The position numbers and the translations under genes are program-made. A stretch of DNA of 64,000 bases, taken from Lepidodermella squamata (Eukaryota > Animalia > Gastrotricha). This document shows positions 1-64,000 of the stretch, piece after piece. The notes under the pieces are model-generated. The model worked only from the letters and a program-made list of their open reading frames with translations. It was not told the DNA's origin and made no database searches. Within the stretch, counting starts at the first letter, position 1. Every line of letters starts with the position of its first letter. Location: assembly GCA_047495785.1 (NCBI GenBank), contig JBLDXI010000010.1, positions 310,001 through 374,000 on the forward strand, in the 5' to 3' direction.

Positions 1-658
1 TGGGGAATGTTCATGGGGAATGTCATCATTAGTTTCAAACTTCTCACTTCATACGTTCGGCCATATTCCAGAATATGGTAAAGTTTCGATTTTCGTCGAA
101 ATACCAGTAAAAAACCTTTCAACTTTGATAGGTGGGCTGAATCTTCCATCTTCAACTCATCTTCAAAATCAACGTCATCAGCAGAGTCAGATCATCATGA
201 ATCTGATCATCACACTCTGATCATCAAATTCTCAACAAATCCATTTTGATCCCATAAAACTCATCGCTAGTTGTTTCAAATCAGGTCTCTCGCATCCCGA
301 CAGGTTAAGATGGTGTTCCGATAAATTAAGCTCAGCTCTGATGTAATAATGCAATAAAATGCGATTCAAACACTTTTCAAGCTGAACCCGGTCGGCAGCT
401 ACTCAACACGTAACACTGAGCCAATGTTCAAGCCGACGTATTTGTCAGTTCGTGGTACGTTGAGCCTTAGCTATCGCGGTCCCGATCTCTGGAATCAACT
501 GCCTGCAGAAGCTCAAAATGCTGAGTCAGCTGAAGCGTGCCGCTCAAATGTTTATGCTTATTTTTACGAAAGAAATTCCACTGGTTTAGGCCTATGATAA
601 ATTCGATACACTATATATTTTTATAATGCTGCGATGCTGTTTTGTTGTGATGTTATTA

Positions 659-1500
659 GTGGCTTTTACACTGGCTTTTTTGACTCAGTGTAAAACAGGG
701 TAATTAACGTCAACCGGTTTTCAACCGATGGTGTGAACACCTAAAAAACATGGGTCAGTTAAGTTTTTTTAACGGCACCCGGATGGGGTTGCTTAACGTG
801 TTAAAAATCACGTTTATAACGTCAACCAGTTTGAAACAGGTTGCATAAAATAGCAGTGTGAACACTATTTAACGTCAACGTGTTGAAATTTACCATTCCC
901 GCTCGAGTCACCATTCTTTTGATGCCGCGATAAAATTTACCTGGACGCGGAAAATTCTTCTAAAAATAGGATATTAACTCTGCTGAATTTTCTGCATTTT
1001 ATGACACCAAAATCCTCGCAGTACTATAACCGTGCAATTTTCTGGATAAATTATGCTTTGCAAAGGTTTAGCTAATTTTTATGATGGAAATTTTATCGGA
1101 ATATGCATTGGAAATCGCTGTGACAAATTTACAGTCCAACTGGCCACCACGGAGTGCAAAGTACTTCTTAGCCAAGTTTTTCTGTGCTAGCAAAAATTCA
1201 AAATTCTGGTAGCTTCCCAAAACTACTCCGAAATTTTTTTGAAAATAATATAAATTTTTCTTAACCTATGGGTTATCAAAATTAGGTATTACTTTTGCAG
1301 CAATCAAAAATACCTGATGTAGGTACACATTTTCAATCATTTTATAGTTCTATTAAACGTAGTTTTAAGCAACCGATATAACCTTGCGTGTAAACGACGG
1401 CAGTTTGCAACGGCTATTACGCAACAAGCCGAGTTATTAATTAGGTTTAAACCGTCAACGCGTTGAAGTTGTTTGGCAAAAAAGCCAGTGTAAAAGCCAC
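659..1500. mobile_element. MITE with 24-bp perfect TIRs
   Basis: GTGGCTTTTACACTGGCTTTTTTG (659-682) and its reverse complement (1477-1500), TA on both sides, non-coding interior. Confidence 0.85.
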
Positions 1501-1526
1501 TATTATGATTTTGTTATTTTAATATA

Positions 1527-2537
1527 TGTTAGAACACCGAGTTTTGATTCTAATCGAGAAAACGCGTAATTAGAAAAAAATCCGCCGTTAAGGCGGAGTT
1601 TTTTATAATCTCGAGTAAACGAAGACGAGTGAAAAACGAGCAAGCGGAACGAGGCGCAGCCGAGTGGAGCGCGAGTTTTTCACGAGTCGAAGTTTACGAG
1701 AGGCAGCGTTTTCGAGATTAGTATCAAAACGAGTGATCTAACATTATTAGAGCACGGCTTCTAATTTTCAGGGACTGAGTTACGCGAGTTTTTTCACCTC
1801 ATTTTATTCACATTTCTGCTTTAAGTGAGCATCAACTAGTACCTCGCCGAACATGCCCAGCTCATGGAAATTATGTCCACCTTTGAGAGCGAAGCCAATT
1901 TACTGAAATCGCTGCGCCTAGCAATGCGAAATTTGTGCCAGTTTTGCAACGCTCGCATTATTGCATTATTGCTAACACTGGTGTGTGCGTGTTTTATTGA
2001 GGGTAATAATTTTGCACTCGCCGCACGAAGAATGAGTCAATCGCTTGGCGATACTACGTTCAATAAACAGCAGGCAGAAATGCGGCTTAAAAAAGTGGAA
2101 AACGTTGTAACTCGTCTCCGCACTCGTTACACTCGGCTGCGCCTCGTTCCACTCTTGCTTCGACTCGTTTCAACGTCTCATCCAGGCTCGCTTCACTCGC
2201 CTTTCACTACTAGACTCGGCTTCGCCTCGTTTTATTTTAAAGGCATCGCTGCGCTCGCCTTTGGTAACCTCGGCTGTCGCCTCGGTTATAAACAGCGTTT
2301 TGTGTGTGCAATAAAAATGAGAAATTATTGCTGTGCGTAAAAATGCGTTGCTGTTTTATGAATGAGTAATTACGCGCAATAAAAAAACGTGCGTGTTCTA
2401 ATTCGCTAATTAGAACAACGCACGTGTTCTAAGTGAATTAGAAATGCGAATTAGAAAAACGCACGCGTTCTAAGTGAAAAAACGCTAAATTAGAAATCGT
2501 GCGATTTGCATTGTAAAATTAGAAGCAGTGCTCTAAT
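1527..2537. mobile_element. Non-autonomous repeat with two adjacent inverted-repeat pairs (possibly Crypton-like)
   Basis: IR pair 1527-1565/1706-1742 and IR pair 1746-1768/2515-2537, with several CTCGGCTGCGCCTCG-type hairpin motifs. The family call comes from recalled motif similarity only. Confidence 0.5.
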
Positions 2538-2951
2538 TCTCATCATTGTTCAATCGCTCACTCTTGCTATATGCACTTAATAACATTTTTTATGTCATCA
2601 TTTGCCAATGTCCTATACCTCTGTAACCTGTCCTGCAATTATCTGTTTCATTTTCAATTCACTATTGTCAAGCTGCTCTCTCTTGGGCGTCATAGCTTTG
2701 AAATAAATAAATGAAATAAATAAAATGACTTCCCGATGTTTTAATTGACTCAAACACAAGTACCCTATTTTTATATTTTCGACGTATTAAATTGAAATGG
2801 TTCGAGGAAAGAAACTAAGAGTTCGGCGGAATGATGTAGATCCTTGAATAGGCCGTGATGCATTGCCTGCAGCCAGCTTCAAAATAATATGATGCTTTTA
2901 ACACCGACTATCAATACTTGGCACGATTGGTTGATTGGTTTCCAAGGAAGT

Positions 2952-5190
2952 CTAATTATTACCAACTGCTGTTGATGCAAAAGCCACTATATGAATACAT
3001 AACGCTAGAAAAATTGCAACGCCAGCAGCAAAATAGTCGACTTTTTTCATCTTGTCCATTTTCGAACATACCGAAGAAGGCAATTCACATTTTCTTGTGG
3101 ACTTTACTACGTCCACACTATCCGTAAAGATCTCGAACAACCTGCAAGCAGCTAGGGAATAAATTGTGATCGCGGCTCCCAGGCACATGTTGGCCCCGAT
3201 GTAGTACAAGAGGTAGACAGGCTGCGAAGTTTTAGGCAAAGTCGCCGTGAATGAGCCGACGTTGACGGAGGAAGCTAGGACTACCGTTATTGAATAGCCT
3301 GCTCTGTCAGGATAATCAGCCGGCATAAGGAATGTGGCAAGCTGGAGAACAGCCAGTGTTACCGTCGGCATTATGATCACTGTCGCGTGATAAGCAGGGC
3401 GGCGTTGGAATTTGAACCAGAATTTCGCTGCCGAGTATGGGTCATCGGCGTAATACTCGAGCCGTTCGGAGACAAACTCCCAGATTTCTGAGTCTTCAAT
3501 GAATTTTTTGCCCGGAGGATGGTAAATTGACAAGTACGTCAAGTTGAGATACCACGAATATGCGATAAGTTCGACTGAACATTCTTGCTCGTCGAATGGG
3601 AAACGAGTAAAGCTAAATCGGTGAAATGAACGTTTAGTAAAAAACAAAATTATATAATAGTGCGTTCACAAACTACTTCGGAGAGGCGTCCGAAGTTTCG
3701 TAACAAGCCTCCGAAGTTGCGTAATCGCTGCCGAAGTTTAGATTTTCGTTCACAAACGCGCGCACTTCGGCCAGCGCGGCCGAAGTTTGATCAATAGGCG
3801 GTGCGCGCGCACCGAACAAAGGACGCACACAAACTTCGGTTCGGAGAGCCCAAAAACTGCTCTCCGAAGTGCCTCCGAACCGAAGTTTGTGCGCATCCGA
3901 AGTTATTACGCAGGCACGCAACCACGCGCGCGCGCACACACAGCCACTTGACCACACTGTACTAGGCGCCTCAAATTTGACTTTCCGGTGATATTTTCAT
4001 TGACAATGCAATCCGCTTCATCAGCCATTAAAAAGCTAAATAACAATAGTGATAAACGTTTAGAAACTGAGAAATTAATATTGCAAAAAATGTCCGGCTT
4101 CGGTGAAGAATTGTTAAATCTAGAAATAGCGCGGGCGTTTTGATTAGAATGCGCGAGAATATGTTAGTAAATATTTTTTATAGCGAATCTGGTGAACTGA
4201 GCGCTGAAATTTAGCTTCTTTTTATCCTCATCAGGAGGCGCGTCTCATTATGCAAACAATTTGGAGAATTAAGGTATTATCATGGAAAAAAATTGCATTG
4301 ACCCTGAGTAGGAGCCATACCCGCGCGTGGTGTGTGAGCGCGCGGCCAAACTTCGGTCGCAAACAATAGACACTTCGGTCGTCACGCTGCGCGCGCACGT
4401 AGAAAATGCCACTGATAAGGCCTCCGAAGTTTTGCTATTTCTTTCCGAAGTTTCTACTTCGCTCTCCGAAGCGGTCGGTCTCCGAAGTAGTTTGTGAACG
4501 CACTATAACAATTAGACCTTATTATATAAGACTTACTCGAAAGAGCATGACGAGTCAAGTCGGTTCTTGTTGGTCATAGTAACTTCTCCTGATGAATTGA
4601 CGCTGACAAATTTGTCTCCCTGCCTGCGAGTCAAGTAGAGTTATAGCTCTAAAATAATAAATTTTAATTTCTTTTGCACCTTTCGAGACTGTAAGTGTCA
4701 TAAATGGCATTCGTGTGCAGTATCAGGGGGTGAAAAATGCGTTTCTTCTCGTATGGACATGACTCCGGCAACTTCGCAGTTTTGAGCATTGCTTCAAGAC
4801 TCGGGCTAGCTTTTGGTCCAAAGGAACTTAAGTTATTCCACTGGGCGCACTTCGGGAGTTGCCAAGAAGTGCGGATGTCGAACTGAGCGGAAAAGCTGCC
4901 AAAGAATTGCGGAGTTAGGATTCTGCTCTATACTTATCCCCTTACCTCTGCGATAGATCATCAAGTTCCACAAAATTGATGACGATGAGGTTGATATGGA
5001 CACCAATTAAAGTCCGGTTCTCATCCAAGTAAGGCATCGCTCGAGGGCTCCGCAGGTAGGGGCAATTGATGGCTAAGAAATCGCAAAGCTCGTCATCAGG
5101 AGCTGGGCCAGGAACAGGCTCATAAACATGGGAACTTGCTGCTGCATTAAAATTCAAAATCTGGACAAAAATAATACCAATCAGTTTCAT
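2952..5190 (-). CDS. Cys-loop ligand-gated ion channel subunit (nAChR/5-HT3-like, divergent), 4 exons
   Basis: Signal peptide MKLIGIIFVQ. Exons ~5190-4946, ~4895-4679, ~4625-4537 and ~3612-2952 with GT-AG ends. Cys loop SSCSF.FTRFPFDEQEC spans the last intron, then FQRRP, four TM helices and a short M3-M4 loop. Confidence 0.85.
3658..4505. mobile_element. MITE (PIF/Harbinger-like) in the last LGIC intron
   Basis: TIR TAGTGCGTTCACAAACTACTTCGGAGA and its reverse complement, TAA on both flanks, many subterminal CCGAAGT/ACTTCGG motifs. Confidence 0.85.
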
Positions 5191-6006
5191 TACGCTAGAT
5201 GCGAAAAGGCTTCGTTCTAGCACTATCTCAGCCCATTCATACTATTCAAATATAGGTAATTGTCAGTGAATAAATATTTCAATTCCATTGCGCAGAGTTG
5301 TTTTAAATGGAATTGAAACAGTGCGTCGCAGCAAACCAAACATTTGATGCAATTAGGCAATGTTGAACTGTCACAATCCCCCCTCTTCTGTGCGTTAGCA
5401 GAGGCCTGCGTGGAAACCATTTCCCTTTGGGCGGGCAAATCACGGATTTTCCGTGACGAATGAAATTAATTGAAATAAAAAAACAGCGTGATTTGCTGCT
5501 CGGCGGTGGCGAACTCAGGGTGAGGATTCTCGTCCGTCATTTTAGCATAATTTAGCTGCGAAATCAATGCTTCAGGGGCGGGAATAGGGCTACATTGGAT
5601 GGCATGGAATACAGAAACAACTCGGAACCCGGATTCATGCAGTCAATCGTGCCAACCATGCTGATAAGGAGAATAGCGTGCAGTTCTGACTCCCGGACCT
5701 ACCGTCACCAGGGTTGCCAGGGTTTCCTCGCCCTTTACATCCAGCCGGACCTCACCCTTTACTCTCAAATCCTTCTTGGCTCTGCTGAAACTGATTGGTC
5801 TCTACCTCCGAAGTGATGCCCATGCAGGAGATCATAACACTATTAAAACCATTCATTAGTATGTCCTGTTATCAAGAGAAGCGAAGAAACCCACTTTGAT
5901 GGTGACAGTTATCTCACACGTTATTTCACCTATATAAAACTGACCTCGTTGCTGCGTAAATAAAATCAGTGTTTTTAACCTTTCAAACGTTTCAAATCTA
6001 ACATTC

Positions 6007-6399
6007 ATGCTTCTTCTGTTGATCGTCAGCATTATACTATCGGCACAAGGTGTTCTCAGCCGGAGTTGGATTGCTTGTACCGATTACTCAGAATACTCAG
6101 GTAGTCTGGATAGGACCTTAATTCCTATTATTTATAATACCTAATACCTCTCTTATACAGGCGTAACGTATTCAGTATTCACATTCGAAATGTCGCGGAT
6201 GGCCTCGGGAAGGTGCTAAATATACACCCAAAACTGGTAACTTAAGCTAAGATACCAAATACAGTTACAGGGATCCAAGCGAGGAGAAGCCGTGCCTGTC
6301 TGATCGATATGACGATGGAGCTTACACCAGCGACCATCCAGTATCCAATGGCAATTTATTACGCTGGTCAATCAGTCGTCATAGCTCATCCAACTAAAA
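6007..6399 (+). pseudogene. Truncated pseudogene copy of the LPMO-like gene at 17849
   Basis: Aligns to 17849-18218 including intron 1. It carries two 7-bp insertions and stop codons near 6240-6250, and similarity ends after HPTK. Confidence 0.9.
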
Positions 6400-6655
6400 G
6401 TGGATGCCACTGCGAGGCTGAGACGACTAAGCCAAAAATAGTTTTGAAAATAGTTTGGAAACGGGGCGAACAATATATCAAACTAAGCAGAATTGTACGC
6501 TGAACTCGAATTTAATATTTTTGGGAAGGAGCTACTCTTCCTCTCATTTAATACAACTTCAGCCTAAGAAATAGGTTACGAGGTTACGAATACCTCTAGC
6601 AGTCTTAAGGAATACACGTTACGATGGGAAACGTAAGGGAAACGTAAAGGAAACG

Positions 6656-8117
6656 TTTTCTTCCATAAGAGTCACATCTGGCTCATTTTCAACAATTTAT
6701 GTGCAAATGGTTTTGTCAAATATCCATGATTAATTCATCCGTCAATATTGAGGTCAAAACCAGCTGAAGTAGTTGGACAAGATCAACAACTATAAATAAC
6801 CATCCGGCTAGCTGCGTAATTTTGTCCAAATTGCACTTGCATAGGGCTGCCTATACACGAATGCTAAAGCAATGTTTTGAATAATAGCTATGAAGAAAGT
6901 TCGGCTATGACGGCTGAAAGTTAATACGTGTTTTTATACTGATAATTATTATTATTTTATCGTTGATGTGCGCCAACAATTGCTGCGTATCTGTCCCCTC
7001 AACCACGCTGTTTTTTTTCGCGAAAAGCATGCTCAGCTGTAGCAGGGTTAAAAATAACTTTGCCCCAAAACATCGCAGCAGCTCGACTGGCTGGAGTTTC
7101 ATCAAGTCATTCATCCGCTTTTCGTATTAAATACAACTTGAAGCTTTTAACTTGTTCATAGTATGAGTTTGAGACTGGTTGTTCTCGCGGCGACCTTAGG
7201 CATCGCCTTTAGTCGTGAGTTCCCGTCTCTTTGTTCAATTTTTAGCTCACATCGCATTAATCTTTTCAGAAAGTACAGCCAACACCACGCAAGCTGTTGT
7301 GTGCTCCAATGAAGAGTTTCAAACCGGCAACAACGGACGCAGAACTTTCGATTTGTTTACTCTCGACGATCTTCGCCCCTACTGCGCTGACGGAAGCTAC
7401 CTGGCTACGTGGAGGGTCGACAGGCCGATTATTACTTTTTTTGCCGTGCATATTAATTACACGTGCTGCAAAGCCCCGTCTGTCGGAAAGTGCAGACAAG
7501 TTACAAATGACTGGACGGATTGGGGTGCCGGTAATTTCGTTTACCTGGATAGACAGGACATCAAGTGCAACGCCAATGAGGTTCTGCAAAGCTTCCAGCA
7601 ACAACATTCTTCTGAACAAATTCGATATGTCTACACTTGCTGCCAGGTAGGTATTGAGGTGATTTGACCCCCAAACACGTCGGGGAAGACCTTGCAGAAG
7701 TGAGATCCGGCAGTAAACCAGCTAGGTTAATCCTGTCTTATTTTCTGTCTCATGACAGGTAGAAAGCAGTGTTACTACCACTACCACGGCGCTAGCAACC
7801 GATTACAACGCCGAAAGGGAAGGAGGCGAACCGCGAAACCGCGTTGATGTCTTGGTATATCACAGAGTTAACTGTCCAAACGGTGGCCTCATGCAGAGAT
7901 GGCACATGCAACGCGATATACCCAATCGCAAGATACGCTTTGAATACACCTGTCTCACGATCGCACCATTGAGGCTTGTGCCCCGTGAGGAGGAGCAGCT
8001 CGCTGGTTTGCTGATAGCATAGGATAATAGTGAGAGTGGCGTGAGAGGTGAATGATAAACCTGGAATAAATGACGGGAAAAGATGGAAATTTAACCTATA
8101 TTTTCTTTATAGTCTTT
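6656..8117 (+). repeat. Left arm of a 1462-bp near-perfect inverted duplication
   Basis: Reverse complement of 13495-14956, equal length, about 3 substitutions seen. Confidence 0.95.
7163..8022 (+). CDS. Secreted Cys-rich protein with three internal repeats (uncharacterised), 3 exons
   Basis: Exons 7163-7214, 7270-7646 and 7759-8022 splice in frame. Signal peptide MSLRLVVLAATLGIAFS. Repeats of the type LDRQDIKC...LQSF...IRYVYTCC. AATAAA at ~8065. Confidence 0.85.
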
Positions 8118-8700
8118 ATTTGAGCTAAGTTTCTATAAGTAACTCTTTTATTTCGAGGATGATGTCATGTTTTTCTGGAAAATGCTGATTGATTGGGCTC
8201 TCAAAGTGAAGGTATCGAAACAATTTCTCAATTTCTGTGGCTGGATATTTAAGAAACTGATGATTTCTGAGAAAATTCTGATTTGACTTGATGTTGAATT
8301 TGTCGATAAATCGTCGATTGATTAGTCTCCTGCATTTGCATTGAAATTTCTTTCACGTTTCATGAATACAAGGCCCCGACTGCACAAGTTGAGATAAAAT
8401 GACGTAGTTTAAACCACTGGCGAATGTTCCACATCGAGTAAGGACAGAAAATCAAGGTTTGCAGTTCATTACGCGGAATTAACGTAGCAGTCTGATTTCG
8501 TGGAAAACTATGCGAAATTTCCACAAAATTAATGCCATGAAATCTAGGACAAAATGATGAAGGATAAATAAATAAAAATTCGTGGCTGGAATTCTTAAAA
8601 TATTCTGAAAACCCCAGAAGAAGTGAAAAATTGGCGTTTTCCAGCCTTCAGTCTCCTGCATCTCCGAAAAACCGAGGATGGTAATTGCATTTTTTCATAT

Positions 8701-9170
8701 CATTAAACAGCCCAAGGGCTGCTGGTCAGAAGCGCCGAAAGTCTAACCACGGGAATCGCAAGGGGACGCAAGTCAAATTTCACAAAAAGGGTCCTAAACA
8801 GGCCGGTTTTGGTAAAAACGGGTTAACTTTGCGACCCTCCCTCTAGGAATCCCGTGGGTGAATTTTTGATTTCTTGATATCGTTAGAAAGCCCAAGATGT
8901 GCTCTATAAGGCTGCTGGTTCGCGCCGAAAGTCTATCCACGGGATTCACAACGAAATGCATGTCAAATGTCGCAATAATAACGTCGTAGAGAGGCAGAAA
9001 TAACCTCATTAAGTTAACTTGAACCTTCCTGATGCCTAATTTCGTTTGTGTTGAGGACCCATCCCGAAACCCGAATTCGACGCGGAGCGACGAATCCTAC
9101 GAACAGAAGAAATGCGTCAAGCCAAGCAAACAATCCAAACAGACAAGTCTCAAACAAGTCACCCAGAATC
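8701..9170. repeat. Probable non-autonomous interspersed repeat
   Basis: Internal direct repeat GCTGCTGG..GCGCCGAAAGTCTA.CCACGGGA.TC at ~8718 and ~8911, with a CAAA/CAGA-rich end. No convincing ORF. Confidence 0.35.
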
Positions 9171-9439
9171 AAAAAGAGTCAAAAAACAAAACCAAAAAAA
9201 ATGATAAAACATCTGTATATATATTTATAAACCGAATTAATTATAATGATCATGAAATAAAAAATAAATGCTAATTTTTTTATGATGATATGGTGATATG
9301 TTGATAGAGAAAACCTTTTATTGGTATACTGTGTTATATACAAACTATAACATTGCCTTTGAGACACAGGATTATAAATTATTAAGTTTATAATTTGATG
9401 AGATTAATTGATGAATTAATTGCTTGATTGATTGATTAG

Positions 9440-12400
9440 TTAGCGTCTTTGAGTAGGTTGGCTATTTGAGTAAAGATGATTATTCAGGATCCTAATGCTA
9501 TCCTTAAGGATTTGATGGGCCATATCAACAGCTGTACTGCTGCTGATTCCGTAATCTTGAAGTAATTGGATCGCTTCTTTGGTTAGCGAGCCCCGTGTGC
9601 CGATATAAAGGCCGTGTACTTCTATCGAGTCCAAATCAAAGGCTTCGCAGATGAACTTGCTACACGGCTCGTAGATCGAACGCTTCTCAATGTCGACATC
9701 TCCGAATTTACCTTCTGATGATTCAAATCTAATTGTGGGGTCGATGATTGCTCCATGTCTGCTTCCTCTTCGAAATGCCAATATATCAAAACGCCGAGAG
9801 GATCCGTTTTCGGCTATACAGTGTCCCTCTTCAGTCTTCAGTGACGTTGTATCCTTGGCGTCGTAGTTCCAGAGCAATCTTCTGGCGGATTTTGTTGTGC
9901 CTCGACGTTATCAGCAGCGAGTTAAAGGGGCAGGCGCCCAGAACGTGTGCTAGGGATTCAATCTCAGCGCCGCATCGGCGGCACTGGCGTCCGTCCTGGC
10001 TGACACCCGGTACACCTCTAACTGGAGCCGTGTTAGTCGACATTTTCAAAGCCATCGTCCATTCCGCAACACTAAGTCCATTTCTTCGCAGTACCCAGTT
10101 GTTTGTTTTCGGTACGCATTTAAACTGTGAAACTCCTCTTCCTTTTTGATCAAGGTTACACCATGATTGGAATTCCTTCATTCGTAGGCCGTTTCGAATC
10201 ATTTTTACATTGGGCGGTAGAATCCTTTCAGTGTCTTCTGTGTAATTTCCTTCCGAGTCACCATCCGAGCCTTCATTCAAATCAGTTTCTGTTAAGTCAA
10301 CTCCGATTCTAGCGAGACAGTCTGCCATTTCCGATTCAAGGTCCCTACATGCAAGTACAAGTGGCTCGCCGTTGATCAACAGCTTTCTGCAGATATTGTA
10401 AATTTGTAAATATGCTTCCCAGGACGCTTTTGGTAAACCGAGACCGCGGTGTTTCCGGGCAGAATAAAAGAAACTTGAAGGCGTGCTGGTTGGAAGTCCA
10501 ATGAATTCTTTAACCACACTTCGCAAAATTGTATCGACAGAATCAAGGAACGTTTTCCTTATAGCTTTTGCAGGAGCGGTTTGAAAAGGATATATTAGTT
10601 TAGGCCATATAAATTGGGTCAATATAGTCAGCTTCTGGTCGGCGTGAAGAAGATTTGACTTTGCCAACAGTTCGAGCTGGAGTTCTGAGATAACAGCCCC
10701 CTCGTCAATAACTATTTCATCTTTGAACGTGACACACAAATATTTTATAGTTTCTTCTTCATCGATGGCAGGTATCAAGTCTCCATTGCTCAATACCAAC
10801 GGCTCTGAATTAAGAACGCCATCTTCAACAATTATGGCGACACACTTTTTGACATTGACCTCCAAACCAATCTGCGAAAACAAATTTCTTGCCATGTCAA
10901 CGAGGTATGCAGCCGATTCGCGGCTGTTTCCGATAGGGGTTGTGTCATCGGCAAATCCAAGAACCGATACATTCGGTAGATCAGACGAAAATTTGAAGCC
11001 ATAAGCGTCAGCAACTTCACGTTCGGATAATTCACGAATGACATAATCAATGCAGAGATTAAATATCGTAGGTGATATCGGCGACCCTTGCATCACTCCG
11101 CGTTCAAACGTTATTTTAGATGTCCTGAGTCCGTTTGCTTCGATTTGAGTAGAATTATTACTTACAAGTTCCATAAGCATAGATCTCAAATCGTCCGGGA
11201 TAGCTAGTGTTTCCAGGGTCCGTCGAATATGCTCAAAACCGATGTTGTCAAATGCCTTAGCTAGATCGAGAAACGTTACAACGCATGTAGATTTGTCTGC
11301 TTTCGCTTTTTTAAGACACCCAGATACGATAGATGAGTTAATATGAGTTCCAGGGCAGGATGTAAATCCGCGTTGGCTCGATGAAAAACAAACATATTCC
11401 CGCAGTCGTCGATCCAACATTCGCTCAAATATGCGCCTAACAAGCGATGTGATTGTTATTGGCCTCCAGTTGTTAGGATCATTAAGGTCTCCGGATTTAT
11501 CTATTAACACGGTTCTTGCGACTTTCAGACTAGTAGGCAGCAGTTTTCGTTTCAACATGACGCTGTAAATGAGAACAAGAACATCAAGACAACCTTCAGC
11601 ATGGATTACTCGCATGAGCGTTCTATCAGGACCGGGAGAAGTGTCCAGAGCTATACCTGCTGCTGCTGCTTTGATCTCATCTAAAGTCGTTTCGAGCTGG
11701 AAAGAAGTGTTTATGTTTTGTTGATCATTATTCGCTATCGGATTTCCATAGATCGGTCGCGTGGCATTGTTCGGTTTACCCCATCTAGATGAGAAGAACG
11801 TAAACAATTGTGATATAGGTACCATGCAGCCTTTTGATTTTGTTTTGCTGGTTACAAGTCTAGTAACTTGGCGGCGTCGATTGTAGTAGAGATATTGAGC
11901 TAACTCATATTCATACTGATGTCTTGATTTCGCTCTTGAACGCTTCGCTGCTCTAGCCGGATTGGAGGATGTTTTGTAAGCCTTTTTCGATGACGAAGCT
12001 TTGTTCGCTTTCTTCTTCTTACGAGCTGCGACAAACTTCCTAGCCGGGTGTTTTGGTCCCGGCAAGTCGTCAATCACATTCGGTAGGCCTTCTAGAAATT
12101 CTGATGTCGCTTGATCAAACTCATCATCGGAGCAATTGTTTGAAATCATGTTCCTAAACTTGATATTCCATTCCGTCAAAAATGCTATAGGTTTTCGACC
12201 GCCATTAGCAACTTGATCTTTCACCGAGTCTGGTAGGATCGAATCAGGCTGGGATGATGCGAACTTTCTCACAGTCTCGTTTCGACGCTCTTCTGGATGG
12301 GATCTAGTAATGTGCTGAGCTAATCCTTTGGCAGTACCGAATTTTCGATCGCAGTGGGGACAATCAACAGGTTTAGGTTCTTTATCGCAAGTGACGGCAT

Positions 12401-12779
12401 TGCTATGCTTCATTCTAATGTGGTTACTGAGGCCCCTATTATCAACAAATTTTGCTTTACAATTCTCTTCTGGACAGGAAACCGTTTTTTCTTTTCTAGC
12501 AGCCCTTCCGTTCAAGTTAGTCGTTGGGACATGCATGGTTGCTGCTGTGGCGGACAAATTCTCCGGTTCACGTTCAGTTTCGTCAGCAACCATCAGTGTT
12601 GAGTTTACCGAACCGTTAAGCACACTTTCCACTTGATCAACAACAAGTTTGCCAGACCATGAATCGCCGATAGCATTCAGCTCTTTTTCAGTAGGCGGGC
12701 CCGGGTTGGTTTCGATATCCCCCGCTGTCATAAGTAACAAGTATACTAACCAATCAGCTCTGCCCCTGCTTCGGGACAC
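9440..12779 (-). CDS. Retrotransposon polyprotein (Zn fingers, reverse transcriptase, RLE endonuclease) with one frameshift
   Basis: CPEENC..HIRMKH, CPHC..HITRSH, NWRPITI, FLDLAKAFD, GVMQGSPISP, GFADD, CRRC...HVLGAC, RHN. The second frame gives RRFDILA...IIDPTIRFE...EKRSIYEP. The frameshift comes from a 7-bp duplication at 9829-9842. Confidence 0.92.
12696..12779 (-). other. 2A-like (StopGo) ribosome-skipping peptide
   Basis: WLVYLLLMTAGDIETNPGP matches the D(V/I)ExNPGP consensus with the usual upstream Leu-rich stretch. Confidence 0.85.
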
Positions 12780-13494
12780 TAGTTTTTGCGAGGAATGTCT
12801 CGGTATGATGACTTCAGGAGATGATTTCAGGAAATGTGTAATGCAGGCGTGGGGTTATTGATGAGCAGGCAGGAATATCGTCGTGCAAGCCGCGCATGAT
12901 TCTCTTACCAAGAGTAAAGCAAATCAAAAGCATAGTAATACGACGTTTGGCGGCTTGGCCGCTAGGCGATGGTCGTTTTCGTGCGAGCTGAATAAAGCAA
13001 GCTTTGCGGCGTTCCATTTCGAATGATTTCCAGCATGATAGCATGTAATCGAAGTAGATAACAGAGAGGATAGCCACAGGAATTGATGCAGACAAACATA
13101 GTTCCGGGGTGAAAAATGAGTAAACAGTGGCGAGAACATTCAAAAAATCAAAAAATTTTGGATATTTTGATATCAGTAGATTCGCCGCATTGAGCTGAGT
13201 ATCCTGAACGGTAATTCGAATGATGCAGATCAAGATAACCTGGTAAAAAAGGGTAAAAACGCGCTTCGTAGGCGTTTTCAAAGTTGAATTCGAAAAAAAT
13301 AGATGTTGCATTTAGGTGGAAATTTTTCTGACTCTTTGGTCCGCGAGCAACTTGATGTTGGAGGGACATTAAATAATAACTCTTGAAAACTACCATACAG
13401 CGGACAAAAGACAAAACCTGCTGAAGTACTGTATTTATACATTTTTACATGACACCTTAACTTTATACTATTCATTCATGTGTTTGAACAATTC

Positions 13495-14956
13495 AAAGAC
13501 TATAAAGAAAATATAGGTTAAATTTCCATCTTTTCCCGTCATTTATTCCAGGTTTATCATTCACCTCTCACGCCACTCTCACTATTATCCTATGCTATCA
13601 GCAAACCAGCGAGCTGCTCCTCCTCACGGGGCACAAGCCTCAATGGTGCGATCGTGAGACAGGTGTATTCAAAGCGTATCTTGCGATTGGGTATATCGCG
13701 TTGCATGTGCCATCTCTGCATGAGGCCACCGTTTGGACAGTTAACTCTGTGATATACCAAGACATCAACGCGGTTTCGCGGTTCGCCTCCTTCCCTTTCG
13801 GCGTTGTAATCGGTTGCTAGCGCCGTGGTAGTGGTAGTAACACTGCTTTCTACCTGTCATGAGACAGAAAATAAGACAGGATTAACCTAGCTGGTTTACT
13901 GCCGGATCTCACTTCTGCAAGGTCTTCCCCGACGTGTTTGGGGGTCAAATCACCTCAATACCTACCTGGCAGCAAGTGTAGACATATCGAATTTGTTCAG
14001 AAGAATGTTGTTGCTGGAAGCTTTGCAGAACCTCATTGGCGTTGCACTTGATGTCCTGTCTATCCAGGTAAACGAAATTACCGGCACCCCAATCCGTCCA
14101 GTCATTTGTAACTTGTCTGCACTTTCCGACAGACGGGGCTTTGCAGCACGTGTAATTAATATGCACGGCAAAAAAAGTAATAATCGGCCTGTCGACCCTC
14201 CACGTAGCCAGGTAGCTTCCGTCAGCGCAGTAGGGGCGAAGATCGTCGAGAGTAAACAAATCGAAAGTTCTGCGTCCGTTGTTGCCGGTTTGAAACTCTT
14301 CATTGGAGCACACAACAGCTTGCGTGGTGTTGGCTGAACTTTCTGAAAAGATTAATGCGATGTGAGCTAAAAATTGAACAAAGAGACGGGAACTCACGAC
14401 TAAAGGCGATGCCTAAGGTCGCCGCGAGAACAACCAGTCTCAAACTCATACTATGAACAAGTTAAAAGCTTCAAGTTGTATTTAATACGAAAAGCGGATG
14501 AATGACTTGATGAAACTCCAGCCAGTCGAGCTGCTGCGATGTTTTCGGGCAAAGTTATTTTTAACCCTGCTACAGCTGAGCATGCTTTTCGCGAAAAAAA
14601 ACAGCAGGGTTGAGGGGACAGATACGCAGCAATTGTTGGCGCACATCAACGATAAAATAATAATAATTATCAGTATAAAAACACGTATTAACTTTCAGCC
14701 GTCATAGCCGAACTTTCTTCATAGCTATTATTCAAAACATTGCTTTAGCATTCGTGTATAGGCAGCCCTATGCAAGTGCAATTTGGACAAAATTACGCAG
14801 CTAGCCGGATGGTTATTTATAGTTGTTGATCTTGTCCAACTACTTCAGCTGGTTTTGACCTCAATATTGACGGATGAATTAATCATGGATATTTGACAAA
14901 ACCATTTGCACATAAATTGTTGAAAATGAGCCAGATGTGACTCTTATGGAAGAAAA
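13495..14956 (-). repeat. Right arm of the 1462-bp inverted duplication
   Basis: Reverse complement of 6656-8117. Confidence 0.95.
13590..14449 (-). CDS. Second copy of the secreted Cys-rich three-repeat protein, 3 exons
   Basis: Mirror image of 7163-8022 with one visible amino acid change (T/S just after the signal peptide). Confidence 0.85.
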
Positions 14957-15159
14957 TTGGCTATTCTGGTTGGTTAGACTTGTTGAAACATGGACAAAGT
15001 CTGCGTTCTATTGGGCATACTTTTTTGTTGAGATTATCACTCCCAGAGCAACATTTCAGCAATCATCACGAAAAATGTATATTATGGAATTATTGACGAG
15101 ATGAGCCAATTTTTCTACTATTCAGTCCCCGAATCCTGAAAATTCCAATAAAGCACTTA

Positions 15160-15281
15160 CCGTATTACCGCGCCTTGAGTGCTATGCCACTGTGGCTCGT
15201 TTTACAGTGACAAGTCAAAATACCCCGTTCATAGTATGTTTCACTTTATAGTGGCATGACACTCAAAGCGCCATAATACGG
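15160..15281. mobile_element. Small Tc1/mariner(pogo)-type MITE
   Basis: TA-flanked CCGTATTA...TAATACGG ends with an imperfect TIR of about 32 bp. Confidence 0.6.
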
Positions 15282-16067
15282 TATACGGTATTGTGCTGTT
15301 AGTGTTATAAGCTGTTTTGTGGTTATACTTCTCCATTAGATAGCCCGCAGATATTTCGATATCCTCCCTAAATTTTATTGCATCGAACAGCGATCATACA
15401 TTTGTCTCTTTCGGTCACAGAATTGATCGCATTTCATGTGTTATCAACTTCTTATGAGCCGTTGAACTGTCGCACCAGACTGGACTATAACCTTGCGCGA
15501 AGCTCGTGGAATTGCTTTAAGTAGATTCGCAGCCACATAAGGTCAATAGTAGAATCACAAAAAGTTTAGAAAGTTGGTAGCATTCGAGAATTGCTAGGAT
15601 GACTTGTATCCCTGCATCCTAAGAAATATATCGGATGGTCTTGGTGATTTGATCTGGCTAGCGATTTATGATTAGCAATTAGCAACGATTCCGCCGTATT
15701 CGAGGAATGCTTGACACGCGACTCGCTTGGCATGATTCGTATACGACAAAATCTGACCCACCAATCAAGGTTGGGTTTCACGATGCGCGATTAGCCAAAA
15801 GTTAGTAGCACTGATTTATAAGGAGCCGTGAAACTCAGAAAAAGAAGCTTATTCGTGAAATAATTCAATTGATGAAGATTAAACCATAGATAGAATTCGA
15901 GCCATTGCCCGCGAATTTCAGACGGAACTTGCTGGCTTCGCAAGCATGTCAAAAACATTTCCTGGCACGAGGTCACTCGAATTTCAACTTCGGAAAATAT
16001 ACATCCTTTATACACCGTTGAAAGTTATTAAAGTTCCCTTTTTCTTGGCTTTCAATCAAGTTTCTAC

Positions 16068-16570
16068 ATGCATATCTTGACGTGGACTATACTTCTAGCT
16101 TCAGTGCTCCTGGTCGAAGGCCCGAAATACGTCCCTCTAAGAAGTTTTATTTTGAGAACTGGCCAACCAGGCTCGAATGGAACTGCTTGCCTGGCATTTC
16201 ACAAAACCGCTGTTGACGAAGCTAACAAACGCCCGGAAATCCTGCCACGCTAAAAAATCGTCCTTCAAGCTGATGATGAAGAGATTGCAGGCACTGTTAT
16301 TCCTTCTAAATTGGTCAAGCTCTCGGAATGGTCCGTCAAAACCCCGCACTTTTTGTAGGAGGAACGGGTAACAGCCAGTTGGCAGCTCCCATCGCTAAAT
16401 TCTATAAGATGCTCCAATTTTCCTACTCATGTAGCGCGATCAACATTCTAGCTCTCCGCCATCTAACAATGGCAACATTCCGACCTCAAATGCCGATGGA
16501 AAACATGGCGACAGCTGTCATCAAGCTACTGAAAGATGTCGGGAGATGGCGAAGAATCGGTTTCTCTAGC
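16068..16570 (+). pseudogene. Venus-flytrap/ANF-receptor domain fragment (GABA-B or class C GPCR-like), disrupted
   Basis: Signal peptide, AVDEANKRPEILPR*KIVL, AKFYKMLQFSYS, FRP, LLKDVGRWRRIG. One in-frame stop, one frameshift, then cut by a MITE. Confidence 0.65.
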
Positions 16571-17097
16571 GTTTCGGTATAACTCTCTATTTGACGGTAA
16601 CTCGTATCTCGCCATTGTTCTCTAGTTGCGGTAAATAGTTTACCGTAAACGGCACTACACTGCGGCACTAAAACGTAAAATACTCGCGTGCGGTAAAATT
16701 AATTTCTCTGCGGTAAGTTCAGCTCACCATATTATCTTGTAATGAATAGTAGGAATTACATGCATATTATGGAGGAATAGAAATGGAGTTGGAACCTTGC
16801 AAGGAACCTTGTAAGGAACCATGTGGAACCGTATTCCTTCAAAGGTTGAAACCGCGCTTGGGTTATCTGATGGTGCGCGCGCGCAGTCGCTCACGTACTT
16901 GCAATAGAGCGTGTTACGCAACCGCCGTAGTGCATTGCTGCAAGCCGCAAGTGCTTCTGCGGTAAAACCAACGCCGCGTGCGGTAAAAATTAACATACGA
17001 GGCGGTGTTAGTTTTACCGCACGAGCATTAAGGTGACCTTGTTTGTGTGCTGCGGTAAAATGCTTACCGTCAAATGGAGACTTATACCGAAACGCTA
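16567..17097. mobile_element. MITE with 34-bp TIRs
   Basis: TAGCGTTTCGGTATAACTCTCTATTTGACGGTAA versus 17064-17097 (2 mismatches), with repeated GCGGTAAAA motifs inside. Confidence 0.85.
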
Positions 17098-17848
17098 ACG
17101 AGCGTGATTTGTGCTCCACTAGACATATCGACGCTGGTGAACTCGCGTCCGATATTTTGGCAGAATTTCAAATTAGCGGCTGTGAAATCAATGCTCCCGA
17201 GGCGATAATTAGGCAACTTTGGATGATACAGAATACAGTCCTTAACAATTCGGAACCTGATTCACCTGATTCATGCAGTCAATCGAGCCCATCGTACTCG
17301 CAAGAAGGATAGCATGCAGTCCGGACACCCTCCAGTACCTCCCGTCGCCAGGACTTGCTCTTTTCCGTCATCCTTTCTCTTAAAATATCCGTCTATGTCC
17401 TCAACGCCTTGCTAGCTCTGCTGCTCCTCCTCCTCCAGATCAAACCATTTATTATTACTGTTATTTTTCAGAAAAGCGAAGAGACCGGCTTTGAACTAAT
17501 AAGATGACAGTTTTACCTCACGAGTATAGCATGCAAAGGGCCTACGTACGGCTAGTTTCTCGGAAATTGTCATGTAACAAGCCTCGTCTTAAAATCTGAC
17601 TATCATCCATTGGTGACGAAAGAACGCATTGTTCAATTTTGTTAAAGCATTTTTTGTTTTATTTTCTGTTTTTATCAACATTAATTATCCGTAACACATC
17701 AAACGCAGTTGAGGTGCATCAGAGATGACGTAGAACAAGGAGCAAACTGGAAAAGATGAGCACGTTATTTCACCTATATAAAACTGACCTCGTTGTTGTG
17801 TGAATCAAATCAGTATTTTCCACGTAACGTTTCAAATTCAACTCATCC

Positions 17849-19784
17849 ATGCTTTTTCTGTTGATCGTCAGCATTTTACTAAATGCACAAGGTGCTCTCA
17901 GCCAGAGTTGGATTGCATGTACCGATTACTCAGAATACTCAGGTACCATCGAGGATAAGACCTAAGTGTATATTTACTATCCTCTCTTATACAGGTGTAA
18001 CGTATTCACATTCGAAATGCCGAGGGTGGCCTCGAGAAGGTGCTAAGTATACTCCACAAACTGGTAACTTCGGCGAAGATACCCAATTTAGTTACAGGGA
18101 TCCAAGCGAGGAGAAGCCGTGCCTGTCTGATCGAGATGACGATGGAGCTTACACCAGCGACCATCCAATGGCAATTTATTACGCTGGTCAATCAGTCGTC
18201 ATAGCTCATCCAACAAAAGGGCACGCGAACGACAATCGTTGCGGGAGTAGAGATGTTCCAGATCTTGGTAGTTCTGTCTATGGCTACCTAACATCACCTT
18301 CGTCGAAGAACGACCCTAATTTCTCGGATTTCATCTCAAGCAATAACCTTGTCCAAGATTTTGGTTCGTCGCCCTTTGGACCTGATGCGAGTGACGCCGA
18401 GCTGTCAACATATCCGAAACCCGGGTTCCAAAATGCACCCGGATTCTGCAGCAACAAAGACAAAGCGCTTGCCACGAATAACTTCACGATACCGAATTTC
18501 TGGCAGCCTGGTAGATATTCGTTTCTATGGATGTGGCATTTCACTAACTTGGAGGATGACACTTACACTACGTGCTGGGAGGCTGATGTTTATGCGACGA
18601 AAGAAGAGGCTGATGAGGCTTTGAGTAAGAGAACCGGAGGCGTGAAAACGACAACTAGGCAAACAACGAAGGCCACAACACAACAAAAATCAACAACGTC
18701 GAAGGCGGTGCCAACCGTGGCCCCATCCACTACCAGGGTAAGACGACTTCTATCGAAACATTTGCTGAATCCAATTTCATCATAATTTTAAGCCGACAAA
18801 GGCAACGATTCCTACAAGCACTAAAACTGCAAATACCACAACCACTACTACTACGACCACCAGAATGACAACACCTAAAACCACGACTACTACAGTCAGA
18901 GCTTCAACAGTTCGCCCAACGACGACGACTACAAGGATGAGTTCAACCTCAAGACCCGCAACAATGCAGCCTAATACCCCATCGACGACTCAAGCATCGT
19001 CAAGTATCGAAACAGATTGTACGAAGTGGTCCTCGAAACCTCAAGCGACTGGATTCCGGATCAGTCAAAACTGGGGCTCTGGTGGAAATGGAGAACTCGA
19101 CATGCCGACTGATGCTGACAACAATTACGTATGGCTGAAATTTCCAACAGTAATAGCATCGCTAAAGGTAAGCAACTCATAGACTTTTGGTATTCTTTCT
19201 CATGATTTTCAATTTAGGTATGGGGAGCTGACGTCACAAGCGGTCCGGAACTACACGCTCAAGGAATTTACACCGTGGAACAGAGAGACCCTTACTACCG
19301 CCCGGCGAAAGCTGGGTTCAGCATGCAGGTCACAAGCGACAACTCCCAGCCTCAGTGTCAGCTCAATGCGAATTTTGTTGAGGTGAAGGTTATCAAAAAG
19401 GGGCAAAATTCGACGGATTCAGGTGGCAGTTCTGGCGCTTCAGATTGCCACGCGTGGAAAGCGAAACCCCAAGAGGCAGGCGTACGATACACTGGGTATT
19501 ACTTCAATTCAGCTAACGGAGAAATAGACATGCCAAGCGATGCGGACAATAACTACGTCATGATCAAATTCCCGCTGACTGTTGCAAATTTCAAGGTTTG
19601 GGGCGCTGATATCACAAGTGAGGATCTACGAGGTGTTGAGGCGACCTACACGATCGAACAGCGAGACAAATACTACCGCCCCGCAAAGGCCGGATTCAGT
19701 GTTCAATTCAATTCCGATAATACGAACCCGGAATGCCCGGTTCTTATTCAATTCATTGAAACGAGGGTGATTAAGAAATCGTAG
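17849..19784 (+). CDS. Secreted LPMO-like domain, Thr-rich linker and two CBM2-like domains, 4 exons
   Basis: Exons 17849-17942, 17995-18737, 18793-19167 and 19218-19784 splice in frame. Signal peptide then QSWIACTDY; HPMAIYYAGQ..HPTKGH; PGRYSFLWMWHF...YTTCWEA; mucin-like linker; two ~100-aa repeats with QNWGSGG and LKVWGADV. TATA box at ~17775. The gene model is firm, the product call is inference. Confidence 0.7.
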
Positions 19785-20025
19785 AGAACCGTCGTTTTCT
19801 GTGCTGTGATTCAACAGATCAGCTGCAGTTTCAATATAAAAAATTTTGTTTTCGTGGTTGACTTTTCTATGGCCCATGAAGGCGGATATGATATATTTCC
19901 GCAAGTTATTGCAGTAAAGCTAAAGCAAACATTTGTGTCGTTCGAATCCAATGTAAACACAGCCCTGCAATCTCTCCGAAATTGATGCAAGGCTTATAAT
20001 TGAATTGTCACTTATTTTTACAGAT

Positions 20026-21135
20026 ATGTCAAGAATCTCAAAGGCCATTGTTCTCTTTGCCGCATTATCATCGGCATTTGCTGAATCTGTATTTCAACCT
20101 GAGGAAAGCCGTATTCGCGATTATATTAGCGAGAAATGTAGCTTACTTTGCATGCAAAGGCCTGTTCGCTATCAGACATCAGTTACCAATGTTAACATTA
20201 AAGTTATCTTGCTAAAATTCAACGGTATAAACGAGGCTGATCAGACTTTTTCCTTCCTTGTGGAAGTCGATACTGCCTGGTATCACGAATGCCTCCTTTC
20301 GCTACCCGCGGCAGATTGGGGAAACGTATCAACCTTTGATATCAGCCCAGAATCAACTTGGTTCCCGATGATGACCCACCTAAATGCAGCCCACGACATG
20401 AATTCTCTGTTCCAGGCGACAAAGGAGAATGGCGTTGTATATTTCGTTAATGATGGATCGGTCTCTGTTCCTGTATTCACTGAACTTGAATCGACATGCA
20501 GTTTAACAGTGAAAAAATTCCCCTTTGACATTCAACAATGTGAAATTCTTCTCGAGGCTTGGTCATCGACCGCAAACAATCAGTTTATCCTCGAACGTAA
20601 TCATACTAATAACGCCAGCCTGACAACGCCGATGAGTATTTGGGATGTAATCAACATCACAGGACGAGTGATCAACGTTACGTTGACGAACTATCCCGAT
20701 GAACTTTATAATCGTGTCGTGCTGGATATATCATTTAAGCGAAGATCTGAGACATATATTGTTAACATCTTTCTGCCTTGTGCGTGTCTGATTGTCATGC
20801 TGCTCGCTACAGGGTTCCTGCCACCTAAGGCCATTGACAGGCCTGTATTCTGCATAACAACAGTGCTCGCTTTCACTGTTTTTCAATCTTCTCTCAATGA
20901 AATGCTACCCGTTTCATCAGAATTGCCTTATGTTATGACTTTCTTGGCTTTTCACACAATACTTGGAACTTTCTGCTGCATCTACTCTACGCTGACTGTT
21001 TTCCTCGCTAAGGAAATGAGAAATGGTAGCCTACCTGGTATTTCTCTTCGCCGGCTCGACGTAATTGTGTTCGGATCGATGACCGCGTGTTGTTTGATTT
21101 TCAACGTTGTTATCTTCTACTGGATGTTGACTTAA
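20026..21135 (+). CDS. Cys-loop ligand-gated ion channel subunit, intronless CDS
   Basis: Signal peptide, RPV, STCSLTVKKFPFDIQQC, FKRR, four TM helices. First ATG at 20026. Confidence 0.9.
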   Translation: MSRISKAIVLFAALSSAFAESVFQPEESRIRDYISEKCSLLCMQRPVRYQTSVTNVNIKVILLKFNGINEADQTFSFLVEVDTAWYHECLLSLPAADWGNVSTFDISPESTWFPMMTHLNAAHDMNSLFQATKENGVVYFVNDGSVSVPVFTELESTCSLTVKKFPFDIQQCEILLEAWSSTANNQFILERNHTNNASLTTPMSIWDVINITGRVINVTLTNYPDELYNRVVLDISFKRRSETYIVNIFLPCACLIVMLLATGFLPPKAIDRPVFCITTVLAFTVFQSSLNEMLPVSSELPYVMTFLAFHTILGTFCCIYSTLTVFLAKEMRNGSLPGISLRRLDVIVFGSMTACCLIFNVVIFYWMLT

Positions 21136-21214
21136 TTTTGAGCTCCGCCGACACGTGATGTTTAATATAAAAGTTGTACTTACAAAAAATGTTCGTTTTT
21201 AATAAAACTGTAGA

Positions 21215-22318
21215 ATGATCTCGACGGCATTTTGTGTCGTGCTCACCTTCCATCTAATCTTAGCTGAGAAGTTTGTGCCGGAAGAAACTAGTGTCAGGGA
21301 ACGACTCATTAAAAAATGTAACTTGCTCATTCGCCAACGACCTGTTCTGTACCGATCTGAAGTGACAAAAGTTTCGATCGCCGTCAGTTTTCGAAAATTC
21401 AACGGAATCAACGAAAGGAAGCAAACGTTCAGTTTCTTGATGGAATTCAGCTTAGTCTGGCCTCATGCTTGTTTACTAAAAACAGCTGGAAATTCTTCAG
21501 AGTGGGGAAATGTAACCGGCATTACCGTCAGCCTTGATCAAACCTGGTTCCCATTTATCAATCATTTGAATGCAGCTTCGGACGTAAACAAAATTTTAAA
21601 ATCTGCCCGCCAGAGTAACAAAGTATATTTTGCACCTGACGGTTACAGCTATATGTACGCCGGCGCTGAAATAGAGTCAACATGCGACTTGCGAGTCAAA
21701 AATTTCCCTTTCGACTCTCAATACTGCGAAATTCATATTGAATCTTGGGCAAGCATAAGAAATGTATTTTTCACTCTTAAAGGATCCTTCGGTGATATCA
21801 GCTCGTTGACAAGCCCAAAAAGTATATGGAATGTGGTTAGTATTACTGGAGAGATCAGAAACTTGACATATACGAGTTACAATGGCCGTATCTTCCACCG
21901 AATAGCGTTTGGTGTTCACTTCGAAAGGCGTTCGAATTCGTATGTGGTCAACATTTTCCTACCCTGTTTTTGTCTTGTCGCAATGTTTCTTTTCGGCGGC
22001 TTTTTGCCCCTAAAATCAGTCATAAGGCCGGCTTTTTGCATAGCATCTGTTTTGGCATTCACTTTCTACCATGCGTCCATTACGTCCAAGCTACCAACAA
22101 CATCAGAGTCGCCTCTAATCGCAACTTTCCTGGGGTTCCATACAGCTATTGGGACCATCTGCTCAGTGTATACAACCGCTACGGTTTATGCCGCCGAAAT
22201 GTCGAAACAAAAAGGCCACTCAATGAATATTCTCAAAAGAATTGATGCCATCGTGTTTTCTCTGATCTTTATAGGCTGCGGGATTTTCAATGCTGTATTC
22301 TTCTATTTGATTTTTTGA
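21215..22318 (+). CDS. Cys-loop ligand-gated ion channel subunit, intronless CDS, tandem paralogue
   Basis: STCDLRVKNFPFDSQYC, FERR, four TM helices. Colinear with the upstream gene. Confidence 0.9.
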   Translation: MISTAFCVVLTFHLILAEKFVPEETSVRERLIKKCNLLIRQRPVLYRSEVTKVSIAVSFRKFNGINERKQTFSFLMEFSLVWPHACLLKTAGNSSEWGNVTGITVSLDQTWFPFINHLNAASDVNKILKSARQSNKVYFAPDGYSYMYAGAEIESTCDLRVKNFPFDSQYCEIHIESWASIRNVFFTLKGSFGDISSLTSPKSIWNVVSITGEIRNLTYTSYNGRIFHRIAFGVHFERRSNSYVVNIFLPCFCLVAMFLFGGFLPLKSVIRPAFCIASVLAFTFYHASITSKLPTTSESPLIATFLGFHTAIGTICSVYTTATVYAAEMSKQKGHSMNILKRIDAIVFSLIFIGCGIFNAVFFYLIF

Positions 22319-23182
22319 TTCAATGTATCTGTTTCCGCTTAATTTCATAAAACCAGTGCGTTGCAAGAAGGAAAACAAGACTACTTTTGCGGGTTTGAAA
22401 TCACTGTTTGCAGCTTGAACCAGCCCCACTCGACACTTGTTCGGTCCAGTTTCCAGTTATACTTGGCTTACATTTTCTGAAGCTGACAAGAGTCGAGCTG
22501 ACTTTCGATCGAAGCTTTCTTCAGTTTCAGCCACAGGCCGGGTTCACAGTAAATCCCCGATCACTTCCTTGCCGAAATAAAGCTGGAGTTTCTGCTCGTT
22601 TTCGATAGCATGCACATACCATTGGCCACTAAAGCCGAATTCAACAGCAAAATATGAGAAAGTCGCTTATTCAGAACTAAACAGTTAACTTACCGTTTTC
22701 TTGATGTTGTTATCCTTTATATCAATAACCTTTTTGTTGTCAGACCACATGCCTTCGCTCTCTAGAAGTGCTTTCTGGAAAAAAGAGTGAAATTCAAGGA
22801 CGAAAGTTGAAATTCTGGATGGGACTTCAAAACATACGTACTGCATAAATCCTGGAGTTTGGGATAGTAGCCTACACCTTCGCGGCAAGCCCACAACTAT
22901 TGGAGCTCCTAGACCGAGATCAAAAGAGATGTGTCAAAGCCATAAGATAGTGGTCGAAACTGATCTGCGTAGCTAACTGGAAAAAACGAACGGCCAAACG
23001 CGTCCACAGTTCGAGAATAAGCTATGACACCGGTGGCTGACGGCATTTATCATTAAGAAATTTCCAATTTCTTCATTCAGAAAGGCTTCTAAATTTCTAG
23101 TCAAAATCGATTGCTTCTGCCAAGTAATATAACGAATATTTTAAAATGCGAGAAAATAAATCATTCATTGAAGTTTTATTCT

Positions 23183-25612
23183 TCATTTTTGAATATTATG
23201 GCTAGAATTTGGCTCCGACGACCCAATTTTCATAGCAAAATACTGTTTGTATCCAGGCGTAGGATCCAAGGACATGAATCCAACAATTGATTGTTGCTGA
23301 AAACATGAAAGAAATTAAGACCAAAATACCAACATTTTAAGGACTTACTTGGCAGGAAAGCTCTTGTAACAACTATAAAAGCCGGATCCCAGCCCATGAG
23401 GAAAAACGCTATGGCAAAGCACGAGAATGTGTAAGAAATAGCACCGCCCAACGCTTCCAACCGCCTCCAACATTGCGGTGACAAATTTTGCCGAATTTTC
23501 GCGTAAATGAAAGACTTAGGGTTGTTGCAAGCTTGACGCAACAGTCCCTCGACAGCTATCTGGAAGAAATTGCACGCCGTCCACAGGGCCATCGTCCGGT
23601 TGGTACCATGCCACGCCCAGATGAAGAAGAACGTAACAGCACCACCAAGTTGTTTGCCGAGCTTTTTACCGACTGGTACGTAGATGTAGCTTTTGAGGAA
23701 GTCGTAAAGACCCGTGTCGAAGTATTTCCACATGTTCGAGAATAGGTAGACGCGAGCACAGCATATTGGAAGCGGCGTCAGTTCGACGCCGTGATCGAGG
23801 TAGGCAAAAATCAGCGACAAGCCGTAAATTACCGTGTACTTCGCCTGGAAATATTGGCCATGTGACCAAGCTGGAAAAAATAAATGATAAAATGGTCGGA
23901 AAATTCAATGAATTAAATCACTAACTGATAATTCCGATTCCATATGAGTCAAGGCTCTCTAAAACATCGTGAAAATGTTCCACAGTGTAGTGCATGAAAA
24001 GCTCGCCCCAAATCATGGCGAAGAAGAGCCAGAAAGCAACGAGTGCCACTTTACGGATGAACGGCACAAGGTGAAATTGCCTCGATTCGGGCTTGTTTGA
24101 GGCGAAAGGTAACACAACATGGTCGTAGTAATGACGGTAAGTGATGATTGAAGCGACAATGGTTGGTGTGTACCAGAAATAGGCGAAAAAATCCAACAGG
24201 CCAAAAGTTGGCTTTGGTCCATCTGAATTCGTAGAATCGTCGATGTCATCCTGAATTTCCTTGATGATTTCTCCAGAATTAGCCTCCGCTGCCACCTTCA
24301 ATGGCTCACCGTCAACCAATCGATTTCTCTTCATAGAATTTGCCAAATCTTGACCAGGCTCAGTTGATTTTTCGAATACGTCGCAATTCTTCGATTTAGC
24401 TTTGGCTTTCAGATGCCATTGCCACTCGCTTCCGAAACTGACTATGAAATGAAAGAAATCGTCACTAAATTCGTGGCGAGAACATTTCTGTCTATTTTTA
24501 GGGCTAAAGAACTGTAGGATTTCCCTTGACCCTTTGATTAGGATCTCAATCTTTTCGCAAATAATGCCGATATCGATTTCAGTTATCGATTTTACAAATC
24601 AGTGATTTCCGATTTCAAAATTATTGGGAGCGAGGTTGAAAAGTTTTCTACATAGAGGACTGAAACAAAAATCAAAGGGTGCATCATTATCGATTGAATC
24701 GGAGAAAGCTCCGAAATCCCCCAAAAATCGGAGAAATTTAGTTATATAAAATAGGTATTGAATTCTTTAATTCAATCTCGAGGTCGCTTTAGAAACCTTA
24801 AATTTAAACAATTTTCCAACTTTTCAAATTTTAAAAAAATTATTCGAAGTAATAAAAAATCATATTAGGGACATTTTTCACTTTTCAATCTTACCATATC
24901 TCATGACGTTCCACATGCAAAACCACATGGCGAAGATGTTGGCATATGCATTACCCGAATACCAATATTCCCCAGCTTTGAAAATGTTTGAAAACTGATG
25001 GGAAACAATGATGTGACCAATTCCGACCAGCCATCCGAAAACGATCGGAAATTTGCTAATCCTCATGCAAAAGTAGACGACAAACATTTCCGCTGCTTGG
25101 ATCGTCGTGTTGTAGAAGCCCAGCGTAGCAATCATAGTAGCGAAACCGATGATCAAATTTGACCAGCGACGTAAATGGTAGAGTTTGAAATAACAGATAA
25201 GTTGAGTAGCCGCGGCATTTATACAGCCGCAAATTGAAAATCTGAGCCAATGTGAAAGAAACGCCGACCATTCTATATCTCCAATATCCTTGAAAATTCG
25301 GGGAAAAAATCGGTAAAAAATTCATAACAAAATTCCATCCTCACCTGATAATGACCAGGAATAAAATGCCCTCGGTGTTCTTCATCAGTCCATTCATTGA
25401 TGGTTAATATATCAGACGCCTCTAGTAAATAAATTTAAGCTGATTTCAGCTGATTTTCTGATGTCTCTAGACTCACTTGTTGCACCATGATAAAGATTTC
25501 GAAGGCCAGATCCGACGCAAAATGACATGACTAGGAAATAGATCAGCAACTCCACTTTGTTAATCGGAGCGTGAATGGACACAACTGCAGGCTCAACTTT
25601 GACCGCGGTCAT
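23183..25612 (-). CDS. HHAT: MBOAT acyltransferase, Hedgehog acyltransferase (HHAT/Rasp/Gup1)-like, multi-exon
   Basis: SNMWKYFDTGLYDFLKSYIYVP and TFFFIWAWHG with the catalytic His. The last exon SYAWIQTVFCYE ends at a stop at 23183. Confidence 0.82.
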
Positions 25613-26018
25613 TTTTAATTCCTTCTAAAATGAATGAAAATCAAGGTGAGCGATGAAGTTAGGCAACGGGAATATTGATCAATTTTCTCAGGAAATTCGA
25701 TACGAGGCGCTGTCTTGCCTCATCACAACACGCGGCTATATGTAATCAGAGTCGAAAAAAAATTCATTGAATATCTTAAAAAAGAGCACGCGACTAGATT
25801 TTTCAGCATCGATAGCACCAGCTGGTCAGGCGGATTCATTTTTTCACTGCCATTTATAATCCACTAATGGAATCCGTGAGGCGGAAAGATGAAACAGCAG
25901 CTGACGTGGGGGAAAAAGGTTTTTTATTCGCATAAATTAAGCCGAAAAAGGCAAATTATTCAGATTTTAAAACAGTTCATCACTTCGCCAGCTCATCGTT
26001 GAAAATTTTTCCAATTTT

Positions 26019-28231
26019 TCAGAGCACGCCACCGGCCGCGAAATTTTCGTAACTGAAAACCGTTTGAATCCAGGCATAACTTGTGACCAAGTAAATGAAG
26101 CTCTCATTTCCACCTAAAATAAAAAAAAGCAATAATGAAGAAAATTCGGAGAAATGCAGAGTAACTTTGGACACCTTGGATCTAGGTAAATAAAATTTGG
26201 CATAGGCATTCTCTGAAATCGTATGAAAAATTCTTAAGGTCTCGGTTTATCAGGTCATTCACCCGAAGTTCACCTGTAAAATCGGGATAATTTTCAAAAA
26301 TAGAGGAATCAAGAATTTAATTTATTTTAAATTAAAAAAATAACAAACTTTAAATTTGTTCCAAATTTCGTTTACAAATTGTCTCAAATTTGGGGGCCAA
26401 ATCTTGAAACTCAGGAAGCAATCAAATTTAATTAGCGTCCAATTTGCCCACTTGAACGAGACACTTTTTGAAAATTTTTTGAAAAAAAATCAAAAAATTT
26501 TTAGGATTTTAAACTTATTTTAAATCTTTGAAAACATGGTATTTTGTCTCAAGTTACCCCTCGTTACGGTACGTGATAATTATAATTAATTTCGTGATTA
26601 TAAACCTGAAAGAATTCTTCGAGCTACAATCCATTCCGGGCCATCCGGCAATAAGAAAAACGCCATTCCGATGGACGATAAACACATGAAAGAAACGGCG
26701 CAAATCAACGCCTCGAGGCGGCGCCACCAAGCCGGCGAAACTCGGCACCGAATGCTTCGAAAAATGAACGAATTCGGGTTATTCGAAGCTTGTCGAAACA
26801 GAGATTCCAGCACGATCTGAGCGAAATTCAACGCGCACCAAATCGCTTGGGACGCGCTTTGACCGTGCCATAGCCAGATGAAACTGAAGGTCAGTAGACC
26901 CGAAACGTGTTTACTTGCAATTTTCATAGTCGGCACGTAGATGTGCCACTTTAAAAATTCGTAAAGGCCAGTGTCGAATCCTTTCCACATTGCGGAGTAG
27001 AGGTAGACTCGAGAGATGAAAATAGGCAGTGGGTGTAGTTCGAATCCATGATCCAGGTAGGCAATTAGCCAGGGTAAGCCGTAAATGACCATGTATTTAG
27101 CTTGGAAAAACTGGCCATGAGCCCAGGCTGAATAAAAATTGTAAAGAAATCTGAAAATTAAAGATTGCCAACCAACTTATTATACAAGCTCCGAAATTGT
27201 CAAGATTTTCGACGAAATCGTTAGTTGTCAGAGTTTTATGCATAAAAGCCTCGCTCCACAACATATGAATTGGAATCCAAAGTAGGACAGTAACGATTTT
27301 TCGAAACAAGCCCCATGGCTTGAATTGTTCGGGATGGACGTTGGTTTGTTCGAAGAAGTGTTTATAGGTAACGATCGGCCCACTGAAGGTCGGAATGTAC
27401 CATAAATAGCCAAGAAAATCCAGGAATTCAAAATTCAGTTCCCCAGAACTTGTATCAAGGAAATCTTGCCATGAATGACCGAAGCTGACTAGAAAATTCG
27501 ATTTTTTTTAATGTAATATTTTTGTAAAATCGATACCGTATCTCATCACGTTCCAAAACCAGCCGTAATATGCGCTGTTAACGTGGTAAGTCATGCCATT
27601 CCATAAAGTTCCATCGCTAGGGTAGAGATAGGGCGAAATTCCGAAGACCATATGCCCGAATCCTACAACCCAGCCGACTATCAAAGGTCTACGGGTGATT
27701 TTCATTGCAGCGTAGACTATCACGTGTTCTACGGCGAAAATAGTCGTGTTGTTGATGCCCATTGCTATGATGTTGTAGATTAGGCCGGTTACTACGATTG
27801 TCCATCGCCTGAGGTGGTGAAGCCTTAGCCATGATAGGATCCAAGTTGCGGACGCGTTGAATAACCCGCAGACTAATAAAGGCCGCCACAAGGTGAGGAA
27901 ATGATTCCACTCATGGTCGTCAATGTCCTTTTGAGGCAAGCAAAGAATTGAAGTAAGATTCAGAAATATTGAGATTGCTTTCGAACTTTAAGGTGGTTTT
28001 TGATAAAGTAAGGTTCCGCTTGAGCAGCTTCTTCAGGGTAGACTTTTTTGAAACGCGCAACATCGGCTAGAAATTCCAAGGCCTATTATCATTCATTCTG
28101 AGTTTGAAATCGAAGCTACCTGTAACGTTTAAAAAGAGATTTCGAAGACCCAGGAAAACGATGGAAAGGTGAAAAATAGCGTAAAACACTAGTTCAGCTC
28201 TTGAGATTGGCGGATGAATTTGGGCAGACAT
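26019..28231 (-). CDS. HHAT: Second HHAT-like MBOAT acyltransferase, multi-exon
   Basis: Start MSAQIHPPISRAEL is homologous to the neighbour. SAMWKGFDTGLYEFLKWHIYVP and TFSFIWLWHG. Last exon ~26113-26019 reads SYAWIQTVFSYE. Confidence 0.8.
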
Positions 28232-29781
28232 GGTTTTTCAATTTTATTAACAATTTTTTTCCATGTTTCCGACTCACTGTAAATTCGAGCTAAACGAACG
28301 TGTTCTGAATGAGCGCATTGAGATAAGATTATGAGGGTATGCAAAATATATTTACATCATGCTTTTAATTAACAGTGCTTTCAGCTCTTATACTCGCATT
28401 ATATTCAAAAATGGAATTGAACGTGTTTATTACCGACCGAATATATATATGACTTGGTTTTCCGAAATTACAATTCTTTGCAAGGAAACCACTTAATAAA
28501 TTTAGGTTCCAGTACTAAATTTGTGAATCTTGTCTCTAAATAATGTAGATTTCGACGTTTCCTTATCTTGATCGATACCGATGCCGTCCTTGACCTGAGG
28601 CTATTTAATTCATCCTGATACCGCCAGACTGATGGTTTCTGATGGTCACTGATGGTTTCCAAGACTTCCGATGCCGGAAAAATCACTGATTTGTAAAATC
28701 GATACTCGGAATCGAATCTGAGATAAAGCTCGTGAATTAGAAGCGATTTTCGGATGATGAATATAGGTTGAACCGGCGCTAAGATCAAGTTTACCTGAGT
28801 TTAATAAAAGGGCGGTAATCGCTATTCGAGCATCATAAATTAACACTGTCATTCGAGATTTTGATTAGGTGACGAGATTTTCTTATTCATCCGATTATAA
28901 TGCGGTCGAATCGGCAAAATTTTAGCAGAATTTTCGGAATTTTAATTGCAGACGAAATTAAGTTGAAAAAATAGGTAAATTCTGAAGATATTTAAAAATG
29001 TAAAGTTCCACCAAAAATGGAATTTTCAGCCAAAGCAATGGGAATGTCTGCGCAATCATCAAGTTTTCTTCCGAAATCAACCGATTACATTCAATTTTTC
29101 TGCATTTCTCGAATTTCTCGCGGGACACTTGGGCTATATCTATTGCTTTCGGAAAGCCCTTATTTTTCATCGATTCCCCTCATGATTCCCGACAAATCCT
29201 GGCAAAAAATCCGGCCAATAACTACCCACAAAGCCCGGATATTTTTATTGTTTCCGGTGAAACCCAGAGGATTTTTATTGCCATTTGGCAAGCTGCTGAT
29301 CTGATTTTCAAGCGCCGTCGAACTATTTTTAGCGATACCAAAAATAGCAGCATGCTCTATTTTTGGCTTTAGATTTACAGCGAATCACTCGCTAAAAATA
29401 GAATTTGTTACTATATTTAGCATTCGCAAAAAATGGTTCAACGGCGCGAGGAAATTATTTTGGAGAAATCACAAGTTCTGCATCCGTTACTTGACATAAC
29501 TTGGTGAAATCTGCCGGGCCACCCGAGACGAGGCCGGACGAGGATAAACAACCCAATGTCGCACGCGCGCAAGTGACAAAAAAAAACATTACACGGTTGC
29601 GGCTGTTTTGTTCAGGTGTTATTTTGAGATGGCACTAATAGTGTATCCACGCGATTATTTTCCTTTGCTGTGAACTTCATTCAAACGTTCGAATCGAGAA
29701 TTATTCTAAAATTTATTCTGTTCATCATTTTTAAATCGACTGTATGCCAACCTTTTTTAGCTGTTCAACAGGAGCTTCAAA

Positions 29782-32700
29782 ATGTTACAATTGTTAATAA
29801 TAATAATAGCTAGCTGTTTCGCTCCCTCGTTGCTCGCACAGGAACCCTCAGGTAGGGCGGCCTCTGGAACGGAGGCGACGGCCGCTGATACCGACGGCGC
29901 ACCCAACCTTCAGAGCAGCCCATACGCAGACCCGATATTCCCATCCCCTATCAAGGTCTATATTCCAGACGATATGGACTGGGACTGGGACAACTTTTGG
30001 CGAGATCAACTAATGGATATCTCAGGTGGGAATATCAAACCCGCATTTTTTAATTACTCAAGAACTCGATTTACTTCAAATTTTCGTTGTTTATGCCCAG
30101 GACAGGTTAATAGGCATAATATTTATCCGAATTTGAGAATTTTGTGAATTACTTGAAATTATGCGTCGTAGGTAATTTTTCAGCAGAATTTTTTTCTGAA
30201 AAACGTGTTCAACACCAAAATTGCGAAATTAAAAAAATTAGCCGTTAAAACTTTACGGACCGATTTTGCAAATTGTTCTGTAATCCTATTCCAGGTAGAA
30301 GCCTTTTCACGAGCCATGATGCACGCTATGGGGATGAGGTGGCATTTTCGACGGCCAGATCGTGACGCCTACATGAAAATTAACAGAGATTACGGGTATA
30401 AAACATTCATTCTATAAAAAGCTGCTCAAATTTTATGGTATTGCAAAAATTTGCCCCAGGTATGACATAATTCCTGGCATGGAGACGTGGAACACGTCCT
30501 ACGACTACGACACCTTGGTTTCAGATCAAAATAGCTACAGCAGCGACGAAGTGCCTGCCCTTGAACCGCTCGACTTGCGTCACCTGATGTTTATCGGCAG
30601 CATGGACCATTTGTCACACGGCGACATTTTGCGGCTGAATCGTCTTTACAATTGTTTTGGTGAGAAAAATAATCTTAGATCTAATACCGATTCGGGCGGG
30701 TCAATTTTCAACACTATATACCGTTTAGGTGATTTTGGACGGATCATGTTTTTCGAGGATTAGAAATTAATTTTGATTCAGAAATCGATGGATTTTAGTA
30801 GAATGATGTGTAAGGCGGGTCCCGAAATTTATTCAGGGCTAAAGCTCAAAGTGTCTCAATTTGGGGTGTCCAAATTTTGGGCCCATTACGGTAATCCTCG
30901 TTGCTGTTATTTGAGTAAAGAACTTAAAGATGCGTAAATTTTTATTTTTTTTCGGTTTTTTTAGAACTGTATCCTAAATGCCAAACTCTTGCCTGCAAAA
31001 ATGGCGGCTTCCCTAACCCGGCGCAAGCGTGTGAGAAGTGCCGGTGTCCTTACGGCTTCGGCGCCGACCTGTGTGATACATTCGCCCCAGCGATTCCACC
31101 GAACAGTTGCGGCGGAAATGTGCCCGTCTCGCCTTGTAAAGCCACAGTCATCACATCACCTAACTACCCTGGCCAGTATGCCGCTGGCAGTTCATGCTCG
31201 TGGATGGTTTCAACGGTTAGGTCTACTTCCAATAGTCGATTATTATTTCAAATGCAAAAATAATTTAATTTTTTAATTTAAAGAATGGCTGCTAATTTTT
31301 CATTTCTTTTTATGACAGGCAGCGACAAGTGGCTTGATTTTCGCCTTCGAAGAGCGGCCGAAGATGCCATGCCTTACCTACTGTAAGATTTTCTATTATG
31401 ACGTGTTTAATTTTCACTTCAGTTTCACTTGACAGATGGCAATGCCTGTGAAGACTACGTCATCATCCGCGATCTCGGTGCCGATGGATATCCTGGCTTC
31501 AAGTTTGTTGTTACGAATAACTCCTACCCTATAATAAATTCATACTGCGATTATAAATAACGGATTCAGTGAATTTTGAAGATTTTTCCTGGATTTAGTG
31601 GAGCATGATAGCGAAATTTTTGCGTACTCAAATTCCCCTAGATTCGGACACAATTCAATGCACTGTGCCCAGTTATTGATTATCGGTTATTGATTTATCG
31701 ATTCAAGGTATATCTGGCTGTATTTCATGTTATTTTGATGTTTATCGCTTCGAAATATCCAGAATTGATCGAAAATCACTTTAAAACCGCGATATTATTG
31801 ATTATCGATTATCGATCGATAACCATCATCAGCTTGATTCTTTCGCCCGAAGACTTTCGGGTGAATTTATTTGATATCCTGCTGTATATTGCAGATTCTG
31901 CTCGTGTGGCGTCAGCAGCGGCCGGGCCTTTGTCACGGACAAGAACCAGGCGTTGGTGTACTTCCGATCGAAAAACAGCTCGCCGCAGTACGGCTTCAAA
32001 CTAGTCGTCTACGCCACATTCCCAGGTGTCGCGGCCACGTCGGTGAACCGCGAGATGACGATCACTCAAAGCGGTTACGACTATGAAGGTTCGGCAAATG
32101 CGACCAGCTCGAATAATGGACCGTGCGTCCCGTGGACTACTCGCGGTTCCTGTTTCCCGGCGGCAAAATAGCCGATAGCGGTTCAGCTTGCCGTAATTTG
32201 GACTTGGGCGCTGGGCTCAGTTGTCTGACCGGAAACCCGCCGGTGTTGTCCCCTTGCAATGCGCCGCAAAAATTGGGTGAGATTTGCCGTATATTTTTAT
32301 CATAACTAGAAGGTTCAGCGAAATTTAATAACAGCGACAAAGGACAGTCGTCTTTTCATTTATAAAAAAGTCACTTTAAGCAGTTGACGTAGGTTTGGCT
32401 CAAATTACACCATAATACGTGTCTCATAAGTTGCGCAAACATTTTGTAATTTCGAATTTTTTCCATGGAAATTAGAAATATTTTTTGTAATTAAGCCCAG
32501 TGGGGCTATCTCCCATCGTTTATTCACGTTTTTACCAAAGAAATTACAAAATTTACCGGGGAAAACCCTGAAGACTCCGATGGTAACTGGTCCGGTAATT
32601 TTCGGTTTTTACCTGGTTGGATCAAATGTCTTCGGATTTTTTTAATCCCATTCACAAGAAACATACTGGTTACTACAGGGTGTCCCAGAAGTTGCGCAAC

Positions 32701-33948
32701 TATTTCCTAACTTGGAAAATTTGTGTAGGAAATTCAACTATTTTTTTCAAATTGAACCTACAGAGAGAACCGAAGAAATGAAAAATTTACCGGAGTAAAA
32801 TCGCAAAAACCCGATGGTAACTGGTTCGGTAATTTTCGGTATTTAACCCGGTTGGAACTGATTTCAACGAACTTTTTAATCTCATTAACAAGCGTCATTT
32901 TAGGTTAATATTCTCATAATTGTTTTTAAATTTTTATAAATTTTGTCTGACCATGAAATGTGACTTCGTCTCGCCTTTTACAGTTTCTGAACCCTTTTCC
33001 ATGTATTTTCTTTGCTTGCGTTACTTATGGGACACGCTGTATTCTTATGGCAGTTTGGATTTTTCAAAGATTCTTCTGGCCTCTCTCAGTTTAGAGTTTC
33101 TGATCCTTAGTTTGCGTTATACTTATATAGGACACGATGTAGAAGGAAGGCGTAATATAGGCCTTACTCAATTCGATCATCAGCGATCGAGCCTGTGGCT
33201 TCGGCTTCGTTCTTTAAATTTAAATTTTAAAACTTTTCAATAATTCATCATGCAGTGGTACCCGAGCAGGTTCGAGCTCGCTGCATCAACTCGGCCACAA
33301 AGGAATTTGAAGCATGTCGGATTTCGTGCCGGCCTGGCGAAGAGCAACTTGGCGGTTCCAGCTTCACTTTCCCGCTGGACACCTGCAATTTGGGGGTAAA
33401 TAATAACGTTTTTACATTTTTTATATCGCTCGACTCATTGATCATTGATGCTGAATACTTCATGCTGTGTCGGAAAGTGTAAAATTTCATTGTAAAATTT
33501 CAGCCAGCCAGGAAATGCGAAAGCAAAACTGGGTTCCGTTGCATTGCCGGCGGCATGAAATGCGGCCCTGGCGAGACACCAGTGGTAAGTCTGCTTGCTA
33601 AGGAAACTATGAAATGCCCTTTAAATCGTGATTATACAGTCTCCGAACATCAATACGTACAAGTATTTCAACCGAAATCTGCTGATTTGCAACCATAAAA
33701 GCAGTTACAATAAGGTTTATATTGCTGCTCTCAATGGGAAATTTTCTTGATGAATCTGTTATTATTATACCTATTGATCAGTACTTCAAATGCTTCACGG
33801 GCCCTAAGTCTTTCGAATGCCGTCGTGACGCTTGCCGTTCTGGCGAGGTTAGCATTTTCTATTTGAATATTATGACGGCCATCCTATTTATGTTTAATCA
33901 TAGACCCCGGTCGGCCCGTTTCCTGATCCTTTCAAGTGCTATGCGTGA
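29782..33948 (+). CDS. Secreted astacin-like pseudoprotease with EGF, CUB, kringle-like and Cys-rich C-terminal modules, multi-exon
   Basis: Signal peptide; RPDRDAY, YDYD and LSHGDILRLNRLYNC (astacin); CKNGGFPNP..CRCPYGFGADLC (EGF); ITSPNYPGQY..CSW and CEDYV (CUB); GYDYEGSAN..CVPW..CRN (kringle-like). Not every exon join was checked. Confidence 0.72.
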
Positions 33949-34674
33949 CGAAGCTTGCGTAGAAAACAATATTTTTTGACTGAATATTTATTTATTTTTT
34001 GACTGGAATACTTCAAAGGATCTATAAAGGATGCTCAATTTATAGGATGTGCTTATTGCAGCAATTATATTGAAGTTATATTAATCTCTTATTTCACGTC
34101 CCGATCATTTGGTTGAAACAGGCGAATTGAATAAAATTTGACTTTTGATTTTACCTACTCTGTTTTTCACTTAATTGGTGGCAACGGCAATTGAGAATCA
34201 AATTGAAAGATTAATCTTTTGCGACTAAAGGAGAACCCTGATTTCAACGGTGCGTCTGACATGCGTCTGACAAATTTTTGATATTCGAAATCGATATTCG
34301 AAATCGATAATCAATATTATGGCGATTTATAAAGAGATAAAAAAATTTGGCAAAAAAAAATAAAAATGTAAAAAAAAATGAAATGTACAGAAAAGACCTT
34401 CAGTGCGGACTTTATGCGGATGAAAAATGGGACACACATTTCAGAGTCAAAGTAACGTGTGATTTTTGCCCAATCGTTGAATGGTAAATTGAGCAGATTA
34501 ACCCGATGAAGCGACTGGCTTTCAAATTATTTCAAACTAAAGCGATGAAACATCAAATAGCGCATATTATGACGACCAAATCGGCGAGAAAAATGCGAGA
34601 AAAATTAAAAATCGAATTCATCTGGTTTCAGAATTTTATTATATCCGCCAAAAACCACAACACTGTTTTTCAAC

Positions 34675-37137
34675 TCATTCGTTATTTGTTTTGCACGAAT
34701 CATTTGAATATTTGAAACACCATTTAGGAGGCTGGCTTGCGTTGAAGCAAATCACTTTGCCAAGCTCGAACGCGGCATCCATGGCCTCTTTCAGGGTTTG
34801 TTCATTCTCCTCCTTGAGATGCCAGCAAGCGGCTGGGCAATGCAGCGCCGACAGACAATATTTAGTGGTTTCCGCATCAGCAGAATTCTCGAAACATATT
34901 CGAACTAAAAAAATAGAAAATGTTGTAATTTTTTTTGAAATGTTGCAATAAGTTAACTTACATGCGCGAATAGTTCTTGGTGGGAAGACAATAACAATAG
35001 GCTCATCGCTGATTTCAGGCAACTCTGATTTGTACAGAATTTCCCATTCGTCATCGTCATCGTACTTTGTCAGAACAGCTATCCTAGTCGAAATTCTTAA
35101 TCTGTGCGAAAAAGAGACCAGAAAAATCAGGAATTGTCTTATACTCACAAGGTGTGCAATATATTTATTTAATTTCACAACAACTTTGTGAGAAATTCAA
35201 CTCATTTTTTTTAAATGAAATCTCTCATTATTTATCCACGATTTCACCGACGAGATAAAAAATCTACCGAAGAAAACACGGCAAACCCCGATGGTAACTG
35301 GTTCGGTAATTTTCGGTATTTTAATTTTAATAATATTCGGGACTCTCATGTTAGAGTCTAATCCTTCTCCCGAGTATCTTCTTTGTTACATTACACCTGC
35401 TGATTGTAGGGTTACCGTAACCCTAAAAAATTTCAAGTGTTACTCAGGTATTTCATCAGGTAACTCAGGTAAATCAGGTTCGAGCCCTCAATTTTCAAAT
35501 GAATGTTTCCTGTCTTGATCAATAACAATAGAACCTATAATTTAGCTACTTGGCACCTTAAGGTATGAGGTATGCATATAAAATTTCAATGTTTGATTCA
35601 AAAGCTTCTGATATTCGAAAAATCACCGATTTGTAAAATCGATACTTGGAATCGATATTATCGGCATTACAGACCAAAATACTGCTCATGAACTGACCGC
35701 AAATTACGCATAATAGTGAGATATATTGGCGTAAAATAATAAATAAGATTCTTAAAAAGGCCTCAAAATCGAAAAATGTTGGGAGTCTCAAATTTGGGGA
35801 GTAAATTTTTTGAAATTTATTTGAAAAAAATCCTAATCGGGGTTTTAGCTTGTGAAATCTCCCTCAACTGGGGCCCCGTATCCTAATTCACAGATTCTCA
35901 AAATGTATCTAAATTCAAGCGAAAATTTACCAATTTGTTGCTGGTGTGGGACATTGATATCAAATTTGAAATAAACAGCAGAACTTACTCCTCATCGTAG
36001 TCGAGTTTGAAGGCGCCGAAGATGATTGAAGCCACAGATTGTTCTTTCGACAGGCGAAAGGTGAAGCTATTAGGATCAATTGAGTATGCATAACGGTCCA
36101 TATGATAATTTTCGAAGGATCCCTTTCTCAATTTACGTATCTGATACACTGGCGGCGAGTGCAATTGCCGCAAACACCAGTCATCCAACAAGTCCTGAGA
36201 CGCTACAATAAAGAATAAAAAAGATCAATAAATCGTTAATGAGCGATTTTATATTCTTACCTAATCGAGGTCTGCTTTGTATTGCTTCTGCTTTTTCCAG
36301 GTCGAAATTGTTGTCAGCTATCATCTTGTAAAGCGGCGCCATTTCAGCGAATGAAACTTCGAAAAAAGTGATGTGATAAAATCGAACCGCCGCTAAAATT
36401 GTTGCCATTTCGGCTCGATCGGCATCTCGATTTTTCGACCACCATCTCCCCACTGCGTACAGCAAGTGCGTTTCCTCTACTGCTAACGTGTCTTGGGACA
36501 AAATTTCCGCAACTGCTCGGGCAGGTAAGCTTTCGAATTCGTCGCTTGGAATGCAATCGGCTTGGAACACCGAAAAATATCGATGGCAATAATTCATGAG
36601 TTTAACGTCATTTAGCGCTACGGCAATTTCGAAAATTTTGAAAACTGTTGAATCGCTCAGAGTGTTGCCGAGGAAATGTCCCATGGCGTCGAATAGGCAA
36701 GAGCATTGGTACTCATCGGCGATTTTGTACAACTCAATCGCCGTATCCAGGCTCAGGCCTTTCACGTCGATTTTTCGCGTGTAAATAAATTGAAGGAGCA
36801 ACTCAAAAGCGCGGGGCGATTTGCCGGGGAGTGATATCGGCTCGGATTTGTTGACAGATTCCTTGAATTTGCCGCCGCATAGCATTTCGTTGAAGAAGGG
36901 CGACTGCAGGGCTAGAATAGCCCTATGCGCTCGGAATTCTTTATCGCCGACCAGGAAAACTACGTCAGAATTAAGCATTGTTTCGAGCAATTTCGGCAAT
37001 AAATCTTCGATTAAGTTGTCGCGGCCGTAGCAGTAAGTATCATCGGTGATGAATTTCGGTTCATTATCGCAGCATTCGGCTCTGGTTGCAGCTGAATCGG
37101 CTGAATCGAATAAATCTTCAGGAATTGAGGAAGGCAT
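34675..37137 (-). CDS. BTB/POZ-BACK domain protein (BTBD9-like), copy A, about 4 exons
   Basis: SDVVFLVGDKEFRAHRAILALQSPFFNEML, FELLLQFIYT, BACK motif LSQDTLAVEE. 3' exons are homologous to copies B and C. Confidence 0.8.
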
Positions 37138-38237
37138 TGTAGTTGTATTTAAAAATGTCGAAAATTCACGAAAAAGGAAATTGAACAAGTGCGCTAATTT
37201 ATTGCTCGCGCGTTCTTTATACGAAAGATGCGCGCATAACTAACTACGTGACCCATATTTAATTGCGTGTAACGGGTAACCAAATACCGTGTCGGTGTAT
37301 CTCTCACGGAAGCGAGCTATCTGTTACAGTCTATTGTTTCATTATCAGCGTCAAGAATAGAGCTAGATTTAATCTGAGTTCAGAGTTCAGTTCCGCGTTT
37401 GAAATCGCCGTCGTAGACTTTGCCTTTATAGCGTACGTACTTTAGCGTATGACATGCGTCATTTAGCGCAAGCATCAATTGCGCTAAAACCAGAGCTGAG
37501 TTAATAATTGATGACAGTTGCGCAAACGACAGCTGCTAAACACTAAAATGGGTCCTCGAGAAGCGTCGCGCGGATTAATTCGAAAAATCGCCTATAATAA
37601 AGATGTGCGCAAAGTAAATTTAATTGCCATTTTATTATGTACTACATTTTATATTCCTTATTATTTTCAACATTTATTTATTTATTAATTACCGTAATCA
37701 AATAATATCATTGTATCATACCCGAATCAAGCGACCGAAAATATATGAGACATTTATTTTTAGGGCGGCGAAATAGACCCTTTATAAAAGATATTTTTTT
37801 AAATCATTTTTTCAAGTTTTACTTCTATGACAGCTTCGACTCGCGGTTCCTTCTGGCCGACCTTCAAACTCGAATTACCGTCTCATTTCAAAGGCTCGAT
37901 TGGCATGAAAAAGATTTTATTTTACGACCTTTGCCCCTCGGCACTCGCGGCGCGTTGACTCATTTTTTAAAGATTTTAACGGAATATTCATGTTTTTTCA
38001 TTTTCCATCCTGAAATTCCATTTTTATTTAAATTTGGGGCGCATCGGGTTTTTTCGAGCCAAAATCATCGTAATTTCTCGGACGCTGTGGGGCCAAGTAG
38101 CCGATGAGCTGACCCGATTTTCAGATTTAGATCATCTAAATATTTATTTCTTAAAGAAATTTTTCAAAATTATTGTCATAATTATCGGAGATGCGCTGCG
38201 CTTTTGCGTTATTTTTATAACAGCCGAACTTGTTGTC

Positions 38238-38765
38238 CTACATCCATCCACACAGCTCCATGATCTCGTCATTCATCTCCTTAGCCAACTCCTCAGACAT
38301 AGCGCCCTCAGTTGTCAGCCCAATAGCGCGGTAATCATCCATGGTCAAGTCGCAAAATCCGTTGGAAACATAGCATGGAGCGTGGCCTTTGAATCCTGTT
38401 TCTTTTATCTGCGCGCACGTCATGTCCGGCTCGCCGCGTAGTAGCACCTCAATGGCTACGTATTCCTGCAGGCATTTGCGAGTCGCATCGACCCAAGCTT
38501 TGCCCTTTTCCGAGAACATGTCAATATTTTCGCCGAATTTCTCGCAATACGTCAGGCCGAAACCGATGGCGTAATCGTCATTTCCGGTGCCCGTGCACTC
38601 GGGATGGGCGGCTTCTAGGCATTCTTCGTACCAGATACAGTCGTTACCATGGGGCTGGTAGCAGTAGTCCGGAATAGTAATACTTGCATGTTCGTAAAAG
38701 CTTCTCGGGATTAACGAAGCAAAACTTGCTCCGAAAACTAGCGAAATTAAAAGAAAGACTCGCAT
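38238..38765 (-). CDS. Stanniocalcin-like secreted Cys-rich protein, copy 1
   Basis: Signal peptide MRVFLLISL. Pattern C.WY..CLE...C...Y...G..YC..F...W....KCLQ...C..IK...F..H..CY...FC. Confidence 0.7.
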   Translation of the reverse strand: MRVFLLISLVFGASFASLIPRSFYEHASITIPDYCYQPHGNDCIWYEECLEAAHPECTGTGNDDYAIGFGLTYCEKFGENIDMFSEKGKAWVDATRKCLQEYVAIEVLLRGEPDMTCAQIKETGFKGHAPCYVSNGFCDLTMDDYRAIGLTTEGAMSEELAKEMNDEIMELCGWM

Positions 38766-40023
38766 GTTGAAAAGGTAACTTGCGATAGCTGGAGTAATTG
38801 CGATTTTAATTATAAAGCGTCTGGTGTGAGAAACAGAAAAAAATCTCTCACCAAACATGGGTGCGGAATGCCCTAATTTTTCCCATTCTGAAGATAAGAG
38901 TGGGGCTATACTTGTATGGGGCTGCTTTTGTTATCAGACTTGCTCGTGTTTGTTTGTCCGCCAAGGAAGAAGTTCAGTTTGTTGGACTCTTTCTCGAACG
39001 GTCGAACTAAAAGCGTCACGTGCTGCACTTGCTGTGAAAAGGGTGGCGTTTTGCGTCCGTTAAAGTTAAAGTAGGAGATTGGCAATGGCTATTATACCCT
39101 ATTACTTTCAGCCATTTTATTTTTATGCGCATTTTGTTGTATGATTATTTGAAAGGTTCTAACTTGTTAAGCATACTTTAATTCATAAATACACAAAGTC
39201 TGAACCCAATAGGACACCATATGCAGTTTAGGTTCGGAAATGAAGCTTTTATGCAGATTTATGGCACCCTCGAGCGATTTTGAATTTCTGCCTTTTTTGA
39301 CTTTGAGCAACGCTGGCACTCTAATGGTGGGGAATTGGCTCCTGAGATTTTGTGGGCTTACTGGAATGGGTTCTGACTGTTCATGGTCAAAATTTGAGCC
39401 CGAAGAACCTCATGGCTATGGAGTGACAATCGTTTGATAAAAGTGGAAATTTTTTATGCAGGTAACCTTACCCAATAAGTATCCGCCAACTTTCAAGTTT
39501 CCAATCTCATGCGCCCGCTGTAATAAGAAGTGGCAACATGTATATTTCAGAACGAGCGTCACAGCCCTGTTTTTTGTGCTGCTTTTTTGCAACAGGCGTT
39601 TACTGTTAATAGTATAGTGAGGGTAGCAACAAACATTAAGATGTAACAGCATAAGCTCTTGCACGTCATCACAGTTAGGATTTTTTCATGAACCGGCAAG
39701 TGCGTCACCAGTGAAACAGCTATTCGGAAAAGTGTAACGTTCGTTGAAAACGTTGAATTGAACGCGCGTCATTCCGAATAGTCAAACGGCCAAAACATGA
39801 GGTAAACATGTTTATGGTCGGATTTGGCAAGCTTTTTCTGTTGTTTTGGCTGTTCGATTCCCATGGAACAACGCCAAGAAGAGCCGAGAGAAATCTATAT
39901 AAGCCCGTCACAGGGCTGCAGTCCAGCATCATTCTCTCAGCATTCAATTCTCAGCCTAATAAGCTAACAGCCAAACTTCAAAGGTTCTTATTTGCTTTCA
40001 CCTGCTACATTCAAATTTTAACG

Positions 40024-41091
40024 ATGCAATACGTATACTACGCAGCCGTCTTGGCATTTGCCTTGGTCTACATTGCCGGTTTGTCTAAATTGTTATTTTA
40101 ACTTTGTGTTTACTTAAATTTGCCTCTCTGCTTTGCAGATTGCGCTCCAGTCAATAATGACGATGATGACTGGGAAGATTTCAAGCGATCGAACAAGAAA
40201 GACTTCAGTGACAAGAATGAAGAGCGCCGCCGTCGTGATACTTTCAAGGCGAACTTGGCTCTCATCCGCAGCCACAATCAGAAGTCTGGCGCTTCTTTCA
40301 GTTTGGACGTCAATGACCTTGCTGATCTGAGCTCGGCTGAGATCGCGGCAACTCGACTTGGTGCTAAGGTTCCACTGGGCGAACAGCTGCTCGTTAGTGC
40401 TGCCCCTTTTGTCGAAGCGATTGTGTCAGCAGCTCTTCCTGCTAGCCTCGACTGGCGCAACAAGAGCGCAGTTACTCCTGTCAAGAATCAGGGCTCATGT
40501 GGATCCTGCTGGGCCTTTTCATCCACGGGAGCTCTCGAGAGCCGATTCAAGATCAAATCTGGCAACTTGATGTCATTTTCTGAGCAAAATCTCATGGACT
40601 GCACGTGGTCTTACGGCAACCAGGGCTGCAATGGTGGCTGGATGAATTCAGCTTTCGCCTACGTCAAAAACGTCTCTGGCATCAACTTGGGTTCCGCTTA
40701 TCCTTACACGGGTGTTAGCAGTCACACTTGCAAGTTCAACGCAGCTGCTCGCTACGCCAGCATTACTGGCTTCACCAACGTACAGAAGAACAACGAAACC
40801 GCTTTGATGGTTGCCCTGCAAACTGGCCCGGTTGCCGTCGCCATCAACGCCGGTTTGAGCTCCTTCCAATTGTACAAGTCCGGAATTTACAATGACGCAG
40901 CCTGTTCGACCTCTATCAACCACGCTGTGTTGGTTGTTGGCTACGGCACGGATGCAGCAACGGGCAAGAACTTCTGGATCGTGAAAAATAGCTGGGGAAC
41001 CGGCTGGGGTGACAAGGGTTACATCCGCATGGCTCGCGGGTCGAACTTGTGTGGCATTCTCAGCTATGCTAGCTATCCGAATATGGCCTAG
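40024..41091 (+). CDS. CTSL: Cathepsin L-like cysteine protease, 2 coding exons
   Basis: Exons 40024-40078 and 40139-41091. ERFNIN-type propeptide, QGSCGSCWAFS, INHAV, KNSWG. TATA box at ~39896. Confidence 0.93.
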
Positions 41092-41582
41092 GCTTATGGA
41101 AACTGGGACTAGCTAGCTACCTGCCAACTGTTGGCAATCGCGATATTTAAATGCAAAACCTGGTGATATGACTGTTATTTTGGGGATCAATTACAATTTT
41201 GGATATACCTATATCTATCATAGTTTCTTAAGAAATATTATCGAAATGGCCCTCGCTAAAATTATCAATAAATAATGGAAACTGAAATCTTCGCTCAACA
41301 TCCTAATTACTCCAAGGTGTTGAAAACGGATTCGATTTGTTCCCCATATTGCACCCAGGCTTGGTCATGGGTTCCAACGTTGCTTTTCCTATCTGAACGG
41401 ATCCGAGCAAAATTTTCCGAAACGAATGATATCAGAGCAAAGGGGAGATGGTTTCTTAATACTTTTCGTTCAAAAGATTAACTTCGGTGGGTATAAAAAA
41501 GCAATAGTAGAATAATTATTTATTTCTCTCTGAGATAATTTTCAAAAATAACAGAGATCCGCTGTGCTATTTTGCGTTGTGT

Positions 41583-42134
41583 TTACCGGCCCAACTTGAA
41601 CTTTTCCTCCCACTCCGGCCCACACAGCTTCGCAGTCTCGGCCATCTGCTCAATCATCTCCGGCGACATACTGTCCTTAGTTATCCACATGACAGCAGCG
41701 TAATCAGCAATAGTCAAGTCGCAAAATCCGCTGGAAACATAGCACACAGGGTGGCTTTTGAAGGCTGTATCCTTAATCTGCTTGCAAGTCATCTCCTGGT
41801 TGTCGCTTGACAGCACCTCATCGGCCAGGACTTCCTGCAGGCATTTGCGAGTCGTGCCGACCCAAACTTTCCCCTTGGCGGAGAACTTGCGAAGGCTGTT
41901 GCTGAATATCTCGCAGTACTTTTTGCCGTAACCAAGAGCGTAATCGTCGCTTCCGGTGCCCGTGCACTCGGGATGGGCGGCAGCTAGGCATTCTTCGTAC
42001 CAGATACAGTCATTACCATGGGGTTGGTAGCAGTAGTCCGGAATAGTAATACTTGCATGTCCGTAAAAGCTACCCGGGATTACCGAAGCAAAACTTGCTC
42101 CGAAAATTACCGAAATTAACAGAAAGACTCGCAT
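41583..42134 (-). CDS. Stanniocalcin-like secreted Cys-rich protein, copy 2
   Basis: Paralogue of 38238-38765 with the same Cys pattern. Confidence 0.72.
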   Translation of the reverse strand: MRVFLLISVIFGASFASVIPGSFYGHASITIPDYCYQPHGNDCIWYEECLAAAHPECTGTGSDDYALGYGKKYCEIFSNSLRKFSAKGKVWVGTTRKCLQEVLADEVLSSDNQEMTCKQIKDTAFKSHPVCYVSSGFCDLTIADYAAVMWITKDSMSPEMIEQMAETAKLCGPEWEEKFKLGR

Positions 42135-42610
42135 GTTTGTAAGTTGACTTGGTATAGTTGGGGAAATTGCGATTCCGAATTAGTATACATAGCGTCTCTC
42201 GCTAGAAATCTCACGCCTTTACATGGGCTGAGACCGGCCTGCTTTCCGGCCAATTGATAACACTTGGGGCTACTTATGAGGTTGTTGTCGTTATCGCACC
42301 TGAAGCACGAAAAATAACCCATTTTAAGGACAATAATGTCGCGTACCGGTGACAAGTAGTAATAATTAAGACGTGGGGTTAGGCCTATTGCCCAAACTCT
42401 CTTCCATAATCAATCAACTCTATTAAATGTTCACGTTTCCGGACCTTAAAATTTTCCTAAGAGGCCGCTGATTGCATTTTTCGATTATCCTGATAGATTC
42501 CTCACCTCAAAATCGAATTATTTTTCCGATATATTCCTTTCCTTGCAATAAATTAAGCTATTTTCATCTTTTATTAGGTTATTAATTTTTTCATATTTTT
42601 CAGGTTTGAT

Positions 42611-44694
42611 TCAGGTGTTAAGACTTTCCGACTCCACTGGCTCTGTGCTAGCGAATTTGAAGCTCCATTTTGTCGGCTTCTCTTTGTCAAATCGAACGGC
42701 TTTTCCTTTGGCAGTAGCTATCTCCATTTGCTCTCTTAGCGCGTCGCTCGACTCCAAGTTGGCCGGGCACTTCAGAGCAGACAAGCAATATCGGGTGTTT
42801 CCGTTTCCAGACGGCTCAAAACCAATTTCGACTAAAAGCCGATTTTCAAAATGTAGATATTCAATTGAGTTCATAAAATTTTTACTTACTCGCACGAACT
42901 TTACGAGGCGGAAAAATGATGACTATCAGCTCATCAACTTTTTCCGGGGCGGCTGATTTGTAAAGAAGTTCCCATTGGTCATCTAGTTTGGCTGCAACAG
43001 CTATGATCGCTGGAATTCTGTTCCTGTTTAAAATTCAATATAAAATTAAAATTTTACTAAATCATCAAAGAAAATACATATCGATTTGTTATCTTACTGG
43101 ACTTTATTATTTAAATTTTTAAATATTTAAAATGAATCCAAATATCTGTACCACTTCGATTGAAGTTCGACCCCTAACTTTCCGCTAAATTTTTCCGATT
43201 CTTTGCAATTTAGGCTTTTCATTTTTTTTATTGACTTTATTTACACTGGTAATTTTGATCGATATAGCATCGATAACAACCTAGGATTTTTTGTTTAGGA
43301 AAAAGCAATCAAAAACAGAAAAAAATCTGATCAATCGGCTTGGCCAGAATTTGGATCCGGTGATGGAACCCTTAATTTAGGGTGTCCACATTGCTCAATC
43401 TTACGAAGTAGCCCAGGAAGTGAAAATACATGCAAATACAAAACTTGCCCACGCTCGAGTTTGAAGGCTTTGAATTGCAGCGAGTCGATGAAACAACCGC
43501 GTTTGAAAGTGAAACACGAATCGGTGCATGAAGCAAATTCATCCGGAAGACGGCTGAAAATATGCTCGGCATCATCCAATATTTCGTCTTCAAGCTGTAC
43601 CAGATGATTCATTGTGATGCAGGCTTCGAAACCACTTTCTGAACGAGAAGAAATAATAATCAGATGGCTGGCAAATATACGGAAATTGAGGATGAAGAAC
43701 GTAAAATTGAAGTTTAACAATCTTTTTTTTGAAAATCGCGATAAATTCTAAAAAATCACGTTCCTATTTATAATGGAAACATCGGAATTTGTAAGTCCAA
43801 TATAAATTTACCTATACGATCGTCCTGTTCCAAAGACACATTTTCCACGTCGAAATTGTTATCAGCGAACATTTTGTAAAGTGGCGCGTATTCTCCGAAA
43901 GATAAATCCACGAAATTGAAGCGAAAGAAGCGCAACTCTTTGAAAATTTTAGCCATCTCGTAACTGCTGACTTCAGGATTTTTCACGCGCCAATCGTTAA
44001 CGGCAAAAAATATCTCCATCTCCTCTGATTTCAGCGTGTCTTTTGATAGAATATCAACAAGAGCTGAAGCTGACAATCGGCTGAACCCAGGCTTGCGGAA
44101 AATTAAATCGCCGCAAATTGAAATAAATCGATGGCACGATTCCAAGAATTTCGCATCCTTCAGTATCAACGCAGCTTCAATGACATCGTAAATCGAGTCG
44201 AAAGACAGCGTTCGGCTTAGGAAATTCACCATAGCATCGTAGAGACACGTAAACTGATACTCATCTGCCATTTTAAGGACTTCGATCGCCGTGGATAACG
44301 CCAAATTTTTTACTTCGATCCGCCTCGTGTAGAAAAATCTGAGAAAATGGTCGAAGGCTTCGGCGGATTTGCCAGGTAATTCGATAGGATCTTGGGGGTT
44401 GATGGATTCTTTGAAATTGCCGCCAAGTAGCAGCCGTTCCAAGACAGGCGATTGAATCGATAAAATAGCTCGGTGGGCTTGGAATTTACGGCCTCTGACT
44501 ACGAAAGTCACATCGGTGTTGTAGGAATTTTCGTAAAATTTGGCCATAACTTGGTCGCAATAGCTGGATTGAGCGTAGCAGTAAAGTTCATTACCGACCA
44601 GTTTTGTATCGCCATAATCGAAATTCGTTTCGTCCTTTCCCGAAGCTTCCGATGGCTGGGTTAAATCGAATACCTCCCGTAAGGAGAAAGGCAT
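42611..44694 (-). CDS. BTB/POZ-BACK domain protein, copy B, about 4 exons
   Basis: TDVTFVVRGRKFQAHRAILSIQSPV. Last exon RYCLSALKCPA. Confidence 0.8.
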
Positions 44695-45235
44695 AATCCA
44701 GGAGCTATATCACGATGTGAATATAGCCAAAATAAAAAAATGCTAATGATCTAGGAACAGAGGGAAAATGATATACCCAGATAAAAGCAATTTATGCGGA
44801 TCTTCATATTTTGGAAAGGCCTAGCAGAGCAGCTATTATCAAGCAAAAAATACGAAATAACTACAACACTATGAATAATATTATGTATAATTCTCTAAAA
44901 AGAAGGGGTCCGGCCGAAACCAGTCGCCGAATGAAACCTCTTGGCAATAAATGAATATAGAATGAGCCCGAAAACATTACTATTTTGTATCTTGTATTTG
45001 GCCAATTTCCATTTTTTAGCATGAATTTTTCAATTTTTTCAAAGCTCTACAGACATTTTCCAGTAGGTAATATTTGAATCCTTGGAACAATAGAAAAACT
45101 TGAATACGCTGCGGTATCCTTCAAGCTAAAAATGACAAAAATTCAGAGCTAAGATTATATTTCTATCCACAAGCCTGGGTTATTCCAATATTTTGAACTT
45201 GAAACACATTTAAATTAACCAGTTATAAATTGTTG

Positions 45236-46981
45236 TCACTTTCTATCGCCGTTTCTCTTGAAAATGACCGGCTTTTCCTTGTCGAGGCTTGATCCGACCA
45301 GAAACTGCTCGTCTAAGGTTAAGGCAGCCGGACACTCGAGACTCGTTACACAAAACCGTGAATTAGAAGTAGAGCTGACTTTGTCTGGCATCAATTTTAC
45401 TGTTAAAAAGGTAATTAACTGCAGAACATTTTCGGGTAAAAAAACATACTGAATTGAAAAATAAGCGGCTTGAAGATGACTACGACTCGGCTGCTGTAGT
45501 TTTCCTTAGCATCAAAAACACATAACTGAGTCCAAATTTCGCCATCCATCGAGGTTGAAACAGAGAATCCTGTAGTGCCTCTGGACCTGTAATGAAAAGA
45601 TTTAAAGACTTCCGTTCTATAATAATTTTGAAAAATTATTCATGACTAACCAAGTTACTACTGGATATGATCCATATGGGTCATCCATATGTCTCTTGAC
45701 CTGTTTGAACACTTCGAGCCCAATCGAATCGGCCCGAATCGGCTCTGGCAGCTTGACGATTACGTAGCCATTACTCGAGGTAGTGTAGGCGAATTCTTTC
45801 GAATTCGGATAGAAAGCACCTTCAGGATTTTTCACTTCGCGGTCATTCATAACTTTAGCTCCATTTTCGGCACGCACGATTCGATTTTTGCGCGCTGAAA
45901 TTCCAAATTACAAGAATTACAAAAAAATTAAATGGATAAAAATTAAAAAATAATTATTAAATTAATTAATTTAATAATCAATTTATATATTTCAAAATTG
46001 AGATTTTACACTCAAATGTGACAACCATCAAGAATTACAACCAAACAATAAAATGAAATTGTTAAGCTTACTCAGTCTAAGATTTGTTGCCCTGTTTCCC
46101 CCCGAACTTCCAAGTTCGGCTAAATTGACATTATTATCAACCAGTAACTTGTACAATGGCGCCAGTCGGTCGAAAGTCATGCCAGTCAAATCGATGAGCC
46201 CGAACCGAACCTTGGATAGAATTTCAGCCATTCCGCTAGCATCAGCAGCCTGATTTTTAGCCCGCCACCGGGAGACAGCGAGCAGAACTTCGATTTCCGG
46301 AGCACTCAACGTATCTTGGGACAGAATTTCGACTACAGCTCGAGGGCTTAGCGATTCGAAGTCGGGATTTGATAGAATTCCGCTACCGTCAATCGCTATG
46401 AACTTTTGAAAGGAATTCAAAAGATTTTCATCGTTGACCAATAGAGCTGCCTCAAGAAGTTTAAAGACAGTTTCCATGGTTACCAAACCAGCCAGCAGAT
46501 CAACTAACGACTTGTAGAGAATCGAAGTCTCGTATTCATGGGCCATGAGCAAAATTTCGATCGCCATGTCTAGGGTCAGCTCTTTGACAGCCAATGATCG
46601 GGTGTAGAAAAATGTGAGAAATGGCTTGAAAGCTCGAGCGGTTTTTCCTGGTAAAGGAATGGGATCGGTTTTATCGACTGATTCCTTGAAATTGCCACTG
46701 AGTAGCAATTTTTCGAAAACAGGAGATTGAACGGCTAAAATTGCGCGATGAGCTTTGAATTGTCGCCGTTCAACGATGAAAGTCACATCAGCATACAGGC
46801 CTTCGTTGAACAATTTTTCGGTGACATCGGTGAAATAACTACTCCGTTGAACGATGTCACGAGAGTTGAGAAGCTTGGGAGAAATTGCGGGCGAATTTTC
46901 ATCAGAATTCGTATGGCCATTTAGCGATGATTTCTCAGCAGGGTCTCCAATCGGCGATGTGAATAAATCAGCGATCATCAT
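45236..46981 (-). CDS. BTB/POZ-BACK domain protein, copy C, about 4 exons
   Basis: ADVTFIVERRQFKAHRAILAVQSPV. Last exon RFCVTSLECPA...DRK* ends at 45236. Confidence 0.8.
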
Positions 46982-47054
46982 TTCTGGTAAAGGTTGCTGA
47001 TCTTTAAAAATAATTGAAATTTCCGAAAATGAAAAATTAGCTTTTAGTATTATT

Positions 47055-47462
47055 CATAGACATAATATCAGTATAGACTGACTACTCACGAGAAAAGGGG
47101 TGTAACGCCATGGGCGCCAGATGGTCTGCTGATTCCTGAAAAAGTCCTTCAATTTAGCTTTCTTCGAAACAGTTGTCATGATTTATTTCTGAATATAAAA
47201 ACTGCTATCCTAATTTTTTAACAGTTCCTTTATCATTAAAATTATAGAAAAAATAGCACCGTGTTCCTCTCGATAAGACCTATTCTATGACACTTGGTTC
47301 TTTCTCATGCGACCTTTCATCGCCAAGAAATCGATGGAGGAAATTTCGAATTTTTCGATTTTTGGACTCCAAGAAATTGTTGAATCAGCAGACCATCTGG
47401 CGCCCATGGCGTTACACCCCTTTTCTCGTGAGTAGTCAGTCTATACTGATATTATGTCTATG
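47055..47462. mobile_element. hAT-type MITE, 81-bp perfect TIRs, 8-bp TSD
   Basis: TIRs 47055-47135 and 47382-47462 starting CATAGAC. TSD GTATTATT at 47047-47054 and 47463-47470. Empty paralogous site at ~55932. Confidence 0.92.
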
Positions 47463-48814
47463 GTATTATTGTATTTGAACTTTTGGCACGCGATAAATTG
47501 GGCCGCGTGATTGAAATCTTGCTAGATAAGCACCAGCTGTTAAGCTGATAATCTTAAAATAGGTTCAAATTTTCATTCTGGAATCTCATGGCTCATAGTG
47601 AAATAGGGCAATAAAGTCATGATGTCCAACATCTTTCGCTCTTGTGATATTTTTAGAACTTAATGAATTAATATTTAATAATGAATTATAAATGCATCCC
47701 ATCCTAAATTCGGCCACTTTGCCAGTGGCGTGAAATTTTAGAAAATATCCGCCAAATACCAAATACAGAATCATAGAGGATTTCTTGGGCTATCGAATGC
47801 CGGTTCCCCCAAGTCCGGAAGATTTTACCTCGATTTATGGCTCATTTTCTCGTCAACTAGACTCCTGGCCGGAATTAGGGAGCCGGGTACCATAATTTCG
47901 GCCACTACATCCAGTTTACGCTAACATCCCAAGTTTGATACCATCAAATTCGTCTCGAAAAGCCGAGTGTGGAAATCGCCTTTGTTGCTGTACCTGTAAG
48001 CTTTTGTTGGCGACCACCATTAAATGTTTGAAATGGTATAATTCAAAAATTGAAAACCAAAGCTTCGGCCAATGTAAGATTGGACACCACACTGAGTCGG
48101 AATTTATGCTCCTTTCCTTTATAGCCACTGAGCGCTCACTTATTCTTCCTCCCCTGATCCTTCTTGTAACAGGATACCAGTTTCTGACTAAGCACGTGGT
48201 TTTCAAAAAAACCGAAGGGAAAAACTTTCCGAGTCGATAGCCGTAATGACTTTTTCACAAGTATAGCCGACGTTGATATTTCAAAAGTGTTTATTTCTAG
48301 TTCAAAAATTTTTACTCATTACAAATTACAGCCGATTAGTACGGAAAAAAGTAGCGTATTTAATTTGTTATTGTACAGTGCACGGGGTCGGGGCTGTGGA
48401 TTGTGCACTTATCTAGGGATACAGCTAAAGAGGGCTGTTAAAAAGCTGGCGATGAATCATAGGTGCATAGCCACGCTTTTTTCTTAGTTGCTAAGGAGAC
48501 GTTGTTTTTAGTGGTTATAGCCATAATCTAACCAAGCCCGAATTCATTTGTTTAAAACAATCCGAAATTGATAAAAGCATCTCTTACGATTACCGAAGTA
48601 AAAAGGATATTTGGTCAACAGTGCTCAGAAATTAATTGTGTGAATTCTAGAATCGAGAATTTTCACATATCATCCATCAATACATTAAGCTCAGAATAGA
48701 AGTTCCCGAATAAATTCGAGATTTCTGGAAATAATTGCTAATTACAATATTTCGCTAATATTGCCAGGAAACTTTTTTAACAGGAACCAACATCCTTCCA
48801 TTTATGGTCCTGAA

Positions 48815-50710
48815 TGGTGTGGCGACAATTGATCAAGCGACTATTCAACATGCGACAGCTCCGTGCGACAATTCGGCAAACGTCAATTTGACACATGAAA
48901 TTTTAGGGATCGAAAACGACAATTCGGCAAACGATTATTGAGCAGGGTGTCCAATTTCGACAATTCGGCAAAACGGCAACTCGACGTGATGAAAATCACT
49001 AATATGGGAAAACGACTGAACTTGGCAGGAATAAATTTCTGTCACGTTAGAGAAAAAGTGATTAAATTTATTTATTTATTTATTTATTTAGAAGCTATGA
49101 CACCCAAGAGAGGGCAGCTTGACAATGTTTGAAGGAAAAAGCAACAGATAATTTCAGGACAGGTTCAGATTTAGGACAGGAAAAGTGAACACAGTAAGAG
49201 GAGACAAAGGTTTGGACCATTCATCGTTTTAATATGTAGCAGTGATCAGTCAACAATTTGGATCAGTAGTACATAAGTAGTGTGTAAAAATAATAAAGAT
49301 AATATTAAAACAAAATCTCAACAACTTCATAAAAATAGAGTGCTATCAATTTATTAAAGTGCTAAACTAGAGGCATTTTTGTTGTAGAAAAAAGCGTGAG
49401 CAATTGAACGGCATATGTCAGCTGACTCGGCCTGCCGTGCCTCAATAGGCAGTTGATTCCACAGTTCGGGACCTCTGTAACTCAGACTAAGCATTTCTCG
49501 TTTTTAGTCGCATTTCGGCTTGAACATAGGTTCGGAATTTCGAACCTCGTATCGGGGAGGCGGGTTCAGACAAAAAAGCGCTTGAATTGCAGCCGGTGCT
49601 TGCTTGTTAAGGCACTTCCATATGAAGGTGACCAGGTGAATGGCGTGTTTTGTTCTACGTCAACCCAGCCAAGGCGATGTCGCAGTGGTTGAGCATCAGC
49701 GAGCGGATGAGCGCCACAAATAACTCGAACTGCTCGGTCTTGCGTCGATTGAAGCCTGGCCAGTGTGGTCGGGGCAGCTTGGCCCAAAGTTAGGTCACCG
49801 TAATTCAAGTGACTAAATATCAAACCATTGGCCATTAAGATAGCAGTCCTACGACTTACGAACTTCGAGGCCAGCTTGAGAGCAAACACACCTCTTCTTG
49901 CTTTGCTTTTGGCACCATTTATGTGCTTTTTGAAAGACAGTTTATTGTCGATCGTAAAGCCAAGTGTCACCATTTCACTTGACGGCTTAACTATTGCGTC
50001 GCCGATTTTAATACAGAAATCCGGAGCCGTAGGCATCGCGCATTTCAATATCAAAAATTGCGACTTTTTACCGTTAACCTGCAAGGAGTTGGATTTCAAC
50101 CAACAACAAACCCGATTGATTTCCTGTTGAAGAACCGATCTGAGTTCGTTGACGTTCCGACTGGCGAAATAAATTGTTATATCGTCTGCTTATTGTTCGA
50201 TTCCGCAGCGCGTAACGACGAGTGATAGTTCATTTACGTACACTGTAAACATAAGTGGCCCTAAAACTGAGCCCTGAGGCACACCATGGTGAATTTCTTC
50301 GAAGGCAGATAGTGCGCTGTTAATCTTTGTACCCGAGAACGGGACAAAATGTAATGTCCTACATTGAGCAGGAATATCAGGGGTAAAAAGGCTATGCGAG
50401 CGGAGCGAGCATGACCATTCTGACTCTGTAGTTTTTACCTCTTATTTTATGTGTACTATGGCCTCGAAATTTGATATCTATAGCTAATGCTCAGTTGTCG
50501 TTTCAGTACGAGTGATTTATCGAGTTTTCTTCTGCCGAATATTGTCGCTTGTCGCTCAATGGTACGTTGGATTTTCACTGCCGATTAGTCGTTTGCCGAG
50601 TTGTCGTTTTCGATCGAATAACGAAATACTGACGAATTGACGTTTGTTGTTTGTTGAGTTGTCGCTGCCGAATTGTCGTATTTCCAGTTGTCAATGCTCA
50701 ATTGTCATAC
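48815..50710. mobile_element. Degenerate DNA element with inverted arrays of subterminal motifs, hosting a LINE fragment
   Basis: CGACAATTCGGC-like motifs at 48820-48980 and GCCGAATTGTCG-like motifs at 50490-50710. Confidence 0.55.
49066..50330 (-). mobile_element. 5'-truncated CR1/L2-group LINE (degenerate RT C-terminal part, 3' UTR, (AAAT)n tail)
   Basis: HGVPQGSVLGPLMF, EQ*ADD (YADD disrupted), LGFTIDNKLSFKKHI, YRGPELWNQLP. Confidence 0.88.
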
Positions 50711-51083
50711 AAAGAGGCATCTGAAACGTTTCTCGTCGTCAGCTAATTCGAACTAAATTGGGCCGGCCTTTATCAACGGGATCATCTTCTTTATTGGAAA
50801 GCAAAATTTATTCGAAGAACAACAAATCAACTGGTGAAATTCACCCGCGTCGATCCAAGCTTAACAGGTCCGGCTATTCATTACATACTAAAATAAGGCG
50901 GTAGCTTAGCCAGCTATTTCCTTGAACTTGACCAAATTTAATTTTGTAAATAATTTTTTCTTCCACTAATAAAAAAAAATTAATTATCAATTTTGAGGGG
51001 GCTGTGAAGGGTGTGGCAGATAACGAGGGAATTGCACAGAGCCAGGATGCACTTATCGAGGGAGCACTGTATTACAATAGGCA

Positions 51084-53648
51084 TTACAAAAGGTTGAAAT
51101 AATTCAAGAATAGAAACAAGATAAATATGCGTTTTGACAGGTCACTAATTAATTGATTGGAACAAGATGAATTCGTTCGACTTGCTCCTCGCGACCTCAG
51201 CAAATCGGCCAAAACACTATCGTTTAGGCTAATCGCCCAATCGAGTGCTGACTTGCCAGTTGCATCTCTGGCATCTTTATTCGCACCTCTATCCAGCAAC
51301 AGTCGAACTACTTCAAGGTACCCATTCGCAGCCGCAACTAGCAACGCCGTCGAGCCATTTTTCTTCTTGGCATCGATGGCAGCATCCCGATCCAGCAACA
51401 GTCGAACTATTTCCAGTTCCCCATGCGAAGCAGCAATCATCAATGCCGTCCAGCCATCGTTATCCTTGGCCTCGATGGCAGCGTTGCGTTCCAGCAACAG
51501 TCGAACAACTTCCAGTCGCCCATTCGCAGCCGCAACTAGCAACGCCGTCCAGCCTTTTTTATTCTTGGCATCGATGGCAGCATCCCGATCCAGCAACAGT
51601 CGAACTATTTCCAGTTCCCCATGCGAAGCAGCAATCATCAATGCCGTCCAGCCATCGTTATCCTTGGCCTCGATGGCAGCGTTGCGTTCCAGCAACAGTC
51701 GAACAACTTCCAGTCGCCCATTCGCAGCCGCAACTAGCAACGCCGTCCAGCCTTTTTTATTCTTGGCATCGATGGCAGCGTTTCGATCCAGCAACAATCC
51801 AACCACTTTGACCTGTCCAAAACGCGCCGCAACCGTTAACACCGTCGCGCCATCTTTTTGTTTGGCCTCGATGGCAGCATTCCGATCCAGCAACAGTCGG
51901 GCAACTTCCAATTGCCCATTCCCAGCCGCCCACATTAACGCCGTCGTGCCATATTTATCCTTGGCATCGATGGTAGCGTTGCGATCCAGCAACAGTCGAA
52001 CAACTTCCACATGACCATTCGCAGCAGCTGTCATCAATGCCGTCCAGCCGTCGTTATTCCCGGCCTCGATGGCAGCATTCCGATCCAGCAACAGTCGAAC
52101 AACTTCCACATGACCATTCGCAGCAGCTGTCATCAATGCCGTCCAGCCGTCGTTATTCCCGGCCTCGATGGCAGCATTCCGATCCAGCATCAGTCGAACA
52201 ACTTCCACTCGCCCATTCCCAGCCGCCAACATTAACGCCGTCGTGCCATTGTTATTCTTGGCCTCGATCGCAGCATTCCGATCCAGCAACAGTTGAACAA
52301 CTTCGAGGTGCCCCTTTAAAGCCGCAACCATTAACGCAGTCACGCCCTCGTTAGTCTTGGCTTCGATGGTAGCATTCCGATCCAGCAACAGTCGAACTAT
52401 TTCCAATTCCCCATTCGAAGCCCCCAACATTAGCGCCGTCGTGCCGTTGTTATTCTTGGCCTCGATGGCAGCATTCCGATCCAGCAACAGTCGAACAACT
52501 TCCACTCGCCCATTTGCAGCCGCCCACATTAACACCGTAGTGCCATTGTTATTCTTGGCCTCGATGGCAGCATTCCGATCCAGCAACAGTCGAACAACTT
52601 CCAATTGCCCATACCAAGCCGCATCCATCAATGCCGTCCAGCCAGCAAGATCTTTGGCTTCGATAGCAGCCTTGTGGTCTAGCAACAGTTTAATGATTTC
52701 CAGTTGCCCATTCGAAGCCGCAGTCATCAATGCCGTCATACCATTGTTATCCTCCCTGTAATTCGTATCAGCTCCACGATCCACTAACAGCTGAGCAATT
52801 TCCAATCGCTGGTTCGATTGCACCGTATCGCACGTAACGCTGTGTAGCAGAGTGCCGTTCATCGTATCCCCATCACCACAGTAATAAGGCTTTGGGTTGC
52901 GCCAGTTCGGGTCGAATTTGCCGCCAGTGGATTCGTCGATCTCTGCAACGAGTTGCCGCACCTGCGCTACGTCGTCCGTGGAGTATGCTACATTCCACAA
53001 CTGTTCGTATACTTCGCTGATCTGAAAGTAACAAAAAGAAATTGAGATTCCCGGAGAGAATGATCGCTTAGTGAGGAAACTGGTGAAGCCGAAAACTTTT
53101 CATAAATGTTATCCTGCTAACAGGAATCGCCCGCTAATAATAGATACGCAGTAATATGAAATTGCCTATATTTACGGATCCGCTCGTGCACATTGATATC
53201 GTTATGATAGCTTCTGTTTAATAGCAACTATAGCAAGTAGGTTATCACTATTCGGGGCTTAAAAGAGATTTGGCTTAAAAATTGACAAAAAGTATTCTCG
53301 AGTTCGGCTGAAAGCGAAACGAAGGCCGGTATTTTAAATAAATCTTGCTAGCTTTAGTCTCTAGCCCTGTTGCACTTCGCTATATAATGAAAAAAGCTCA
53401 GCTATTTTCTCGACGTGGAAATTCGAGTTGGCAAATTCAAGTCTCTTGTGAGTGGAAATTCGAACTGCAAAGAAAGTGGTAAACGCCTTGGCTGACGCCG
53501 ATTATAATCGAGCAGCTGATAATAATCACCGTAACGCTGTGATAATATTCACTCTGATTGATCTTCGTAGAAAACTTACAGGTCTTTCCTGCCTCGTGAC
53601 GCAAGAAGCAGGCTGGAAGACGATTATAAATGCAATGAGAAGGAGCAT
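51084..53648 (-). CDS. Ankyrin-repeat protein with signal peptide and C-terminal GPI-like tail, copy 1 (668 aa, 2 exons)
   Basis: Exon 1 53648-53580 encodes MLLLIAFIIVFQPASCVTRQERP followed by gtaagt. Acceptor ttcag precedes 53021, phase 0. 15 internal 33-aa repeats plus caps. Ends SRTNSSCSNQLISDLSKRIFILFLFLNYFNLL. Confidence 0.88.
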
Positions 53649-54379
53649 TTTGAAAATTTTACAAGCAAAGCGGAGATATTACTAACAAAAGCCTCACAAA
53701 TCTTTCTTCGTGTGCGTGTGGACCTCCTAAGTGTATTTTTCTCTTTCCCTTTCTCTTTCAGTAATATAGATGACATACACGTGTAGAACACAATATTCAA
53801 AGCCTGTAACAGCAATTCTCAGCGGAGAAAAAACTCAGGCTATATCATTGTTAACATCCGGATCAAAAGCATGAACTCAGACCTAAAAGCCTGAATGTGA
53901 AAATTGTCGACCTACCTAGGTTCCCCTGATCTAGCGTTTTTATTTATCTATGCATTTGAGATAGATGAAGTTTAAGGGCTTTTAATTTCATGATTTGATA
54001 CCCCATGGAGCTTAATAACGCCAACACATCGAGTAAGCAGATCTCAAAGCGTCCACAACAGCGCACACATCTTCGAGTAGGCACGTTCAACGTCCCGGAG
54101 AACATTTTTCCGAGGAGATAAGAGGTTGGTATGTTGAGTACGATGGCTATGCTAAAAAGCAGGACGTCGCCGCTAAGCAGACAAACGAATTTGCCGCTCA
54201 GGAGTCAAAGTTGTCCACGGCGAAACGGCCAAAGTTGATTGTAACGATATCCTGAAAAAACCCTAAAAAAATCCGCGCATTTGAGACCCGATGTCATGCA
54301 TCCGTGCTCGGCGCTCGGCGACGCTTGGGTTTGCCTTGTTTTCCCTCTTTGGTAGTGATTATTCACTGTTCTTATTTAG

Positions 54380-54760
54380 ATGCATGACAAAAGCGATCGC
54401 CGACGCAATTGAAACCGTATGAGGTCCGGATATGGTCCAGGCCAACTGCTGGCCCCACGTAACACGTAATTACGACAAGCGCCTGTTATGGAAGAAAATC
54501 CGAACGACCGCGAAAACAAGAAAGAAATGGCCGTAGCGCGAAGCAAACATCAGTCCGTTTGATGGTTTCATTGGTTGGCCGATATGATCGAGTATTTCAG
54601 ATATTTCGGAGACCCGTTCATAAACTCAGCTACCATGGGAACGAGAATGCCGTGCCCGACTGTCCGGCCACTAATAACACTATCGAGTCACTCTATTTCA
54701 AAAGCAGTCCGTAAAACGTTGATTAGAAATGACGACGAAGTTATGCCTTTCTGGTCTACT
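54380..54760 (+). mobile_element. Decayed MULE/Mutator transposase fragment
   Basis: KAIADAIETV*GPDMVQANCWPHVTRN (CxxH motif) and a later TNNTIES motif, with stops and frameshifts. Confidence 0.6.
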
Positions 54761-55169
54761 TTCCGGCGGCCTAATGTCGGTGCTGATTTCAAGAAGAACG
54801 GGTTCCATCTATCTGGGAAAATTGATGAGAAGTTTCCTCGAAATATGAAAATTTAGGCAGCCAACGGTTTTTTCGCCGAAGACCAGATCGTCATGGGGGT
54901 CTACGTATGGCGAAACTGAGAACCGGAGAATACGAAGCATCTGTTTTCCACTTATTAGCATAGTTTGGCGATATAATTTCAATAATATCGGGTTTGCTAT
55001 GTTCTGCTTTAGCTCTGCGACAAAACTATCAAATTTTGCGGCTTTTGTGAGAAGTGAAGTGCGCACGGATGAATTTCTTCTGCGCGACACTTTCAATTAT
55101 AATGCTCGCGTTATTGAATTGAATTGCGCGACGTTTTGGGCTCCTCTCATATTTGTTGGTGATATCAAT

Positions 55170-55866
55170 TCAGGGGCTGAGACCTTCCGACTCCGCTGGC
55201 TCTGTGCTAGCGAATTTGAAGCTCCATTTCGTCGGCTTCTCTCTGTCAAATCGAACAGCTTTTGCTTTTCCTGTGGCAGTAGTTATTTGCATTTGTTCTT
55301 TGTTTTCATTGTTGACCAATAACGCTGCCTCAAGAAGTTTGAAGGCAGTTTCCATGGTTACCAAACCGGCGAGTAAATAAACCAACGACTTGTGACTTGT
55401 GGAGAATCGAAGTCTCGTATTCATGGGCCATGAGCAAAATTTCGATCGCCATGTCCAGGGTCAGCTCTTTGACAGCCAATGATCGGGTGTAGAAAAATTT
55501 GAGAAATGGCTTGAAAGCTCGAGCGGTTTTTCCTGGTAAAGGAATGGGATCGGTTTTATCGACTGATTCCTTGAAATTGCCACTGAGTAGCAATTTTTCG
55601 AAAACAGGAGATTGAACGGCTAAAATTGCGCGATGAGCTGTGAATTGTCGCCGTTCAACGATGAAAATCACATCAGTGTACAAGCCTTCGTTGAATAATT
55701 TTTCGGTGAAATCGGTGCTTGACAATTCTGCCTGACGATATCGCGAGCGTTGAGAAATTTCAGAGAAATTGAGGGCGGATTTTCATCAGAATTCGAATGT
55801 TCATTCAGCGATGATTTCTCTGCAGGGTCTCCCAGTCGGTGCTGGGAACAAATCAGCGATCATCAT
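55170..55866 (-). pseudogene. Chimeric BTB pseudogene (copy C exon 1 fused to copy B last exon)
   Basis: 55303-55866 matches 46425-46981 and 55160-55300 matches 42600-42735. Frameshift from a 7-bp duplication at 55387-55400. Confidence 0.88.
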
Positions 55867-57087
55867 TTCTGGTAAAGGTTGCTGATCTTTAAAAAAATTG
55901 AAATGCCCGACATTGAAAAAATCAGCTTTTAATATCATTGTATTTGAAATTTTGGCACGCGATGAATGATGAATGGGGCCGCATGTTTGAAATCTTGCTA
56001 GATAAGCACCAGCTGTTTAGCTAAATTTGTTTAGTTAAAATAGGTTTCCATTTTCATTCTGGAATCTCATGGCTTCATACCTATAGTGAAATGGGTCAAC
56101 AAAGTCCAACATCTTTTGCTCTTTATTTTTAGAACTTCATGGGTTAGGGATTCCCGCCGTGAAGTCGGCCACTCTGCCAGCGTGGTGAAATTATAGAAAA
56201 TATCCGGCCATACAGAATTATAGAGGAGTTTTTGGCTATCGAATGTCGGTATCCGCAAGTCCGGATGATTCTGCCATGATTCATGGCTCATTTCATAGTC
56301 ACCTGGAGGTCACCTGACGGAATTTGGCAGCCGGGTGCCCAAATTCTGGCCACCTCATCCAGTTACGCTAAAACCTTATAAGTTTGATACCGTTAAATTC
56401 GTCTCGACAAGTCGAGTGTGGAAATCGCCTTTGTTGCTGTACCTGTCAGCCTTTTCCTTGACAACGTGATGCCTGAACGTCTGGTGTTTTTTGTAACGAA
56501 GCACTTTGGAAACGGCATGAGCCCCATTCAGAATTCCATTCAAATCATTGACAGCCACACGCATGGAATCTGCTACCCCGCTGTAAGGATCTGCCGGCTG
56601 GCATCGTGCCATCGAACTAACTAGCTTGTGATAATAATCATGTGTCATGTGATCATCAATTAGGCAACGCCATGTTCGCTGTAGTTATTTCTATATGATA
56701 TTTAAGGCCATGAATGGCAGATCCTCAATGTTCGATTCATTCACAATAAAGTATAGAGTAGTGCCTGGCCAAGTCTTGATGTTTCCCTGACACCCGCATA
56801 GGCCTTGACACGTTTGAAATGGTATAATTTAAAACCTGAAAAGCAATGATTTTACCACAATGAGTTGGAATTCATGCTCCTTTTCGATCTACAGGGGATC
56901 TTCGTGATAGTTTGGACCTCTAGATTTGATATAGTATTCATTAGTATTCATTATAATCCTAATCAGGTAGATGTAGTTTATTAGGCATGTGCTCTACTTT
57001 CCGCATCGCATTTCAAAAATATGTATTCCTGTACAAAATGTTTTACTCGATTATAGACTACAGCCGATTAGTTAGGATTAAAGGTTG

Positions 57088-57499
57088 CAAGGAGCAAGTG
57101 GTCGAGCGGTCCAAGCACCTCACTGACGGCGAAGAGGCACGGGTTCAATACCCAGAACCGCAACACCAATCATTCCTCTACGCATTGAATGCGGCGTTTC
57201 TGGGACCGTTAATCAAGCTGACAGGAAGACGTGTCGCCGACGACCACAATCCTCGAGTGCGTACCTGCTGGTAACACCGCCAAGCAAATCCACCCGTGAC
57301 CGCGGTTTCCTCCCTCCCGGTGTAGGACGCCATTCACCGGCAATCAAGATATGGCTACTCAGCACGCAAAGTCTGGGGACCATGGTTCGACCATCAACCA
57401 TGGGAATAGTGGACTCATAAGCCTTGTGATGATGTCTGATACCAAATGCTAAATGTCGAAAGGCAACTTGCATGAATAAAGAGTATGAGTATGAGTATG
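57088..57499 (+). mobile_element. tRNA-derived SINE
   Basis: A box TGGTCGAGCGG at 57099-57109, B box GGTTCAATACC at 57142-57152, AATAAA then a (GAGTAT)3 tail, possible TSD AGGTTG. Confidence 0.75.
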
Positions 57500-57531
57500 A
57501 GGTTGTATTTTATGTACATTTATTATAGGTG

Positions 57532-60423
57532 TTACAAAAGGTTGCAAAAATTCAAAAAGAGAAATAAGATTAATATGCGCTTTGACTCGTTACTAATTAA
57601 TTGATTGGAACAAGATGAATTTGCTCGACTTGCTCCTCGCGATCTCAGCAAAGCGGCCGTAGCAGTACTGTTTAGACTTATCGCCCAATCGAGTGCTGAC
57701 TTGCCATCAGCATCTCTGGCATCCTTATTCGCACCTCTATCCAGCAGCAGTCGAACAACTTTCACTTCCGCATCCGAAATCGCAAGCTGCAACTCCGTCA
57801 TGCCAGTGTTATTCTTGGACTCGTTGGCAGCATTACGCCCCAGCAACAGTCGGAAAGCTGCCATTTCCTCATTCCAAACCGCCCAAATCAATGCCGTCCG
57901 GCCGTCGCTACTCTTGGCCTCGATGGAAGCGTTGCGATCTAGCAACAGTCGAACAACTTCGACAAACACATTTCTAGCCGCCCAAATCAACGCCGTCTTG
58001 CCATCATTATCGCTGGTCTCAATGGCAGCGTGGCGATCAAGCAACAGTCCAACTACTTCGAGGTGCCCCTTTAAAGCTGCATTCATTAACGCCGTCACGC
58101 CATTGTTATCCATGGCGTCGATGGCAGCGTTGCGATCTAGCAAAAGTCGAACAACTTCGACATACCCATTTCTAGCCGCCCAAATCAATGCCGTCTTGCC
58201 ATCATTATCTTTGATCTCAATGGCAGCGTTGCGATCCAGCAACAGTCGGGCCGTTTCCACTTTCCCTGCTGCAGCCGCAGTCATCAACGCCGTCCCGCCA
58301 GCAGGATCCTTGGCGTCGATAGTAGCGTTGCGATCCAGCAACAGTTGAACAATGTCCACTCGCCCTGTCGAGGCTGCACACGTCAACGTCGTCCAGCCAC
58401 CAGGATCCATGGCGTCGGTCGCAGCGCTGCGATCTAGCAACAGTCGGACCGCTTCCACGTGCCCGTTCAAAGCCGCCAACCTCAACGCTGTCCGGCCGTC
58501 GTAATTTGTGGCTTCGATGGAAGCGTTGCGATCCAGCAACAGTCGAACTATTTCCTGTTGCCCATTCTCAGCCGCATACATTAACGCCGTCATGCCGGTG
58601 GAGTTATTTTCGGTCTCGATGGAAGCGTTGCGATCCAGCAGCAGTCTAACTACTTCGAGGTGCCCATATAAAGCCGCAATCATCAACGCCGTGACGCCAT
58701 TTTTATCCTTGGCCTCGATGGAAGCGTTGCGATCTAGCAAAAGTCGAATAGCTTCCACTTGTCCTTTATAAGCCGCAATCATCAATGCCGTCCAGCCATC
58801 AGATTCTTTGGCCTCGATGGTAGCGTTGCGATCCAGCAACAGTTGAACAATGTCCACAAGCCCATTCGAAGCCGCAAGATGCAACGGCGTCCAGCCATTT
58901 TTATTCTTGGCATCGATGGCAGCATTGCGATCCAGCAACAAACCAAGTATTTCAAGTTGCCCACTTCTAGCCGCCAACATCATCGCCGTCCAGCCGTCGT
59001 AATTTTTGGCCTCGATATCAGCATTGCGATCCAGCAACAGTCGAACAACTTCCACTTGTCCATTATAAGCCGCAATCATCAATGCCGTCCAGCCAGCAGA
59101 TTCTTTGGCCTCGATGGTAGCGTTGCGATCCAGCAACAGTTGAACAACGTCCACAAGCCCATTCGAAGCCGCAAGATGCAACGACGTCCAGCCATTTTTA
59201 TTCTTGGCATCGATATCAGCATTGCGATCCAGCAACAGTCGAACAACTTCCATATGCCCATACGCAGCCGCACACATTAACGCCGTCGCTCCATTGTTAT
59301 TCTTGGCCTCGATGGCAGCCTTGCGGTCTAGCAACAGTTGAATTAATTCCAGTTGCCCATTCCTAGCCACATACATCAGCGCCGTCATGCCATATCTAGT
59401 TTCTCTGTAATTCGTATCAGCTCCACGATCCAATAACAGCTGAGCAATTTGCAATCGCTGGTTTGATTGCACCGTATTGCACGTAACACTGTGTAGCAGA
59501 GTGCCGTTCATCACATCCCCATCACCACAGTAATAAGGGTTTGGGTTGCGCCAGTTCGGGTCGAATTTGCCGCCAGTGGATTCGTCGATCTCTGCAACGA
59601 GTTGCCGCACCTGCGCTACGTCGTCCGTGGAATATGTTACATTCCACAGCTGTTCGTATACTTCGCTGATCTGAAGTAACAAAAAAGAAATTGAGATTCC
59701 TGGAGAGAAAGATCGTTCAGAGAGGAAGATGATGCAAAAAACTAGACGAAATTATTTTTCAGATCACAAATTTTCATAACAAATATCATGATACCAGGAA
59801 TCGATTTACTAATCCGCTGTGTTTCCTCTGGCTACTACAAAGTAGTTTTGTGGCTCAGTTTTCATTAAAATTATAGCTTGTAAGCGATTGTTCGATCTCA
59901 AGTTAAACGCGTAAAATGCATCGTTGCGACTCTGCGCAACATTGAAAAAACAATGCAAAACTGTAATCCGCACTTTCTCGTTAAGGTGAAAGATCGGAGT
60001 ATAGCTCATGTCTACAAGAAGTTGATATTTTTCTCCAAGAGTGAAATTATAACAACAAGTCGTTTACTAACAAGTTGTGCACATTTATTTCGGTGCGGTA
60101 GCTTCTGTTTTGCAGTAACTATAGCAAGTACATATCAGGATACATATCACCATTCAGGGCCTAAAATGATTCCCTTTGGCTCTACTCTCTAGCCGTGTTG
60201 CACTTCGTTATACAAGAAAAACGCTCAGCTTAATTTTTCTAAGTGCGAATTTGAGTTGGCTGACTCCGATCATAATCGAGTAGCTGAGAATACTCTCCGT
60301 AACGCATTAATAATCTTCAATCTTCACTCTGATTGATCTTAGTAGAAAACTTACAGGTCTTCGCTGCCTCGGGACGCAAGAAACGGGCTGGAAGACGATT
60401 ATAAAAGCTATGAGAAGGCGCAT
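57532..60423 (-). CDS. Ankyrin-repeat protein with signal peptide and C-terminal GPI-like tail, copy 2 (735 aa, 2 exons)
   Basis: Exon 1 60423-60355 encodes MRLLIAFIIVFQPVSCVPRQRRP followed by gtaagt. Exon 2 is 59670-57532. 17 internal repeats. Ends SRANSSCSNQLISNESKRILILFLFLNFCNLL. Confidence 0.88.
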
Positions 60424-60956
60424 TTTGAAAATTGTACAAGCAAAACTGAGATACAGCTACCAATAAAGGCTTTATAAATCCTTCTTCGTGTGCACATTGA
60501 CCTTCCTCAAAGTGTATTCTTCGTATATTAAGTTTTTTCTCTTTCTGTAATATAGATGACATACACGTGTAGAATACATTATTCACAGCCTGTAACGGTA
60601 ATACTCAGCGGAGAAAAACTCATGTTGCATTGTTAACATCCGGATCGAGAGCATGAACTCAAGACCTAAAAACCTGAATGTGTAAAATTGTCGACCTCGC
60701 ATTTGTGATAGACTAAATTAATCTAATGGGTTTTAATTTCACGTTTTGATGACAATCTGGCTAGATTGCCAGATGAGATATGATATTGTTGCCTTTTGCT
60801 CACAAAAAGGCCCGGAAACCGGAAAGTCTTAAAAACATTCGGGTATTCCTTTCCGTTTAGATAAAAAAGCTATATCAACACTGCGCAATACATGATGAAC
60901 CCGCTAAACATTGGTTTCCCGTTATCAGACCTAGTTCTATTATACAGTAGGAAAGC

Positions 60957-61914
60957 ATGTCACAGTGGGGTATCGCTAACAAAGTCTGCATGGTGACAGG
61001 CTCTAACACAGGCATTGGTAAAGCCACAGCACTTGAACTTGCAAAACGTGGCGCTGCGAAAATTATTCTTGCATGCCGCAATGTCAAAGCCGCCGAAGAG
61101 GTTGCTGCGGAGATCAGGTCAAAAATTGGAGCAACAAAAGCCGAATGTGTTGTGGCAAAGCGCTTGGACCTGTCTTCTCTTGAATCAATCCGCAAATTTG
61201 CGGCGGATATCAACCAAAACGAGCCGGCTTTGAATGTTTTGGTTAACAATGCTGGCCTTGAGCAGCCTGAAAAGACGCTGAGTGCTAATGGCTACGAGCT
61301 TACTTTCGCCACTAATCATTTGGGTTATTGTGATTTGAGTACAACCTACACGCTCAATTGAAATTTCTGTTTCAAACTCAGGCCATTTTCTTCTGACAAA
61401 TTTGCTGACCGATTTGCTGAAAAGATCAGCACCAAGTCGGGTTGTTAATGTGGCATCTATTATGTATATGGCAACTTGGCCTTCCGGGTTGGATGTCGAA
61501 GATCATTTCCAAGACAAAAGGTCCTATGGTATGTGGCGAGCATACTGCCAATCAAAACTCGCGAATATTCTTCATGCAAGGGAGCTACATCGAAGGTTGA
61601 ATGGAAGTGAACCTGGCAATGCGCCAAGTTCGGGCGTTTCTGTGTTTTCGTTGCATCCTGGCGTAGTCAAAACTGATTTCTTGCGCTACCGGACAGGCTA
61701 CAGTGCATCCTACATGCGCTTTTTGGTTTCCTACGGTTCGACTGTGGAACAGGGAGCTAAGACGAACGTGTATTGCGCGTGCCAACCGGGGATCGAGAAG
61801 CATTCTGGATTGTATTTTGACGAATACGGCGTGAAATCCACATTGGCTATCGCCCGTGATGATGTCAAGGCTAAAGCTCTGTGGGAGCTGAGTGAGAAAC
61901 TAGTTGCGAAATAA
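60957..61914 (+). CDS. Short-chain dehydrogenase/reductase, retinol dehydrogenase 11-14-like, 2 exons
   Basis: TGSNTGIG, NNAG, FATNHLG|HFLLT across intron 61324-61381, YCQSK, LHPGVV. Confidence 0.92.
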
Positions 61915-62154
61915 TAAAATATGCTCGCCGTTATTTCGGAACGTTTTATTATCATTTTCTCAGAATAAGAGGTTTCGGAAAAAAATCAGAGTTGCCAGAA
62001 AATCGATAACCAGTAATCGATAATCACTGATTTTTCAGCTAATAAAGAGGTTTTCCCCATTTTGACTCGTAATTCGTGTTTTTCAGGTGCTAAATGACAT
62101 AGATGACATGAAGTCATTCACTCAACGAGAAAAAATCGTAAAAAAGTGATACTT

Positions 62155-62270
62155 CTGCATACGCAAATATGTGTGTACGGTAAATTTCTGCAAAAATTCG
62201 TATACGCAAATACGCTTATAAGGTAAATTTCTGCAAATTTTCATTTACGCAAATGTGCGTATGTGGTACG
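62155..62270. repeat. Degenerate minisatellite, unit about 47 bp, about 2.5 copies
   Basis: Recurring TACGCAAAT...GGTAAATTTCTGCAAA. Confidence 0.6.
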
Positions 62271-62519
62271 TAGAGTGTTAACATCGGCCGCAGCAACTTA
62301 TTTTCCAAGTAGCTAATTTTTTTCCAAGTCAACTTGCGACGAGAAAATTCAAAATTGAAACCCATTACCTACCATTGTTTTTAAGAATCAGCTGAATAAC
62401 CATAAATTGGAAAAAGATAGTATCCAAGAACTGAGAGCTACTATCTTATCTATTAGCCGAGATATGAGGTTGAGCGTGGTTTTATAATCTTTCGCTATGC
62501 TGCGAAGAGTGAGGCCAAG

Positions 62520-63250
62520 ATGGACAGCGACGATTCTGAAGAGTCTAATTCAAGCTGTAAGTACGAAACCGCATCTGAAGGACTTGAAGACTTAATTTCT
62601 TTAACCCTTGATAAAACTGGCAACAATGACGGTGATAAAGCGGTGGACGCGGAGGATCCACTACTGCTGGTTTCGAAGCTAATTCTAGAATTAAGAGATG
62701 AGTCAAGGAAAGAGCAGGCGATTGCACGGAAAGCTGTTGAAGAGCTGCGGTCAAAGCAGTCCAAGCAAGATGCTGCATTGAAACGATTGGAAAACAAGTT
62801 TTCATTCCATTATGAAATATTGGTTCGACGATGGTGTACAACTGACCTCACTCAACGGCCCACTAACATAAAAATAACAACTTTGAACGAATTGGCGGAG
62901 GCGGTATTGCATCAAACTGGTCCGAAACAAGACAGAGAAAAGCTGAAACGGTTAGGATTGGAGCGCTTAAAACTCAAAACTCTAGTTTGCATTCAAGAAG
63001 CATTAATTCCTACATCTTGAATACGAAGTTTTAATTGTAGGATATAGCGAAAAATTGGAAGATGGAGTACCCAAGTACGAGGAGGATGGCTCATTTTGAG
63101 AAGCAGTTGAAGCAGTGTGATGAGCTACTCGGAGACGAACGAAGGTCGGAAGAATTGGATGCTTTTCTCACCGACAAATTTGGTTTCAAGTGTATGAGTT
63201 CCTTAGCTTACTCAACGGCTGTAAGTTTTGCCCAAATGATAGCTGAGTAA
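62520..63250 (+). CDS. Hypothetical coiled-coil protein, probably 2 exons
   Basis: 166-aa ORF with an acidic N-terminus and heptad-like stretch. Candidate acceptor at ~63040 before a second ORF. Donor not established. Confidence 0.35.
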
Positions 63251-63497
63251 CAATTTTGGGGGTGCTTATTCAGTTTACCCCAATTTTTTATGTACTATTT
63301 TCCATTTGTAACTGAAAGATAGTTATACCTACACGAGCATGGTAAAATTTTGCGATTGGAAATTAAGCAAACTTGATGGCACAGCATCAGAAACACTTTT
63401 CCTGTACGAATGACCGTGTAAATTGAGGTTCCGAAGATGAACTCTCCTAACTCGCCAATCTCGCTCGGGGTTTCAGATCGCGGGAAAATGTCCTAAT

Positions 63498-63586
63498 TTC
63501 TCTATGGCTAGCTATAGAATAATCAATAATCCTATTTTCTCTATGGCTAGCTATAGAATAATCAATAATCCTATTTTCTCTATGGC
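63498..63586. repeat. 39-bp tandem duplication
   Basis: TTCTCTATGGCTAGCTATAGAATAATCAATAATCCTATT twice, plus a partial third copy. Confidence 0.85.
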
Positions 63587-64000
63587 AACCAAGAATTTCT
63601 CCAACGCTGGAAACTGTCAGTAATGGGGCAGAATTTTGCTTGGAATTGGCCTCGAAACCCCCTAAGTCACAAAAATCTCAATTTTACATCAAAGCAATTT
63701 CACGTGGGAAAATGAAAATTTGACAAGTATTAAAACTTGATTGTCTTTGAAAACAAAAGGCTATATATTATAATATAATCGGATTGAGTATTACTCATCT
63801 CGTTGTTGATTTATTTCACTTATAAGACTTATGAGACACATTTATTGTATATTAAATTTATCGTTTCAGTATTTCGAAGACGAGCTGGAGGTAGATATAT
63901 ATGTTCGCCCTTGCGCTATCTACAACAGCATAATAATGCACCTGGGCGAAATCAAGAGTGGTTCTGATAAGAAGTGTGTGGAAGAGGCTTATAAGCAACT

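What the first reader, a model, noticed from the sequence alone, without database searches (positions are those of the whole stretch)
51084..60423. Candidate GPI-anchored variable ankyrin-repeat receptors (natural DARPin or VLR-like layout)
Seen: each ankyrin ORF begins at a splice acceptor, and 0.56-0.68 kb upstream lies a conserved 69-nt exon encoding a hydrophobic signal peptide with a gtaagt donor in the right phase. Each protein ends with small residues (NSSCS), a spacer and a terminal hydrophobic stretch with no cytoplasmic tail. The N-cap has a conserved Cys pair (YYCGDGD...SVTC) and an NGT sequon. Known: animal ankyrin repeats are overwhelmingly intracellular, and lamprey VLRB uses the layout signal, cap, variable repeats, cap, GPI with LRRs. 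Inference: this is a family of cell-surface recognition proteins built from ankyrin repeats, possibly for immunity, symbiont recognition or allorecognition. The ORF track hides it because exon 1 is only 23 codons.
Basis: partly seen in the sequence, partly recalled or inferred. Interest (0 to 1): 0.9.

Follow-up and report, generated by a model that had tools for sequence, protein, structure and literature searches.

The report
Surface-anchored variable ankyrin-repeat proteins
Two sister genes of a microscopic animal (probably a gastrotrich) encode long ankyrin-repeat binding proteins, a module that normally works inside cells, with an export signal at the front and a lipid-anchor-type tail at the back, so they are probably displayed on the cell surface with a reshuffled binding face; what they bind is unknown.

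Summary
Both genes have a 23-codon first exon joined in phase 0 through GT-AG introns (684 and 558 nt) to one long exon, giving open 735 and 668 aa proteins: signal-peptide-like leader, Cys-pair cap, 17 or 15 internal ankyrin repeats, C-cap, GPI-signal-like tail. These are the only two hydrophobic ATG-to-donor exons in the window. N-glycosylation motifs are enriched (above 96-99% of 164 database arrays). An RNA-like run holds gene B's cap, tail and stop exactly, but no exon-1 junction was seen. Scaffold positions are under purifying selection (dN/dS 0.46), binding-face positions are not (about 1.3, not significant), and repeats are duplicated and shuffled. No cap homologue was found in any database, and no paper on a signal-ankyrin-GPI family. 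The organism is probably Lepidodermella squamata (circumstantial). Extracellular location is likely (about 0.85), GPI anchoring likely (about 0.7), both by sequence rules only; an immune or VLR-like role is unshown, and the genes are complete in the germline, unlike VLRs. The scan already noted similar signal-ankyrin-GPI genes on other pieces of this genome, and secreted or intracellular ankyrin fusions too.

The parts
60355..60423 (-). Gene A exon 1: 23 codons; predicted 16-aa signal peptide (cleavage after V-S-C) then a 7-aa linker with a furin-like RQRR
59671..60354 (-). Gene A intron, 684 nt, GT-AG, phase 0
   Evidence: covered by DNA-like run X1, zero depth in RNA-like run X2; junction itself not seen
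57532..59670 (-). Gene A exon 2: cap, 17 internal ankyrin repeats, C-cap, tail, stop
59392..59670 (-). Gene A N-cap: two degenerate ankyrin repeats with an extended hairpin loop; Cys71 (59529), sequon N78, Cys87 (59481)
   Evidence: no homologue
57706..59391 (-). Gene A internal repeat array (17 x 33 aa, residues 117-678)
57532..57621 (-). Gene A GPI-signal-like end: omega candidates N707/S708/S709, 12-aa spacer, 14-aa hydrophobic stretch (57576-57535), stop
   Evidence: rule-based, no predictor run
53580..53648 (-). Gene B exon 1: 23 codons; predicted 16-aa signal peptide (cleavage after A-S-C)
53022..53579 (-). Gene B intron, 558 nt, GT-AG, phase 0
51084..53021 (-). Gene B exon 2: cap (Cys71 at 52880, Cys87 at 52832), 15 internal repeats, C-cap, tail, stop
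   Evidence: cap and tail present letter for letter in RNA-like run X2
51366..51761 (-). Perfect 198-nt tandem duplication in gene B (repeats 11-12 = repeats 13-14)
51084..51173 (-). Gene B GPI-signal-like end: omega candidates N640/S641/S642, spacer, 14-aa hydrophobic stretch, stop
55303..55939 (-). Frameshifted BTB gene copy, 91% identical to the intact BTB-BACK gene at 46028-46981; marks a tandem duplication of an ankyrin+BTB unit

Best explanation
Two germline-complete paralogues encode GPI-anchored cell-surface binding proteins built from ankyrin repeats. Mechanism: (1) exon 1 is cis-spliced to exon 2 (inferred from sites; junction not seen); (2) the 16-aa leader sends the chain into the ER (inferred from rules); (3) it is N-glycosylated and Cys71 in the extended hairpin loop pairs with Cys87 at the end of the neighbouring inner helix (inferred); (4) the tail is cut near NSS and replaced by GPI (inferred); (5) an 18-20-repeat solenoid (fold shown by Pfam and model) stands on the outer membrane and binds external ligands with its concave face; having no cytoplasmic part it works as an adhesion, capture or decoy molecule or with a co-receptor; (6) unequal crossing-over and conversion between 99-nt units change repeat number and order while caps and scaffold stay fixed (duplication and shuffling shown), which renews binding specificity (inferred). 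The most likely ligands are foreign (microbial or parasite) surface proteins; that step is a guess at about 0.4.
For: Splice sites, phase and open frames; only two such exons in 64 kb; sequons 16 versus 5.8 expected (A) and 9 versus 4.6 (B), array density above 99% and 96% of 164 database arrays; C-cap sequon kept in both genes with different residues (NST/NDS); mature B has only the cap Cys pair if omega lies at or before S642; tail and cap dN/dS about 0.4-0.5 between A and B on few changes; both frames intact over about 2 kb while the co-duplicated BTB copy has 7 indels in 640 nt; RNA-like run X2 holds B's cap and tail through the stop; framework dN/dS 0.46 (p 4e-9), face 1.26-1.36; non-colinear repeat relationships, identical and near-identical units, recombination signal p 0.001.
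Against: No exon 1 junction in reads and zero X2 depth on exon 1 of A; SignalP and GPI predictors not available; hydrophobic tail is short (14 aa) with two Asn; positive selection not significant at the a priori DARPin positions (p 0.11) and recombination biases such counts; repeats are not independent, so sequon p-values are overstated; no ligand or expression-site data; gene A itself is not evidently in X2.
Confidence: 0.6

Rival explanations
1. Extracellular, but not GPI-anchored: the short hydrophobic tail is not processed and the protein is secreted, or held loosely in cuticle, glycocalyx or adhesive secretion.
For: Tail only 14 aa with two Asn, 19-residue hydropathy never stands out; other secreted ankyrin fusions without anchors are noted in this genome (untested).
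Against: Small-residue triad, 25-28-residue propeptide, polar spacer and terminal hydrophobic run fit the GPI rule in both genes; tail conserved in frame and character.
Confidence: 0.17
2. Surface-anchored but structural or endogenous in role (cuticle or scale assembly, cell adhesion, elastic spacer, scaffold for secreted enzymes); the variable face reflects relaxed constraint plus the repeat turnover that any 99-nt tandem array undergoes.
For: Face dN/dS is close to 1; late repeats of A decay from consensus; similar variable arrays are noted on intracellular kinases in this genome (untested), so shuffling is not specific to the surface genes.
Against: A structural protein would not be expected to keep the scaffold fixed and let exactly the concave-face sites vary most (entropy 2.1-2.9 bits against under 1.5 for most scaffold sites); same pattern as fungal NLR arrays (PMC4986451). 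This rival overlaps the best explanation in steps 1-5.
Confidence: 0.15
3. Cytosolic protein: the acceptor takes a spliced leader, translation starts at Met77, and the tail acts as a tail anchor or, in A, a CaaX prenylation signal (CNLL).
For: Spliced-leader trans-splicing is noted for this genome (untested by me); Met77 is in both genes; A ends in CNLL; junction unseen.
Against: A consensus donor with an in-phase hydrophobic ORF lies upstream in both genes; the 53 codons before Met77 are open, 96% identical and fold as part of the solenoid; B, the expressed gene, lacks the CaaX Cys; sequon excess has no cytosolic rationale.
Confidence: 0.06
4. Non-functional copies or an assembly artefact of amplified DNA.
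For: Assembly probably from amplified single-animal DNA (PMC11660948); a perfect 198-nt duplication in B.
Against: Two diverged, open genes; purifying selection; B in an independent 2015 run.
Confidence: 0.02

Closest known systems
Lamprey VLRB (from my own knowledge)
   Same: Order of parts: signal peptide, Cys-containing cap, variable repeats with a variable concave face, C-cap, GPI-type end without cytoplasmic tail.
   Different: LRR not ankyrin; VLR genes are incomplete in the germline and assembled somatically from cassettes, whereas these genes are complete and no cassette field is seen in the window; no long Thr/Pro stalk and no Cys-rich multimerising tail.
Fungal NLRs with highly conserved ANK repeats (PMC4986451)
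   Same: Near-identical repeats, repeat-number variation, variable sites on hairpin and inner helix; gene B meets that paper's criterion (95% over 100 aa; A 80%); several best database matches by identity are fungal NACHT/HET-ANK proteins at 50-56%.
   Different: Those are cytosolic with NACHT/NB-ARC and effector domains; here no signalling domain, and an export signal plus anchor-type tail.
DARPins and LoopDARPins (engineered; structures; design from my own knowledge)
   Same: N-cap, consensus repeats, C-cap; variation at positions 2, 3, 5, 13, 14, 33; an extended hairpin loop in the cap recalls LoopDARPins.
   Different: Natural, 15-17 internal repeats rather than 2-3, also variable at positions 10 and 16, glycosylation motifs and a Cys pair.
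Secreted ANK effectors of oomycetes (PMC11139960)
   Same: Expanded family of signal-peptide ankyrin proteins in a eukaryote; one needs its signal peptide to act.
   Different: Pathogen effectors sent to a host; not reported as GPI-anchored in the passages read; not animal.
Latrotoxins (PMC13611351)
   Same: Animal protein with about 22 ankyrin repeats working outside cells in receptor binding.
   Different: Large pore-forming N-terminal domains, soluble venom toxin; nothing like them here.
Bacterial exported ankyrin proteins
   Same: Several database ankyrin proteins carry signal-like N-termini (e.g. P0147, P0184, P0337, P0340).
   Different: No GPI-type tail with a eukaryotic leader among 271 checked; no cap homology.

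Membership tests
Ankyrin-repeat proteins | 33-residue repeats matching Pfam Ank models and a solenoid fold | tested here: met
   Ank_2 E 4.5e-185 and 5.3e-132; model aligns with ankyrins and DARPins, Z up to 19.9
GPI-anchored proteins | N-terminal cleavable signal peptide | tested here: inconclusive
   Rule-based fit (hydrophobic core, Pro, small residues at -3/-1); no SignalP; junction unseen
GPI-anchored proteins | Omega site of small residues, polar spacer, terminal hydrophobic stretch, no cytoplasmic tail | tested here: met
   By rule in both genes; tail and stop present in RNA-like contig; no predictor run
GPI-anchored proteins | Actual GPI attachment (PI-PLC release) | not testable with these tools
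   Needs experiment
Variable lymphocyte receptors (VLR) | Leucine-rich repeat modules | tested here: not met
   Only ankyrin families match
Variable lymphocyte receptors (VLR) | Incomplete germline gene with flanking cassettes, somatic assembly | tested here: not met
   Both genes complete and open; no separate ankyrin cassettes elsewhere in the 64 kb (self-comparison). Somatic change in addition cannot be excluded
Fungal-type NLR with conserved ANK array | NACHT or NB-ARC domain | tested here: not met
   No such Pfam match
Fungal-type NLR with conserved ANK array | High internal repeat conservation (85% over 100 aa) | tested here: met
   B 95%; A 80% falls short
Fungal-type NLR with conserved ANK array | Positive selection on concave-face sites | tested here: inconclusive
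   dN/dS 1.26 (p 0.11) at a priori sites, 1.36 (p 0.02) at a set partly chosen from the data
Latrotoxins | N-terminal pore-forming helical domains before the ankyrin array | tested here: not met
   Only about 90 residues precede the array and they model as ankyrin-like caps
CaaX-prenylated proteins | Cys four residues from the C-terminus in a cytosolic protein | tested here: inconclusive
   A ends CNLL, B ends FNLL; not conserved

The most novel reading that the evidence does not exclude
This animal lineage has moved a disulfide-capped ankyrin cassette to the outside of the cell and uses a family of GPI-anchored, recombining ankyrin arrays as a germline-encoded repertoire of non-self receptors: a third scaffold for variable surface recognition beside immunoglobulin and LRR domains.
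Probability: 0.25. Interest if true: 0.9.

Novelty: new variant of a known kind. Interest (0 to 1): 0.68.

Why it matters
Ankyrin repeats are treated as intracellular modules in animals, with latrotoxins the notable exception. An endogenous family with signal peptide, glycosylation motifs, a cap Cys pair and a GPI-type tail would show that animals can use this scaffold at the cell surface. If the variable face is selected by microbes, it gives a testable model of diversified recognition in a phylum with no described immune receptors in the papers I could search, and natural examples of secretion-compatible ankyrin caps of interest for binder engineering.

Tried and rejected
Cap homologue searches all gave only generic ankyrin matches or nothing: clustered proteins, 1.84 billion representatives (no best stretch starts before query residue 43), metagenome and prokaryote contigs, Atlas features. 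Exact look-up of 8 window proteins: none in the collection. Cathepsin search for the organism: best matches about 50%, uninformative. Paper searches for signal+ankyrin+GPI, and gastrotrich+ankyrin: none; these are literal phrase searches of an incomplete library. Read laying (one call, gene A only, contigs only) showed no exon 1 junction; only 15 of 87 joints are printed. Read depth was not used as a copy number. Horizontal transfer of the array was considered; near-consensus ankyrin arrays converge, so the fungal and bacterial best hits do not show origin. The model (mean pLDDT 69, cap 37-62) gives no coordinates, so the Cys71-Cys87 distance was not measured. SignalP and GPI predictors were not available, and I did not type weight matrices from memory.
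Full report
Observation. Both genes are on the minus strand. Gene A: exon 1 60423-60355, intron 684 nt, exon 2 59670-57532, 735 aa. Gene B: exon 1 53648-53580, intron 558 nt, exon 2 53021-51084, 668 aa. Donors are gtaagt, acceptors follow pyrimidine runs, phase is 0 and the joined frames have no stop. Upstream of each acceptor the frame is closed by stops, and the first Met inside exon 2 is residue 77, so exon 2 needs a first exon. Of 20 possible ATG-to-GTRAG phase-0 exons on both strands of the window, only these two are hydrophobic. The leaders have a 9-residue core of KD 3.6-3.7, then Q-P-x-S-C, fitting cleavage after Cys16; A then has a furin-like RQRR that B lacks. The DNA of exon 1 is 88% identical between the genes, no better than its flanks or the BTB pair nearby (91%), but it has no indel and its core has only silent changes. 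That is weak support by itself.

Anatomy. Pfam finds only ankyrin families with meaningful scores. After the leader come two degenerate repeats (cap), 17 (A) or 15 (B) regular 33-residue repeats, a C-cap, a short polar linker, NSSCS, a 12-residue spacer and 14 hydrophobic residues ending at the stop. A single-sequence model (mean pLDDT 69, cap low) puts helices at exon-2 residues 2-9, 18-32, 55-66 and 69-88 and aligns from its first residues with ankyrins and DARPins, Z up to 19.9. Cys71 lies in a hairpin loop about 10 residues longer than usual and Cys87 at the end of the next inner helix; both are on the concave side in the standard ankyrin fold, so a disulfide is plausible but was not measured. 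Omega candidates N707/S708/S709 (A) and N640/S641/S642 (B) leave propeptides of 26-28 residues.

Independent signs of passage through the ER. Sequons number 16 in A and 9 in B against 5.8 and 4.6 in shuffles; the reversed motif occurs 5 and 2 times. Within the arrays the density exceeds 99% (A) and 96% (B) of 164 database ankyrin arrays. The repeats are related, so these are not independent events; but the C-cap sequon is kept in both genes with different residues. B has no Cys in its array; A has two. No one of 271 database ankyrin proteins showed a convincing eukaryotic leader plus GPI-type tail; two passed crude thresholds.

Reads. Three runs were offered. X1 (2024) covers introns and flanks and behaves as DNA. 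X2 (2015, RNA by guess) covers exon 2 and has zero depth from 59741 to 60800, as RNA would. X2 contigs 16 and 11 differ from A at 47 and 30 letters, exactly the A/B differences, and all 31 listed letters are B's. So B's cap, first repeats, tail and stop are in the RNA-like run; the tail is not spliced out there. No exon 1 junction was listed and exon 1 of A has no X2 depth; B's exon and leader may fall under the 85% threshold, and coverage fades at the 5' end, so this is inconclusive. X1 also holds half-depth contigs that fit neither A nor B (29 differences in 311 nt of the array; 16 plus gaps at the acceptor), beside double-depth contigs for exon 1 and the tail: a divergent second allele or a third close copy.

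Organism. The scan lists 1993 windows on 147 pieces; the study of X1 also holds a 100.6-million-letter run of another organism. This matches the paper on Lepidodermella squamata (122 Mb, 157 contigs, 43% GC, 2.99% heterozygosity, sequenced beside C. elegans; PMC11660948). An earlier scan note reached the same name. It remains circumstantial. The paper does not mention ankyrin.

Evolution of the array. Entropy is highest at hairpin positions 1-3 and 5 and helix positions 10, 13, 14 and 16. Parsimony counts on a repeat tree give dN/dS 0.46 for the framework (p 4e-9), 1.26 for the six DARPin positions (p 0.11) and 1.36 for a wider face set (p 0.02, partly chosen from the data). Only the first and last repeats pair by position between A and B; inner repeats pair out of order (A3/A6 with B11/B13, A2 with B3, A4 with B2), B11-12 equals B13-14 over 198 nt, and A3/A6 differ by 2 nt. 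Nearby sites are more compatible than distant ones (p 0.001), as expected from recombination. The cap is 96% identical between genes, with silent divergence of 0.065 against about 0.2 at the ends, which suggests conversion. The two genes arose by duplication of an ankyrin+BTB unit; the BTB copy is frameshifted while both ankyrin frames stay open. Thus scaffold and caps are under purifying selection and the face is free or mildly diversified; positive selection is not proven.

Mechanism. Most likely: cis-splicing, ER import, glycosylation, cap disulfide, GPI attachment, display of an 18-20-repeat solenoid that binds outside ligands, with specificity renewed by germline repeat exchange. Shown: gene structure, fold, transcription of B's exon 2 (if X2 is RNA), shuffling, purifying selection. 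Inferred: junction, export (about 0.85), GPI (about 0.7), disulfide, any ligand; non-self recognition about 0.4. Rivals: secreted without anchor; structural or endogenous role; cytosolic form by trans-splicing with Met77 (A's CNLL end is CaaX-like but absent from B).

Comparison. Works like VLRB in layout and like fungal NLR ankyrin arrays in evolution (PMC4986451), but belongs to neither: no LRR, no incomplete germline gene, no NOD domain. Extracellular ankyrins are known from oomycete effectors (PMC11139960), latrotoxins (PMC13611351) and bacteria. I found no paper on an endogenous signal-ankyrin-GPI family, and no homologue of the cap. Earlier scan notes report similar genes on at least four other pieces of this genome, and ankyrin arrays on secreted proteases, Sushi proteins, a membrane protein and intracellular kinases; I could not test them. 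If right, they make this one branch of a lineage-wide reuse of an ankyrin cassette.

Verdict. Real feature; new variant of a known kind; interest 0.68. The location claim is well supported by sequence, the immune claim is open.

Noticed in passing
window 6656-8117 and 13495-14956: Inverted duplication, 99.7% identical over 1462 nt, each arm with a 150-codon ORF without Pfam match; a zinc-finger reverse-transcriptase element (9831-12779, minus) lies between the arms. Could be recent or an amplification artefact.
   Followed up: partly
window 20005-22318 (+) and 2952-3647 (-): Single-ORF ligand-gated ion channel genes (Neur_chan_LBD for the first), two in tandem, apparently intronless.
   Followed up: partly
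window 36181-37188, 43768-44694, 46028-46981, 55303-55939 (all -): Cluster of single-ORF BTB(-BACK) genes; the last copy is frameshifted and truncated, with a 190-nt stretch nearly identical to the intact copy (possible conversion).
   Followed up: partly
window 38238-42134: Two stanniocalcin-like secreted-protein genes (weak Pfam match, E 2e-4) flank a cathepsin-L-like gene on the opposite strand.
   Followed up: partly
window 60957-61914 (+): Short-chain dehydrogenase-like gene head to head with gene A, about 530 nt from its start codon; possible shared promoter. Named from sequence resemblance only.
   Followed up: no
window 23230-27939 (-): Two tandem multi-exon genes resembling MBOAT/hedgehog-acyltransferase family members, by eye.
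   Followed up: no
window 17883-19784 (+): Gene with a weak DUF7492 match, a Thr-rich linker and a repeated C-terminal domain; a related stretch lies at 5917-6400.
   Followed up: no
window 57200-57500: High-depth repeated element just downstream of gene A, present in both X1 and X2.
   Followed up: no
window 58215-58525 and 59646-59812: X1 contigs at half depth that fit neither gene A nor B (about 9-10% different, against 3% genome heterozygosity if the organism is right): divergent allele or third copy.
   Followed up: partly
window 49566-50099 (-): Remnant of a non-LTR reverse-transcriptase element between gene B and the intact BTB gene, by eye.
   Followed up: no
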